The notes under the pieces were generated by a model, which was given only the letters and a program-made list of their open reading frames with translations, did no database searches and was not told where the DNA came from. The position numbers were made by a program, and so were the translations under genes. 64,000 bases of DNA from an uncultured Alphaproteobacteria bacterium (GTDB taxonomy: Bacteria > Bacteroidota > Ignavibacteria > OLB7), in assembly GCA_964455525.1 (NCBI GenBank), contig CAYVWR010000003.1, forward strand, positions 323,475 through 387,474, read 5' to 3'. Shown piece after piece: positions 1 through 64,000 of this stretch. Numbering within the stretch: position 1 is the first letter of the stretch; each line of letters opens with the position of its first letter.

Positions 1-1286
1 TTGACCTGAACGTTCACCGGCGTATCCTGCAACTCTCGGTTGGCTACTTCTTCCTCTGTATCCTCTCGGCTGCTGTCAATTTCGAGCGGGTGCACTTCGG
101 CCCCTTTCTCCTGTTCCTGTTCGGCATCATGGAGGGGCCGATCCTCTATCTGGCGATGAACAAGCTGATCGCCGATAAGAGAAAATTTGGGCATCAGGTT
201 GCCAAGTTCATCAATATGATGCTGATCATCCAGATTCTGGTGGTGGTCTTTATCAACTATCCGCTTCTGATCACCTCCGGCAATCCCGATGTGATGTCGG
301 GGACGTTCGGCAATAACTCTTATCAGTTCACCGCCCTGCTGATCGTGATAGGCGGGTTCCTGATCGGCAGGCAGTTTGCCAACCCCCGTTCGATGTGGTA
401 TGCCATCGGCGTGCAGTTTTTTGTCATCCTGACGTTTCTTCTGCTTCAATACCGTACCGCTGTCCCAGCCTTCTTCCTCTCCTATGGGGTGCTTATCACG
501 GTGCTCTATGGCGGACGTTTTATGAAGATGATGGTGATTGCGATTCCCATCGCCTTTGTCGTCTTTATCGGATTTCGCCAGATCAGCCGCTCCAGCCTCG
601 ATCTGAAGTACGATGACCTTATCACCTTGTCGCAGGATCTCTCGGTGGTCATGGAGTACGGCAAGTTCCAGTCGTATGTCAATACCATGGTGATGTTCGG
701 CGAGAACCCCGTGGCGATTCTCTTCGGCACCGGCCCTGGAACCTATGTCAGCCGCGCCAATTATACCTTTACCACGGAATTGCAGGTGCAGAGCAAGGGG
801 GTGGGGCCGATCATCAAAAAGATATTCGGCGATCGGGATTATTCCGCCGATGTTCATAACCGCTATATCCTCCCGCTGTATTCGATGGACGCATTGTTCG
901 GGAGCGTGCAGATCAACAATCCCAACTCCAGCCTCCTTGCGGTTCTGGCGGAGACGGGGCTGGTGGGACTCTTTCTGATGGGAGCGATCTATGCCACCGT
1001 GGTGATCGGCAGCCGCCGCTATCTGGGCTATGCCATCGCCCGGCGCGATCCGGTGCTGCTGCCGCTGGCCTCTGCCCTGTTCATCGGGGTGGTATATCTC
1101 TGCCTTATCTCTCCGCTCGACAATTACCTGGAAATCGCCCGCGTGACGCTCCCGATCTGGCTGCTGTTCTGGACGGTCAGCACGTTTGTACGGCAGCAAC
1201 GGATCGAGGAGGAACAGATGCAGTATCTGGCGATGCTCCAGCAACAGCAGGAGCAGCAGTATCAGCTTGCTTCGGCAAAGGAGTAG
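1..1286 (+). CDS. Wzy_C-domain O-antigen ligase/polymerase-like integral membrane protein. The reading frame is open back to base 3, so the true start is probably upstream of the window.
   Basis: Highly hydrophobic multi-TM translation. Motif HNRYILPLYS...LAVLAETGLVGLFL matches the Wzy_C signature HN..L....E.G..G. No stop between base 3 and the first ATG at 90. Confidence 0.5.
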   Translation, partial: DLNVHRRILQLSVGYFFLCILSAAVNFERVHFGPFLLFLFGIMEGPILYLAMNKLIADKRKFGHQVAKFINMMLIIQILVVVFINYPLLITSGNPDVMSGTFGNNSYQFTALLIVIGGFLIGRQFANPRSMWYAIGVQFFVILTFLLLQYRTAVPAFFLSYGVLITVLYGGRFMKMMVIAIPIAFVVFIGFRQISRSSLDLKYDDLITLSQDLSVVMEYGKFQSYVNTMVMFGENPVAILFGTGPGTYVSRANYTFTTELQVQSKGVGPIIKKIFGDRDYSADVHNRYILPLYSMDALFGSVQINNPNSSLLAVLAETGLVGLFLMGAIYATVVIGSRRYLGYAIARRDPVLLPLASALFIGVVYLCLISPLDNYLEIARVTLPIWLLFWTVSTFVRQQRIEEEQMQYLAMLQQQQEQQYQLASAKE

Positions 1287-1313
1287 GCCAGTGGCTTCCG
1301 TGGCGAACATCCC

Positions 1314-2453
1314 ATGGCGTTGATCCTCTATATCACAAATCTGCCGACACCGTACCGTCTGCCGCTCTATCGGATAATGGGGGCCATGGTGCGGAACAGG
1401 GGCCATGACCTGCATCTGTTTTTTCTCGGCTACTCCCGTAGCATCCGGGAGTGGAGGGTGCCGCCGGAGGATATGCACGGCATCCGCTTCTCATCGCAGG
1501 GCAAAGGGCATCCTGGCGTTGGCGCGCTTCGTGCCATACGAGAACTGCGTCCCTCGGCGGTTGTTCTCTCCTGGGCGATGGATCATGTTGCGCTGGCGCT
1601 TCTTCTGTACTGCCGCCTGCGACACATCCCCTGCTATGTGGTTTCCGGCGAGACCATGCTTTCGGCTGCGGGAAATCCCTGGCGGCTGCTCCGGCGGATG
1701 TTCCGTGAACCGTTCTTTCGGCTGGCATCAGGGTTTATCACCTATGGGGTGCGCTCCGCCGAGTACCTGCTTGATGCGGGGGTGCCGCCGGAGCGCGTTA
1801 CAACCGGGGTGAACGTTGCCGATATGGAGTATTTCAGGGCGCAGGTGGAGGAGCTTCGGCGCGATGGCCGGGCCGCTGCGCACCGCGATCGGTATCGGCA
1901 TCCCTCGGGCAGCCGCTTTGTCTGCCATCTGCTCTTTGTAGGGTATTTCCTGCCAAGCAAGGGCATCCTGGAGATGATACGGGCGTTGCGCCACCTTGGT
2001 CGCTCCGATATCGTGCTCCATATCGTCGGGTCAGGCGGGGAACAAGGGCGCATGCACGATGAGATCGCCGCCCTGGGGCTTGAGGAAAACGTGATAGTGC
2101 ATGGCTACCGCCAGCAGTCTGCCCTTCCGATCTACTATGCTTCTGCCGATGTGCTGGTCTTTCCCTCGCTCGAAGAGGTGTTCGGTCTGGTAATGGCCGA
2201 AGGGGCCGCTGCCGGTCTGCCGATCATCGCATCGCACTATGCAGGGGGAGTGCCGGAGGTGGTTGAAGATGGCCTCAACGGCATCGTGATAGATCCGCGC
2301 GATCTCCAGATGTTTGCTGCCGCGATCGCCCGTCTGGCCGATGACCCCGAGTTGCGCCATCGCATGGGGGAGGCCTCACGGCGTCGTGCGGAGGAGCGTC
2401 TGACGGTGGAGCGCAGCGCATTGCAATATCTGGTGGCAATGGGGCTGGCATAA
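1314..2453 (+). CDS. Glycosyltransferase, GT-B fold, family 4 (group 1).
   Basis: C-terminal E-x7-E type motif EVFGLVMAEGAAAGLPIIASHYAGGVPEVVEDGLNG. Size 379 aa. Confidence 0.7.
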   Translation: MALILYITNLPTPYRLPLYRIMGAMVRNRGHDLHLFFLGYSRSIREWRVPPEDMHGIRFSSQGKGHPGVGALRAIRELRPSAVVLSWAMDHVALALLLYCRLRHIPCYVVSGETMLSAAGNPWRLLRRMFREPFFRLASGFITYGVRSAEYLLDAGVPPERVTTGVNVADMEYFRAQVEELRRDGRAAAHRDRYRHPSGSRFVCHLLFVGYFLPSKGILEMIRALRHLGRSDIVLHIVGSGGEQGRMHDEIAALGLEENVIVHGYRQQSALPIYYASADVLVFPSLEEVFGLVMAEGAAAGLPIIASHYAGGVPEVVEDGLNGIVIDPRDLQMFAAAIARLADDPELRHRMGEASRRRAEERLTVERSALQYLVAMGLA

Positions 2454-2577
2454 ATCCCGCACGATCGCCGTGCCGCCGATGCCATGCAGAGCACAGGGGG
2501 ATTCCTGTGCTATCCTTCCGGCGACCTTCGGCTGCGATCTGCCGCAGCATTCCGGCGACCGAACCTTATCTACCGAT

Positions 2578-3747
2578 ATGTCCTCTACTGCTCCGCTGGT
2601 TCTGCATATCACAAACATCCCGACGCCGTACCGGCTGCCGTATTATCGTACGGTGAGCCGGAATCTGGAGGCGGGAGGGATCGGCTTTCATGTCTTCTTT
2701 CTGGGACAGGGGAAGCGCCCACGCGAGTGGAAGATCGGTCAGGACGACTTGCACGGATTCCCTTATACCCTTAACGGCGGCGGGTTATCGAATGCGTATC
2801 GGAATATCGTGGATGCCATCGGCACGATGCGGCCATCGGTGGTTGTGCTTGCCTGGGCAATGGACCCGCTGGCGCTCAGGATTCTGCTGTACTGCCGCAT
2901 CAGAAGGATTCCCTGTATCCTCTTTACCGGCGAGACGACCGGCACCGCCGCCGGACGCAGCTATGCCCCGATCCGTGCGCTCTCGCGCAAACCCTTCTTC
3001 TGGCTGGCCGATGGCTTTGTGACCTATGGCACGCGCTCAACCGAATATCTGGTGGAGAACGGCGTGGCCCCCGGGCGGATAAGCACAGGGCTTAATGTTG
3101 TCGATACCGGGAACTTCCGCAATAATGTCGAGGAGCTTCGGCGCAGCGGAGCCGCTGGCATCGAGCGGGACCGCTACCGGATGCCGGACGGCAGGCCGTT
3201 CCCTTATCACCTGCTGATGGTGAACTATATGATACCGGGCAAGGGGATCAGCTCGACGCTGCTCGCCCTGAAAAGCCTTGGTCGCACCGATGTTGCCCTG
3301 CATATCGTTGGGTCGGGACCTCGCGAGGATGCACATCGTGCCATGGTGCAATCCGAGGGGATGAACCAGTATGTGTTCTTCCATGGCTACAAGCAGACCT
3401 CGGAACTGTTCATCTTCTACGCTCTTGCCGATCTGTTCCTGTTCCCCTCCTCGATCGATGTCTTTGGCCTGGTGATGGCCGAGGCGGCGGCGGCCAGCCT
3501 TCCGGTGATCGCCTCGATGCATTCCGGTGGGACAGTGGATGTGATCGATCCCGGCGTGAACGGCCTTATCGTGGACCCCCGGGCCACTGCACAGTATGCC
3601 TCTGCCATCGCCCGGCTGCTCGATGACCCGGAGATGCGCCGGGCGATGGGTGCCGCCGGACGTGACCGTTCGCTCCACTTTTTGACACTTGAAGAGAGCG
3701 CTGAACGCTATCAGCGTGCTATCTTAAGGATCGTAGGTTGCACGTAG
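2578..3747 (+). CDS. Glycosyltransferase family 4, paralog of the preceding gene.
   Basis: N-terminus LVLHITNIPTPYRLPYY parallels LILYITNLPTPYRLPLY of the upstream gene. C-terminal motif DVFGLVMAEAAAASLPVIAS...VDVIDPGVNG. Start moved to the internal ATG at 2578. Confidence 0.7.
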   Translation: MSSTAPLVLHITNIPTPYRLPYYRTVSRNLEAGGIGFHVFFLGQGKRPREWKIGQDDLHGFPYTLNGGGLSNAYRNIVDAIGTMRPSVVVLAWAMDPLALRILLYCRIRRIPCILFTGETTGTAAGRSYAPIRALSRKPFFWLADGFVTYGTRSTEYLVENGVAPGRISTGLNVVDTGNFRNNVEELRRSGAAGIERDRYRMPDGRPFPYHLLMVNYMIPGKGISSTLLALKSLGRTDVALHIVGSGPREDAHRAMVQSEGMNQYVFFHGYKQTSELFIFYALADLFLFPSSIDVFGLVMAEAAAASLPVIASMHSGGTVDVIDPGVNGLIVDPRATAQYASAIARLLDDPEMRRAMGAAGRDRSLHFLTLEESAERYQRAILRIVGCT

Positions 3748-3845
3748 CCGGTTCAACCTGAGAGCTTCTGGAGCACCCCTCCGCCGGGCATTCCGCGCGG
3801 CGATCTCCGGGGCGCCTCCCTATGTTTCCAGTCAGGTTGTACCTC

Positions 3846-5021
3846 ATGAGCAATGCAGACGATTCAATACCGACGCCGAGGCCTCGCCTCCTCATCATCG
3901 GACCTCTCCCTCCTCCCTATATCGGGCCGGCCGTCGCTACCGAGCGGCTCGTCGCATCCCCGATCATGCATTCCATGTTCGATGTCGATCTGCTGAACAC
4001 CGGCGATCCTGGCGGGGAGGACGACATCGGCCAGCTTAGCCTGCATAACATACGGGAGGCTCTATCGCAGGCCATGCGGTATCTGGGACGCCTTATAAGA
4101 AAACGCCCTGATGTGATCTATGTGTCGATCGCACGCGGCTTCTGGGGCTTTCTCCGCGATGTCTGCTTTCTCCTTCCTGCAAAGCTGTTCGGCGTCCGTT
4201 CGGTGATCCATCTGCGCGCCGGCCGCTTCGATCTTATCCATGATGATGGTCTGCGCGGCCGCCTGCTTGCACGGGTCGGCCTGTGGTGCACAACGTATGC
4301 GGTGGTGCTTGGCGAGACCGTACGGGGCATCTTCGGCGATTTCATCGCGCAGGATCGGGTTGTGGTTGTGCCCAACGGCATCGATCTGGAAGCATGGCCC
4401 AGACCGGGCGATCGCGAGCAGTCCCACGATACAGGGGAGCAGCAGGGGCGCTTTCATCTCGTCTATCTTGCCAACCTGTTCTCCGACAAGGGGGCGCATA
4501 TCCTGTTGCAGGCACTGCCGCAGATTATCGCACGCTGCCCCGATGTGCTTGTATCGTTTGCAGGAGCATGGCTCAACGCGGAGTATCGCGAGCAGTGCCT
4601 GGGGCTGGTACAGACCAATGGATTGGAACACAATGTCCGGTTTGTAGGCGTGGTACGGGGGGAGGCAAAACGCGAGCTGCTCCTTTCGGCCGATGTCAGC
4701 GTTTTTGTGCCGATAAAGCCGGAAGGGCTGCCGTGGGTGGTGCTGGAGGCGATGGCCTGCTGCAAACCGGTGGTGGGAACACCACAGGGGACGATGAAGG
4801 AGGTGATCGTGGATGGGGAGACAGGATACCTTGTGCCGCCGGAGGATGTGGGGGCGCTTACCGAGACGCTGCTTCTGCTGGCTGCCGATCCAGAGCGTCG
4901 GCGGCGCATGGGCGCGTCTGCTAGAGCACGCGTTGAAACCGTGTATGCCGAGACCGAGTGCCATAAAAGGCTGGCCGCAACTGCGATGAGGGCGATTCAG
5001 GGCCCGGGCGCAGGGCGATAA
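3846..5021 (+). CDS. Glycosyltransferase family 4.
   Basis: Motif EGLPWVVLEAMACCKPVVGTPQGTMKEVIVDGETGYLV is a GT1 EX7E-like region. The start is ambiguous (3822 or 3846). Confidence 0.65.
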   Translation: MSNADDSIPTPRPRLLIIGPLPPPYIGPAVATERLVASPIMHSMFDVDLLNTGDPGGEDDIGQLSLHNIREALSQAMRYLGRLIRKRPDVIYVSIARGFWGFLRDVCFLLPAKLFGVRSVIHLRAGRFDLIHDDGLRGRLLARVGLWCTTYAVVLGETVRGIFGDFIAQDRVVVVPNGIDLEAWPRPGDREQSHDTGEQQGRFHLVYLANLFSDKGAHILLQALPQIIARCPDVLVSFAGAWLNAEYREQCLGLVQTNGLEHNVRFVGVVRGEAKRELLLSADVSVFVPIKPEGLPWVVLEAMACCKPVVGTPQGTMKEVIVDGETGYLVPPEDVGALTETLLLLAADPERRRRMGASARARVETVYAETECHKRLAATAMRAIQGPGAGR

Positions 5022-5121
5022 GGGGGGCGTACTCAGGCCGCCGGGACGTGTCGGCTCGTTGGCAGATCTCCCCGGACGGGCTCCTGTGCAGGGGCCTGGC
5101 TCTAACAACCAAGAATGACTT

Positions 5122-7073
<1,952 letters not shown>

Positions 7074-7077
<4 letters not shown>

Positions 7078-8243
7078 GCAAGAAAGGGATGGAAGGCAGG
7101 GAGAATATGGCCGACACGCAACTGTTCGAGCGGTCTCTGACAAGGTTGCGCCAGTGGATAGAGCGCCAGGATTTTGCCGGTATCGAACCGCATGATGCTC
7201 TTACCAGCCCGTTGATGCGGCATACGCTGCTCGGACGCAGCCGATTTCTCCGGCTGGCAGCGTTGCAGGGATTGCGGCGGCTGCCGGTGAATATCCGTCC
7301 GATGCTCGGCATCAGGCCGCAGATCAATGCTATCAGCATCGGCTGGGGGCTGAAGGCCTATGCGCTTATCAACGATGAGGGGGCGCGGAAGCGAATTGAT
7401 TGGGGACTTGAACGTCTTAGGGAATGCCAGATTGCTGGGTATAGCGGCGCCTGCTGGGGCTATTATTTCGGCTGGCAGACCCGTGCCGGAATGAAGCCCG
7501 CCAACCTGCCGATCATCGTCTCGACGGCGTTCATCGGATCGGGATTGCTGGATGTCTACGAGCGATACGACCGCCAGGAGTGTTTGCGCTGGGCACGAAG
7601 CGCATGCGATTTCATCCTCAAGGATCTGAACCGATCGCCGGGGGAGCGAGGGTTCTGTTTCAGCTACAGCCCAACCGACCACGAGCAGGTATTTAATGCC
7701 TCGATGCTCGGGGCACAGTTGCTGGCGCGTGTCGGCTCGATCACCGGCGAGCAGGAACTGCTCGATGCTGCGCGCCAGGCCGTGGAGTTCACGATCGACC
7801 ACCAGTCGCCCGATGGCTCATGGCGGTATGGTCTGGAGAAGCATTGGGCGTTCATCGATAATTTCCATACCGGATACGTGCTGGAATGTCTGCGCGATTA
7901 TATCCGGTATACCGGCGATACACGATTTCAGGATGCGCTGGCACATGGATGGGAGTTCTATCGCGATAATTTCTTTCAGGATGGCCGTATCCCGAAGTAT
8001 TATCACAACCGGCTTGAGCCTATCGACTCCCATGCCGCAGCGCAGGCAATCGTGACATTGCTTGATTTTAACGACCCTGAAACCGCTGCTTCGGTAGCAC
8101 GATGGAGCATCGAGCATATGCAGGCCGATGGCGGTTACTTTATCTATCAAATTCGCCGCCGGTATTCTAATCGCATTCCCTATCTTCGCTGGTCAAATGC
8201 CTGGATGCTCTATGCGCTTGCAAGGATGATAGTCAAAACGTAA
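7074..8243 (+). CDS. Hypothetical Trp-rich protein, possibly a polysaccharide-modifying enzyme. It overlaps the asnB stop by 4 bp (ATGA).
   Basis: ORF of 389 aa coupled to asnB by an ATGA overlap. No recognisable catalytic motif. Confidence 0.4.
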
Positions 8244-8447
8244 TTTCATCACCGGGAGTCCAAAACCCCAACCAGGTCCGAGTTTCTACAGGTCCAAATC
8301 TTCATTATCTGCGCATATACCCCCCCGCCCTTTACGAGACGGTGGCGTAGTCAGGCATTGTCGTTGCTGTAAAGAGCGCCGACACGGAGATGTGCCCCCC
8401 CTACATCTCGAATGAGCATGTCATAAACTGATATTGATAGGCTCGCT

Positions 8448-9503
8448 TTGCACATACGTCTCTGGATCGATCTCGATAATTCTCCTCATGTGCCCCTGTA
8501 CGCGCCCCTTATACGGTTTTTGCGTGAACGGGGGTGGCAGATTCGTATTACCGCTCGAGATTTTGCACAGACGCTTGACTTAGTGGAGCAGTTCGCGCTG
8601 GATGCTACGGCAGTTGGAGCGCACGCCGGTCGAAGCAAGCTGAAAAAGGTCGCCAACCTTCCGGTCCGTGCCCTGCAACTGGTGCAGACGGTTCGGTCGT
8701 TCAAGCCGCAGGTGGCCTTAAGCCACGGGTCGCGCACCCAGGCTATCGCATCGCGGATGCTCGGCATCCCGCAGGTTGTGATGTTCGATTACGAGTGGAC
8801 CGAGATGTCTATCCTGAGGCGCCTGGCGAGCTTCCTGCTCTGCCCGCGTGCCCTGACACCGGAACGGCTCTCCGAGGCGGGCATTCCGCTGGAGAAGGTG
8901 AGCTGGTACGATGGTTTCAAGGAGGATCTGTATCTGCCGGACTTTGTCCCCGACCCCGGATTTCGTGCCTCGATAGGGGTTGAACAGGGGAGGCGGCTGG
9001 TAACGATTCGTCCGCCGGGATTGATCGGCAACTATCACGATCCACGAAGCGAGGCGATCTGTCGTCGTGTAATAGCTGAGGCGGCAGGCGACCCGGAGAA
9101 TCATCTGGTGATTCTTCCAAAGACACATGTTGAGCGGCAGTTGGTTGATGCGTCGCTTCCGGAAAGGCCGCGTGCGGCCGTGACGATTCCGGAGCGTGCG
9201 CTTCCCGGGCTTCAACTGCTCTATAGTTCCGATATCGCCATCAGCGGCGGCGGAACGATGAACCGGGAATCGGCGTTGCTGGGAGTTCCAACCTACAGCA
9301 TCTTCACCGGCCGCCGCGCGGCCATCGATGAAGAGCTTGCCCGGCAGGGCCGCCTTACCTTCCTCAGCTCACCGGAGGATCTGACGATGATCCGCTGGTC
9401 GCGCCGGGACGCGCCGCACAAACTCTCGCGCCGAGCGGATGTGCTGCTACAGGTAACGGATATGATCGGGGCGTTTGCGCTGGGCGGCACGGTTCCGGCG
9501 TAA
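8448..9503 (+). CDS. DUF354-like protein (GT-B/epimerase-like fold) with a TTG start codon.
   Basis: N-terminus IRLWIDLDNSPHVPLY matches the DUF354 N-terminal consensus (..IWIDI.N.PHV). The codon at 8448 is TTG. Confidence 0.5.
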   Translation: MHIRLWIDLDNSPHVPLYAPLIRFLRERGWQIRITARDFAQTLDLVEQFALDATAVGAHAGRSKLKKVANLPVRALQLVQTVRSFKPQVALSHGSRTQAIASRMLGIPQVVMFDYEWTEMSILRRLASFLLCPRALTPERLSEAGIPLEKVSWYDGFKEDLYLPDFVPDPGFRASIGVEQGRRLVTIRPPGLIGNYHDPRSEAICRRVIAEAAGDPENHLVILPKTHVERQLVDASLPERPRAAVTIPERALPGLQLLYSSDIAISGGGTMNRESALLGVPTYSIFTGRRAAIDEELARQGRLTFLSSPEDLTMIRWSRRDAPHKLSRRADVLLQVTDMIGAFALGGTVPA

Positions 9504-9796
9504 CGGTGGAGGGGAGTGAGAAAACCCTTCGGGAATGGGGGACCATCCCTGAAGGGACGACGAGATCCGTGCGGTTGGCCCCATCTGGTGGGGGTGATAC
9601 GCATGGTTTGCTCGGGGATGTACAGAGCTACGGCTTGGTGCCCTCTGTCTGGTGTTGCGATCTGCTATCATTGTTTTCGATGGGATTATGCAGGCTTTTC
9701 GCCGAAAGCAATGAGATTTGATATCGACATCACCTGTACGGCTGGTTGAAGCCGAGCGTTGCAAACGTTCTTCATCTATATGTTGAGATCAAGGCT

Positions 9797-11230
9797 ATGC
9801 GTGTGATTCGATCGTTAGGACCTACTAAACTGGCTCTTGCCGCCCTTGATACTACCGTACTTGCCGCAGTGGCGGCGGCGATTCTGATCGTACGAAGCGA
9901 GTTCTCCCACTACACCATCGTATTGAACGAGGTGCTCTTTTTCTTTGCCTTCTCGCTTATTGCGGTGCTGGTGTTTCGCGAGTTCCATCTGTATCGGCAC
10001 AAGGTGTTCTCCACAAGCGCTCATCAGATGGTGGGGCTGGCAAAGGGCATGCTCTGGGTGGGCATCCTCCAGATGTTCGTGATCTTCCTGATAAAGGATA
10101 GCGCCGTCATCGATTATAGCCGCACCCATGTTGTGCTCTTTCTGATCGGCGGCTGGGGAATGCTCTCCCTTGTGCGCCTGCTCGCCTATAAGTTTGCCTC
10201 CCGGCGCTTCGCCTCGGCGCTCCCGGCATCCCGTAAGGTGCTTATCATCGGTGCCGGACGAGCCGGACAGAAGCTTGCTACCCGTATCCAGGATAGCCCC
10301 GAGCTTGGCCTTAGCATCGCATGTTTTGCCGATGATGATCCGGGGAAGATCGGGCGGCAGCTCTTCGGCCGTATGGTGGAAGGTCCGGTGCACAATGTGC
10401 CCGATCTGGTGCGGCGCCATGGCGTTCAGGAGATCCATATCGCCATGAACTCCGTGGAGTATAGCCGCCTGCTGGAGATCATCGAGATGAGCCGCAGCAC
10501 CGATCTGCCGGTGACCGTTACCGCCGATCACTTCCGTATCGTTCACGACAAGATCGATACAAGCGAATATACCTTCGTTGACTCGCTTACGCTCCGTCCC
10601 ACCCGTGGCGAGCACCGTCCGAGCCGTACGCTGAAGCTGTTGTTCGATGTGATCGGTGCCGGCGTTATCCTTCTGCTGCTTTCTCCGCTGCTTGCGGCGA
10701 TCGCTATCGCGGTGAAGCTCAGTTCCAAGGGGCCGATCTTCTTCAGCACCGAGGTGGTGGGAAAGAATGGACGGCTTTTCCGCTGGTATAAGTTTCGGAC
10801 GATGATCGTCAACAACAATCCCGATATCCACCGGAAATATGTGGAGCAGCTTATCAAGCAGAACTCCGCCACCAAGAAGCTGGATCGCGATCCGCGCATC
10901 ACGCGGGTGGGAGCAATCCTGCGCAAGTACAGCCTGGACGAGCTGCCGCAGCTCTTCAATGTGATTCGTGGCGAGATGTCGCTGATCGGCCCACGCCCAT
11001 GCCTCCAGTACGAGTACAATCAGTTCGACGACTGGCACCGCAGACGCTTTGCGGTTACCCCCGGCATGACCGGGCTGTGGCAGGTGTTTGGTCGCAACCG
11101 CAGCGATGTAAGCTTCAACGACTCTATCATTCTGGATCTGTACTACATACAGAACCATTCGATCTGGCTCGATATCAAGATTGCTTTCAAGACAATCCCA
11201 GTTGTTCTATTCGGACGCGGAGGAGCGTAA
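9797..11230 (+). CDS. Polyprenyl glycosylphosphotransferase (bacterial sugar transferase, WbaP/EpsB-like initiating enzyme).
   Basis: N-terminal TM helices. C-terminal domain LLLSPLLAAIAIAVKLSSKGPIFF...KFRTM...DELPQLFNVIRGEMSLIGPRP is the bacterial sugar transferase signature. Confidence 0.8.
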   Translation: MRVIRSLGPTKLALAALDTTVLAAVAAAILIVRSEFSHYTIVLNEVLFFFAFSLIAVLVFREFHLYRHKVFSTSAHQMVGLAKGMLWVGILQMFVIFLIKDSAVIDYSRTHVVLFLIGGWGMLSLVRLLAYKFASRRFASALPASRKVLIIGAGRAGQKLATRIQDSPELGLSIACFADDDPGKIGRQLFGRMVEGPVHNVPDLVRRHGVQEIHIAMNSVEYSRLLEIIEMSRSTDLPVTVTADHFRIVHDKIDTSEYTFVDSLTLRPTRGEHRPSRTLKLLFDVIGAGVILLLLSPLLAAIAIAVKLSSKGPIFFSTEVVGKNGRLFRWYKFRTMIVNNNPDIHRKYVEQLIKQNSATKKLDRDPRITRVGAILRKYSLDELPQLFNVIRGEMSLIGPRPCLQYEYNQFDDWHRRRFAVTPGMTGLWQVFGRNRSDVSFNDSIILDLYYIQNHSIWLDIKIAFKTIPVVLFGRGGA

Positions 11231-11233
11231 TCC

Positions 11234-12283
11234 TTGGTTACTATAGGAATCATCGGATGCGGTTATTGGGGGCCGAACCTTGTTCGCAACTTCAGCGGCA
11301 TCCCCGGCACACGTGTAAAGACGATCAGCGATCTGCGCATCGGGCGCCTCGATGGCATCGTGCAAAGTTATCCCGGCATCGCGATCACTACCGACTTTCA
11401 GGAGGTGCTCGATGACCCGGAGATCGACGCGGTGGTGGTGGCAACGCCGGTGGAAACCCATTTCACGATTGCCGAGGCGGCTCTGCGCGCCGGCAAGCAT
11501 GTTTTTGTGGAGAAGCCCCTTACCCGGAATGCTGCCGAGGCATGGGCGCTGGTAGAGCTGGCAAGGAGCAGCGGAAAGGTTCTGGTGGTAGGACATGTGT
11601 TCCAGTTTGCGCCGGGTGTGCGCCGTATCAAGCGCGAGATCGATGCCGGTATCCTGGGCAACGTCCATCATATCACCTCGACTCGTATCAATCTTGGCCC
11701 GCCCGATCCGAAGCTCGATGTGATCTGGGATCTTGGCCCGCACGATTGCTCCATCGTGCTTCATCTGCTCGGAGAAACGCCGAGCCAGGTGAGCGCACAG
11801 GGGATGAGCTACAAGCGCAATGGAGTGATCGACAATGCCCATATCGAGCTTGCGTTCCCAAGCGGCGCCACTGCCCATATCCATGTAAGCTGGCTCTCGG
11901 CGAACAAGATGCGGCTGATGCAGGTGTTCGGCCAGACCGGCTCGATCACCTACGACGAGATGCTGGCGCTGGATGGCAAGGTGAAGCGTTACGATAACGG
12001 CATCGACAACCGGCTGACCGTGGGGGACAAGGAGACGATCCAGCTTGGCTACTCCACTGGCGATATCCATGTGCTCCAGCTTGAACAACATGAGCCGCTC
12101 CGTATGGAGTGTGCCGAGTTTGTTCGTGCCGTGGGCGGCGGCCCGGTGCCGCCAAACGATGGGGTGATGGGCGCACGTGTGGTGGAGCTTCTGGAGAACG
12201 TCTCGCGCATCGCCTCGGATGGCCTCATCCAGAGAGCGCAGGTGGCCGAGATACAGGGCCAGGATGGTGCTGTATCCCTCTAG
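11234..12283 (+). CDS. Gfo/Idh/MocA-family NAD(P)-dependent sugar oxidoreductase.
   Basis: N-terminal Rossmann GIIGCGYWGPNLVRNF, then AVVVATPVETH and EKPL motifs. Confidence 0.8.
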   Translation: MVTIGIIGCGYWGPNLVRNFSGIPGTRVKTISDLRIGRLDGIVQSYPGIAITTDFQEVLDDPEIDAVVVATPVETHFTIAEAALRAGKHVFVEKPLTRNAAEAWALVELARSSGKVLVVGHVFQFAPGVRRIKREIDAGILGNVHHITSTRINLGPPDPKLDVIWDLGPHDCSIVLHLLGETPSQVSAQGMSYKRNGVIDNAHIELAFPSGATAHIHVSWLSANKMRLMQVFGQTGSITYDEMLALDGKVKRYDNGIDNRLTVGDKETIQLGYSTGDIHVLQLEQHEPLRMECAEFVRAVGGGPVPPNDGVMGARVVELLENVSRIASDGLIQRAQVAEIQGQDGAVSL

Positions 12284-12332
12284 CCGATGCGCTGCATTGG
12301 TTGGTTGATCAGGAGAACGTATCGATACGGAC

Positions 12333-12365
12333 GGGGCGCCGGTAGAGCCGGCGCCCCGATTTAAT
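12333..12365 (+). terminator. GC-rich hairpin (10-bp perfect stem, 5-nt loop) followed by a weak T tract, just downstream of the oxidoreductase gene.
   Basis: The stem arms at 12333-12342 and 12348-12357 are perfectly complementary around the loop TAGAG at 12343-12347. The hairpin is followed by GATTT. Confidence 0.35.
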
Positions 12366-12428
12366 GCCGAGCGCTGATAACCCAGGCATCATAGGACGGC
12401 GCTGGCAGGAATAGAGATATCCTTCATA

Positions 12429-13328
12429 TTGCGAGATATGGTCGAACGCTATCGCACGATGAAGCTGATCCGGGAGACGGAGGAACGTATCCTCGAGCTT
12501 TTCTCCCAGGGGAAGCTGTTCGGGACGACACATACCTGTATAGGGCAGGAAGCCGATGCTGTCGGCATTATCGCGCATCTCGGCGAGAAGGATATCGTCT
12601 TCTCGAACCACCGGTGCCACGGGCATTACATTGCCTATACCGGAGATGTCACCGGCCTGGTGGCAGAGCTTATGGGGAAGGAGAGCGGGGTCTGTGGCGG
12701 CATCAGCGGAAGCCAACATCTCTGCCGGGGAAATTTTCATTCAAATGGCATTCAAGGGGGCATCGTCCCGAATGCCGTCGGGATGGCCTATGCCGAGAAA
12801 CGGCTCGGCCGCGATAGCGTTACTGCCGTCTTCCTGGGCGATGGTACGCTCGGCGAGGGGGTCGTCTACGAGGCGATGAACCTTGCGAGCCTCTGGGCCG
12901 CTCCGGTACTCTTTGTGATCGAGAACAATTATTACGCGCAGAGCACGCCATCGCATCTTCAGATAGCCGGGGATATCACGGCCCGCCCCAGGGCGTTTGG
13001 CATCGAGACCGTGGAGCTTACCACAACCGATGTGGAGACGATCTACGAAGCTGCCGGTGAGCTTGTCGCGACCATACGCCGTGAGAGCCGCCCTGCCTGT
13101 CTGGTGATCAATACCTATCGGCTTGCGCCGCATAGCAAAGGGGATGATAACCGCGATCCTGCCGAGATCGAGGAGCGTAGAGCCTTCGATCCGCTTGCGG
13201 TAGCAGCGCTCCGGCTTGATCCGGCCCTTGTGGAATCCATTGCTGTGGAATGCCGTGCCGCTGTCGATGAAGCTGTGGAGCGCGCCTCGCTTAGCGGCGC
13301 TGAGAATCAATCGCTGGAGGTTGCCTAG
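12429..13328 (+). CDS. Thiamine-diphosphate-dependent 2-oxoacid dehydrogenase E1 component, alpha subunit.
   Basis: TPP motif FLGDGTLGEG...VLFVIENNYYAQST (GDG-x25-NN). N-terminal RETEERILELFSQGKL...GQEA. Confidence 0.8.
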   Translation: MRDMVERYRTMKLIRETEERILELFSQGKLFGTTHTCIGQEADAVGIIAHLGEKDIVFSNHRCHGHYIAYTGDVTGLVAELMGKESGVCGGISGSQHLCRGNFHSNGIQGGIVPNAVGMAYAEKRLGRDSVTAVFLGDGTLGEGVVYEAMNLASLWAAPVLFVIENNYYAQSTPSHLQIAGDITARPRAFGIETVELTTTDVETIYEAAGELVATIRRESRPACLVINTYRLAPHSKGDDNRDPAEIEERRAFDPLAVAALRLDPALVESIAVECRAAVDEAVERASLSGAENQSLEVA

Positions 13329-14378
13329 GTGAGCCAGATGGTAGTGGAACAAGCGAACGAGACGATCACGGTGGCCGGGGCCATCAACAAGGCCCTGCAC
13401 CGGCTCTTCGAGATCGACCCCAGAGTCTATCTCGTGGGGGAGGATCTGCTCGACCCGTATGGTGGTGCCTTCAAGCTCTCCAAGGGGCTTTCCTCCCGCT
13501 GGCCCGATCGTGTTCTCCCGACGCCGATCAGCGAAGGGGCCATCGCCGGAGTCTGCGGCGGCATGGCGCTGCGTGGCCTGCGGCCGATTGCCGAGATCAT
13601 GTTCGGCGATTTCATCACGCTCGCGTTCGATCAGATCGTCAACCATATCGCGAAGTTCCGGCCGATGTACAACGGGCAAGTGCGCTGCCCGGTTACAATC
13701 CGCACCCCGATGGGGGGAGGCCGCGGTTACGGCCCCACCCATAGCCAGTCGCTTGAAAAATTTCTTGTCGGCGTTCCCGGCATCACCGTGGTGGCGCTCA
13801 GCCATCTGCATGATATTCCCGCGTTTTATGAGGCGGCCGTGCTCGGCGGCGACGATCCGACGATCGTCATAGAGCATAAGCTGCTCTACGGCCAGCAGGC
13901 GGTTGATATAAGGGGCGGACGCATGCAGGAGTTTTCCGTTGCTGCCAGCACCGCCCCGTTTCCTACGATTGTCCTTTCGCTCAGCAACTTCAAGCGCGCC
14001 GATGTTACGGTGGTTACCTATGGTGGCAGCACACGCCTGGCGCTTGCCACTGCCAGAAGGATGCTGATCGAACATGAGATCTTTGTGGATGTGGTTGTGC
14101 TCGGGCAGCTTGCCCCGATGCGGACCGATGAGGTGGTGGAAGCCGTGCGCCGTTCGCGGAGGGCTGTGACATTGGAGGAGGGGACGCAACGTTTCGGCAT
14201 TGGTGCCGAGATCGCCAGCGTCCTTGCCGAGCGGCTGTGGGGCTTGCTCCTTGCGCCGGTCCGGCGGGTGGCCGCCGCCGATGCCATCATTCCCGCCGCC
14301 CGGAATCTGGAGGATCAGATGCTTCCGAACGCGGAGCGGCTGGAACGGGCTATCCTGCAATCCATGGAATCCGCATAA
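13329..14378 (+). CDS. 2-oxoacid dehydrogenase E1 component, beta subunit (transketolase-like).
   Basis: Follows directly after the E1 alpha stop. Shows transketolase C-terminal-like architecture and the AGAINKAL motif. Length 349 aa. Confidence 0.75.
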   Translation: MSQMVVEQANETITVAGAINKALHRLFEIDPRVYLVGEDLLDPYGGAFKLSKGLSSRWPDRVLPTPISEGAIAGVCGGMALRGLRPIAEIMFGDFITLAFDQIVNHIAKFRPMYNGQVRCPVTIRTPMGGGRGYGPTHSQSLEKFLVGVPGITVVALSHLHDIPAFYEAAVLGGDDPTIVIEHKLLYGQQAVDIRGGRMQEFSVAASTAPFPTIVLSLSNFKRADVTVVTYGGSTRLALATARRMLIEHEIFVDVVVLGQLAPMRTDEVVEAVRRSRRAVTLEEGTQRFGIGAEIASVLAERLWGLLLAPVRRVAAADAIIPAARNLEDQMLPNAERLERAILQSMESA

Positions 14379-14478
14379 CAACAACGTCTCCGCCACTCTC
14401 CGTTGCAAGAGCAGGGGGCCTTGGGCCTCCGGTGTCGATACACGGCGGGAGGCCCGGAGCATCTCTACCGAGCTATAC

Positions 14479-15588
14479 ATGATTGAGATCGTAATACCCC
14501 AGCTCGATGCCAACAGCGAAACGGCCAAGCTTGTGCGGTGGGAAGCCGAGGATGGCGCAGTGGTCGCCAGGGGGGAACAGCTTTGTACCGTGGAGACCAG
14601 CAAGGCGATCTACGAAGTGGAGGCCGAGGAGGCTGGTATCCTTGTGCAGACCTATGCGGAGGGGAGCACCGTCAACTTCAATGTGCCGATAGCCTATATC
14701 GCTGCCGATGCCGAGGAGGCCGGGCGGCTTCGTGCCAAGGGGGCCGCCGCCGATGCTCCGGCGGACAATGGTGGCGCCGAGATCAGCGCAACCAAGAAGG
14801 CGGCGGAGCTGGCTAGGAAACACCGGGTCGATCTGGCGCTTGTCCAGAGCGAGGGCATCGTTACCGAGGGGGATGTGCAGGCGTATCTGAAACAGAGCGG
14901 CAAGTTGGCACCGGAACGTCCGGTGCCTGGCGCGCTGCCATCGGCGGTGAAGCGGGTTGTGGTGATCGCCGCAGGTTATGGTGCCATGCAGGTGATCGAT
15001 ATCCTTCTCAACTACCCGGATGTACGGGTGGTTGGCTGCCTTGATGATGATGTGTCGATGCATGGCCGGGAGATCTATGGTGCGCCGGTCGTCGGGAATA
15101 TATCCGATATCGCCACGTTCTGGGATGATCGGTTCTTCGATTACGCCATCATCGCTATCTCTACGAATATCCGGCTCCGCAAGAAGTTCTACGACGAGTG
15201 CGCCCGTCTTGGTATACCGATGATGAATGCCATCGACCCGACGGTACGGATCAACCGTGGCGCGGTGATCGGTACCGGTAATGTGATCTGTAGCCAGTCC
15301 CATATCGGTGTCGCTGCGCAGATCGGCGATAACAACTTTATCAGCGCCCACAATAGCATCGATCATCATAACGTGTGGGGATCGCATATCACCACCGGGC
15401 CGAACTGTGCTACGTCGGGTGGTGTAAGCGTGGGCGATGAGGTGAAGTTCGGCACAGGCGTCTTTATCCAGCCGGGCGTTACGATCGGCCGTGAGTCGAT
15501 CATCGCTTCCGGCGCGATCATCATCCGGTCGGTGCCGGAACGCCATGCGGTAAAGGTGCGGCTTCAGACGGAGATCACGCCGCTGTAG
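14479..15588 (+). CDS. Fusion protein. A lipoyl domain and a peripheral-subunit-binding domain are joined to a left-handed beta-helix (hexapeptide) sugar N-acyltransferase of the NeuD/PglD type, in place of an E2 catalytic domain.
   Basis: Lipoyl-lysine context CTVETSKAIYEVEAEEAG. Binding domain ATKKAAELARKHRVDLALVQSEGIVTEGDV. Rossmann-like VVIAAGYGAMQ plus hexapeptide repeats IGDNNFISAHNSI...VGDEVKFGTGVFI. Confidence 0.65.
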   Translation: MIEIVIPQLDANSETAKLVRWEAEDGAVVARGEQLCTVETSKAIYEVEAEEAGILVQTYAEGSTVNFNVPIAYIAADAEEAGRLRAKGAAADAPADNGGAEISATKKAAELARKHRVDLALVQSEGIVTEGDVQAYLKQSGKLAPERPVPGALPSAVKRVVVIAAGYGAMQVIDILLNYPDVRVVGCLDDDVSMHGREIYGAPVVGNISDIATFWDDRFFDYAIIAISTNIRLRKKFYDECARLGIPMMNAIDPTVRINRGAVIGTGNVICSQSHIGVAAQIGDNNFISAHNSIDHHNVWGSHITTGPNCATSGGVSVGDEVKFGTGVFIQPGVTIGRESIIASGAIIIRSVPERHAVKVRLQTEITPL

Positions 15589-15808
15589 ATGATGATGTCG
15601 GCCGCGCGGGTGCCTGTACAACGGGTTCTCGGCGATGGCGCGAAGTGCCCGCAACAACAGAAGGCAGATATCTGGACTGGCGGCTGCGCCTGTGGCCGCT
15701 GCGGTTGCAGGCACCCTATACCGGCTCCGGGGGCGCTATCCTTGTTTCCGGGAACACGGTGCCCGGCGCCATCGGCCGGGGACTCTTCTCATTTTGAATC
15801 TCTTTTTC

Positions 15809-16927
15809 ATGGCATCGACTGTTCTGATAACCGGGGGCGCTGGTTTTATCGGTTCGCATACGGCGGACCGCCTTTTACGCCTTGGCCATCGTGTACGGGT
15901 GATCGACAACCTTCTGAAGCCCGTGCATCTGCGCGGCAAGCCCGGCTATCTCTCCCCGGAGATAGAGTTTGTAGAAGGTGATGTGCGCGATAAGGATGCG
16001 CTCCGTGCGGCAATGCAGGGAGTTGATGTGATCTATCACCTTGCGGCATATCAGGATTATCATCGCGATTTCTCCACGTTCTTTCATACCAACGCGGTCT
16101 CTACGTCGCTTATCTACGAGATCATCGTCCAGGAGAATCTGCCGATACAGAAAGTGATCGTGGCCTCCTCGCAGTTTGTGCAGGGGGAGGGATTGTATCA
16201 TGATGCCGATGGGAGGCTTGTGGCTCCTACGCTTCGGCCGCTGGAACAGCTTCAGCGCGGCGAATGGGAGTTCTCGGACCACCAGGGGCGTTCCATGCAG
16301 TGGGGATGGACGCCGGAGACCCATGCAAATCCGGCCAATGCCTATGCGATGAGCAAACATTCGCAGGAGATCCAGGCCATCCGCTTTGGCCGCCGCTATG
16401 ATATCCCATCGGTTGCGCTCCGCTATTCCATCGTGCAAGGCTCGCGGCAATCGTTTTATAATACCTACTCGGGCGCGGCACGTATCTTCTGCCTGCATTA
16501 TTACTTCGATAAGGCTCCGACGCTGTACGAAGATGGCAGGCAGCGGCGCGATTTTGTGAACATCCACGATGTTGTGGATGCCAATGTGCTGGTGATGAAC
16601 GATGCCCGTGCCGATTACGAGGTCTTCAATGTCGGGGGCGGGGTGCCTTACACCGTGCGAGACCTTGCCGCTATGGTGGCGCGTGCCTTTGGCAAGGAGC
16701 ATATCGAGCCAAAGATTCCCGGCAGCTTCCGGTTTGGTGATACGCGCAATGCCTGCTCCGATATCACAAAGCTGCGCTCGCTCGGCTGGGAGCCGAAGCG
16801 GACAATGGAGGATTCGGTGCGGGAATACATCGACTATCTCCAGGCGCAGGAGAATATCGACGATATCCTGGAATATGCCGAGGCGACGATGAAACAGGAA
16901 CATGTGGTGCAGCAGGCTGTGGCCTAG
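15809..16927 (+). CDS. NAD-dependent nucleotide-sugar epimerase/dehydratase.
   Basis: VLITGGAGFIGSH glycine-rich loop. YxxxK context AYAMSK. Confidence 0.8.
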   Translation: MASTVLITGGAGFIGSHTADRLLRLGHRVRVIDNLLKPVHLRGKPGYLSPEIEFVEGDVRDKDALRAAMQGVDVIYHLAAYQDYHRDFSTFFHTNAVSTSLIYEIIVQENLPIQKVIVASSQFVQGEGLYHDADGRLVAPTLRPLEQLQRGEWEFSDHQGRSMQWGWTPETHANPANAYAMSKHSQEIQAIRFGRRYDIPSVALRYSIVQGSRQSFYNTYSGAARIFCLHYYFDKAPTLYEDGRQRRDFVNIHDVVDANVLVMNDARADYEVFNVGGGVPYTVRDLAAMVARAFGKEHIEPKIPGSFRFGDTRNACSDITKLRSLGWEPKRTMEDSVREYIDYLQAQENIDDILEYAEATMKQEHVVQQAVA

Positions 16928-17029
16928 ATCGCTGCCGGGGCGTGGCACAGGTTCCGAACGCTGATGAGGGGAGCCAAGATCCAGGCAGCGTGCGTCCGCG
17001 TTGCTCCAGGCCTCCGGCGAACCTCTCCC

Positions 17030-18094
17030 ATGCAATCAACCAACAGATTGAGCGGTAGTGCCATGCAGCTTCGTCCGAATGATCGGCGGTGGCTCGATCT
17101 GATAGCGACGCACCCTTCTGCAACGATCTTTCATCATCCCGCGTGGATCGGGGTGCTGGAGCAGTGTTACGGGTTTGCTGCGACTGTGGTTGGCCTTGCC
17201 GGTGCCGATGGTCTGCTGGCAGGGGGAATTCCGGTGATGGAGGTGCATCGAGCGCTGCGTGGCCCCCGGCTTATCGCCCTTCCGTTCAGCGATCATTGCG
17301 CCCCGGTGCTCGCTGATGATGCGTTGATGCCGGAGCTTCTCGCCGCCTTGGCAGCATATAGACGGGAACGGCAGGCGAATCGTCTGGAGGTGCGGTGGCC
17401 GTTCGAGGAACAGGCCGGTGTTTATCGCGGCGAGAGCTTGTACCTCCACCAGACCAGGCTGTCGGCCGATCCCGGCGATCTGTTCGAGCGCTTTCATCGC
17501 ACCCGCGTACAGCAGCCGATTCGCGCAGCACGTCGGCATGGGGTGGTAGTACGCCGTGCCGAGAGCATCGAAGATCTCCGTACTTTCTACCGGATGCATC
17601 TGCGGACACGCGCAAGGCTTGGAACCCCTGTGCAGCCCTTTCGTTTTTTTCGGCTGCTCTGGGAACATCTTATCGCAACGGGAATGGGGCATATCCTTAT
17701 CGCCGAACGCGATGAACGGGCAATGGCCGCTGCGCTCTTTCTTGGCTGGAACGGTGTGCTCACCTACAAGTTCAGCGCCTCGCATCGTGCCGACTGGCCC
17801 TATGCTCCCAACCATGCGTTGCTCTGGGAGGCGATCCGCTGGGGCTGCGAACATGGTTTCCGATTGTTCGACTGGGGGCGTACCGAGTTGCATCATGAGG
17901 GGTTGCGCCAATTCAAGCGGGGGTGGGATGCCGGGGAGGTTCTTTCGGCGAGCACGATCCTTGCCGATGCTCCGGTATCCGTCGATGCAGGACGTTCTGT
18001 GATGGCCAGGACCATGATGGCCGGATTCATCAAACACTCTCCTGAGTGGGTGTGCAGGACCATCGGTGAGCTATTCTATGAACACTTCGCCTGA
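17030..18094 (+). CDS. FemAB-like/GNAT-fold acyltransferase of the kind associated with polysaccharide loci.
   Basis: Overall FemAB-like pattern (FHHPAWIGVLE...LFLGWNGVLTYKF...LFDWGRTE). Start codon uncertain (17030 or 17063). Confidence 0.5.
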   Translation: MQSTNRLSGSAMQLRPNDRRWLDLIATHPSATIFHHPAWIGVLEQCYGFAATVVGLAGADGLLAGGIPVMEVHRALRGPRLIALPFSDHCAPVLADDALMPELLAALAAYRRERQANRLEVRWPFEEQAGVYRGESLYLHQTRLSADPGDLFERFHRTRVQQPIRAARRHGVVVRRAESIEDLRTFYRMHLRTRARLGTPVQPFRFFRLLWEHLIATGMGHILIAERDERAMAAALFLGWNGVLTYKFSASHRADWPYAPNHALLWEAIRWGCEHGFRLFDWGRTELHHEGLRQFKRGWDAGEVLSASTILADAPVSVDAGRSVMARTMMAGFIKHSPEWVCRTIGELFYEHFA

Positions 18095-19370
18095 AGATAC
18101 GAGCGGTCCAAACGTTCTCCGGGATGCGGCTCTGAATGCTCCCTGGAACTTCTGGCGTCTGCTGCACCCCGATATCGGGATCGAGGAGTGGCGCGAGGCA
18201 TCCGCCTATGCCTTTCATCTGCTCGGCGATCTGCCCGTGGCGCTGGCCGGAGCTGATGATCCTGTGGAGATCGTCGATCGTATCCTTACCGAGCGTCAGT
18301 TCGGACCGGACCACTGGAGGCTCTCCCCGGCCAAGCATGCCTATTATGCCTTTGCTCGCCCGATCCTTCCCGCCCGGCTTCGTCCGGCTTTACGCCGGCT
18401 GCTTCTTGTGCCGCAGCAACGTACATCGCTCCTGCGATGGCCGATCGAAGATCGTTACGTCCGCTACCAGTTTGCCATGCTGCGCTATCTGCTGGAGCAG
18501 ACCGGCGAGCCTGCTATACCGTATCTGCGGCTCTGGCCCGGCAATCGGCGGTATGCGCTGGTCCTGACCCATGATATCGAGACCGCACGCGGGCAGGAGT
18601 TTGTGCTTGAGGTGGCGGCGCTGGAGGAGCGGTATGGGTTCCGCTCCGCATTCAATTTTGTGCCGGAGGATTATTCGATCAACGCCCGATTGATCGGCCA
18701 GCTTCGCGAGCGGGGATTCGAGATCGGCGTGCATGGCCTGCGGCATAACGGCCGGCTTTTTCTTTCGCGCCGCGATTTCAATCGCGATGTTCCTCGTATC
18801 AATGCTCATCTGAAGCGGTGGGATGCCGTTGGGTTCCGTGCTCCGTTCACCCATCGCAATCCGGCCTGGATGCAGGATCTGGACGTCGAGTACGACTCCA
18901 CGTTTTTCGATACCGATCCGTTCGAGACGATCAATGGCGGCACGATGAGCATCTGGCCCTTTATGATGGGGCATTTTGTGGAACTTCCCTTTACTCTGCC
19001 GCAGGATCATACGCTTCTGTCGATGGCCGGGGAACGCTCGCCCAGAGTGTGGCTGGAGAAGATCAATTTCATAGAACGGCATGGCGGGATGGCAATGATG
19101 ATAACCCATCCCGATTATCTGCTCGATCCAACGTTTTTTGCTGTGTACGAGGAGTTCCTCCGTACGATGAGCCAGCAGAGCGGATACTGGCATGCGCTGC
19201 CACGCGATGTTGCCCGCTGGTGGCGCTGCCGCCTGCAACTCTCCGGTTACGATCAGGAGTCCATGCTTGCCGCGCTTCCCGGCTCGGCGGTCGGCATGAT
19301 CCGCCGGGGCGATGAGGGGGCGGCTGTGATGCATGCCGATGGATCGCTTTTTGTTGGGGCGGCAGGATGA
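18066..19370 (+). CDS. Polysaccharide deacetylase (NodB-type/carbohydrate esterase 4-like).
   Basis: LVLTHDIET...FEIGVHGLRHN matches NodB motifs (TFDD-like Asp, His-His). Overlaps the upstream gene by 29 bp. Confidence 0.55.
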   Translation: MSYSMNTSPEDTSGPNVLRDAALNAPWNFWRLLHPDIGIEEWREASAYAFHLLGDLPVALAGADDPVEIVDRILTERQFGPDHWRLSPAKHAYYAFARPILPARLRPALRRLLLVPQQRTSLLRWPIEDRYVRYQFAMLRYLLEQTGEPAIPYLRLWPGNRRYALVLTHDIETARGQEFVLEVAALEERYGFRSAFNFVPEDYSINARLIGQLRERGFEIGVHGLRHNGRLFLSRRDFNRDVPRINAHLKRWDAVGFRAPFTHRNPAWMQDLDVEYDSTFFDTDPFETINGGTMSIWPFMMGHFVELPFTLPQDHTLLSMAGERSPRVWLEKINFIERHGGMAMMITHPDYLLDPTFFAVYEEFLRTMSQQSGYWHALPRDVARWWRCRLQLSGYDQESMLAALPGSAVGMIRRGDEGAAVMHADGSLFVGAAG

Positions 19371-19494
19371 GAGATGCGTGGCCCCGGTGATCTGCTGGAA
19401 CGGCGTTTCTGCCCTGAATCCTGCCGGTGTTACGCAGGGGGAGCCTTTGTGTGGCATGGTGGCGATCCGGGGACAGGGGCGGTCGAGAATGTTA

Positions 19495-20184
19495 TCAGCG
19501 TGTTGCTCGCTTCCTGCTGTCTGCAATGCTTCTCATGCCCATTGCCAGGTAATAGACAAAATGGCGGCGCTGGTGGAGCGCCCAGTCGATGGCGAACCCC
19601 TGCTCCGATGCCAGCTCGTGGTACACCCGGACCATCTCCGCGATGGGGACGTTTTCCGGGTGATCGGTGCGATAGAATCGGCTGCGCCGTGCGAGCTGCT
19701 CCGCGTTGAAAAGATACGGGAACCGATGGCGCGCACGCGGTGGGGCTGTGGGGATCACGTCGAGTATGAGAATGCCCCGGTCGGCGATCACCCGAAAGAT
19801 ATGAGGGAAAAGATCGAAGTGCTCGCAGTGGCCCCCATGCAACGACATCGGGTTGTCTACAACGACAAGGTCGTATCGTTTTGAAGCATTTTTTAGCTCC
19901 TCGTAGGAGTCGGTGATAGTGATCTTTGCTTCTGGCAGGTGCCGCCGCAGAGATGGTTCCAGCCGTGCATCAAGCTCCCAGATGTCGATATCGGCAACGT
20001 GCTGCGCATAGTCGCATGTATGAAAGGCGCCGGTGCCGCCAAAGACCTCAAGGGCGTGCAGATCGCTTAGCTCGATCCCCCGGCGTTGTAGCATACGGAG
20101 CAGGCGTTGCATAGGGCTGTGCCCGAGCGCGCTTCGAGCCGAGCGTAGCAGATTTCTGAGCGACATGGATGTGCCTGTCTCCAT
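19495..20184 (-). CDS. Probable class I SAM-dependent methyltransferase.
   Basis: LEVFGGTGAF glycine-rich motif I, followed by acidic residue DIDIWELD. Length 229 aa. Confidence 0.45.
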   Translation of the reverse strand: METGTSMSLRNLLRSARSALGHSPMQRLLRMLQRRGIELSDLHALEVFGGTGAFHTCDYAQHVADIDIWELDARLEPSLRRHLPEAKITITDSYEELKNASKRYDLVVVDNPMSLHGGHCEHFDLFPHIFRVIADRGILILDVIPTAPPRARHRFPYLFNAEQLARRSRFYRTDHPENVPIAEMVRVYHELASEQGFAIDWALHQRRHFVYYLAMGMRSIADSRKRATR

Positions 20185-20247
20185 CGGCTTCGGCTGACCA
20201 TTCAGTCGAGGCCGATATTATCATGAACAACACGTGCAGCAACTTTC

Positions 20248-20955
20248 GTGAAAGCTTTCCTTCTCGCCGCCGGGCTTGGAACACGTCTGCGCCCTATTAC
20301 CGAGACCGTTCCCAAATGCCTGGTGCCGGTGGATGGGCGTCCGCTCCTTTCGCATTGGATGGATCTGCTCCAGAAGCATGGCGTAGATGAGGTGCTGGTC
20401 AATTTGCATTTTCTTCCCGATCCCGTGCGCCGGTTTGCCGAGGATTATCGTGGCCCCGTTACGATCACGACCGTGATGGAGGATGAGTTGCTGGGCAGCG
20501 CCGGTACGCTTGATGCACACCGCGAATTTGTACGTGGCGAGGAGCAGTTCTATATCCTCTACGCAGATAATCTTACCACGGCCGATCTCGGGGCGATAGC
20601 CCGGTTCAACCGTGAACATCCGGCGCCCCTTACCGTCGGGTTGTTTCATGCCGAGAACCCGTCCGCATGCGGCATTGCGGAACTGGATGCCCATGGACGG
20701 ATCGTGGATTTTACCGAGAAGCCGTCGGAGCCGAAATCGGATCTGGCGGCTGCCGGAATATATGTCGGGCGCCAGGAGCTGTTCCAGTACATCCGGCCCG
20801 ATCGTAGGCCATATGATTTCGGCGGCCATGTTATGCCGTCGCTTGCAGGGAGAATGAACGGGATTATCGTGGAGGGATATCTCCGCGATATCGGCACGCT
20901 TGCCAGTCTGGAGCGTGCCGAGCGTGAATGGAGGGAATTACATCGCGTTGGGTAA
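20248..20955 (+). CDS. hddC: Sugar-phosphate nucleotidyltransferase (D-glycero-D-manno-heptose-1-phosphate guanylyltransferase-like).
   Basis: N-terminal AFLLAAGLGTRLRPITETVPKCLVPV nucleotidyltransferase signature. Adjacent to a GHMP kinase and a SIS isomerase. Confidence 0.7.
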   Translation: MKAFLLAAGLGTRLRPITETVPKCLVPVDGRPLLSHWMDLLQKHGVDEVLVNLHFLPDPVRRFAEDYRGPVTITTVMEDELLGSAGTLDAHREFVRGEEQFYILYADNLTTADLGAIARFNREHPAPLTVGLFHAENPSACGIAELDAHGRIVDFTEKPSEPKSDLAAAGIYVGRQELFQYIRPDRRPYDFGGHVMPSLAGRMNGIIVEGYLRDIGTLASLERAEREWRELHRVG

Positions 20956-20961
20956 CTATCA

Positions 20962-21951
20962 ATGATCATTACACAGACTCCGCTTCGTATCAGCATTGCC
21001 GGGGGCGGAACCGATCTCGCCGGGTATTATCAGAAGCAGGGAGGCTATGTCGTCTCCACGGCCATCGACAAGTTCCTCTATGTCATCGTCAAGGAGCGCT
21101 TCGACGACAAGATCTATGTTGATTATTCGCGCAAGGAGATCGTTGAATCGATCGATGATATACAGCACGAGCTGGTGCGCGAGGCCGCACGGATGACCGG
21201 TATGCCAAATGGCTTTGAAGTGAACATGATGGCCGATATTCCATCGGAGGGATCGGGCCTTGGCTCTTCATCAAGCCTGACCGTGGGGCTGTTGAACGCA
21301 TTCTACCAGTATCGTGGAGAGCAGGTGAGCACCGAGCGCCTGGCCCGTGAGGCCTGCGCGATCGAGATTGATATCCTTGGCAAGCCGATCGGCCGCCAGG
21401 ATCAGTATATTGCTGCCTATGGCGGACTCTGCGGATTCGAGTTCAACCCCGATGATTCGGTGACGGTGGAACGGATCGAGATCCCATCATCGGCAAAGCG
21501 CCGTCTCGGGAGCAATCTCCTGCTCTTCTTTACGAATATCGTCCGCCAGGCCAGCATGATCCTGAGCGATCAGAAGGCGAAGATCGGCGATACGATCGCG
21601 TTTCACGACGAGATCAAGAGCCTTGCGCGCGAGGTGCGCAGTACGGTGGAGGATGGCAATTTCGACGCGATCGGCGAGATTCTGCATCGTAACTGGGAAT
21701 TGAAGAAGCAGCTTGCCAACGGTGTAAGCACCGGCGAGATTGATGCGATGTACAAAAGCGCCCGTGCCGGTGGCGCGATCGGCGGGAAGATCGCCGGGGC
21801 CGGGGGGGGAGGCTTCCTTATGGTGTATTGCCGCAGGCCCGACCAAGATAATCTGCGCGAGGCGCTTTCGTCATATCGGGAGATGCCCTTTCTCCTTGAA
21901 CCGCATGGCAGCAGAGTGATTTTTAATCAGGAACGATATAACTGGAAATAG
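20962..21951 (+). CDS. hddA: GHMP-family sugar kinase (heptose 7-phosphate kinase-like).
   Basis: GHMP motif PSEGSGLGSSSSL. Length 329 aa. Confidence 0.7.
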   Translation: MIITQTPLRISIAGGGTDLAGYYQKQGGYVVSTAIDKFLYVIVKERFDDKIYVDYSRKEIVESIDDIQHELVREAARMTGMPNGFEVNMMADIPSEGSGLGSSSSLTVGLLNAFYQYRGEQVSTERLAREACAIEIDILGKPIGRQDQYIAAYGGLCGFEFNPDDSVTVERIEIPSSAKRRLGSNLLLFFTNIVRQASMILSDQKAKIGDTIAFHDEIKSLAREVRSTVEDGNFDAIGEILHRNWELKKQLANGVSTGEIDAMYKSARAGGAIGGKIAGAGGGGFLMVYCRRPDQDNLREALSSYREMPFLLEPHGSRVIFNQERYNWK

Positions 21952-21956
21952 GAGCT

Positions 21957-22550
21957 ATGAATTTTTCCGAGTACAAGCAGTACTTGCAGCGGGCGCTCGA
22001 TTCGGTGGATGAGCGCGAAGTTGAAAGCTTTATCGAGGTGCTGTACGCTGCCTATCAGCGCGATGCGATGATCTTTGTTATCGGCAATGGCGGCTCGGCT
22101 GCAAATGCCAGCCATCTTGCGCAGGATCTCGCAAAGGGAACCTGCGCCTCGATGCAGCAGGAACGGCGTATCCGCGCACTTTCCCTGACGGATAACTTCG
22201 CCTTCTTCTCCGCGCTTGGCAACGATGAGGGCTATGACCAGGTATTTGTGCAGCAGCTTCGCACATTCTGCCGCCCGGGCGATCTCCTCGTTTCGATCTC
22301 CGGTTCCGGCAACAGCCCGAACGTCCTTCGTGCGGTCGAGTACGCAAACGAACATGGCCTGAAGACGATCGGCGTGACAGGCTTCTCCGGCGGCAGCCTT
22401 GCCGGCATCGTAGAGCATCAGGTGCATGTTCCGCTGAACGATATGTGCACTGCCGAGAGCGTGCATTCCGTCATATTCCACTACGTGATTCTGGAACTTC
22501 AGAAACGCCTGGCGGCCGAACATGCAACAACGGCGGAGGCTGCCTCGTAG
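21957..22550 (+). CDS. gmhA: SIS-domain phosphoheptose isomerase.
   Basis: IGNGGSAANASHLAQDL and ISGSGNSPNV SIS motifs. Length 197 aa. Confidence 0.8.
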   Translation: MNFSEYKQYLQRALDSVDEREVESFIEVLYAAYQRDAMIFVIGNGGSAANASHLAQDLAKGTCASMQQERRIRALSLTDNFAFFSALGNDEGYDQVFVQQLRTFCRPGDLLVSISGSGNSPNVLRAVEYANEHGLKTIGVTGFSGGSLAGIVEHQVHVPLNDMCTAESVHSVIFHYVILELQKRLAAEHATTAEAAS

Positions 22551-22937
22551 CTCGTCGGAACGGGTCAAGCGCGATACAACGCCTTGGCGCGTTGTATCGC
22601 AGACAGCGTAAGCTGGTATGCGGCCGGGGAAACCCGGCCGTTGTTACTTTTGGGGAGCATCCGCGTGCTGGTGCGTCTTATACAGTGCGATAACTATACA
22701 CCTGCCCGAACATGAGATTCGGATAAGAGAGGTGGGATGCCCTGCGTTCGCAAAGAGGACGATGAGCCTGGTGCCGGAACGATATTCGGACTTTGAAAAT
22801 CCAATTCCAAGAGCTATGATGTACATCGGGAGCTTTCTACTTTTTGTGAAAAGATGGAAAGCTCTATGGTTTTATCCCTTTGGGAAATTTCCGATCATGG
22901 CCCTGAATCGAACTATCTATACTACTGAGGACATGCG

Positions 22938-23354
22938 ATGGTTGATCAATCAATCTGTATAACCGACTATGATCTGCGCCGTCTGAGTAAGCTTGTACTT
23001 GATGGACGCTACAGAGGTGGGCAGACAGGTGGTACGCTGCGGAAGCTTTGGACCGAACTTGGCCGGGCCGATGTTGTGCCGTCGAAGAACGTTCCGCCGG
23101 ATGTTATCACGATGAACTCCACCGTCCGTCTGCTCGATGTGGACCGGGGAACCACCAGCACGTTTACTCTGGTCTTTCCTGCGGCGGCAGACATTGCAAC
23201 CGGATGCATTTCCATCCTCTCGCCAATAGGAATGGCGATGCTGGGCTATAGGGTTGGCGATAGTTTTGAATGGGAAGTTCCTTCAGGGATCAGACGATTA
23301 CAGGTGGAATCGATCGTCTATCAGCCAGAGGCAGCGGGAGACTACCACTTGTAG
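22938..23354 (+). CDS. rnk: GreA/GreB C-terminal-domain regulator (regulator of nucleoside diphosphate kinase, Rnk-like).
   Basis: About 138 aa. Pattern DYDLRRL...LLDVDRG...SILSPIGMAMLGYRVGDSFEW is typical of Rnk/GreA C-terminal domain proteins. Confidence 0.65.
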   Translation: MVDQSICITDYDLRRLSKLVLDGRYRGGQTGGTLRKLWTELGRADVVPSKNVPPDVITMNSTVRLLDVDRGTTSTFTLVFPAAADIATGCISILSPIGMAMLGYRVGDSFEWEVPSGIRRLQVESIVYQPEAAGDYHL

Positions 23355-23595
23355 CCCTTCTGCATAATCGTAGTGAGCCTCTGCCGGGTGTTCGCGCGGA
23401 GGCCATCCTCCGCGCGCCGCCTGGCAAAGAGCGGGGGATGAACATCAAGCCGGAATGTGTGTGGTGCAGGATACGATCGGCAGATCGTGCGCCTGGTTCG
23501 GAATCTTCAATATCGCTCACGCCTCTTCTACAACCCCTCTCTTCCACCGTGCAGCCTGGCGGGTTTTCCAGGAACTACGCTCCAGGCCCTATCGC

Positions 23596-24621
23596 TTACC
23601 AACCCTTTCCAGCCTCTCCCGCGATCTTCGTTGCCGTCTGTAATACCTCCTGTACGCTGATCTCCCGCATGCAACGGAAATGCCCTTCCGGGCAACTGCT
23701 TCGCCCGATTGTTGTGCAGGGACGGCAGTACAGCCCCTGCCGCTCCACAATCGCCGAGCGTGTGCCATAGGGGATGAACCCGAATTCCTGTACCGTGCTT
23801 CCGAAGATCGTTACCACCGGACGTTTTCGCGCCGCAGCTACATGGGTTAGCGCCGAATCGTTTGCCACGATCAGATCGCATGTGTCCATGGTCGCCGCCG
23901 TCTCCAGAAGCGTTGTCCGCCCGGCCAGGTTTACGACATCTCCGGCAATTCCCTGTTCTACTGCTGTGCATAGATCCCGTTCCGATGGCGATCCCAGAAG
24001 CACGATCCGTGCGTTGTGTTCACCTGCCAGCATCGTTCCCAATGCGGCGAAATTTTCCGGGAGCCACCGTTTTGTTGCATGTCTTGCTCCAGGAGCCATT
24101 GCTACGGTGGGGCGCCCCTTCAGCGGGACCACTGGTGCATAGGCACCGCCGGTGAACAGGTCCAGCCCTTCGCCGTCGTTCCGCAGGCCATACGGTTCCC
24201 CCACCTGAAGATAGAGTTCCGGGATCGGCACAATAGGCCGAAGCCGGTTGACCTTCCGTTTCACCAGCAGCCACTTCCTGAACGTCGGCTTGTGGATCAC
24301 TGCCACCTCGCGCCCCAGCCCTGTGCGCACATAGCGGCTGCGGAGAGAGTTGTGCAGATCGAAGACGATATCATAATCGCCACTGTTCTCGGCGATCAAT
24401 CCCGATTTCAGCCGGGCCAGATCGCGCAGGCCCCATCCCTTCTCGATGGCGATCGCCCGGTCGAGATAGGGGGAATGCTCTACCAGCGGGAGAAATTCCC
24501 GTTTGCTGAGATAGTGAATCTCCGCCTCTGGAAAACGTTTCCGAAGCGCTCGCACAAAGAGCGAGGTGAGGATGATATCCCCGGCGGAACTGAAACGGAT
24601 GAGTAATATTTTCATGCGCAC
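23596..24621 (-). CDS. Family-9 glycosyltransferase (heptosyltransferase-like).
   Basis: N-terminal MKILLIRFSSAGDIILTSLFVRALRKRFPEAEIHYL matches the GT9 (RfaF/RfaC/RfaQ) N-terminal signature. Length 341 aa. Confidence 0.75.
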   Translation of the reverse strand: MRMKILLIRFSSAGDIILTSLFVRALRKRFPEAEIHYLSKREFLPLVEHSPYLDRAIAIEKGWGLRDLARLKSGLIAENSGDYDIVFDLHNSLRSRYVRTGLGREVAVIHKPTFRKWLLVKRKVNRLRPIVPIPELYLQVGEPYGLRNDGEGLDLFTGGAYAPVVPLKGRPTVAMAPGARHATKRWLPENFAALGTMLAGEHNARIVLLGSPSERDLCTAVEQGIAGDVVNLAGRTTLLETAATMDTCDLIVANDSALTHVAAARKRPVVTIFGSTVQEFGFIPYGTRSAIVERQGLYCRPCTTIGRSSCPEGHFRCMREISVQEVLQTATKIAGEAGKGW

Positions 24622-25153
24622 ACCGTAAACGTGGAATCTACACAGGTTTTAAGCATCCCAGATTGTGTCTGACAATTTGAATCGTCTAGCGACGAGATAC
24701 CTGTTGGGAACAGGTGTGCAATGCCGCCGAAACGGTGCCAATCGCTCTTCAGTGTACGGAAGAAGCTCCCACTGAGAGCAGTATCCCAGCAGGTGCTCCA
24801 ACGGTTTATGCTCCGGGTAACGGCATTGGCTGAACAGAACTCAGCAATGCCAATGGCCGTATACTGGGGCGATCGGGGGGCGTGACTGGCCGCGTGTGCT
24901 GCGAGTCGGTTGTGCGTACCCGTTGGCACAGTGTTCTTGTGCACGCGGAAAGCCAGCAACCATGACCTGCATCGACGTTCTGCTGGATGGTCTCGGCAAA
25001 TACCGCAGCGTTAGATGTACGATATGAAAAAAAGTTAACGTCGGGTTGCAAATGCATTGCATTGGCTCATCGCTCAGGGTATGTTCCCTCTGCGTGTACA
25101 ACCGCCAATGATCTCGCTGCTCATCCAGTATCGTTCTAAAGAAAGGTGCATGT

Positions 25154-27277
25154 ATGCTGCTGATAAGATTGCACGTTCGTGCAGGTGTATCGCTCCAGGT
25201 TCTGCTGCTGCTGCTTGCGGTGGCTTCTGCACTGCATGCAGGGGAGCATGATGGCAGGGATCGCTACGCTCTGGTGCTGCCGGATAGCACGGAGGTGGAC
25301 GCACCTGTGCAGACCAGCGAGTCACCGTTCAAACGTGGTCGATCGGGCCTGCGTGTGTATGTCTATGGAGACGATGGGCAACTGGTCTCGGATGCCGATG
25401 TCCAGGTCTTCTCGCTGATTGATGCGACGGTTCTTGCGGTCCCGTTCGACACACTGCATCGAGCGTATTCTCTGCGAGTGACCTGGGTGAAGGACTTCGA
25501 GTATGAAGAAGTGGATAGGGGAATCGCACCGCACCGCTACAAGAAGCTACGGATCAGCAAAGCAGGATATCAGCCTCAGGAGTATTACCTGAACGAGTGT
25601 TGTGATGCCGGTCTGGGCCGGGTCGATATCTATCTGGCACGACCAGGGGAACGCCTGTATTACGATGGGTGCCATGGCATACCGTTCACTCCGCATCGCG
25701 ACCTTGCCTATGTGGAGTTTATCTGGAGCGATGCGGGTCATCGGAGGCAGAACCAGAAGGTGTTGAAGGAACTAGGGTTGCAGGTGGTGCGGAACTACCC
25801 AGGTGTTGCGATCAAGGAGACTTCACCGAAGCAGAGAGGTCGGCGAAGCCGTGTTGGCAGCAATGGTGTGGTTGTGCGGAAGTCGGGTGGGGGTGTGTTT
25901 GATGCGGTGGGTGATACGGTTCTGGGCGCGTTGCGCGGTGATACTCTGGTGCGTACCGCAGGGATGGTGCGTGGCATGAGCGGTGATCGTGTTGATGCTT
26001 ACGACAACCGCTTGGTGCTGGTCTTTGGTACTCTTGAGGATGCGTTGCTGGAGAACGACTACGAGACGGTGACGAACCTTTTGTGGGGTATGGGTGCCAG
26101 CGATATAGTTGTACAGTTTGGTGATCGTCTTATCGCGGAGTTCGATGCAGGGATGGGAGAAGGCATCCTGGACATCGCCGATAGCCTTCGGCGAACGCGT
26201 TTGTTCGATGCGTTGCAGAACACGGATGTCGGCACGTTCTCTCACTTCTACCAACGGAGGATCTCAAGGCAGCCGAAGCCGTCCTCGCCCGGCGGGAAGC
26301 GCACGCGGGAGGCCAGCCGATCGGCCTCGCAGTTGCGTTCGTCCGGCACGATCGTCTCTGGCAGTGGTGAGGTGCTGCTGCCGGTGCGTGTGGTTGGTGA
26401 TTCCGGTGAGGTGGTCAACAATGTGATCGTGAGTGCATACCGGCACCTGGAATCAATACCGAGGACATCGTTGGCGGTTGGTTATGACTCATCGCGTTCG
26501 TTGTATCTGATTCCGTACAAGCCTACGAAGATGTCGTGGCTTGTGGCGTGGGCACCGGGTCGTGTACGTCAGGTTCGTCCCCTTTCGAGTTCTGTTCTCT
26601 CGGAAGTGATCGATGGGGTGCTGACCCTGCGGCTGTATAGCGTGCGCCTGGAATATTATTGGCTGGGGAGCTGGAAAGTTCTCTACGAGAGCCGTCCGGA
26701 CTGGATGAGCCTGAGATACAAGCCGGGCCGGTTGGCAGCGGTTGAACGGTTGGTGCAGAGTCTGGATCTGCGTGTCGTGGGAGATCTGGAGCTGGAAGAA
26801 TTGATAAGAGGCCCTATTGTATGGCCATGGGGACCTAATCCATTTCGTTATCGTGAAAACAACCTGGCACGGCTGCGTGAGGCAGAGATACTGATGGTTG
26901 CCAAACGCAACGGTGAGTTGTTCGATCGGTACGACAGTCGGGAGCTGGAAGGATTGCGTGGTGATACAAATGTCATCTTTGCGGGACCGACATCTGCATC
27001 GACGCATGTGTATGTTCATATGCATGATAACGATATTCGCCTACGCTTGTCTGAGAGGATGACATCACGGGATCTAGGCTACCTGGTCGCACCATATGGG
27101 TTGAGTCTTGAGTCGGGAGTGACGGAGGATGCCAAGGATCGTTACAGAGTGAGTCTTCCATTGGGGATGGGTGAAGGAGCCAGGGAGCTGATCGATCGGC
27201 TGATTCTAGTAAAAGGCATTGCAATCCCCAGCAGTGATAATTATCAATTTGAAAGTTGGCTTAAAGGGGAGGATTGA
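25154..27277 (+). CDS. Secreted 707-aa protein of unknown function, copy 1.
   Basis: Signal peptide MLLIRLHVRAGVSLQVLLLLLAVASALHA. Segments LRVYVYGDDGQLVSDADVQVFS and LLPVRVVGDSGEVVNNVIVSAY look like transthyretin/CarboxypepD_reg-like beta-sandwich modules. Confidence 0.6.
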   Translation: MLLIRLHVRAGVSLQVLLLLLAVASALHAGEHDGRDRYALVLPDSTEVDAPVQTSESPFKRGRSGLRVYVYGDDGQLVSDADVQVFSLIDATVLAVPFDTLHRAYSLRVTWVKDFEYEEVDRGIAPHRYKKLRISKAGYQPQEYYLNECCDAGLGRVDIYLARPGERLYYDGCHGIPFTPHRDLAYVEFIWSDAGHRRQNQKVLKELGLQVVRNYPGVAIKETSPKQRGRRSRVGSNGVVVRKSGGGVFDAVGDTVLGALRGDTLVRTAGMVRGMSGDRVDAYDNRLVLVFGTLEDALLENDYETVTNLLWGMGASDIVVQFGDRLIAEFDAGMGEGILDIADSLRRTRLFDALQNTDVGTFSHFYQRRISRQPKPSSPGGKRTREASRSASQLRSSGTIVSGSGEVLLPVRVVGDSGEVVNNVIVSAYRHLESIPRTSLAVGYDSSRSLYLIPYKPTKMSWLVAWAPGRVRQVRPLSSSVLSEVIDGVLTLRLYSVRLEYYWLGSWKVLYESRPDWMSLRYKPGRLAAVERLVQSLDLRVVGDLELEELIRGPIVWPWGPNPFRYRENNLARLREAEILMVAKRNGELFDRYDSRELEGLRGDTNVIFAGPTSASTHVYVHMHDNDIRLRLSERMTSRDLGYLVAPYGLSLESGVTEDAKDRYRVSLPLGMGEGARELIDRLILVKGIAIPSSDNYQFESWLKGED

Positions 27278-27438
27278 TCCCCAACGTGCCGATTCGTGCT
27301 TTGTGAAGATATCCCGTGGAAACGATGCGGGATGATATGTCTGGGCTGTGATTGTCCCAGCAAACTCTTGTTGCCCTCTGTCCTCTCGTGATAGTGCAGG
27401 GGAGCCAGTATATCAAGTACACCACAACAACAATTTCT

Positions 27439-27891
27439 ATGAAACGAAGCCAAGTGCGATCGCTGTTTATTCGTGTCTGTGATCCGATGGGAATGCTGAT
27501 AGGTGATGCCACTGTGTCGGTGCGGAGCAGTGATGGGGTTGTGGAGCGTGTTGCCTCGGGTGTGGATAGGATAGGGCATGGTGTGAAGAAGGAGTATAAT
27601 CATTATATCAAAGATATTGAGCCAGGAACATATATCCTGGAGATCAGCCGACCAGGGTCGATACTGGAGCGCTTGGTAGTTGATATGCCGGATACTGGTC
27701 GGTATCTGGAATGTATGCTCCACGCAAAGGATAGTGAGTATGGGTATCGGGCAGGCCGGAGCGCTGGATATTGCACGGGAGCACTGGAAGTAGCCGTGAT
27801 GCATGCTGGCAGAGTTGAAGATTGTGATCTGCGTGGTACTCGGGAAGTCGCTGAGAGTTTTGGGCTGCACCTGTCCGGGATATTTGAATAG
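27439..27891 (+). pseudogene. Truncated duplicate of the 5' end (~150 codons) of the giant S8 gene, created by the tandem duplication. It ends GIFE* where the intact gene continues GIFKNADG.
   Basis: Identical to 30310-30762 apart from junction bases. The reading frame runs into the repeat junction and stops at 27891. Confidence 0.6.
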
Positions 27892-30762
27892 GATATGAAA
27901 AAAAGTTAACGTCGAGTTGCAAATGCATTGCATTGGCTCATCGCTCAGGGTATGTTCCCTCTGCGTGTACAACCGCCAATGATCTCGCTGCTCATCCAGT
28001 ATCGTTCTAAAGAAAGGTGCATGTATGCTGCTGATAAGATTGCACGTTCGTGCAGGTGTATCGCTCCAGGTTCTGCTGCTGCTGCTTGCGGTGGCTTCTG
28101 CACTGCATGCAGGGGAGCATGATGGCAGGGATCGCTACGCTCTGGTGCTGCCGGATAGCACGGAGGTGGACGCACCTGTGCAGACCAGCGAGTCACCGTT
28201 CAAACGTGGTCGATCGGGCCTGCGTGTGTATGTCTATGGAGACGATGGGCAACTGGTCTCGGATGCCGATGTCCAGGTCTTCTCGCTGATTGATGCGACG
28301 GTTCTTGCGGTCCCGTTCGACACACTGCATCGAGCGTATTCTCTGCGAGTGACCTGGGTGAAGGACTTCGAGTATGAAGAAGTGGATAGGGGAATCGCAC
28401 CGCACCGCTACAAGAAGCTACGGATCAGCAAAGCAGGATATCAGCCTCAGGAGTATTACCTGAACGAGTGTTGTGATGCCGGTCTGGGCCGGGTCGATAT
28501 CTATCTGGCACGACCAGGGGAACGCCTGTATTACGATGGGTGCCATGGCATACCGTTCACTCCGCATCGCGACCTTGCCTATGTGGAGTTTATCTGGAGC
28601 GATGCGGGTCATCGGAGGCAGAACCAGAAGGTGTTGAAGGAACTAGGGTTGCAGGTGGTGCGGAACTACCCAGGTGTTGCGATCAAGGAGACTTCACCGA
28701 AGCAGAGAGGTCGGCGAAGCCGTGTTGGCAGCAATGGTGTGGTTGTGCGGAAGTCGGGTGGGGGTGTGTTTGATGCGGTGGGTGATACGGTTCTGGGCGC
28801 GTTGCGCGGTGATACTCTGGTGCGTACCGCAGGGATGGTGCGTGGCATGAGCGGTGATCGTGTTGATGCTTACGACAACCGCTTGGTGCTGGTCTTTGGT
28901 ACTCTTGAGGATGCGTTGCTGGAGAACGACTACGAGACGGTGACGAACCTTTTGTGGGGTATGGGTGCCAGCGATATAGTTGTACAGTTTGGTGATCGTC
29001 TTATCGCGGAGTTCGATGCAGGGATGGGAGAAGGCATCCTGGACATCGCCGATAGCCTTCGGCGAACGCGTTTGTTCGATGCGTTGCAGAACACGGATGT
29101 CGGCACGTTCTCTCACTTCTACCAACGGAGGATCTCAAGGCAGCCGAAGCCGTCCTCGCCCGGCGGGAAGCGCACGCGGGAGGCCAGCCGATCGGCCTCG
29201 CAGTTGCGTTCGTCCGGCACGATCGTCTCTGGCAGTGGTGAGGTGCTGCTGCCGGTGCGTGTGGTTGGTGATTCCGGTGAGGTGGTCAACAATGTGATCG
29301 TGAGTGCATACCGGCACCTGGAATCAATACCGAGGACATCGTTGGCGGTTGGTTATGACTCATCGCGTTCGTTGTATCTGATTCCGTACAAGCCTACGAA
29401 GATGTCGTGGCTTGTGGCGTGGGCACCGGGTCGTGTACGTCAGGTTCGTCCCCTTTCGAGTTCTGTTCTCTCGGAAGTGATCGATGGGGTGCTGACCCTG
29501 CGGCTGTATAGCGTGCGCCTGGAATATTATTGGCTGGGGAGCTGGAAAGTTCTCTACGAGAGCCGTCCGGACTGGATGAGCCTGAGATACAAGCCGGGCC
29601 GGTTGGCAGCGGTTGAACGGTTGGTGCAGAGTCTGGATCTGCGTGTCGTGGGAGATCTGGAGCTGGAAGAATTGATAAGAGGCCCTATTGTATGGCCATG
29701 GGGACCTAATCCATTTCGTTATCGTGAAAACAACCTGGCACGGCTGCGTGAGGCAGAGATACTGATGGTTGCCAAACGCAACGGTGAGTTGTTCGATCGG
29801 TACGACAGTCGGGAGCTGGAAGGATTGCGTGGTGATACAAATGTCATCTTTGCGGGACCGACATCTGCATCGACGCATGTGTATGTTCATATGCATGATA
29901 ACGATATTCGCCTACGCTTGTCTGAGAGGATGACATCACGGGATCTAGGCTACCTGGTCGCACCATATGGGTTGAGTCTTGAGTCGGGAGTGACGGAGGA
30001 TGCCAAGGATCGTTACAGAGTGAGTCTTCCATTGGGGATGGGTGAAGGAGCCAGGGAGCTGATCGATCGGCTGATTCTAGTAAAAGGCATTGCAATCCCC
30101 AGCAGTGATAATTATCAATTTGAAAGTTGGCTTAAAGGGGAGGATTGATCCCCAACGTGCCGATTCGTGCTTTGTGAAGATATCCCGTGGAAACGATGCG
30201 GGATGATATGTCTGGGCTGTGATTGTCCCAGCAAACTCTTGTTGCCCTCTGTCCTCTCGTGATAGTGCAGGGGAGCCAGTATATCAAGTACACCACAACA
30301 ACAATTTCTATGAAACGAAGCCAAGTGCGATCGCTGTTTATTCGTGTCTGTGATCCGATGGGAATGCTGATAGGTGATGCCACTGTGTCGGTGCGGAGCA
30401 GTGATGGGGTTGTGGAGCGTGTTGCCTCGGGTGTGGATAGGATAGGGCATGGTGTGAAGAAGGAGTATAATCATTATATCAAAGATATTGAGCCAGGAAC
30501 ATATATCCTGGAGATCAGCCGACCAGGGTCGATACTGGAGCGCTTGGTAGTTGATATGCCGGATACTGGTCGGTATCTGGAATGTATGCTCCACGCAAAG
30601 GATAGTGAGTATGGGTATCGGGCAGGCCGGAGCGCTGGATATTGCACGGGAGCACTGGAAGTAGCCGTGATGCATGCTGGCAGAGTTGAAGATTGTGATC
30701 TGCGTGGTACTCGGGAAGTCGCTGAGAGTTTTGGGCTGCATCTGTCCGGGATATTCAAAAAT
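27892..30762 (+). repeat. Tandem direct repeat, copy 2 (2,871 bp). This is the ancestral copy and continues into the intact giant gene.
   Basis: Near-identical to 25021-27891. One substitution was noticed: G at 25045 versus A at 27916. Identity decays only in the last ~10 bp at the junction. Confidence 0.9.
28025..30148 (+). CDS. Secreted 707-aa protein of unknown function, copy 2 (identical to copy 1).
   Basis: Identical translation to 25154-27277. Confidence 0.6.
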   Translation: MLLIRLHVRAGVSLQVLLLLLAVASALHAGEHDGRDRYALVLPDSTEVDAPVQTSESPFKRGRSGLRVYVYGDDGQLVSDADVQVFSLIDATVLAVPFDTLHRAYSLRVTWVKDFEYEEVDRGIAPHRYKKLRISKAGYQPQEYYLNECCDAGLGRVDIYLARPGERLYYDGCHGIPFTPHRDLAYVEFIWSDAGHRRQNQKVLKELGLQVVRNYPGVAIKETSPKQRGRRSRVGSNGVVVRKSGGGVFDAVGDTVLGALRGDTLVRTAGMVRGMSGDRVDAYDNRLVLVFGTLEDALLENDYETVTNLLWGMGASDIVVQFGDRLIAEFDAGMGEGILDIADSLRRTRLFDALQNTDVGTFSHFYQRRISRQPKPSSPGGKRTREASRSASQLRSSGTIVSGSGEVLLPVRVVGDSGEVVNNVIVSAYRHLESIPRTSLAVGYDSSRSLYLIPYKPTKMSWLVAWAPGRVRQVRPLSSSVLSEVIDGVLTLRLYSVRLEYYWLGSWKVLYESRPDWMSLRYKPGRLAAVERLVQSLDLRVVGDLELEELIRGPIVWPWGPNPFRYRENNLARLREAEILMVAKRNGELFDRYDSRELEGLRGDTNVIFAGPTSASTHVYVHMHDNDIRLRLSERMTSRDLGYLVAPYGLSLESGVTEDAKDRYRVSLPLGMGEGARELIDRLILVKGIAIPSSDNYQFESWLKGED

Positions 30763-33700
30763 GCTGATGGGGTAACACAGGTGTTTTCGCCTGGTGCCGA
30801 TGGCTGCAATGAGAATGAGAGGGATATCCTGAAGAAGTGTAGTGATGCACTTCACACTGCGGGGATCTATAGCCACATAGGTATCGTTCTTGAGAGGAAT
30901 GAAGGGGCCATACATGTAGCAACGGGCATCATTCTTGCCAAATGCCTGCCTGGGATCGATGTTCAGTATGTACGAGATACGATCGAACGTGCCAGCCTGG
31001 AAATAGTGTATGAACATTCACCTGTAAGCCGCCTCTTTGAGATTGCGGTCAACGATGTTGCTGGAAAGAACATAGTGGATTCATGCAGAACATTGATGGA
31101 ATCCGGAGTGTTTGAATCCGCTGATCCCATGGCAACCGTAACCGCTGAACTGTTAAGCGGGAGTCAGGTGATCCCCAGTGATTTTCTCTTTCCTCTTCAG
31201 TGGCATCTCGCAACAGCAAATGTGCCGGAAGCATGGGCCATCCTACAAAGTCATGGTAGACCATCCACCGAGGTGAACGATCTGACGTATGGAAGCGCCG
31301 ATGTGGTTATCGCTATTGTCGATACCGGCGTTGATTCATCGAAGTATGAAGATGAACCTGATGGAGAAGGCGCTCCCAACCATACGGACTTTATAGGGAA
31401 TGTGCGCGGCGGTCTGCTTGCCCCTCTTATCGGATCGAAAAAAGTTTACAAGATCTATGATATGCGGACATTCAAACGTACGGATAACCATGGCAATCGC
31501 GATCCGAATATTCGTGGTGGGATGTACCCTGATAATTACAAGGTAACCTTGTCGCATGGGGTTTCATGTGCAGCCATTGCCACTGCCATGGCAAATGGCA
31601 GGGGAAGCGTGGGTGTTGCACCCAATGCGCGCCTCATTAGCATTCGTACCGCTCAGCAAGGGACGAATCTGAATCAAATTAACAGGAATACATGGTCATG
31701 GCTTGTGGGGCTGGACCCAGGATGGACCACCAATGGACCTGTGTATGATCCGTATGATATTCTTCCGGCGCAGTTTGGCACGCCCGGTAATCCAGGGCCG
31801 GGCGCGGATATCATCTCTAATAGTATGAGATTTAAGTACTTGGCGGAGAACTTTGATGCCGATATGCGAAACATTAGCGATGTGTGCTGGTACGGGCGGC
31901 AGCGAAGAGGTGCTATCTTCGTATTAGGGGCGGGCAATGATGATAGTAGCATTATGGATAGGCAGATGTTCGGATATCATCGTCGCATCATTGTTGTTGC
32001 AGCTTCTACTCTGGATTCCAAAGGGGTGGAGATCCGTGCTCCATATAGCAGCTATGGTGACAATTCCAGAGAGGTATATCCGCCTAAGGATAATTCTGGA
32101 AATAATGAAGGCTCTGAAGTCGAAAAGAAAAAAGAGATCCCTGACAGAAAACCCGACTGGCTCTATGTAGATGTTTCTGCTCCATCTGCTAACTATCCGG
32201 AATGCGACAATAATCCTCTGTATGCTGAGCTTACAATAAATGAAGATGGATCTGTTGGGCCTCCGGATGATACCTATAAGGTTTTTGGCCCTCGGCCCCA
32301 TATGGTCAATCGCCCACCATACAACCGTGCGATTGTCACAGCCGGTATGTTCGAGGATACGCGGGACTTTCTGCTTGGAGGCACTCTCTATCCACCAACG
32401 GATGAGAGTGCCAGAGTAAGCCAGCTCACACGCAGTAATCTGCCCGGAGATCATATCCGGGAAACCACACTGTGGGAGGCTGTGGATGCCCCTGTATCGA
32501 ACGCTACCCGTGTAAAGGTTGTCAAGGTGGCAAATGTGCCAGGGATTACCTATGCTCCCCACGATGCGGTCGTGATAGGAAAGGTCGGTTATAATGAAAA
32601 TGGAGTCGATGAAACCGCCATCAATGAGGTTGAGTCCTCCGTTGTGGTCGGTGTCACCGAATACCCCGATTATACGGAACTGGAACTGGATGGTTATCTG
32701 TGGAATGCACACGCTGCGGGCGCACCGGTATATACGGGGAAACGGAGCTATGTGGATCATTTCAGCGGGACATCGATGTCCACGCCCCTGGTTGCCGGCA
32801 CGGCTGCCCTTATACTCTCGGCAAATCCATACCTCACCAACATCGAGGTTCGCGAGATATTGCGATCGACGGCTGTAAAGATCGATATGCATGGAGGTAT
32901 GTGGCTTAGTACTCAGTTCAGAAGCCAGAGAGATAAAACAATCTTATCTCGTGATCGGGTTGCTCCTGCAATAGGTGTGCAGCCTCCTATCTTCAAGCCT
33001 ATCACGTCATCGTTAGGCATTGCAATCGACGCTGTCGCCGATAGTGGAAAATTCTCCAGGATCACTATTGCGGAAAATCAAAGCCGTGCGGGTTTCAGTG
33101 TTGGCCAGGCCGTTCTGATAGGCGCAGAGACATTGCTTGTTCGGGCCGCGACATTGCCGCCGAACCCGATCCAGCCTGTGACGATCACGGTCGAGAGTAC
33201 CGACGGATTCCACCCTGGCCAGATTATCCGGATTGGTGATGCGGATACCACATATTTTGCCGGGTTTCCAGTGAGACGGAATGATGGCAGTGACGATAGC
33301 ATGGATCAGAGTACGGAGGAGCCGGAGGCACGTGGCAGGATTATCGGGCTTGACCGTAAGAAGATCCTTGTAGGAAATACCAGAACCTATCAGGCAGGCC
33401 AGGCTATCCTGATAGGTGGGGTACGGTATGTTATAGAATTTGTCCAGGGAACATTCAAGTTGCTGCTGACAACGGAGTATGCGGGCGAAAACCACTGGCC
33501 CCATGTTCCCCGTATGGAGGTGGTCCCGGCCGATGTGCTTGAGGGCACCGTCGAAGAAATCGTGAGCGATACGCAGATGACCGTGATCTATACGGGGCCG
33601 GGGAAAAGCTTCACCACGACTCCCAAGCCTCTTGTCCGTGTTAAGGGAACCGAGTCCTCGGTGATTATGGATCTTCCCGGCGACGATGCCAGGGCGGTTA

Positions 33701-36700
33701 TCGTGCAGCGCCTCGGGAATGTGCATACTGAGGCTGACAAGAAGATGGTGCTCGGCGGCAGGACGCCATACTATAGCCGCCACCTGGGGTTTGGCAGGGT
33801 GGATGCCGCCGCCGCCGTGAGCGCTGCATTCAGTTATAGCCACAACGACAGGGATCTGATGGTACGTAAGTATATGGGGGATAATGGCACTACACGGCCC
33901 GATATGGCATATGAGGCTCTGAAGCTCAGCCCTGATATCTGGCTGAGCAACAGTGGTGATTCCGTTCTGCCCGCCGACGATGCCTATGGAACGCCTGCGC
34001 CCCACCAGACCTTTGCGTCCAATCAGCCCAGATGGATCTATGTACGGGTGAAAAATCGTGGCACGAAGCCAAGCCTGGAAGCATCGGTGCGATTTTATGT
34101 GGCAGTCAGGGACCGTGCGGAGATTCTGAAGTTCACGATGGATGATTTCCAGCAATCAAGGATCGATGGGGTGCCGTTTACGGTGTCAAGTGGCAATATC
34201 GGCACTCAGTATGTGGAAGAAGCATACCTCTTCCCCTTTGATGCTACCGATATGAGCGGTATACCCCATAACAGGACAATGGTGGTACGGACAAATAAAT
34301 GGGAGCTTGCCAATCTGCCGCTCGATGCCGTATTGTCGGGGCGCAAACGGATTTTTGTGCTTGCCGAGATCACCCCCCATGATGGGCGCGTCAAAGGGGC
34401 TGACAATAACTATATCGACACCATCTACAACAAGGAGAACTTTCTCGATATCCGTAATGATAACAACGTCGCGTTTCGTGAGGTGATCTTTGCCGATGTT
34501 CAGGTCAAGGGGCAGCCCGATGGCGAGCCTCTGCAAAAGCAGTACCCGGCGCCGAGATCCGGCAGGAAAAAATCTCAACTGTTCAGGATTGATCTGCTCG
34601 ACCGGGTTGGGGCATTTGTTGCTGAAAATGTCGTCGTGGAGGTGACCGGAGTTTGTGCGGGCCTATCTTCGGCGGTGGAGTTTTATCATACATCCGGCAC
34701 CGGCTGGCGAACCAGCGATCCTGGAGCCGACTGGATCTCCTTTGATGGTCCGCCCATGACGACGCACCCCGCCACCACCACCCCATCCAATCCTGTCAGC
34801 ATACCCGAAGCCGCGGTGGGGGACCTGTACGAAATGTTCTTTACCGGCACGTTTGCCGTTGATACTACATGGCAGTCCATCTCCATCATCGCTGTGATTC
34901 ATGATGACGAAGGAAGGGAGCTTGGGCGTAGCGGATGGGCCGCACAGATCGTGGAGGAGCCTGTCAGGTATGATGTTCTCGCTGATGCCGCCGTTGCCCG
35001 CCCTGCTCTCTCCGCCTTTGCAGATATGAGCCTACTGGACGAGCAGATAAGTGAATCGATGGCCTACGGCCCGCAGTCGTCCCTGGTGTTTCGTAGTACC
35101 AATAGCTTCACCTCGCAGGCCGATAGTGTGCCGGCCTATGCCGCCGCCGATGGTGTTGCGATGATACAGCGGATGGTCGATCCGGAGACCGGGCTGGTCG
35201 ATGAGCAGCGTGTGAACCTGATTATTGCGCCGCGTGGCGGGTCTGGCGTTGCTATTCAGCCTGTCCAGTATTTTGTCTATCGTGGTCTCAGGATCGGCGA
35301 TTTCCTGGGAGGGCCTGCAACCGGGAACGGCGGGGTCGATTATATCCAGGTGCGCTCCGGTCCAGCCGATGAGAACGACACCAGCGTCTCGGCTTTTATC
35401 AGGGAGATCTACAGAGGCATGGAGATGCGCCGTCAGGAGATGGTCGCCGCCGGAATTCCTTCGGGTGATATCCCGGATATCGAAAACGATCCGTTGTCGA
35501 GCAGCATTCTGGGATGGGAGGCGAGCGCCAGCCTGGAAAGCACGAACGATCTCCCCCTGGATGATTTTTTCAATCGATTCGATGAACTGCGCCAGCTTCC
35601 GCTGGTGCGCAGGGGAATGCATCTCGGCGATTTTCATGCCGGGGAGGAGGCAGAGTTCGGCATCGATATCGCGCTGCAAGGGGACTATGCGGTCCCGCTG
35701 ACGTTTGCGTATGCGCGCAGAGCCTACCATGAGATCAATCTGCTGGAGGATGAGCCTGCCTCGGAGTGGGAGGAACGGCGGCGGCGCGAGGATGCGCGCA
35801 ATTTTATCGATGCGGCGGCCTACTATGGCATGCACGGCTCGATCGGCGTCTACGATCATCAGGGGAGGTTGCGGCGGGGGGAGGAACTCTACAACGATCT
35901 GCTCCTTCCCTTCCTCAACAGAAACCGGGTCTATATCGATATCCGGAACGAGGCAGGATACTCGATGAACTATTCCGGCAATTATATGATGGATGGGGCA
36001 CAGGTGAAGGTGGGATCGGACCTTGCCTTGATGTACGCTGATATCTATGCCACCGATGGCTGGCCGATCGGCATGATAGAGCGCTCGCATAGCGAGATTC
36101 TCTCGGGAGAAGATGGCATCTTCTATCTCTCGCTCGCTGTTGCGGATAATACGCTTCCGCTCCTGTATGTAGAGCAGGGTATAGTGCAGGGCCAGCTCCA
36201 CCAGGGCTTTGTGCCGGGGAGTTGGCTGCTGGCCCAGGGGACGGAATGGACCTTCCCGGTCGGATTTCGGCTTCCGCAGGTAGAAGAAGGCGGGCAGATG
36301 CGCGATCTGGCCGGTATGATCCGGCTCCGCTATCTGCGCCAGATTCCTGCGGTGCCGGGGCTTGCAGTGGGGAACGTAGTGGCGGCGGAGCACTATACCG
36401 ATAATATCTTCGGTCCGGTGGATGCCGGTGTTGCCTGGGATGCCGCTCCGGGAAATTCGCCGATGAATCATCTGCAACAGACCCGATGGGACCGGCTTCA
36501 CGAAAGGCGATATGCGGATGGTCGGCAGACCGGCCATGGTATCTCCTTTGGCGCGCTTATGGAACGTGGCATCGCGGTGCGGAGCGGGCAGGTGCTCTTC
36601 TACAACGTCGCCGTCGATTTCTACAGCATAAGCGGAGGGGTGGTGCCAAAGGGGAGAGGGGCGGGAGTGGGCTTCGGCCCGCAGCAGAATTTCCTGGAGG

Positions 36701-38274
36701 CATCCTCGATCTTCAATGGTTATAATGTGGAGACGAGCGAGATAGCCCAGCCTGTGGCCGCGACGCTGTATAGGCTGGTTCCACAGGACGATAACGTTGT
36801 GCGCGAAGGGGTGATGATGCTTGGTATTACCGCCAGTGAACGGGCGCTGCTCGCCGATGCTGCCGCTGTTGTGCTGAGCCGCTATCACGAGCGGAATCTG
36901 GTGCTTGAAGAACGCCAGATCGTGGGCGCCGAGGCCTCCGTCTACAGTCTGAAGGTCCGTGGCCTCCACAAGGACACCCATCAGAGCTATGATGCGGAGC
37001 CGACCTCGGAGATTCATGTTTACTCCAGAGATGGTCTCTTTTTTGTCTCGGCGGAATTCACCATGCCGGATTTCCTTCCCGACATCTATCTGCCAAACGC
37101 GGAGGAACTGCGTGCGGCCACGCCGGAGCCGACAGCGATCCTGGAGAACCATCCGGTGATGGCGATGTTGATCGCTGGCTTTGAACATGCGTTGTCGTCG
37201 ATTCCTGATAACGATATGGCCAGGGAATCGCTGAAAGCGGCGATCGATATTTACGGAGAAGATCTCTGGGCCGAGGCGACCGCGTTTACTCTCGATGGAG
37301 GTGCTGACGACCGGATACTCTACTGGGCCAGGCTGAGGATGGCTGCGGTGTTGAAAGGGCATCCCCGTCTGCTGAAGAACTCGCAGGAGCAGGCCGAGGT
37401 GGTGCGCTATTTCGAGGAGACGACCCGCGGGTTCGCTCAGGCCACATTTGCCAATGCCACCACAGGGGCCATGAAGATTCTGCTGGTCGGCTTCGATCCC
37501 TACGCGCTTGGCGGTGCTGGCGTAACCAACAGCAATTCCGGGGGGATGGTGGCTCTCGGAATGCACGGCAAGAGCATAACAGAGGGAGATGCCACAGGGC
37601 ATATCAACAGCGTTATCCTCCCGATTCGCTATCGCGATTTCGATGATGGGATGGTAGAGCGCCTGTTTAGCCCCTTCCTGTATGGAAATACCACGGTGGA
37701 TATGATCGTGGCCGTGAATATGAATGGAGGCCACGGCATGTTCAGTCTGGCGCGATTTGCCGCACGCGCCAGAACCGGAGGATTCCCGGATAATGCCGAT
37801 CGGAAATCGGTCGGGGCAATTGGAGCAGGAACCGGCTGGAATGAATTCTACCAGACGAGCCTGCCAGTGCAGGAGATGATGCAGGGGGAGATCGGGCGTA
37901 CGCCGCAACAGATATTCTTTTATGACCAGTCGTACCGGTTGATCGATCCCACTGGCGTCCCGCTAGAGCATGGGCGTGCGGGAATCGATGCAGGGGCGAT
38001 CAACAGCGATCTGAACGAATCGCTGCCGCTTGGGGGAACCGCTGTGGCGGGGTCGGCCGGAAGCTATCTGCCGAACGAGTTTTTCTACCGGCTTGCGCGG
38101 TTGCGTGCGCAGCCTCCGGGAACGGAGCCTTCGCCGAATGTACGCCTGGGATATCTCGGCATTCCAAGCGTAAACGTCTCGGCGGTTACCGGTGGAGTGC
38201 TCTCCCGAAGCCAGATCATGAACGAGCTGGAAGAGGCATTGAAACGGGCGCTGGCCGGGCTGGGCGAAGGTTAG
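30310..38274 (+). CDS. Giant protein (~2,655 aa) carrying a peptidase S8 (subtilase) catalytic domain split by large insertions, followed by ~1,500 aa of unknown sequence.
   Basis: Catalytic Asp in VIAIVDTGVDSS, His in SHGVSCAAIATAMANG, Asn in VLGAGNDD and Ser in GTSMSTPLVAGTAALILSANPYL. CARDB-like segment NQPRWIYVRVKNRGTKPSLEASVRFYV. Start taken at the internal ATG (MKRSQVRS). Confidence 0.7.
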   Translation: MKRSQVRSLFIRVCDPMGMLIGDATVSVRSSDGVVERVASGVDRIGHGVKKEYNHYIKDIEPGTYILEISRPGSILERLVVDMPDTGRYLECMLHAKDSEYGYRAGRSAGYCTGALEVAVMHAGRVEDCDLRGTREVAESFGLHLSGIFKNADGVTQVFSPGADGCNENERDILKKCSDALHTAGIYSHIGIVLERNEGAIHVATGIILAKCLPGIDVQYVRDTIERASLEIVYEHSPVSRLFEIAVNDVAGKNIVDSCRTLMESGVFESADPMATVTAELLSGSQVIPSDFLFPLQWHLATANVPEAWAILQSHGRPSTEVNDLTYGSADVVIAIVDTGVDSSKYEDEPDGEGAPNHTDFIGNVRGGLLAPLIGSKKVYKIYDMRTFKRTDNHGNRDPNIRGGMYPDNYKVTLSHGVSCAAIATAMANGRGSVGVAPNARLISIRTAQQGTNLNQINRNTWSWLVGLDPGWTTNGPVYDPYDILPAQFGTPGNPGPGADIISNSMRFKYLAENFDADMRNISDVCWYGRQRRGAIFVLGAGNDDSSIMDRQMFGYHRRIIVVAASTLDSKGVEIRAPYSSYGDNSREVYPPKDNSGNNEGSEVEKKKEIPDRKPDWLYVDVSAPSANYPECDNNPLYAELTINEDGSVGPPDDTYKVFGPRPHMVNRPPYNRAIVTAGMFEDTRDFLLGGTLYPPTDESARVSQLTRSNLPGDHIRETTLWEAVDAPVSNATRVKVVKVANVPGITYAPHDAVVIGKVGYNENGVDETAINEVESSVVVGVTEYPDYTELELDGYLWNAHAAGAPVYTGKRSYVDHFSGTSMSTPLVAGTAALILSANPYLTNIEVREILRSTAVKIDMHGGMWLSTQFRSQRDKTILSRDRVAPAIGVQPPIFKPITSSLGIAIDAVADSGKFSRITIAENQSRAGFSVGQAVLIGAETLLVRAATLPPNPIQPVTITVESTDGFHPGQIIRIGDADTTYFAGFPVRRNDGSDDSMDQSTEEPEARGRIIGLDRKKILVGNTRTYQAGQAILIGGVRYVIEFVQGTFKLLLTTEYAGENHWPHVPRMEVVPADVLEGTVEEIVSDTQMTVIYTGPGKSFTTTPKPLVRVKGTESSVIMDLPGDDARAVIVQRLGNVHTEADKKMVLGGRTPYYSRHLGFGRVDAAAAVSAAFSYSHNDRDLMVRKYMGDNGTTRPDMAYEALKLSPDIWLSNSGDSVLPADDAYGTPAPHQTFASNQPRWIYVRVKNRGTKPSLEASVRFYVAVRDRAEILKFTMDDFQQSRIDGVPFTVSSGNIGTQYVEEAYLFPFDATDMSGIPHNRTMVVRTNKWELANLPLDAVLSGRKRIFVLAEITPHDGRVKGADNNYIDTIYNKENFLDIRNDNNVAFREVIFADVQVKGQPDGEPLQKQYPAPRSGRKKSQLFRIDLLDRVGAFVAENVVVEVTGVCAGLSSAVEFYHTSGTGWRTSDPGADWISFDGPPMTTHPATTTPSNPVSIPEAAVGDLYEMFFTGTFAVDTTWQSISIIAVIHDDEGRELGRSGWAAQIVEEPVRYDVLADAAVARPALSAFADMSLLDEQISESMAYGPQSSLVFRSTNSFTSQADSVPAYAAADGVAMIQRMVDPETGLVDEQRVNLIIAPRGGSGVAIQPVQYFVYRGLRIGDFLGGPATGNGGVDYIQVRSGPADENDTSVSAFIREIYRGMEMRRQEMVAAGIPSGDIPDIENDPLSSSILGWEASASLESTNDLPLDDFFNRFDELRQLPLVRRGMHLGDFHAGEEAEFGIDIALQGDYAVPLTFAYARRAYHEINLLEDEPASEWEERRRREDARNFIDAAAYYGMHGSIGVYDHQGRLRRGEELYNDLLLPFLNRNRVYIDIRNEAGYSMNYSGNYMMDGAQVKVGSDLALMYADIYATDGWPIGMIERSHSEILSGEDGIFYLSLAVADNTLPLLYVEQGIVQGQLHQGFVPGSWLLAQGTEWTFPVGFRLPQVEEGGQMRDLAGMIRLRYLRQIPAVPGLAVGNVVAAEHYTDNIFGPVDAGVAWDAAPGNSPMNHLQQTRWDRLHERRYADGRQTGHGISFGALMERGIAVRSGQVLFYNVAVDFYSISGGVVPKGRGAGVGFGPQQNFLEASSIFNGYNVETSEIAQPVAATLYRLVPQDDNVVREGVMMLGITASERALLADAAAVVLSRYHERNLVLEERQIVGAEASVYSLKVRGLHKDTHQSYDAEPTSEIHVYSRDGLFFVSAEFTMPDFLPDIYLPNAEELRAATPEPTAILENHPVMAMLIAGFEHALSSIPDNDMARESLKAAIDIYGEDLWAEATAFTLDGGADDRILYWARLRMAAVLKGHPRLLKNSQEQAEVVRYFEETTRGFAQATFANATTGAMKILLVGFDPYALGGAGVTNSNSGGMVALGMHGKSITEGDATGHINSVILPIRYRDFDDGMVERLFSPFLYGNTTVDMIVAVNMNGGHGMFSLARFAARARTGGFPDNADRKSVGAIGAGTGWNEFYQTSLPVQEMMQGEIGRTPQQIFFYDQSYRLIDPTGVPLEHGRAGIDAGAINSDLNESLPLGGTAVAGSAGSYLPNEFFYRLARLRAQPPGTEPSPNVRLGYLGIPSVNVSAVTGGVLSRSQIMNELEEALKRALAGLGEG

Positions 38275-38473
38275 GCGCCGGAATACCACTGCCGGGAGCG
38301 GCCGGGCGGAATACACCCGGTCGCTCCCGGCTTCGGATGGTCTATCGGTTATGCAGTCCGGCAGAGCATTCCCTGCGGCCATATCTACCAGAGCACTTCG
38401 ATTTTTGTCACCATCCCGCATCTATCCATCACGAATTTTTCACGTGGTCACCGCCACATTCTATGAAGATGTT

Positions 38474-41400
38474 ATGAGCAGTATTAACTCTTATTATCCG
38501 CCGCTATCTGCGCTTGCCGATATAAGCATAATTCCCCCTCAGCTTGATTTTATCGGGCATGCATTGAATTCCCTGCTCGATAGAATCTATTTCCGCGATC
38601 TGCAACATTCAACAAGCAGGGGCGGAGGAAGAGAATTCTATAGCCTTACGCTTCTGACTTATAGAAAGATCGGCATCGAAATTCCAGGAACCGGCATCGG
38701 CCTATATCTCAATCCTCCCGATCCTCCCGGCAGTGCCGGAGGAACCCTGTTCGGCACCGGCATTCCACTTACGCTGGAGTACGAATGGGGCATTGCCGAT
38801 CTGGTTCGTGGTTTCGACCTGGAGACGTTCAAGCCGGACCCGAAAACGCTGTTTGGCCTTATTGCCCGGACGATGAAGCTTGATACATCCACGCTTGCCG
38901 GGCAGGCGATCGCAGCATTTGCCGGCGGATCTCTGGAGTCCTTTATCGGCGATATAAATACGTGGCTCGGCAATGAAAACATCGAGCAGATTCTCTCCCC
39001 TGATGCCGGATTGAGCGATCCGGAAAAGATCGCCAACGTGATAGGGCAGATCGAGGATAATGCCGGAGTGCCGCTGCCGGAAGCTCTGTGGAATGTCTAC
39101 CTGAGTTCGACAGGAGATGCCGGCAACTCTGCCCCTGTCGATCAGTTGTTTCGGCCATTGCTCGGCGGAAAGTCGATGCTGGAGTACATCGGCGATCTGC
39201 TAGCCCCGAAGATCAATGCGTCGCTGCGTCTGAAAACACGCCTGGAATTTCCGCGAACAATTCTTAAGCCTCTTATCATCGAGCAGGGGCAACCGCATCG
39301 TGTCGATGAAAACCCCGAAGCCCGATCGACCCTCGACTTTGCCGAGGGGACCTTGTGTTTCAATACATCGAAGGGAATCGGTTTCGATGCCATGCTGGAT
39401 GCCACGCTGGTTCCGTCTCAGATCGGCGATACCGGGCTGACTCTCTCGTTCACCCAGGCCCGGCTGGACCTCAGTACCACGGCCAGCATACCGGAATCGG
39501 TGGCCGATGGCCGCGGCGAGGATTTTGTCGGCGTTTATATCCGGGATGCCGAGATCGGGCTTCCCGCATTCTGGCGGACAAAGCCAGATGACGAGCGGCC
39601 GCAGGATCTGAACCATCGCGCCAGGATCATCGGGCGAAATATTCTTATCGGCACCGGCGGGCTTTCCGGTTCCTTCAGCCTGCTGACAACCGATGATGAG
39701 CCGTTGCTGGAGACCCGCTTCGGCGCCACCGAGGGGGAACCCGGAAGCAGCGGATTCGGGATTGCACTCGATCGCTTCGATATTTCGTTTCATCAGGGAG
39801 CGATCGTCGGCTCGGATATTCATGGCACTCTGCGCCTGCCGGTCGGTGATGGAGATATCGCGCTCGGCGTCACCATCGCTGTGCATAATGGTGGCTTCAC
39901 CATCGCAGTGCAGCCCGATCCGCCGGTCAGCTTCGGGATGGATAATGTTTTTTCGCTGACAATAACAAAAATTGGGGTGGGAAGTCTCGGTTCCCGCTAC
40001 TACCTGGAGGCTGCCGGATCTCTGGAGATTCTCGCCGATCTGCCCGGCGTTGGAAGGATCTTCAAGCAGCCGATCGAAATCGGCACGGTGATCATCTGGT
40101 CCAATGGCGAGATCGATTTCCAGGGGGGAAGCTTCGTCCTGAATGAGGCGGTCAGGTTGGTCGCCGGCCCGGTCGATTTTTCGGTGACCGCAATCCATAT
40201 CGGAAGCGAGGAAGGCTACCATGCGGGGCACCGGAGACACTACAGATATTTCGGGTTCGATGGTGGGGTGAAAACCGGCATTGGCGGAGTGGATGCCCGT
40301 GGCGATGGCATCAAGCTCTATTATACTTCCGACAACACCCGTACGGGGCTGCCCGGGCATATCTATCTCCGTCTGGAATCAATCAAGGTAAGCCTGACGA
40401 TACCCGGCGATGCAACCGAGGAGAACGTTGCATTGATCTTGAAGGGATGGCTCTCGATGAAAAATCGTGCATCCGGCGAATCCGGCGGGGCCATCCCCGA
40501 ATACGCTGGCGGGGTAACCTTCTCGCTGCCGAAGCTTGGAACGGGTGGAGGAGCCAATCTGAAAATGATCCCGTCGATCGGTGCCTTCCTCGTCGATGCC
40601 AATCTGGAGTTTCCTTCGCCGATCCTTCTGGGGAGTACCGGTCTTGGCATCTACGGGTTGAACGGAATTTTCGGCAATAAATATATTCTTCGGAAAGGGG
40701 AGAACGAGCGCTGGTGGGAGTTCTACAGAAAGCCCGATCCTGGCGTTAACGTGCAGAAGTTCAGCCGGGCCGATGGGTTTGCAATAGGCGCGGGGGTTTC
40801 CATGGCTACGGCTGGTGACTCCGGCGAAGCATTCTCGAGCAAGCTGATGTTTATTCTTTCGATACCCGGAATGCTTGCGTTCGAGGGACGTGCTTCCATT
40901 CTGAGCACAAGGCTCGGGCTGAGCGGCGATGAGGACCCCCCGTTCTTTGCGGTCCTGTCGTTGAGCGAAATCGGGGTGGAAGCGGCCTTTGGCATCAATT
41001 ACCAACGCCCTCGCAATTCCGGCGATATTTTCAGCCTGAATGCCATTATGGAGCTTGGCTTTTTCTATGGGCGCTCCTCGGCATGGCACGTAAATATCGG
41101 CCGCGACGCGCCCGACACCATGCGCATCGGTGCATCCATGCTGAAGGTTCTCCACGGCAAAGGCTATCTGATGCTCGGATCAGGGGGCATCAAGGTGGGG
41201 CAGAGCGTGGAGTTCAAATTTGAACAGGATTGCGCGGTGGCAAGGGTGGGGCTGTATGCGGCGCTCGAAGTTGGCGGTCGTGCGAGCTTCCGTCCGCTTC
41301 AGATTGGCGGTTGGGGGCATGTAGGAGGCTACGCCGAGTTGAAGATATTCGGCTTTGGATTCCGTCTGAATGTGGATGCGTTTCTTATGGTGGAGGCACC

Positions 41401-44400
41401 ACGGCCGTTTGCCATCGCCGGAAGCCTCTCGCTGGGCGTTTCCCCACCCTGGCCATTTCCGGATGTGAACCTCAGTGTAGGGATCGGCTGGACGTTCAAC
41501 AACGAACGGAATATCGACGAAATAGGGTTTATCGGAGAACAGGAGTATTCCGGCAGCGATGCCATCGAAGCCTATGTGCAGCAGCGGGTTCATCCGGTGA
41601 AGGCAATACATATGATATCGGGAGAACCATTTCTCCTGAATTATGTGAATCATCATTATCCGGAACGGACCCGGCTCCCCTCCTTGCTGGAGGAAGCGCC
41701 GGAGATCCCCCCGCCGGACAGCGGATGGATAGGATCGTTCGACCGTTTTACGCTGCCACTGGACAGTTTCATCGATATAGAATTCAGCAAGGGGGTCGAT
41801 CCTGCCAGCATACGGAGGCTGGGGCCGATCCAGACCGGGAGAATCTGTGAAGAGCTGGTGCCGCCGCAAAAGGGGAGGGAGCAACAGGTGCGGCATCGTT
41901 ATGTCGTGGACTCCGTGTCGTTACACTACTGGTCGGCTTCGGCACATTCCTGGCAGGATTACACCATGGCCCAGGCGAACACGCCGCTGATCGACCTGCT
42001 GGTGGAGCAGGGGGCTGGCCGCAGCGAGGCGATAGCTTTGCTGGAGAGCCATCTGTACGATGGGTTCTGGCAGCTCAGCAATGCCAACTCCTATACCAGG
42101 CTCCGTATACTGGCCCGTTCCCCGCTTCAGCAGAATCCATCGGTGGAGCTTACCGAGCTTGGGTTCCCGGAGCGTGTGCTGGTCTGCCCTCCCCCGGAAC
42201 GTCCACTGCAATGTCTTGATTGGAACGATGTCCCTGTGGATACGGTGTATGATGCAGCGGAGAAGATATCGGATCGGAGGCTTCAGTACCGTATCTCTGG
42301 CTCTGCGGCAACGGTAAAGGCTGCCAGGAATCCTTTCGGGATGCCACACTCGCTGGTGCTGCCGGGGGGTGAGCAGATCGAGATACTATTCCCACAGCCG
42401 GTAACGAAGGTATCGATGAAGCTTACCGCACTGAGCGAACAGGTTGCCATCTCCTATTACCTGGGGTATCGGTATAACCCGGAGCCGGTCCGGCGTGCGC
42501 CTAACGGGAGCCGCATCGAGCGGTGGGAGATTTCCACGGCTGGCGGAGGAATGAATGATACTGCGGATGATCTCTGGGATAAGCTCCGCGCGATTCCAAG
42601 CTTCATTCGGGCCTTCTGTAGCGGACCCCTTCGACCAGATTCTGTAGCGGTAGCCGCCCTTGGCAGCATCATGGATCAGAAGTTCAGGACGACAAACGCA
42701 TATCTCCGGCGCCGGATGGGGCTGGAACCGGCCCAGAGTGCTGCCGGTTTCTGCGAACGCCTGAAAGAGATGCTGGAAACAGTTATCGTATCGATTTCCG
42801 GCAACACCCCCGCACCACGGTATCTACAGCCCAACCTGGAATATTTCTACAGGGATGCACGGCATTATGCAGGGAAGTATATCCAGGCCTTTATCGATGC
42901 TGGGGAGATGGTTCCCGAACCTCCCGCCGAACATAATGAGCTGTATGAGAAGTGGATGGATCTGCTTGCATGCGCCGGGAAACTAAGCCAGCATCGGGAC
43001 ATGTTGCCGAAGCATGCCCGGCCATTTATCCCAGGGATGATCGATCCCGCCGTTGCCTCCCTCTACATCGCTGCCCGCTCATCTGCCGGCCAGTGGGGCG
43101 TGGAGCTGAATCAGCCCACGGATATTACCGACCCTGTACACCGTGCCCGCTATGTTGCGGAGTTTTTTGCACGTGAAAGTCTCGACGTTGCTGTGAGTTC
43201 CAGGCTTGCGACGCTCTCCCTCTCGTTCGAGCGATTATTCGATGCTCTGGAATCGGCGCTGAAGAAGGTGCGGGCCATGCTGAAGTTCTCCAGAGAGGAT
43301 ATCTGCGGGGGGGCTGCCGGGAGTATCGTGGCCTACGGTGTCCCGGAAGCCAGCTATTCCGGATGCGGCGGCGCCAGTGGTTTTGCCGATATCATCACGA
43401 CGATCTGTATGGCCGGTGCTCCAGCCGAATCTCCGGCCCTCGATCGTATCTCCGCCCTGATCGATGAAGGCGTTTCCACTGTAGTTGCTATCGAGAATTA
43501 TTTCGGATGGCCTGATTCCACTACCGGGACCGATCTATGCTCCAAACTGCGCCGTACTCTGCGTGCGATTTCAGTGGCCTGTTCGGGGCTTGGTGCGCTT
43601 CCGGCTTCCCTGCGGTCCCGTGTGAGGAAGTTGTATGGAACCCTGCTGGTCCATCTCGGCGAATACCGGAAGGATACCAGAGGATTTGATCCGGCAGGGC
43701 CGGATGAGGCGATCATCACATGTATCGGACGGTGGTACGGCGCTCTGGCCTGTCTGTGCAGTTTATGCAATGATTTCGATGCACTACATGCTCAGGATGA
43801 AAGGCCGTACTTCATCAGCACCGTCGATCCCGAGCTTGATAGCTTGTACAACGCCATAGCAGGCGAGCTTGCGAGCGGGGACACCATCATCACCGGCAGC
43901 GGAGTTTCCAATGATCTCTGCGAACAGCTTTCGGTCATCGCGGTCTTTCTGAACGCCCTGGCCATGCGATGCGAGGATCCGATGCTCACGACAAGTGATA
44001 TGCTCGGCTGGCTCTCGGGGGAGGCAAAGACCGACTTTGCATCTGCGCACGCAGCTCTTACCGGACCGGGAGGGGCACTTGAGGAGTTCTCCACGATTTT
44101 CTGCGAGGGCACGGGAAATGGCAACTCCATGTCGTGGCTGCCGATGCTTGGGACTTTGGAGTGCCTCTATAGGCTCATCAGCAGAAGCGCATATCTGCCG
44201 CAGGATATTCTTGGCCGGATCAACGCTGATTTCAGCAACAACTCCAGCAACGATCTGAGCGACCCGCTTTATACCATTATGAAGAAGGTCTATCAGCCTG
44301 GTGTTGGTGATCCGGCCGATCCGCTGGTGCCATCGGCTCTGCCACCGGCCGAACAGAACCTTTATAAGCTGGATTATATCCTTCCCCGCCTTTATCTGAA

Positions 44401-47017
44401 GTCGCTTCAAGGAGAAGCCGTCAACGATCCGAATCATCCAGAATATCAGGAGATCGAGGCGATCGTTGCTGCGCTTGCCGATGAGATGGCCGATCTGAAC
44501 GATGCTCTGCTTGCTCTTCCGGAAGGAACACGGATTGATATCTGCCAGGTAGGACGCGGAGAAGGGCCGGAACGCGAGCGATCCTTGCTTGATATCTATC
44601 GCAGGCTCTGCGATGATCTCTCGCTGCCGTTGCAGGGAGCGCATGCAGGTGTGGCCACGGTGATCCGCAATGCCGGACCGGTCCTCGATGAGCTGGCCCT
44701 GGTGCTCGGCAGCGATCCTATACGGGATGCATGGCCCGATAGCGCCTTCTGCTCCGTAGTGCGTGAGGTCGTTCTTACGCTCGTTACGGCATATTCCTTT
44801 GCTGAGCATCTGTCGCCGGCTCTGCAAACAAAGCTGTACGATCTCTCGCGGGATCTGCTAGCGGCTGATACCTCTGTCTCTTCTCCCATGCTGAATCCCG
44901 GTTGCGAGCAGATCAGTGGTGAGTGGCTTTCCATGCTCCACTGTCTACGGGTGGCCTGCGTGTATCTGCCTCATCTTCCTGCCGGAATCAGAGAAGGGCT
45001 TGAGGATGACACGCTGCAGGATGCGATGGGCACACAGATCCGGAGGTTATACCGGAAGGTGCTTCTCTGGGGAGATCAGTTCGCTATGGCTACCGGCCCC
45101 GGACGTAGCACCACGGACCGATGCCGGAAGGTGCAGCTTATCACCAATTATCTGACGGGGGCGATCATCGATTTCGATCCCCGGAATGCCGACAATCGTA
45201 TCGGTCTCTTCGATGCCCACCAGACGCTTGTTACGGCGCTGGAGGATGCAGTGCTGGTGGATGCTTTGAACCGGCTCTGCCCGATTCCGGGGGATGGACC
45301 GTATGATCCATTGAAAAAACGGGAGCGAAAAAGCCGGGTGGAGCTTCTACGAGAAGTACGCTATGGTTTCAGCGGGGAGCCAAGCCCGATCGACCGTATC
45401 GTAATAGCACCGGCTGTGGGGTGCGATCCAAACGATCCTATCGACTGGAGTGCGGTTGTCGCTGAAATACACCAGATCCTGGGCGATGCCGCTGCCAGCC
45501 AGGAAGAGAAGGATGCGCTGGCAGCTTTTGTGCCCGATATGCAGGAGCTTTCATCGGAGCCGTGCAAGACCCTGATCCACCAGATCTGCTGGCAGACGCA
45601 GGCCGATCATGACTATAACAACGATCTGCCAGACGAGGAGATCGTCAGAGAGACCACAAACGATATCATCATCGGGCTGCGCGATCTGAACCAGCCCATC
45701 TGGCGCCCCAATACGATCTATGCAATACAGATCGCGACATCAGAATATGTCGATAACCATGCGATCCCATATCGCCGATTTCTAACGTACGGGTTCAAAA
45801 CCGCAGGCCCGATCGGGCATTTTCATGAGACAGGTAATGAAGTTCCGCCTCTGTACAACCAGAGTTATCAGGAGCTTCTTCAGGCGGAGAGGGAGGACGA
45901 ATTCAAGTATGCGGACCTGAAGCTCTACCTCGATTATCCCCGTTGTTATCCCAATGCCGATGGAAATATCATCGGTGCAAAACCACTGTATTATGCCAGC
46001 GCCACGCTTTCACTGTTTTATCTGAAAGATTACGTTGCGGCGATGTACGGCCGGTGGGATACGTACGGAGATCTGCCTGAGGTGCGCTCAGGACTTCAGG
46101 TGGTTGTATATGACCAGGGCATGCAGAAGGATAAGATTACCGGAGAGGCCGGAAAAATTACTGTCGATCCCGTCTGGAAGCCCGATCTGAACCCGCCAGT
46201 GGAAAAGGAATTCGAGGTGTTCAGATATATCATGAATGCCGACCCGCAGAGCAATTGCCTGGAGTTCGAGCTTTTTGCCGAGGATGCTCTGCCGAAAGCC
46301 AAACAAACTACGGTGCCGGTTGGCGTCGCATTGGAACCGCAACGGCTCTATACAGCGATGTTCAACGCCGTTCTGGAGGAGGGTGTAGGGCGAACCTATA
46401 GCCGTCCGGTACATAAATATGTATTCCAGACCTCTCGTTACCCGAACTTCGAGCAGCATATCAGGAGTTGTATTCTGAGTGTTGAAGGGGAAGCCGAGAG
46501 AACGGCCATTGTCCGGATCAAGGTGCCATCGCAGAAATCCGTGTTGCTTTCCCAGGTGCTCCTGGATGATTCTTCCGTGGAGGTGCGGGAGTTGAACAGA
46601 GAGTATGGTGATCCGCTCGAAAGGGTCATCGAAGGTGCGCTTGGGTTGAAAAATCTTCCTCCGGCTCTAACCAACGAGTTCATCATTATCAATGAGGAGG
46701 GGGGAGGGATCATCGGGGTTCTGGTCAGAAGCCCTGAACCGCTCAATGATCCGAAGCTTCCGATCGAGCAGCTCGGCCTGGGGCTTCAGACCGAAGGGTT
46801 CGGCTCTGCTCCCGTACTGGTTTTTTCAAAGGATGTGACCAGGGCATTCGTGACTGGCTTTATGAGCGGGGCGGATGTGGGGGTCGCACCGGGAATTCTA
46901 ACGTTCGTCTTTACGTACAGGCTCTTTAACGGTACGGAGTTCGCCCAGGTGGAGGCACCGCAGAATGGGCCGGCAACAAGTGTAACCATCACATTCGATA
47001 CACAGAGCATTCCCTGA
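38474..47017 (+). CDS. Giant protein (~2,848 aa) of unknown function. The C-terminal half carries Cys/Trp repeats of the type C-x2-W-x2-L-L-x-C-L-x3-C.
   Basis: Uninterrupted ORF. Example motifs: ITCIGRWYGALACLCSLC, SMSWLPMLGTLECLYRLI and ISGEWLSMLHCLRVACVYL. Start taken at MSSINSYY. Confidence 0.65.
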   Translation: MSSINSYYPPLSALADISIIPPQLDFIGHALNSLLDRIYFRDLQHSTSRGGGREFYSLTLLTYRKIGIEIPGTGIGLYLNPPDPPGSAGGTLFGTGIPLTLEYEWGIADLVRGFDLETFKPDPKTLFGLIARTMKLDTSTLAGQAIAAFAGGSLESFIGDINTWLGNENIEQILSPDAGLSDPEKIANVIGQIEDNAGVPLPEALWNVYLSSTGDAGNSAPVDQLFRPLLGGKSMLEYIGDLLAPKINASLRLKTRLEFPRTILKPLIIEQGQPHRVDENPEARSTLDFAEGTLCFNTSKGIGFDAMLDATLVPSQIGDTGLTLSFTQARLDLSTTASIPESVADGRGEDFVGVYIRDAEIGLPAFWRTKPDDERPQDLNHRARIIGRNILIGTGGLSGSFSLLTTDDEPLLETRFGATEGEPGSSGFGIALDRFDISFHQGAIVGSDIHGTLRLPVGDGDIALGVTIAVHNGGFTIAVQPDPPVSFGMDNVFSLTITKIGVGSLGSRYYLEAAGSLEILADLPGVGRIFKQPIEIGTVIIWSNGEIDFQGGSFVLNEAVRLVAGPVDFSVTAIHIGSEEGYHAGHRRHYRYFGFDGGVKTGIGGVDARGDGIKLYYTSDNTRTGLPGHIYLRLESIKVSLTIPGDATEENVALILKGWLSMKNRASGESGGAIPEYAGGVTFSLPKLGTGGGANLKMIPSIGAFLVDANLEFPSPILLGSTGLGIYGLNGIFGNKYILRKGENERWWEFYRKPDPGVNVQKFSRADGFAIGAGVSMATAGDSGEAFSSKLMFILSIPGMLAFEGRASILSTRLGLSGDEDPPFFAVLSLSEIGVEAAFGINYQRPRNSGDIFSLNAIMELGFFYGRSSAWHVNIGRDAPDTMRIGASMLKVLHGKGYLMLGSGGIKVGQSVEFKFEQDCAVARVGLYAALEVGGRASFRPLQIGGWGHVGGYAELKIFGFGFRLNVDAFLMVEAPRPFAIAGSLSLGVSPPWPFPDVNLSVGIGWTFNNERNIDEIGFIGEQEYSGSDAIEAYVQQRVHPVKAIHMISGEPFLLNYVNHHYPERTRLPSLLEEAPEIPPPDSGWIGSFDRFTLPLDSFIDIEFSKGVDPASIRRLGPIQTGRICEELVPPQKGREQQVRHRYVVDSVSLHYWSASAHSWQDYTMAQANTPLIDLLVEQGAGRSEAIALLESHLYDGFWQLSNANSYTRLRILARSPLQQNPSVELTELGFPERVLVCPPPERPLQCLDWNDVPVDTVYDAAEKISDRRLQYRISGSAATVKAARNPFGMPHSLVLPGGEQIEILFPQPVTKVSMKLTALSEQVAISYYLGYRYNPEPVRRAPNGSRIERWEISTAGGGMNDTADDLWDKLRAIPSFIRAFCSGPLRPDSVAVAALGSIMDQKFRTTNAYLRRRMGLEPAQSAAGFCERLKEMLETVIVSISGNTPAPRYLQPNLEYFYRDARHYAGKYIQAFIDAGEMVPEPPAEHNELYEKWMDLLACAGKLSQHRDMLPKHARPFIPGMIDPAVASLYIAARSSAGQWGVELNQPTDITDPVHRARYVAEFFARESLDVAVSSRLATLSLSFERLFDALESALKKVRAMLKFSREDICGGAAGSIVAYGVPEASYSGCGGASGFADIITTICMAGAPAESPALDRISALIDEGVSTVVAIENYFGWPDSTTGTDLCSKLRRTLRAISVACSGLGALPASLRSRVRKLYGTLLVHLGEYRKDTRGFDPAGPDEAIITCIGRWYGALACLCSLCNDFDALHAQDERPYFISTVDPELDSLYNAIAGELASGDTIITGSGVSNDLCEQLSVIAVFLNALAMRCEDPMLTTSDMLGWLSGEAKTDFASAHAALTGPGGALEEFSTIFCEGTGNGNSMSWLPMLGTLECLYRLISRSAYLPQDILGRINADFSNNSSNDLSDPLYTIMKKVYQPGVGDPADPLVPSALPPAEQNLYKLDYILPRLYLKSLQGEAVNDPNHPEYQEIEAIVAALADEMADLNDALLALPEGTRIDICQVGRGEGPERERSLLDIYRRLCDDLSLPLQGAHAGVATVIRNAGPVLDELALVLGSDPIRDAWPDSAFCSVVREVVLTLVTAYSFAEHLSPALQTKLYDLSRDLLAADTSVSSPMLNPGCEQISGEWLSMLHCLRVACVYLPHLPAGIREGLEDDTLQDAMGTQIRRLYRKVLLWGDQFAMATGPGRSTTDRCRKVQLITNYLTGAIIDFDPRNADNRIGLFDAHQTLVTALEDAVLVDALNRLCPIPGDGPYDPLKKRERKSRVELLREVRYGFSGEPSPIDRIVIAPAVGCDPNDPIDWSAVVAEIHQILGDAAASQEEKDALAAFVPDMQELSSEPCKTLIHQICWQTQADHDYNNDLPDEEIVRETTNDIIIGLRDLNQPIWRPNTIYAIQIATSEYVDNHAIPYRRFLTYGFKTAGPIGHFHETGNEVPPLYNQSYQELLQAEREDEFKYADLKLYLDYPRCYPNADGNIIGAKPLYYASATLSLFYLKDYVAAMYGRWDTYGDLPEVRSGLQVVVYDQGMQKDKITGEAGKITVDPVWKPDLNPPVEKEFEVFRYIMNADPQSNCLEFELFAEDALPKAKQTTVPVGVALEPQRLYTAMFNAVLEEGVGRTYSRPVHKYVFQTSRYPNFEQHIRSCILSVEGEAERTAIVRIKVPSQKSVLLSQVLLDDSSVEVRELNREYGDPLERVIEGALGLKNLPPALTNEFIIINEEGGGIIGVLVRSPEPLNDPKLPIEQLGLGLQTEGFGSAPVLVFSKDVTRAFVTGFMSGADVGVAPGILTFVFTYRLFNGTEFAQVEAPQNGPATSVTITFDTQSIP

Positions 47018-47152
47018 CCGGGCATAGATGTTATGGAGCGGTGGTATCCCATATGCCACCGCTCTGCACGCCCGTGCTTTACAGGTGCTCCAACGTGGAT
47101 AAGGCCGCTATCGGCCAAGTAAGAGCTATCACTTCATATTATCATTCTTATT

Positions 47153-50100
47153 ATGTCGCAACAACAATCGATAGTGTTATCGTTCAGCAATATTGAATAT
47201 CAAGGCGGATTTGTCGGAAATAACTTCACCATCACTATACAGGTGGCTGCTGCGCGAAGTGGTGGCGGATCTCTGGGAACCGAATCGACACTCATCTCGT
47301 TGCCGATCACACAAGACACAAACCTGGACCATTACAGGATCGCAATGGCGGTGCCGTATCAACCGGCCGTAACCACCATATTTACTGTAGATATTAGCAT
47401 AACCGGCACCGGATCAGGTGCCAGTTCGAGCGGAAGCGCACAATCATCGATTCCGCTTTCGGCTGGCATATCCAGCCGTAGCGATGTCATTGCCGTTCCG
47501 GTTGCCAGAACCGGTGGGGGGCCTGGACCCGGTCCCGGCGGAAATGCAATCCTCAAGCTTTCCTTCGACACGATCGTTCGGGATGCGCCAGTCTGTTACC
47601 GGATGGATTGGCTGTGCCAGACCCGGAACACCATCCCTGTTGTTATGGGCTGGCTTTGCCAGGGAACCGGTTTCACCGTATCCCCCGATGGTCCTGCATT
47701 CTCTGGCCTGCAATCGGTGATCGAACTGGATGCCCTTCTCAAGAAACATATGCCCGGTCTGAACTGGCTCAACAGCCAGCTTTCCCTGGGATACTCTCCT
47801 ACAGGCCCGGATATGATGGGCCAGGCCGATTACGCCACCAGTATAACGCTTGCTGCAGCCCCCCAGGCCATGAGCCTGTCTTTGAGCCAGGCTCATGGCC
47901 TGAGCGGATTTTATCAGGATTTTACCACAAAGATAGGGAATTATGCTGGGGAGGTCTATCACCGGCTTCCCCAGCCTGAGCCGACTCTCTGTGCAGCGTG
48001 GCAAACCCTGCTGAACTGCTTTTGCAGGTTTTGCACTACTATGTCCGACTATCCAAGCCAGGATGTTGATCTCTGGACAAATCAGGCTGCCGGGGTGGTG
48101 CACGATGCCTATCAGGAGTTCGTACTCATCGCTGCCGCCGAGGGGATGGCGTATGCCATAAACCCGAATATCACCGATATCTGCGGAAAACTTGCTGAGC
48201 TTGTCGGGTTCTGGGCCTGGTGGTGCAGGAATTGCCCACGTCTCCAGATCACCTGGGGAAGTACCGTTCAGCCATATTATGATAGCCTTTATTCCATTGC
48301 TTCTCAAATGAGCTTCTGGGATGAGGCGGATCAGTTCGATTTCTGCGAGCCTCTGGCAAAGGGTCTTTGCGAGCGCTGGTTTGCCGGACTTGGATGTATC
48401 GAGCGCTTATGCGATCGGATGGACTATCTGCCGGGAACTGTCCTTACCACTCTCGAAAATTCATTCGGTGCGATACTCTACGCCGCGCTCTACGGGGTGG
48501 AATATAATCAGACCTCCTCTCAGGGAACCAGCTTCTGTTTTCAGATCGAGCGTCTGAAGCTCTATCTGGGATTGGTCTGTAGCAGCGGATCTATCCTTGG
48601 TGATGATCGTAGAGAAGAACTGGAAACTCTGATCGGCCAGCTCGAAGATGCCTACGGCAGCTTTCCCTACAGGAATCTCTGTGCCGAGGTGGACTGCGCG
48701 GAGTGGAGCCGCATTCTCTCCTGTCTGAATAGGATCTGCCAGAGAAAATCGGAGCTTTCGTTGAACGATGCCATCTGGCTGAGCGATCATTTCGCGGAGA
48801 TCGTTGATGATCTCTATTATGCGGTGGAGTCGCTGATGACACCGGCAACTCCTCCCTCTTCCGGAGGGAACGGGCTGGAGCTGATGTGCTGGAAGCTGGA
48901 TCGTATCGGTGGGTATGTCGAGGCCATCTGTTGCAGCGGGGAACCGTTCGATCCGGTCCTGAACGCACGTCTTTCCATGTTTCAGAGCGCGTTTGCAGAT
49001 TTGAATCTGCATGCTCCCGGAATCTGCGCCGATTGCGACCGCTGGCTTCCGATGCTGGAGTGCCTTGGCGCGATATGCGACAACAAGGGGATGGTGCCAC
49101 CGGATCTCGCCGAAAGCATCGCGGAGCTTTTCAGCCCCCCGATCCATGCCATCTATACATGGCTGCCGGATGATGGGAGCAACGAGGTGGCGCCGCCGCT
49201 GGAACCGCTCGGGCTTGATCCTCTCTGCTGGCGCTTGCAGAAAGTGCTGGCATGGTTCAACGATCTCTGCGCTGGTACCGAGGTGATGGATCCGGTGCTT
49301 CGGCAGAATCTGGAGGCTGCTCATTTCACTCTCACGGTTGCATTCGACGCGCTTGGGGAGGTAGAGAAGTGGCGGAATATCTGTGACCAGACCTCTGCGG
49401 TTTCGGGAGAATTGTGCGCTCGCTGGGTTCCGCTGCTCGCCTGTTTGCATGCTGCATGTGGCAATGCTCTTCTTCCATCGGCCATGCGGGATGCCATCCT
49501 GGCGGAGTTCGGGGAAATAATCGATCTGCTGGATTGGCTGCTTGGCACCCCGGATGGGTATTACGAGCCTCCGATTGAGATATCGATGAGCGATTTCTGC
49601 ATGAAGCTGGCTCGGGTACAACAGAAGATACATCAGATTTGTTCCAATCAGATCGCGGTCCATCCGATACTTCTGCTACGTCTGGAACATGAGCTTGAAC
49701 ATGCGCTGCCTGCCTTCAACACGCTTCTGGCTGCATATCCCAGTATCTGTGCAGGGGAGGAATTCTGTCACGACTGGATGCGTATCCTGGAATGCCTGTC
49801 GCGGTTGTGCGGCCAGCAGAATCTCCTCGGCGGGGATCTGATAGCACGGCTGATAACAAATTTCGGCAAGATCATCCATGACGCCTATCGCCGCGTCATG
49901 GGGCAGGAGCCGGAGGTGATCCCTGGTTATACCATCGAGATCCTCTGCTCCGATGCAAGTGCTCTGCTTGAGTGGTTTGTAGACTATTGCGGATGCGGAG
50001 TTGGGATAACAGCCGGGCTGAGAGATGATCTGAGCGTCTATCTCGCCCAGCTTCAACTTGCCTATGATGGCCTTCATCCCTGCAAGAGCGATTGTGCCAC

Positions 50101-53100
50101 TACCTCGGTCGATCTGACAACCGGAACGCAGCCGGGCGGATATAAGGTGGACTGGATCATCACCGATACCAGCCTTGCCATATCTCTTCCCCGCCCTGCT
50201 ATCGATATCGATGGCCCATCGGCGCCATACCAGGGTTCGGCGTGGGTTTTTGCTGTTGGCGATGATGTTCAGGTGCCGGATGGTATGACGATTCTGGATC
50301 GGTACTTCTGCCTGCGGGACGCTGCGGATATCACGGTAGATCTCCTCTTCCAGGCCAGTGATCCGGTGTTGATCTGGATCAATGACCAGCTCCTGGTCGA
50401 TCTTCTCGACGAAGGTTCGATTGTCAGGCAGACGGTTCATCTCGCCGCCGGCCGACATCGGGTAAGGGTGAAGGTGGTGCATGCGGTGCCGGGATATCAT
50501 AAGGGGTTTAATGCCCAGGGAAGTATTACCACCTCGTTGCCTGCTCTGGTCAGGGATGAGTGCTGCGATGCGATGGGAGCCTCCGTGCCCGGCACACTGC
50601 TGAAAAAACTCTGCTGCGATTCCTGGATCGACTGTGGCAGGCTCTATGAATTTTCGGCCCTTGCCAGGATTCTCTGTGGTGCCAGCCGCGAGCCGAACGA
50701 CCCGTTCTTCGATCTCCCTTCGATAGGGGTGGCCAATACGCTGATGGTGGATTTTGAAGCGACGACGCTACAGGATCTGCTCGTGCTTCTGGAGATCAAT
50801 GGCAATCCGCCGCTTGGGATCGAGCCGGTCGGCACCGGCTTCTGCGATCGTCTGAGGTTCATTCTGCAGAATCTGATTTTTGCCTATTCCAATCCTGCGC
50901 TGCTGACACCGTTGCTGCGGTACAGGATCGAATGTTTTTACACCAGGTTGCTCGATGGCATTGCGGCTGATGCCGAATTGTTGATCGACCCACCGGCCGA
51001 CTGCTCTCCCTGCGAGGATATCTGTCTCAGATGGCTCGATCTGCTGCGCTGCCTGTGCGCCCTCTGCGCCGATGAAGAATCGGTGGCTATCGGGTTATTT
51101 GAAACACTGGTATGCGGAGCCAATGGTCTCTATAATTATCTCTATCCCGGCGGCTCTGCCGTGCCGGTTCCGGTATATCCTGTGCCATATCCGCCCGAGG
51201 CGCCCGTTACCTGCTGTGATATAGTGCGGAGAACCTATACGTTCTTTGCCCTCCTCTGCCTGGAGTGCGGGAGCGTTCCGGCGGATATGGCCGCTGAGTT
51301 GGAACTTCGCTACGCTGATTTTCATGCCCAACTCCAGGTGCTCCGTGCCACATCACAGGGAACTGCTCCCGATCTCTGCTATGACCGTTGCGGCTACTGG
51401 CAGCCGAAGCTTGAATGCCTGATGAATCTCTGCCTGCGGGTTCCCGATCTGCCGAGCGATGTGCGCGATGCCTTTGGCGATCTGCTCAGCAGGCATGTGA
51501 GGCCGCTGTTCGATCTGCTGCGTGGAGAGGCTTCCTTCGATAATCCATTTGAGCCTCATGTCATAGGCGATACCTGCTGGCAACTGTTCCAGATATGCCG
51601 GATGATGCATCTGCATTGCTCGCCGCTGAATCTATGGTCGCGCGATCTGATGCAGGAGATTGATGGGTTTCGGCATGCGTTCGATGCCGACTATGCCGTC
51701 GTTATGTCATTGCTCGGAACAAAGGATATCCCCGCATGTTATTTCAGAGACCGATCGTGCGAAGTTCTGCAGGCGATCCCGGATTTCTATCGTCTCTTCT
51801 GTTCCGATGTGCCCGATCTACAGCATATGCCTGTCAGGCAGCTCGACACCTTGACGGCCGGGCATGGGCTGGAAATACGGATGCTACAGTATCATACGGG
51901 CGCGCCGAACACGGCTTATCAAACAGCCGGAGGCTTCTGCCAGCGATTCGGTTCGTTTCTGGGGATTCTTGCGGCGGCATTCGGACACTATGGGCAATTG
52001 GCTCCGGCGTACAGGCTTGCTGCCGACCTGCTCTACACTGCCGTGGATATCCTCGCTGCCGAGTACCGCATGCTGGTACCGGAACGAGTCGTCCCGGCTT
52101 CTACGGCGATGAGCCGGTATCGCGATACATGGCTGGATCTGCTCGGCTGCCTCTGTGCGATATGCGGATATGTGAAAGGGCTGAGCGATCAGGAGAAAGA
52201 GACACAGGAGAATCAGGAAATCCTTTCCTATTTCGATCCTGTGTCGGCTCTGATGATGGCCGTCGATGAGCTGTATGATGGTATCGTGCCGCTGGCAGCT
52301 CAGCATGATCTGCCACTCCCTTCCGGGATCTGTGTTGCAGGGGATGGCTGCACGCGTGTCGGGGGGGCCATGAGCTTTTTCTCCATGCTCGGCCTTTCCT
52401 CGGCAGATGTGCCAGCCGACCTTGTGGCTCTGCTGAAAAGCATTCTGAAGGATCTTAGAGAAGAGATCGCGCCACTTCGGGGGTATCTTGCCAGCATCGG
52501 ACGTGATCTCTGCCGCCAGGAGAATCCCGACTTTGTCGCAGTGCAGTCGTCGCATCTGTACATCCAGGCGGCGGGGTCCACCGGCGCCGATGGCAGCTCC
52601 CCCGGAATTCATCTTCGTTGGAGTCTGCTGGGAGAAGATCTTGGGGAGCGTCATCTTCCAAAGGGAAATCTGGCATCTCCCGGTTCCGAATATTATGGGG
52701 CGAATGGCTATAACAAGGCCGGTGATTTTGTGCGAATCTACCGGACCCCATATAAGCAGAAGTTTGCGGCCATCATCGATCTCAATGAAACGATGCCGGT
52801 GGCGGTCATTCCGGGGAATGCCTATACGCCGTGGCGGCTGGACTATCATGATATCCTCACCGATCCTCTCTTTCCCGATTCCGGGACGACGGTAGGGCTG
52901 CTTCTGTTGGACCCATACGCCGGGTCGATCGAGATACCCGAGCCGGGGTCGCCCGATTTTACGGAGTATGTGCAGGATATCTTTGCAACGTATAACGGCG
53001 CATTTGAACTTGATACGCCGCTCAAGCTGATATTTGGTTTTGAAGTCATACCACCACATTCTGCTACAGGAATATCGACACAGTTCGAGGCCATCTCCCA

Positions 53101-56100
53101 CATCGGTGATCCGAGCCTCCATTCTACTGATATTCTTACCTGCCGGAAGACGATCGCCGAAGGGGATAAACCGCATAAGATCTACAGCGAGCATATCCGA
53201 TCGGTGCGCTTCAAGCCTGTCAACTATAAGCCGGTACAATTGATCGTCGAAACATATCACGATTATCATACGGCAATCAAACGCCGATTCCTCTGGGAGC
53301 ATATCGGTGATTTTGGGCTTTCCACCGATACCGGCGAGGTATTTCGCCGTCTGGAGGATGCGCCGAGATATGTGGTGCACAACCGCTGGCCGAAATATTC
53401 TTCATCGGACAGCAGTTCCAATGAAGCTACGCCGCAGAAGGTGAATGTCGATACGTACAAGGACCGATGGAGTCCGAATCGTGAGTTCTTGCCGAACGGC
53501 GATCCCAATCCCGGTTATGATCCGGCGCGTCCGGATTATCTGCGCGATCCGCAGCAGTCGCTTCGCTGGGCCATCGAAACGTATCTCGATGAAAGCCGGG
53601 ATCCGGCAAAACTTGAGGCCTGGATCGATCAGCCATCGCTTGGAGATGGCGATCAGAGCTATATCAGCATCAGCCTTCTTGCCATGCTCCGATTCGCGGC
53701 CCAGGATTATCATGTTGCCCGCATGCTTGGGCTGGGCCATATCGATTGGGAGGTTCCGATGCAGCAGGATTCATCGGAACAACAATATGTCTATCTGGCG
53801 GAGTATATAACGCTGCCGAACAGCACCATGCCAAATTCTATGATACACCGGTCGCTGTCGCTCCCCACGGGGCGCTCCGATCATCGCCTCCCGGTAACGC
53901 CGGAGATTCTGAACCTGGAGCCAGGTCTGGCATCCGATCTTACCGATGAGCAGGGATATACACGGTTCGGTGACAGCCGTTTTATCAAGGTCAACCGCAA
54001 GGATCTGATGTTCGATCTTCCGGCCGTAACCGAATTTTTTGCAGGGACGGAGGAGTTCAGCCGTGGTGATAATACTCGTCCGGTATTCTATGGGGTGAAA
54101 TTCAGCGTCAAGGACCCTGCCGATCCTACCGTATGGATGATTGATCCGAGCAATGACGCCGGAGAAAATCCGCCCATCGGATACAGGCCATACAAGGACC
54201 CGGCCGGCGAGCCGGAAATCATACCAGTTCCCGATACAGGGAATCCTCTCTTTATCCACAGAATAGAGCGGCGTGAAGAACACACCGGAGTTCATCGCTA
54301 CGGCATGTATGGCATCAACTGGTTTTCGCGTGCCTCTGCTGTCAGCGAAAGCACCAATACGGTCGAGAATACATTTCCTGTCAGGAATACTCTGCTCCCT
54401 CCATTAAATCTGACGGCGCAGTATATCCAGAAGGAGCAGGCACTGATGTTCACCTCGGCAGCCGAGCAGAACCCGGTAAACGGCCTTCTCGGAAAATCCA
54501 GGGTTACGTTCGACTGGAATCATATCCATACTATCGCCTATCAGGAGGCGGAGTATGTGGATTTCTATTTCCGGAATACCGCACCGGAGATGATTAAAGG
54601 AAGGGTGAAGTATGTGGAATCCGCGCTCGATGGAGCCACTGCCAGAGTGACTCTTGAAGCATACCAGGAGTCACAGGGAACGATCATCGATCCAAACGAT
54701 CCCGATAAGCCGGTTTTCCAGAATCCAGATCGTTTTGTCGGTGGTATGTTCGTTACAGATCAACGGAAATATATCGTCGCGGATATCATCCTGGTTCTCT
54801 CCGGGCCTGCTGCGCCGGTTGCCGTCTTCGAGCTGCAAGGTGTTATGGAGGCTACGCCGGATGGGCCTCCAGGTGCAATGCTTCCGGTGCTTCCGGTTGC
54901 CGGGACGATTGTGGTGATTCAGGAAAATGCTTCCGCTTCCTCCCGGTGGACCGCTCTTCCGGAGAACCGGATCAAGCTGGCGAGGTTCAATATTGCTCCA
55001 TATGCCTCGGGCACTTCTGGTTCGCCGACAGCGCTCTATAGCGAGAGCATCCGGGAGAATGACAGGTATGTACGGTATGCGATGGGAGGGCTGGCCGACC
55101 CTGCTGTATCGGTGCAGCGGGATAGCACTCCCGGTATGCTGGAGAATATCTTTACCCTCACATTTTCCAGCGCAGTGCTGTATCCATACAGTGCCCAGTT
55201 CCCTGAGTACTCCAATGTCGATTTCTATAAGGGGACTGCGCGTGTTCATCTGCCGGATGAAGGCGTACGGCAGGTGGAGGTCCTCAAGATCCATTCATAC
55301 GATCCTCTGGTTCTGTATGTATACGATCCAGAAGGAGAAATTGCTCCACAGAACGGAAGTGTCATCAGGTCTGTCAATTTCCATCCATCCTACAGGGTCT
55401 ATCTCGATCTGGGGGCGGATGGCATAACGACTGATGATATTGAGCCGCAGGGGGGAGCGCAGACCAGGACGACATTGCTTGCAGCACGTTCGGTGGATAC
55501 CACCACCTGCGCCGGGGCGATCTTCAGGTCGCCGCTGGCTACCGCCCCGCATAGCGCACGTTTGATGATCGAGGCAAAGACGCCGAACGACCCGGTTGGG
55601 CCGGAGTTTGCCACGCGCCCCGATTATTACGGCAAATCGACCTATACGTTTGACACCCGTATCGCTCTGCGGCCGGTGATGGAGCCATACGGCATGATGT
55701 TCTATCGGTGCGATGAACAGGCAGTTCTGGCAGCGTTATATACAAGTGCCACCATCGCGGAGATAGGTGCCGCCCTGGCTGGCAGGGAGGGGGAGGCATC
55801 GTACGCCGACCGGTGGAGGGGGCTTGTGAATGGAACCCTTGTCGGGGGAGCATTCGAGATATTCGATGGCTACGGATTCCCGCTTCCTGATAATCCGGAT
55901 ACCTTTATCCCTACTCCCGCAAATCCGTCAACCCTGCGCTACCCCTTTCTCTCTGGAACGCCAACCGCAGAGGACATCCGGGATGTGATCGATACTGTGT
56001 TCCTTCCGCTGACGGAATATCCCGTTATCGTGGGTCTGGTCGGGATTGATGATACCCTTCGGACATCGAGCAAGAAGCCGGTGATACGGAAGGATGACCC

Positions 56101-57007
56101 GATGTTCGATCCATATCCGATGATACGGGTAGGCGATCCCGGCGATGGGAGAACCGTTCGTTTCACCGATTTTACGCTCGATGGAGCATCGAACAACATC
56201 TACTTCTATTATACACGGGAGATGTCAAATGAGATGGTTTTTGGCGAGCGGAGTACGATCGTAGGTCCTGTACGGCTGATCAACTCGATGCCGCCTGCTG
56301 CTCCGGCCATCACAAGGATTGCAGGCCAGTCGCCGAACCCATTGCTTGATCTGCAAGCGCAGGTTTCCTTCGAGATCGTGCCATACCCGCCGGGTGAGAG
56401 GATCGAGAAGCTGGGGGTCTACCGTGCTCTCTCCGAAGTGGATACGCGCAGTCTGGCGCTGATGCGCCATGTCGGCGATATGGACATTCCGCCAGTCGGC
56501 ACCATCCAGCAGCGATATACGGTGGTGGATCGCTTCCAAAACGAGGCTATTCCCTTCGGGCGGCTGCTCTATTATCGCATTGTGGCGTACAGACGTATTC
56601 TCAACGAAGAAGGGAATGTGGAGCATGTGATGTCCCTTCCCTCGGACGTGATAATGACAAACATCGTCGACACTGTAAGCCCGGTGGCACCGGCCATTAT
56701 CGTCTCCGATCCTCTGCCGGTTACCGGGGATGCCATCAGCGGTCTGGTTCTGGCATGGTCCCCTACTACATATCAGGGAACCTATGCTCTGTACATGATG
56801 ACTTCCGGTGGCAACTGGATGAAACTGAAGGACTATGCTCCTGATGACGAGCTGGCATATGACTGGGCAGAGGAGAACCCGGACAATGCAACGCTACCGG
56901 CATTTCGTAACGGCAGCAGGGTCTATCACCGGTTCAAGGTGATGGTGAAAAATTCCTCCGGTCTGGTGAATCTGGAGGATACGGTAAAGCTTGTCCATGC
57001 GCCATAG
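47153..57007 (+). CDS. Giant protein (3,284 aa) of unknown function. The N-terminal ~1,700 aa is built from at least 8 copies of a ~130-aa Cys/Trp helical repeat, and the C-terminus has FN3/Ig-like beta modules.
   Basis: Repeated motifs: CAAWQTLLNCFCRFC, CAEWSRILSCLNRIC, CDRWLPMLECLGAIC, CARWVPLLACLHAAC, CHDWMRILECLSRLC, CLRWLDLLRCLCALC, CGYWQPKLECLMNLC and YRDTWLDLLGCLCAIC. FN3-like tyrosine corner LLYYRIVAYRRILNEEG near the C-terminus. Confidence 0.65.
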   Translation: MSQQQSIVLSFSNIEYQGGFVGNNFTITIQVAAARSGGGSLGTESTLISLPITQDTNLDHYRIAMAVPYQPAVTTIFTVDISITGTGSGASSSGSAQSSIPLSAGISSRSDVIAVPVARTGGGPGPGPGGNAILKLSFDTIVRDAPVCYRMDWLCQTRNTIPVVMGWLCQGTGFTVSPDGPAFSGLQSVIELDALLKKHMPGLNWLNSQLSLGYSPTGPDMMGQADYATSITLAAAPQAMSLSLSQAHGLSGFYQDFTTKIGNYAGEVYHRLPQPEPTLCAAWQTLLNCFCRFCTTMSDYPSQDVDLWTNQAAGVVHDAYQEFVLIAAAEGMAYAINPNITDICGKLAELVGFWAWWCRNCPRLQITWGSTVQPYYDSLYSIASQMSFWDEADQFDFCEPLAKGLCERWFAGLGCIERLCDRMDYLPGTVLTTLENSFGAILYAALYGVEYNQTSSQGTSFCFQIERLKLYLGLVCSSGSILGDDRREELETLIGQLEDAYGSFPYRNLCAEVDCAEWSRILSCLNRICQRKSELSLNDAIWLSDHFAEIVDDLYYAVESLMTPATPPSSGGNGLELMCWKLDRIGGYVEAICCSGEPFDPVLNARLSMFQSAFADLNLHAPGICADCDRWLPMLECLGAICDNKGMVPPDLAESIAELFSPPIHAIYTWLPDDGSNEVAPPLEPLGLDPLCWRLQKVLAWFNDLCAGTEVMDPVLRQNLEAAHFTLTVAFDALGEVEKWRNICDQTSAVSGELCARWVPLLACLHAACGNALLPSAMRDAILAEFGEIIDLLDWLLGTPDGYYEPPIEISMSDFCMKLARVQQKIHQICSNQIAVHPILLLRLEHELEHALPAFNTLLAAYPSICAGEEFCHDWMRILECLSRLCGQQNLLGGDLIARLITNFGKIIHDAYRRVMGQEPEVIPGYTIEILCSDASALLEWFVDYCGCGVGITAGLRDDLSVYLAQLQLAYDGLHPCKSDCATTSVDLTTGTQPGGYKVDWIITDTSLAISLPRPAIDIDGPSAPYQGSAWVFAVGDDVQVPDGMTILDRYFCLRDAADITVDLLFQASDPVLIWINDQLLVDLLDEGSIVRQTVHLAAGRHRVRVKVVHAVPGYHKGFNAQGSITTSLPALVRDECCDAMGASVPGTLLKKLCCDSWIDCGRLYEFSALARILCGASREPNDPFFDLPSIGVANTLMVDFEATTLQDLLVLLEINGNPPLGIEPVGTGFCDRLRFILQNLIFAYSNPALLTPLLRYRIECFYTRLLDGIAADAELLIDPPADCSPCEDICLRWLDLLRCLCALCADEESVAIGLFETLVCGANGLYNYLYPGGSAVPVPVYPVPYPPEAPVTCCDIVRRTYTFFALLCLECGSVPADMAAELELRYADFHAQLQVLRATSQGTAPDLCYDRCGYWQPKLECLMNLCLRVPDLPSDVRDAFGDLLSRHVRPLFDLLRGEASFDNPFEPHVIGDTCWQLFQICRMMHLHCSPLNLWSRDLMQEIDGFRHAFDADYAVVMSLLGTKDIPACYFRDRSCEVLQAIPDFYRLFCSDVPDLQHMPVRQLDTLTAGHGLEIRMLQYHTGAPNTAYQTAGGFCQRFGSFLGILAAAFGHYGQLAPAYRLAADLLYTAVDILAAEYRMLVPERVVPASTAMSRYRDTWLDLLGCLCAICGYVKGLSDQEKETQENQEILSYFDPVSALMMAVDELYDGIVPLAAQHDLPLPSGICVAGDGCTRVGGAMSFFSMLGLSSADVPADLVALLKSILKDLREEIAPLRGYLASIGRDLCRQENPDFVAVQSSHLYIQAAGSTGADGSSPGIHLRWSLLGEDLGERHLPKGNLASPGSEYYGANGYNKAGDFVRIYRTPYKQKFAAIIDLNETMPVAVIPGNAYTPWRLDYHDILTDPLFPDSGTTVGLLLLDPYAGSIEIPEPGSPDFTEYVQDIFATYNGAFELDTPLKLIFGFEVIPPHSATGISTQFEAISHIGDPSLHSTDILTCRKTIAEGDKPHKIYSEHIRSVRFKPVNYKPVQLIVETYHDYHTAIKRRFLWEHIGDFGLSTDTGEVFRRLEDAPRYVVHNRWPKYSSSDSSSNEATPQKVNVDTYKDRWSPNREFLPNGDPNPGYDPARPDYLRDPQQSLRWAIETYLDESRDPAKLEAWIDQPSLGDGDQSYISISLLAMLRFAAQDYHVARMLGLGHIDWEVPMQQDSSEQQYVYLAEYITLPNSTMPNSMIHRSLSLPTGRSDHRLPVTPEILNLEPGLASDLTDEQGYTRFGDSRFIKVNRKDLMFDLPAVTEFFAGTEEFSRGDNTRPVFYGVKFSVKDPADPTVWMIDPSNDAGENPPIGYRPYKDPAGEPEIIPVPDTGNPLFIHRIERREEHTGVHRYGMYGINWFSRASAVSESTNTVENTFPVRNTLLPPLNLTAQYIQKEQALMFTSAAEQNPVNGLLGKSRVTFDWNHIHTIAYQEAEYVDFYFRNTAPEMIKGRVKYVESALDGATARVTLEAYQESQGTIIDPNDPDKPVFQNPDRFVGGMFVTDQRKYIVADIILVLSGPAAPVAVFELQGVMEATPDGPPGAMLPVLPVAGTIVVIQENASASSRWTALPENRIKLARFNIAPYASGTSGSPTALYSESIRENDRYVRYAMGGLADPAVSVQRDSTPGMLENIFTLTFSSAVLYPYSAQFPEYSNVDFYKGTARVHLPDEGVRQVEVLKIHSYDPLVLYVYDPEGEIAPQNGSVIRSVNFHPSYRVYLDLGADGITTDDIEPQGGAQTRTTLLAARSVDTTTCAGAIFRSPLATAPHSARLMIEAKTPNDPVGPEFATRPDYYGKSTYTFDTRIALRPVMEPYGMMFYRCDEQAVLAALYTSATIAEIGAALAGREGEASYADRWRGLVNGTLVGGAFEIFDGYGFPLPDNPDTFIPTPANPSTLRYPFLSGTPTAEDIRDVIDTVFLPLTEYPVIVGLVGIDDTLRTSSKKPVIRKDDPMFDPYPMIRVGDPGDGRTVRFTDFTLDGASNNIYFYYTREMSNEMVFGERSTIVGPVRLINSMPPAAPAITRIAGQSPNPLLDLQAQVSFEIVPYPPGERIEKLGVYRALSEVDTRSLALMRHVGDMDIPPVGTIQQRYTVVDRFQNEAIPFGRLLYYRIVAYRRILNEEGNVEHVMSLPSDVIMTNIVDTVSPVAPAIIVSDPLPVTGDAISGLVLAWSPTTYQGTYALYMMTSGGNWMKLKDYAPDDELAYDWAEENPDNATLPAFRNGSRVYHRFKVMVKNSSGLVNLEDTVKLVHAP

Positions 57008-57331
57008 AGTAGCTCTCCGCATCAGGCACCCGCATGCTCGGTTGGTTCCCGATGTCGATATCAGAACCGCTTCGATCCATCCAATGGCCGGGGCGGTTCT
57101 TCATTGTATCGGCGTTCGCCCGGCTGTAGCTCTGCTCTTCATGGCTACAGCCCTTCGGTTCATGCGGGCAGATTCAACGGTTCAACAATGTTTTCATAGC
57201 TTGAGGGCTGGTGGCTTCTTGAAGAGACCGATGTACGGACTACTGTGCATGAGGGCACTTCCGGCAGACTGGTGCCGGCCGCGGCACATCGTTTCCCTGG
57301 CAATATTCAAACCCTAATCGTCGATACAACA

Positions 57332-58864
57332 ATGAGTGGTACTACCTCCCAAGCCCGGACGCTCGGTGAATTGAAAGCCTCGGGGTATAAGATCCTTCCG
57401 GTCAAGGATGAGATGCGGAAGAATATCATCCGCAAGCTTCGGAACCGGGAGACGCTGTTCCCCGGCATCGTGGGGTTCGACGAGACCGTGATTCCACAGC
57501 TTGTCAATGCCATCCTCGCCCGGCATGATATCATCCTGCTCGGGTTGCGCGGCCAGGCCAAGACACGTATTGCCAGGTTGCTGCCAAATCTTCTGGATGA
57601 GTATATCCCGATCGTGGCCGGCTCCGATATCAACGATAATCCATATATGCCCGTGAGCCGCTATGCTGCCGAGATCATCCGCGATCGGGGCGATGATACC
57701 CCGATCGAGTGGATTCATCGTTCGGAGCGCTACGGCGAGAAGCTTGCGACGCCCGATGTAACCATTGCCGACCTGATCGGCGATATCGACCCTATCAAGG
57801 CGGCCAACCAGCGTCTTACCTACTCGCACGAGGGGGCGATCCACTTCGGCATCGTGCCGCGTACGAACAGGGGCATCATTGTTATCAACGAGCTTCCCGA
57901 TCTTCAGCCTCGTATCCAGGTGGGCCTGTTCAATATCATGCAGGAAAAGGATATCCAGATCCGAGGGTTCAACGTGCGCATGCCGCTCGATATCGCCATC
58001 ATCTTTACGGCAAACCCGGAGGATTATACCAACCGAGGTTCCATTATCACACCGCTCAAGGATCGTATCGATTCGCAGATCCTGACGCACTACCCGCGCA
58101 CGCTGGAGGATGGGATGCTTATCACCCGCCAGGAGGCCTGGCAGGTACGCGAGGCCGATGGAACGCTGGTGATGCCGAAGTATATGGAGGAGATCGTCGA
58201 GATGGTGGCGGTGCAGGCGCGGCAGTCCGAGTTTGTCGATCAGCAGTCCGGCGTATCAGCACGTATGACCATTGCGACGATGGAGTCGCTTATCTCGAAT
58301 GCTGAACGCCGTGCCATCATCAATGGCGATGATGCGGTGGTGCCAAGGATCATTGATATGCAGCAGGCCCTGCCGGGAATTACCGGCAAGGTGGAGCTGG
58401 TGTTCGAGGGAGAGCAGGAGGGGACCGCCAAGGTGGCCCGGCTTCTTGTGAACAAGGCCGTGCGCGAGGTCTTTGCGCTGTATTTCCCGAACCCGCTTGA
58501 GCGTCCTCGCCGTTCCGGTGAGAAGGGAGCCGCACCTCCGGCCGATCCCTATGCCACGATATTGAAGTGGTTCGGAGAGGGCAATACGATCGATCTGGAT
58601 GATATGATGGCGTTCGATGCCTACTATCGTGAGCTGGAGCGGGTTCCTGGGCTACGCGATCTCACGGTTCAGTATCTCGGCATCTCCCCATCGAATCCGT
58701 ATGAGCTTGCCACGGGGATGGAGTTTGTGCTCGATGGATTGCATCAAAGCTCGAAGATCGCAAAGGAAGAGTTTGTCACACATACAAGCTACAAGGATAT
58801 GCTCGGCGCGATCTTCACATCGAAACGTGGCCGCCCGGACGATGAGGAGGAGAACGAGTTCTGA
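57332..58864 (+). CDS. BchI/ChlI (Mg-chelatase I subunit)-like AAA+ ATPase with non-canonical Walker A and Walker B motifs and an extra ~200-aa acidic C-terminal domain.
   Basis: Alignable by eye to BchI: FPGIVGFDETVIPQLVNAIL (against F.AIVGQEE.K.ALLL), GLRGQAKTRIARLLPNLL (against GDRGTGKST.IRALA.LLP), NRGIIVINELPDL (against NRGILYVDEVNLL), and arginine-finger region FTANPEDYTNRGSIITPLKDRI (against GNPEEGELRPQLLDRF). Confidence 0.7.
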   Translation: MSGTTSQARTLGELKASGYKILPVKDEMRKNIIRKLRNRETLFPGIVGFDETVIPQLVNAILARHDIILLGLRGQAKTRIARLLPNLLDEYIPIVAGSDINDNPYMPVSRYAAEIIRDRGDDTPIEWIHRSERYGEKLATPDVTIADLIGDIDPIKAANQRLTYSHEGAIHFGIVPRTNRGIIVINELPDLQPRIQVGLFNIMQEKDIQIRGFNVRMPLDIAIIFTANPEDYTNRGSIITPLKDRIDSQILTHYPRTLEDGMLITRQEAWQVREADGTLVMPKYMEEIVEMVAVQARQSEFVDQQSGVSARMTIATMESLISNAERRAIINGDDAVVPRIIDMQQALPGITGKVELVFEGEQEGTAKVARLLVNKAVREVFALYFPNPLERPRRSGEKGAAPPADPYATILKWFGEGNTIDLDDMMAFDAYYRELERVPGLRDLTVQYLGISPSNPYELATGMEFVLDGLHQSSKIAKEEFVTHTSYKDMLGAIFTSKRGRPDDEEENEF

Positions 58865-58979
58865 GGCATGGAGCTGAGGTATGAGCCATGCCTGCGGCGC
58901 GGCGATGTTTCCGCCCCGGCATGCATCCCCTTACCCCTGCCGGGCGGTTTATGCCGGATGTCCGGTTCAAACATAAAAA

Positions 58980-59033
58980 CGCCCGTCGCTCATGGCATCC
59001 ATGCCGTGTGAGCGACGGGCGTTCGTATTCTTG
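58980..59033. terminator. Bidirectional rho-independent terminator lying between the convergent AAA+ gene and argD.
   Basis: Perfect 13-bp stem CGCCCGTCGCTCA...TGAGCGACGGGCG around a 16-nt loop. On the minus strand it is followed by TTTTTATGTTT, and on the plus strand by TTCGTATTCTT. Confidence 0.7.
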
Positions 59034-59085
59034 TATCGTGCCCTGAATCTCGTGCCCTGATACGGTTGTGATGGCCGGTAAGAGA

Positions 59086-60273
59086 TCAGGCTGCGCCTAT
59101 TCTTGCCTCCAGAAAACACTCCCGCAACGCACCTTCCAGCTCCATGATATGCTCCTCCTGGAAGATCAGCGGCGGCACCAGGCGTATCACCGTCTCATCG
59201 GTTGCGTTGACTATCACATGGCGACGGAGCATTGCATCGACGAACGGCGCCGAGGATATGGCCAGCTCAACGCCAACCATGCCGCCGCTTCCGCGAACGT
59301 CGGCGATAAGATCGGGAAACTCGTTCTGAAGCCCCCGCATTCGCGCCAGCAGCAGCTCGCCCGAACGGCGTGCGTTCTCCATTGCCCCATCGTTCAGCTC
59401 ATCCAGCACGGCGCTTCCGGCAGCGCAGGCTATCGCGTTGCCGCCGAAGGTGGTGCCATGTTGTCCGCTTCCCCAGACCGTTGCGAGCTGTTCGGTTGCA
59501 AGGATCACGCCGAGCGGAAGGCCGCCGCCGATCCCCTTTGCCATCGTGACCAGATCCGGCCGGACATTATAGCGTGTGAACGAGAAGAAGTCGCCGGTGC
59601 GGCCGCCGCCCCCCTGGATCTCGTCGGCGATAATCAGGAACCCATAGCGGTCGCGCAGTTCCAGAATCGCCTCGACAAACGCCGGATCGGCCCAGCGAAC
59701 GCCCCCTTCGCCCTGAAGAAACTCCAGGACGACGGCGCAGGTCTGCTCTGCAACACCTGCACGAAGCGCCTCGATATCGTTGAACGGAAGCACCACCGTA
59801 TCCGGCAGGAACGGTCCCATGCCATCTTTATAGCGGGGTTTGTCCATAATCGAGAGAACGCCATAGGTGCGGCCATGAAATCCGCCGGTGAAGCCGACGA
59901 TCTGGCGTTTTCCCCGTTCGTTGCCATAGGCGCGGGCAAGCTTCATCGCACCTTCGTTTGCCTCGGTGCCGCTGTTCGAGAGAAATGCACGCTGGTAGCC
60001 GCTTGCCGCCGACAGGCGCTCCACAAACTCGATCTGCGCATCCTGATAGAAGTAGTTCGACAGGTGCATATAGCGGGCAAGCTGTCGGCTGACTGCCTCG
60101 ATCACGCGTGGATGCGAGTGACCGAGCGAGTTGACGGCGATGCCGCCGAGGAAGTCCAGATATCTGGTGCCATCGGTGGCATACACGTACATACCTTCAG
60201 CGCGATCGACCTCGATGGGAAGGCGCTTGTAGGTTTGCAGAAAATGGGCATGCTCGCGCGCGATCAGGGACAT
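59086..60273 (-). CDS. argD: Acetylornithine aminotransferase (class III PLP-dependent aminotransferase).
   Basis: MSLIAREHAHFLQTYKRLPIEVDRAEGMYVYATDGTRYLDFLGGIAVNSLGHSHP...LSNSGTEANEGAMKLAR is an ArgD/class-III aminotransferase signature. Length 395 aa. Confidence 0.85.
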   Translation of the reverse strand: MSLIAREHAHFLQTYKRLPIEVDRAEGMYVYATDGTRYLDFLGGIAVNSLGHSHPRVIEAVSRQLARYMHLSNYFYQDAQIEFVERLSAASGYQRAFLSNSGTEANEGAMKLARAYGNERGKRQIVGFTGGFHGRTYGVLSIMDKPRYKDGMGPFLPDTVVLPFNDIEALRAGVAEQTCAVVLEFLQGEGGVRWADPAFVEAILELRDRYGFLIIADEIQGGGGRTGDFFSFTRYNVRPDLVTMAKGIGGGLPLGVILATEQLATVWGSGQHGTTFGGNAIACAAGSAVLDELNDGAMENARRSGELLLARMRGLQNEFPDLIADVRGSGGMVGVELAISSAPFVDAMLRRHVIVNATDETVIRLVPPLIFQEEHIMELEGALRECFLEARIGAA

Positions 60274-60436
60274 GGGCGGATACGGTTATAAAAGAATGAA
60301 TGATATGGAAGACAAGCGGCCGTGGCTGGCACATGCCCGCCAGGTTCCGGTGTTGCTTCCTCCCCCGAACGACAAACCCCTAACCTCGGGATGTGCGAGG
60401 GTAGGGGCCTGTAAAAACTGCATCAGGAAGAGCCAA

Positions 60437-60532
60437 CTACCGGTTCTTCTTCTTATGACGATTCTTGCGGAGTCTCTTCTTCCGCTTGTGCGTGGCCATC
60501 TTATGGCGCTTCCGCTTCTTGCCACAGGGCAT
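60437..60532 (-). CDS. Unannotated 31-aa, extremely basic small protein (MPCGKKRKRHKMATHKRKKRLRKNRHKKKNR), ribosomal bS22/THX-like.
   Basis: ATG at 60530-60532 (minus strand) to TAG at 60437-60439. About 65% Lys/Arg/His. Pattern KKRKRHKMATHKRKKRL resembles bS22 (KKRRKRMSKKKHRKLL). It is below the 60-aa cutoff of the ORF track. Confidence 0.45.
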   Translation of the reverse strand: MPCGKKRKRHKMATHKRKKRLRKNRHKKKNR

Positions 60533-60668
60533 TTGCCGGCTCCTTTGAGATGTATGGTACCTGTTTACTACGGATTAGATTCAAGAGCTTCAAATATAAG
60601 AAAAAGCGGCCATGTAATCGCAACCGCTCAATTGATTTGATAGCGGTGCGGCGGCGGCCATTGTGGCG

Positions 60669-61616
60669 CTACCGTGCAGCGGCGCCTGTGCTATCGCCCA
60701 GTGCGCCGGTTTGCACGCCGTGCAGGATCTCCGATGCAAACTGTCCCGGACGGGAGTTGGGGTCGAGCTGGACGGTGCGCTGGAGCCAGTAGAGCGTGCT
60801 GTCGCGATCCCGTTTGGCGATATACATCATCGCAAGGTTGTACACGGCGTTCTGGAACGTGGGATCGATCTTCAACACCTCGTGAAGCTTGGTGATGCCG
60901 CTATCCAGACCGGCGGTGCTCGCTATGGAGAACGCCATATCGGTGCGTGCGGACAGGTTCTCCGGGTGCGCCCGGACGTAGTCCTGATAGAGCGGGATAG
61001 CCTCGGCGTGCCGGTCCACATCATAATAGAGGTTCGCCAGCTTCAGCTTCGCTGCCAGATCGGCCGGGTTTGCTGCCGCCTGCTTCTCTGCCTCGGCGAT
61101 CTGCTGTTGTTGCTGAGGGGTAAGCTGGGGGGCGTTGGTTGGAGGATGCCCATGCGGCATTGCTCCGTTGGCCCCTCCCGCCTGGGACGGCGGCATCGGC
61201 GGGCCGGTCTTCTCCTCCGGGGTCGATGCCAGAAGAGCTATCCCGCCAATCACCACGGCCACCACGGTTGTCAAGAGGTAATCCCGTGCCGCCGATGATG
61301 GTATCGGTCGGCGTGCCATGGCCGATGGCAGAGGGGGCGACGTAGGTGCTGCCGTGGCCACAGGGCTGCCACAGATGATGCATTCAGATCGACCCGGCTT
61401 GTTTTCCGCGCCGCAATCGGCACAGATGATCGTTTCAGACCGATCGGTTTGTTCCTTTGAGGTAGGGGCCGGGGTGGGGCGCCGTTCGGCCGTGGTCTCG
61501 GTCTGCTGTGTGGGGAGCGCATCGCTGCGACCATCAAGCAGCCGTTCGCCGCAGGTCTGGCAGAGTGCCGCCTGATCCTGAACGTTGCTCCCACAGCTCG
61601 GGCAATGTCTACTCAT
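60669..61616 (-). CDS. Membrane-anchored protein with two N-terminal zinc-ribbon motifs and C-terminal TPR repeats.
   Basis: CPSCG...CQTCG and CADCG...CIICG motifs. TM segment LLTTVVAVVIGGIALLA. TPR-like KLANLYYDVDRHAEAIPLYQDYVRAHPEN and AVYNLAMMYIAKRD. Confidence 0.55.
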   Translation of the reverse strand: MSRHCPSCGSNVQDQAALCQTCGERLLDGRSDALPTQQTETTAERRPTPAPTSKEQTDRSETIICADCGAENKPGRSECIICGSPVATAAPTSPPLPSAMARRPIPSSAARDYLLTTVVAVVIGGIALLASTPEEKTGPPMPPSQAGGANGAMPHGHPPTNAPQLTPQQQQQIAEAEKQAAANPADLAAKLKLANLYYDVDRHAEAIPLYQDYVRAHPENLSARTDMAFSIASTAGLDSGITKLHEVLKIDPTFQNAVYNLAMMYIAKRDRDSTLYWLQRTVQLDPNSRPGQFASEILHGVQTGALGDSTGAAAR

Positions 61617-61923
61617 CGTTCTTCTGTTCCTTTGCCGAGGATTTGATTGCCCTGTCCACAAGATCTCTCAGTTCCCGCGAGACCTTGAAATGAGGGACAA
61701 ATTGACCGTCGAGATCGACGACTTCCCCGGTACGGGGATTGCGGCCGATCCGGGGGGCACGTTCTTTGATACGAAACGTCCCGAAGCCTCTGATCTCCAC
61801 ATGTTCTTCGTGGCAGAGCGCTTCGGCAACGGTTTTCAGGAAACCGTCGATCACAGCCTCGGTTTCCAGTTTTGTAAGCCCTGTTCCGTCCGCTACACGG
61901 TCTATGATATCCGATTTTGTCAT
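61609..61923 (-). CDS. HU/IHF-family nucleoid-associated DNA-binding protein.
   Basis: MTKSDIIDRVADGTGLTKLETEAVIDGFLKTV...VEIRGFGTFRIKERAPRIGRNPRTGEVVDL is the classic HU/IHF arm signature (GFGxF...R.GRNP.TGE). Confidence 0.8.
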   Translation of the reverse strand: MTKSDIIDRVADGTGLTKLETEAVIDGFLKTVAEALCHEEHVEIRGFGTFRIKERAPRIGRNPRTGEVVDLDGQFVPHFKVSRELRDLVDRAIKSSAKEQKNDE

Positions 61924-62077
61924 AACGCGTAAGATGCAAAACGCATCGCGATATGCAATCGGGTTTGGGGTGGACTGGAGCATTGCAATACATTGTTCCA
62001 AATCGAGAAGCGCGGAATTTTTCTCTATCTTTCGCCGCTCATATCGCATCGTTCATGAATTAACAGCAGAGGAGATC

Positions 62078-62950
62078 ATGCGTTCCTTTCATCTGGCATT
62101 GCCGTTTCTTGCCGCCGGGCTTCTTTCGATCGTCGGCTGTGATAACAACTCCGCTGATGACCACACCACGACCGATACGGCGGCTGCCAATGCGCCGAAA
62201 GAGGTCAGAATCGTCAAGGGAGAGCATGGCCCTGCATTTCCCGATGCAAAGCTTACCGTGATATCTCCGGCTGCCGATGCGGTTATCACTGCCGATAGCG
62301 TTCTTGTTCATGTATCGCTGGCGGGTGTCGATCTTGCCACGCCTACGGCCGGAGAGCAGTCGAAGGGGATCAACTACTCCAAGGACGGGCAGCATATCCA
62401 TGTCATCATCGACGATAAGCCGTATATGGCGATGTACAAGCAGGATAGCTTCTCGGTTGGCGCGCTCGCCGAAGGGGCGCATACACTGCGTGCCTTCCCA
62501 AGCCGCTCCTGGCATGAGAGCATCAAGGTGCCGGGTGCGTTTGTCTCGCATACCTTCTATGTGAAAAAGAAGACCGGCACCCCTGTGCTCCAGGCCGGGC
62601 AGCCGCTGCTTACCTACAGCCGTCCCAAGGGCGATTATTCCGGCGCCGATGCCGAGCGTGTTCTGCTCGATTTTTATGTGACGAACGCAGAGCTTGGTGC
62701 CGACAAGTACAAGGTGGTGGCCTCGGTTGACGGGCAGGTAAAGGATACGCTGGTGGAGTGGATACCGTATTATATCGAGGGGCTTTCCGATGGCGATCAT
62801 ACGGTTCATCTTCAGCTTATCGGGCCGGACAATCAGCCGGTCCCAGGGACGTTCAATGCCGCCGAGCAGAAGATCCGGGTCAACCCGTCCAGCACTGCCG
62901 CCGCTGCTCCAGCCGCTGCCGATACCGGCATGGCGACCATGAATCACTAG
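62078..62950 (+). CDS. Lipoprotein of unknown function.
   Basis: Signal peptide with lipobox MRSFHLALPFLAAGLLSIVGC. Length 290 aa. Confidence 0.5.
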   Translation: MRSFHLALPFLAAGLLSIVGCDNNSADDHTTTDTAAANAPKEVRIVKGEHGPAFPDAKLTVISPAADAVITADSVLVHVSLAGVDLATPTAGEQSKGINYSKDGQHIHVIIDDKPYMAMYKQDSFSVGALAEGAHTLRAFPSRSWHESIKVPGAFVSHTFYVKKKTGTPVLQAGQPLLTYSRPKGDYSGADAERVLLDFYVTNAELGADKYKVVASVDGQVKDTLVEWIPYYIEGLSDGDHTVHLQLIGPDNQPVPGTFNAAEQKIRVNPSSTAAAAPAAADTGMATMNH

Positions 62951-63056
62951 CGTGGCAGCACGGTGATGGCGTGAATGTGCCATAGGCGAACAACGTTCTG
63001 GCGCGGAGGGTACCAGGTGGGGTCTCCGCGCATTCATTCCAACTCCGCGAGAGACG

Positions 63057-63734
63057 ATGCACGATCTTATTCTCAAGGCCTCGCATACCACGCTTCCGGT
63101 GGGGAAGCTGCTCTGTCTCGGCAAGAACTATGAAAAGCATGCAAAGGAGATGGGAGCGGATGTGCCGGCCGATCCCGTGGTGTTCATGAAGCCGAGCACC
63201 GCCCTTCTTCGGAGCGGCGGCACCGTGCGTATCCCGGCGGTCTCGCGTGATATGCATCATGAAGTGGAGCTTGTCGTGGTGATCGGCCATGCCGCCCGCG
63301 ATGTCTGCGAAGAGGAGGCGATGAGCCATGTGCTCGGTTATGCCATCGGGCTTGATATGACCCTGCGCGATCTTCAGACCATCGCAAAGAAGCGGGGGGA
63401 ACCGTGGACGATCGCCAAGGGGTTCGATACCTCCGCGCCGATCAGCGATGTGGTGCTCAAGGATCAGATCCCTGACCCCCACGCGCTGTGGCTGAGGTTG
63501 AGCGTAAACGGCGAGACCCGCCAGCATGGTTCTACTGCGGATATGATTCTGAAGATCCCGTATCTGATCAGTTATCTCTCGCGCATATTTACGCTTGAGC
63601 GTGGAGACTGCATCTTCACCGGCACGCCGGAAGGTGTTGCTCAGGTTGTTGCCGGCGATCGCCTGCATGCGGAGATCGAGGGAATCGTCGGGCTGGATGT
63701 TGTGATCGGGGATCGGGCTGCCACAGAGGTATAG
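63057..63734 (+). CDS. Fumarylacetoacetate hydrolase (FAH)-family protein (2-keto-4-pentenoate hydratase/oxaloacetate decarboxylase-like).
   Basis: GKNYEKHAKEMG...PVVFMKPSTAL...HHEVELVVVIG...GYAIGLDMTLRD...WTIAKGFDT..PIS are FAH-fold motifs. Length 225 aa. Confidence 0.75.
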   Translation: MHDLILKASHTTLPVGKLLCLGKNYEKHAKEMGADVPADPVVFMKPSTALLRSGGTVRIPAVSRDMHHEVELVVVIGHAARDVCEEEAMSHVLGYAIGLDMTLRDLQTIAKKRGEPWTIAKGFDTSAPISDVVLKDQIPDPHALWLRLSVNGETRQHGSTADMILKIPYLISYLSRIFTLERGDCIFTGTPEGVAQVVAGDRLHAEIEGIVGLDVVIGDRAATEV

Positions 63735-63767
63735 GTGGGCATGATCGTGGGCCGCACTTCCGGTTGC

Positions 63768-64000
63768 CTACCGCACAAAAATCTCTTCCGGATCGCCACC
63801 GCCACGCGGGCATCGGTAGGTGCGTATCCGCCGTTCTGCGGTCAGGATGTCAGGCTTGTCTGCGATCTGTATATACACATCACCCATGCGTGCCCGTCGC
63901 GCCAATGCCTGCCCAAGCTGGAGCATCACGCGCGGTTCTGGATAGGGGGTGGCGTTCATCTCATCGACTGCCCAGAACAGCGGGTTGAATCCGCCATCGG
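63768..64000 (-). CDS. 3' part of a minus-strand ORF of unknown function that continues beyond the window end.
   Basis: Frame open to base 64000 (DGGFNPLFWAVDEMNATPYPEP...). No recognisable motif. Confidence 0.25.
   Translation of the reverse strand, partial: DGGFNPLFWAVDEMNATPYPEPRVMLQLGQALARRARMGDVYIQIADKPDILTAERRIRTYRCPRGGGDPEEIFVR

Follow-up and report, generated by a model that had tools for sequence, protein, structure and literature searches.

The question raised by this locus is what a Cys/Trp motif (C-x2-W-x2-[ML]-L-x-C-L-x3-C) repeated in two adjacent giant genes represents, and what the protein units that carry it might do. The window, a 64,000-nucleotide stretch of DNA, contains three giant genes, P1, P2 and P3 (Table 1). 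The arrays in P2 and P3 are real, and more extensive than first noted. All eight copies reported for P3 were located by regular expression, at aa 283, 518, 631, 758, 875, 1294, 1416 and 1660, as were the three reported for P2 (ORF aa 1795, ~1938 and 2192); to these can be added a ninth P3 copy, WFAGLGCIERLC, at aa 409, and a fourth P2 copy, WMDLLACAGKLS, inside the module at aa 1463-1573. With the module bounds in both proteins finally set after HMM iteration, the P3 array (aa 215-1795) comprises 10 full and two half modules, and the P2 array four clear and three to four degenerate ones. The earlier note had placed the start of the feature at 43720; as a whole it begins further 5' and runs from approximately nt 42560 to 52537. 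An HMM of the P3 modules finds no copy in P1. The true start of P2 is likely to be Met41 (nt 38471), giving 2848 aa, and the long start of P3 is adopted because the orthologues support it. In the AlphaFold2 model, P2 aa 41-1240 is dominated by long beta hairpins. The C module of P3 is homologous to the third protein (~1450 aa) of the short-form system.

Table 1. Features of the three giant genes and their Cys/Trp arrays (aa numbering for P2 is that of the ORF).
Feature	Residues (aa)	Position in window (nt)	Strand	Remarks
P1, first giant gene		30223..38274	+	Peptidase_S8 and Peptidase_C15-like region; conserved partner of P2 and P3
P2, second giant gene		38351..47017	+	ORF of 2888 aa
P2 N module	41-1381			beta-rich; followed by the Cys/Trp array insert
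P2 array	1404-2299	42560..45247	+	mid-protein, where the P2 family is variable
P2 module	1463-1573	42737..43069	+	E 1.7e-21; Cys at c6 and c75 only
P2 module	1724-1836	43520..43858	+	E 2.2e-25; includes WYGALACLCSLC
P2 module	1853-1964	43907..44242	+	E 3.9e-12; includes WLPMLGTLECLYRLI
P2 module	2129-2237	44735..45061	+	E 4.1e-18; includes WLSMLHCLRVAC
P2 weak partial copies	1404-1445, 1591-1655, 2033-2103, 2254-2299
P2 C module	2405-2868
P3, third giant gene		47153..57007	+	3284 aa
P3 proximal block	215-976	47795..50080	+	modules 1-6 and half-module 7
P3 modules 1-6	215-322, 337-443, 455-558, 578-671, 688-793, 811-915
P3 half-module 7	928-976
P3 within-array insert	977-1223	50081..50821	+	non-helical
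P3 distal block	1224-1795	50822..52537	+	modules 8-11 and half-module 12
P3 modules 8-11	1224-1331, 1348-1456, 1470-1569, 1591-1710
P3 half-module 12	1729-1795
P3 C module	1792-3284	52526..57007	+	without Cys/Trp modules

The strict expression matches P3 eight times; when the Cys-rich region itself was shuffled 5000 times, the average was 0.0012 matches. An HMM built solely from P3 modules matches P2 with an E-value of 9.7e-36, whereas 200 shuffled versions of P2 gave 0.9 at best. There are no significant DNA-level repeats between 43000 and 53000. Pairwise identity between modules is only 16-31%; the duplications are therefore old.

The module measures ~105-120 aa, not the ~130 aa first proposed, and is a duplicated ~55-aa helical hairpin, ~110 aa in all (hhalign probability 95.5%, E 1.4e-8). 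The suggestion that it is a helical-hairpin module agrees with AlphaFold2, which predicts four helices per module, arranged as two homologous hairpins, and non-helical linkers between modules; confidence in the three-module model is moderate (pLDDT 72.5, pTM 0.41, alignment of 12 rows). As for the LC.W.L opening, its Cys (75%) and Leu (61%) hold, in the form [FL]-C-x-[RK]-L, whereas its Trp is found in few modules only, and the 'DPVL' said to follow is weakly conserved (Pro ~30%). A near-invariant tryptophan, Trp69, lies in hairpin 2. The conserved cysteines, spaced C-x13-C, C-x7-C and C-x8-C-x4-C, belong to the opening helix of each hairpin or to the loop before it, hence to helices 1 and 3 or the H2-H3 loop; they occupy flanking positions of the heptad (e/g), which do not line the core. 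Modules have 4-7 cysteines; in nine of them C6 and C75 are the only ones. Four-Cys classes (C6 or C66 with C75, C77 and C80) and six-Cys sets both occur, and in two module classes the number of conserved cysteines is odd, at seven. Concordance of co-occurrence is 81% for C58-C66 and 79% for both C6-C75 and (C20 or C77)-C80, and C20 and C77 are mutually exclusive. No disulfide pairing based on helix geometry and Cys co-occurrence was fully consistent: C6-C75 and C20-C80 could not both form directly between two straight helices and there are seven-Cys classes, so that a scheme of three disulfides purely within the module is not established. There is no conserved His or catalytic-looking residue at any module position, and His is outside the top three residues at all 108 positions across 159 modules.

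The orthologues support the view that the cysteines are functionally important: no other residue comes close to them in conservation in either array, 50 of 78 cysteines being conserved in P3 and 17 of 26 in P2. Across the P3 array (11 orthologues, 32-37% identity) conservation is 64% for Cys, 23% for W, 12% for R and at most 8% for any other residue; in the P2 array it is 65% for Cys versus 7% for all positions, and 18% in the flanking modules. Module number varies from 9 to 12 in P3-like and from 4 to 6 in P2-like orthologues, and P3 module 5 is present in this protein only, among 11 orthologues. Such variation fits a spacer. Fixed cysteines and one fixed tryptophan, in a sequence that otherwise drifts, make an unusually clean signature of a new domain family.

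The Cys/Trp module is a new domain family, albeit of a known general kind. The earlier note did not recognise a described repeat family, and Pfam, NCBIfam, PHROGs, PADLOC and PDB sequence searches likewise gave no match, the library scans covering P2 and P3, 13 single modules and 11 orthologues. Foldseek comparison of the three-module model with the PDB gave nothing below E 0.6, and sequence and profile searches of the PDB gave borderline matches only (the designed bundle m4D2 at E 0.007 and thioredoxins at E 0.003-0.9). The family was recovered by an exhaustive profile search; word-index searches, whether queried with P3 or with the alignment of its family, returned only two proteins, a limit of the method. 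Worldwide, only some two dozen proteins with such modules are known, and the family is restricted to a pair of giant partner proteins in a single bacterial lineage. The array family is not treated in the giant-gene preprint 10.1101/2023.11.21.568195, and the literature searched makes no mention of DUF6603.

The proposed origin by domain shuffling is supported on two counts. The P2 array is collinear with a stretch containing the distal P3 block (E 2e-59), and homologues of P2 and P3 that have no arrays are widespread, at 200+ Bacteroidota loci. In other lineages, the P2 array site is occupied by ConA-like lectin, IgGFc-binding or TSP_C domains; the arrays are therefore lineage-specific block additions, and the swapping of such domains at this site argues for an exposed position used for binding or display. 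A gene resembling a phage tail fibre lies just downstream at 28 short-form loci and at none of 15 array-bearing loci, a difference that is confounded by phylogeny. A phage origin was rejected, tblastn giving no match among 50,697 phage records to the N module of P2 or the C module of P3; a scan of IMG/VR for the P2 family was also negative. The 707-aa protein, AAA_5 ATPase and 407-aa protein encoded nearby were ruled out as components of the system by their non-conserved adjacency, as they stand beside P2/P3 at none of 85 loci; the 707-aa protein is unrelated to a 712-aa Flavobacterium neighbour.

What, then, might the arrays do? We favour, with moderate confidence, a Cys-cross-linked, length-variable structural arm of the three-protein system over an enzyme. 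Each module consists of two tandem ~55-aa helix-loop-helix hairpins, hence four predicted helices, with a frame of cysteines on the first hairpin helices (C6...C20 in hairpin 1; C58, C66, C75/C77 and C80 around Trp69 in hairpin 2). Pro-rich linkers of 10-20 residues connect the modules, ~12 in P3 and ~7 in P2. The arrays were added as blocks at peripheral, swappable positions, N-terminal in P3 and in the variable middle part of P2, and both proteins belong, with the P1 protease giant, to a conserved system widespread in the Bacteroidota. The cysteines would cross-link the helices, disulfides being favoured and metal-thiolate sites possible, and the array, presumably extracellular or otherwise exposed, would be a beads-on-a-string arm, stiff and adjustable in length, by which binding surfaces are spaced or presented, the putative beta-sandwich insert of P3 included. 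This insert is possibly PA14/lectin-like: Pfam PA14 scores 13 bits (cut-off 24; E 0.094) and lectin matches are also weak, and a Pfam scan at E<=0.05 recovered PA14 in none of the 11 P3 orthologues. A signal peptide, T9SS C-terminal domain and other export signals were looked for in P2 and P3 and none was found; an oxidising location is therefore something that we infer rather than observe.

The Helicobacter cysteine-rich proteins and Sel1-like repeats are disulfide-bridged alpha/alpha repeats, tandem helical hairpins in which conserved pairs of cysteines are thought to staple the helices, and the bacterial proteins that contain them act outside the cytoplasm. The Cys/Trp modules are likewise tandem helical hairpins whose cysteines may staple the helices, and P2 and P3 would also act outside the cytoplasm; however, the Sel1 unit is ~36-44 aa long, as opposed to a ~55-aa hairpin and ~110-aa module here, the spacing of the cysteines differs, and Sel1 repeats form a continuous solenoid whereas the modules are predicted to be discrete bundles with linkers. 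No Pfam Sel1 or TPR match was found in P2, P3 or the 13 single modules.

It is possible, if doubtful, that the modules are instead metal- or cluster-binding or redox-active thiol modules, using 4-6 cysteines for Zn, Cu(I) or Fe-S, or shuttling disulfides. On this view an array would serve in the cytoplasm as a metal store, sensor or redox relay and would not be a passive arm. The lack of an export signal on P2 and P3 suggests a reducing compartment, in which disulfides are unlikely; some module classes do have sets of four or six cysteines, and the best fold match, DinB/YfiT, is a superfamily linked to metals and thiols. Thiolate-lined four-helix bundles that store Cu(I), the Csps, are known (PMC10155185), and Csp1 and Csp3 share with the module a Cys-bearing four-helix bundle of similar size. 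Added to this is the thioredoxin/PDI-like motif of P3 module 2, IVxFWAWWCRxC...P.W...Y, kept in nine of 11 orthologues; it is the one module with a WCxxC sequence (FWAWWCRNC). The family profile weakly matches each of the three Trx domains in TXNDC5 (E 0.0033; per-domain E 1.5), and module 2 gives weak profile matches to the active-site regions of TXNDC5, Eps1p and Trx1. Module 2 nevertheless fits the helical-module HMM (E 9e-26) and its neighbours are predicted to be helical; the thioredoxin alpha/beta fold is not seen, Pfam Thioredoxin reaching at best E 0.027 in one module, and the motif is probably mimicry or chance. In Csps, 13-19 cysteines line the core and are found on all four helices, and the proteins are single-domain; here the modules form arrays, and the 4-7 cysteines of each bundle are on two of its four helices and the H2-H3 loop, in flanking positions. 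Nine modules have two cysteines, which is not enough to form a metal site; C66 and C80, on a single helix and separated by 14 positions, cannot share one ion; and His/Asp ligands are not conserved. Models for DUF326/Csp, zinc fingers and Fe-S proteins gave no match. A scaffold also explains a variable number of modules and fast-diverging surfaces better than does a stoichiometric metal store.

A more elaborate scheme, which we consider rather unlikely, is that the Cys arm of P2 and that of P3, which are collinear, zip up with each other by means of intermolecular disulfides or of metal ions that bridge them, with module 2 supplying the WCxxC. The zipped arms would be the reach or target-binding appendage of an undescribed apparatus of three giant proteins, and in the Kapaibacteria they would replace the separate tail-fibre-like protein of the Flavobacteriia. 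Were this true, the arrays would be a new thiol-based functional element and not an inert spacer.

It is very improbable that the modules are divergent DinB/YfiT-type enzymes, akin to thiol S-transferases and repeated many times. The predicted module does have a DinB-type four-helix-bundle fold and its best fold matches are DinB/YfiT bundles, a superfamily that includes DinB, DinB_2, DUF664 and MDMPI_N (PDB 6iz2, 2hkv and 1rxq; EgtB N-domain). However, these are single enzymes of ~150 aa with a metal-binding His triad, whereas the modules occur in arrays of 7-12 in giant proteins, have short loops, lack the triad and conserve Cys and Trp. Pfam DinB, DinB_2, DUF664 and MDMPI_N match none of the 13 modules (E<=5), are not found in whole P3 or P2 (E<=0.1) and are not found in the 11 orthologues; Foldseek gave nothing significant, and convergence is easy for four-helix bundles. 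Finally, the reading that the motif arises by chance or from a Cys- and Leu-rich composition, or that it belongs to a known repeat family (HEAT/ARM/TPR/Sel1 or CHCH), is refuted: helical repeats with hydrophobic heptads are a generic architecture, and a Sushi-repeat Cys-rich protein, P0133, appeared in a profile search (E 3.9e-5), but shuffles gave almost no matches, modules and cysteines are kept in orthologues at 32-43% identity, Pfam repeat families do not match, the C-x13-C and C-x8-C-x4-C spacings lie on the first hairpin helix only and its preceding loop, unlike the twin Cx9C (or Cx3C) arrangement, which occupies both helices of a hairpin, and P0133 fell below significance once the HMM was refined. 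As a candidate member of the family P0133 (655 aa), a Sushi-like Cys-rich repeat protein, is a false positive.

The arrays expose a wholly uncharacterised, conserved three-gene system, present in the genomes of >200 Bacteroidota species, that comprises an S8/C15 protease giant, a beta-rich giant and a third giant, and at the variable sites of which lectin-like domains, tail-fibre partners or Cys modules interchange. If the modules are disulfide- or metal-stapled bundles, they would provide a compact, designable building block and a handle on the function of this giant system.

The Cys/Trp repeat shared by the second and third of three adjacent giant genes (P1, P2 and P3) is real. All of the motif copies listed in the earlier note were found in the sequence, along with additional ones, and the strict motif occurs eight times in P3, compared with a mean of 0.0012 in 5000 shuffles of the Cys-rich region. 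That the motif is common to P2 and P3 was borne out by an HMM built only from the modules of P3 (helical units of ~110 residues), which matches those of P2 with an E-value of 9.7e-36; the best of 200 shuffles gave 0.9. Cysteine is concentrated in residues ~100-1800 of P3 and ~1400-2400 of P2, and makes up 2.56% of P3 versus 0.48% of P1, in which a scan for modules found none. With boundaries drawn from an HMM iterated on 25 family members, the array of P3 (residues 215-1795) comprises ten full and two half modules, and that of P2 (ORF residues 1404-2299) four strong and three to four degenerate ones. Identity between modules is 16-31% and no DNA-level repeat was found in the array region; the duplications are thus old.

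Positions of the genes and segments discussed (window nucleotides)
Feature	Position	Strand	Description
Biosynthesis cluster	1-24600		large; polysaccharide or O-antigen type
Direct repeat, copy 1	25045-27869		2825 nt
Direct repeat, copy 2	27916-30740		2825 nt
707-aa gene, copy 1	25154-27277		signal-peptide protein
Truncated P1 5' end	27352-27891		ORF
707-aa gene, copy 2	28025-30148		signal-peptide protein
P1	30223-38274	+	2683 aa; Peptidase_S8 domain and Peptidase_C15-like region
P2	38351-47017	+	ORF of 2888 aa
P3	47153-57007	+	3284 aa
Thioredoxin/PDI-like segment	~48191-48292	+	P3 aa 347-380, module 2; active-site look-alike, IVxFWAWWCRxC...P.W...Y
Insert splitting P3 array	50081-50821	+	P3 aa 977-1223; non-helical, Cys-poor
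AAA_5 (MoxR-like) ATPase gene	57245-58864		3' of P3
407-aa protein gene	59068-60291		3' of P3; unknown family
Zinc-ribbon/TPR ORF	60669-61661	-	double zinc-ribbon and TPR domains

The cluster encodes three GT4 glycosyltransferases, an AsnB-like amidotransferase, an initiating sugar transferase, E1 dehydrogenase subunits, a PglD-like acetyltransferase, an epimerase, a FemAB/GNAT-like protein, a GHMP kinase and a heptosyltransferase; two identical 707-aa genes and then the giant genes follow. The two copies of the direct repeat are perfect, with a period of 2871 nt, and each holds one 707-aa gene (the two are 100% identical) together with ~518 nt from the start of the P1 ORF, which explains the truncated P1 5' end between the two 707-aa genes. 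Either the tandem duplication took place very recently or the repeat is an artefact of the assembly. The true start of P2 is probably Met41 of the ORF (nt 38471, not 38351), giving 2848 residues, as in the earlier note. Public gene calls start P3 at 47345 and so miss its first 64 codons (3220 aa); orthologues keep Met1, Gln5 and Gly18 of the longer ORF, supporting the tabulated start.

Alignment of 159 full modules to a 108-position model (whose numbering is used here) places cysteine at positions 6 (75%), 20 (41%), 23 (19%), 58 (58%), 66 (70%), 75 (83%), 77 (33%) and 80 (76%), and tryptophan at position 69 (80%). The helical hairpin proposed earlier was examined by AlphaFold2, using P3 modules 4-6 and a 12-row alignment of in-register three-module segments; the prediction (pLDDT 72.5, pTM 0.41) has four helices per module, separated by non-helical linkers of 10-15 residues. 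The two halves of a module (helices 1-2 and 3-4) are homologous (hhalign probability 95.5%, E 1.4e-8), pairing C6 with C66, L9 with W69, C20 with C80 and P27 with P87, so that the basic element is a helical hairpin of ~55 residues with a C-x13-C frame on its first helix. There are two main cysteine patterns, one of six (C6, C20, C58, C66, C75, C80) and one of four (C6 or C66, with C75, C77 and C80). C20 and C77 are mutually exclusive, occurring together in one of the 159 modules, and the highest presence/absence concordances are C58-C66 (81%), C6-C75 (79%) and C20 or C77 with C80 (79%); in nine modules, C6 and C75 are the sole cysteines kept.

In both arrays, the cysteines are by far the best-conserved residues. 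Amongst 11 P3 orthologues (32-37% identity; conserved meaning at least 10 of 11), 50 of the 78 cysteines in residues 200-1795 are kept, together with 23% of tryptophans, 12% of arginines and at most 8% of every remaining residue. Across 12 sequences of the P2 array, 17 of 26 cysteines are conserved as against 7.4% of all array positions; the figure for the flanking N and C modules of P2 is 18%. In the arrays, therefore, the Cys/Trp scaffold is fixed while the surfaces change fast.

The suggestion that no described repeat family accounts for the motif has held: Pfam, NCBIfam, PHROG and PADLOC models did not match the modules, PDB sequence searches gave nothing convincing and Foldseek found no significant match in the PDB. 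There are conceptual parallels in Csp copper-storage bundles (PMC10155185), Sel1-like Hcp repeats and CHCH hairpins, but the modules fail on a defining feature of each. The description that suits them best is that of a new Cys/Trp four-helix-bundle repeat family within the known 'Cys-stabilised helical repeat modules'.

The HMM search that had been proposed was run with a profile made from 13 modules of the window, against a set of 1.84 billion representative proteins. The 25 hits are P3-like proteins of 3043-3220 aa with 8-11 modules, P2-like proteins of 2633-2881 aa with 4-5 modules, and fragments; one outlier, the Sushi-type protein P0133, is a false positive. Amongst 231 loci with P3 relatives (one genome per GTDB species), a full-length match occurs only in Kapaibacteria-type MAGs (including Ca. 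Kapaibacterium, Kapaibacteriota, 'Chlorobiota' and unclassified Bacteroidota bins), which often have two or three paralogous loci each. All other loci, including those of Flavobacterium, Chryseobacterium, Pedobacter, Mucilaginibacter, Saprospiraceae and Kordia, align to P3 residues ~1797-3280 only, and this array-free short form is found in >200 Bacteroidota species genomes. Of 85 loci, 82 have P2-like genes beside the P3-like ones, and P1-like sequence lies 5' of them in every locus with a long enough flank. P1 (a giant with S8 protease, PA0049_N and C15-like regions), P2 and P3 are a conserved three-gene unit (30223-57007; loci L001, L003 and L005-L017), a system that seems not to have been characterised. 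The only Pfam family touching P2 relatives is DUF6603, of which no mention was found in the papers searched; a beta meander of great length is predicted for the N module of P2. The 707-aa, AAA_5 ATPase and 407-aa genes are not conserved partners in the 85 loci; the latter two, found beside P2/P3 homologues in none of them, are probably unrelated neighbours. A phage-tail-fibre-like gene of ~311 aa lies ~100 nt downstream of the homologue of the P3 C module in 28 loci of the short form (e.g. L004, 23260-24798), and in Flavobacterium loci a tail-fibre assembly chaperone and a CHAP lysin are also nearby. The tail-fibre-like gene is missing from each of the 15 loci with arrays, and neither P2 nor P3 relatives were found in 50,697 phage genomes or IMG/VR.

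A domain-shuffling origin, as first proposed, is supported by these array-free homologues and by the collinearity of the two arrays. At L005, the short form consists of an S8/PA0049_N/C15 giant and proteins of 1959 and 1456 residues; the third aligns to P3 residues 1792-3284 (32% identity) and the second to P2 residues 41-1381 and 2405-2868. It follows that the P3 array is an N-terminal addition and that the P2 array occupies a variable stretch in the middle of its protein. In other lineages this region holds ConA-like lectin, IgGFc-binding, or TSP_C and ConA-like domains (P0056 aa 1432-1544; P0072 aa 1311-1576; P0106 aa 1529-2214), which marks it as a domain-swapping hot spot. The whole P2 array is collinear with P3 residues ~775-1795 in profile-profile alignment (E 2.4e-59 over 821 columns, with a lower score for the second-best register), and shares with P3 modules 8-11 the class order four-Cys, six-Cys, degenerate, four-Cys type. 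This agreement supports block transfer or duplication between the adjacent genes.

The most economical reading is that the arrays would form a structural, modular arm cross-linked through cysteine, to which we give about an even chance. An enzyme or a stoichiometric metal store fits less well than an exposed scaffold because conservation is Cys-only, because module number varies (module 5 is unique to the P3 of the window), because the linkers are Pro-rich, and because the arrays occupy domain-swapping sites, filled elsewhere by lectin-like domains, and that of P3 embeds a putative beta-sandwich insert. This 247-residue insert, which breaks the P3 array, may be a carbohydrate-binding domain displayed on it, given its weak matches to PA14 (E 0.094) and lectins. 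A simple disulfide model is opposed by three observations: no export signal is recognisable in P2 or P3, seven cysteines are conserved in some module classes, and helix geometry does not allow all of the best-correlated cysteine pairs to link the same two helices directly. For these reasons metal-thiolate or redox-active modules, though less likely in our estimation, are a serious rival. Redox chemistry would also be favoured by the thioredoxin/PDI-like segment of module 2, an unexplained lead: nine of the 11 orthologues keep FWAWWCxxC...P.W...Y, and all three thioredoxin domains of TXNDC5 are weak matches to the P3 family profile (E 0.0033), as are Eps1p and Trx1, although the segment sits within a module matched by the helical-module HMM.

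The Cys/Trp repeat is explained by no described family, and its arrays were added as blocks to two partner giants of a seemingly uncharacterised Bacteroidota system.
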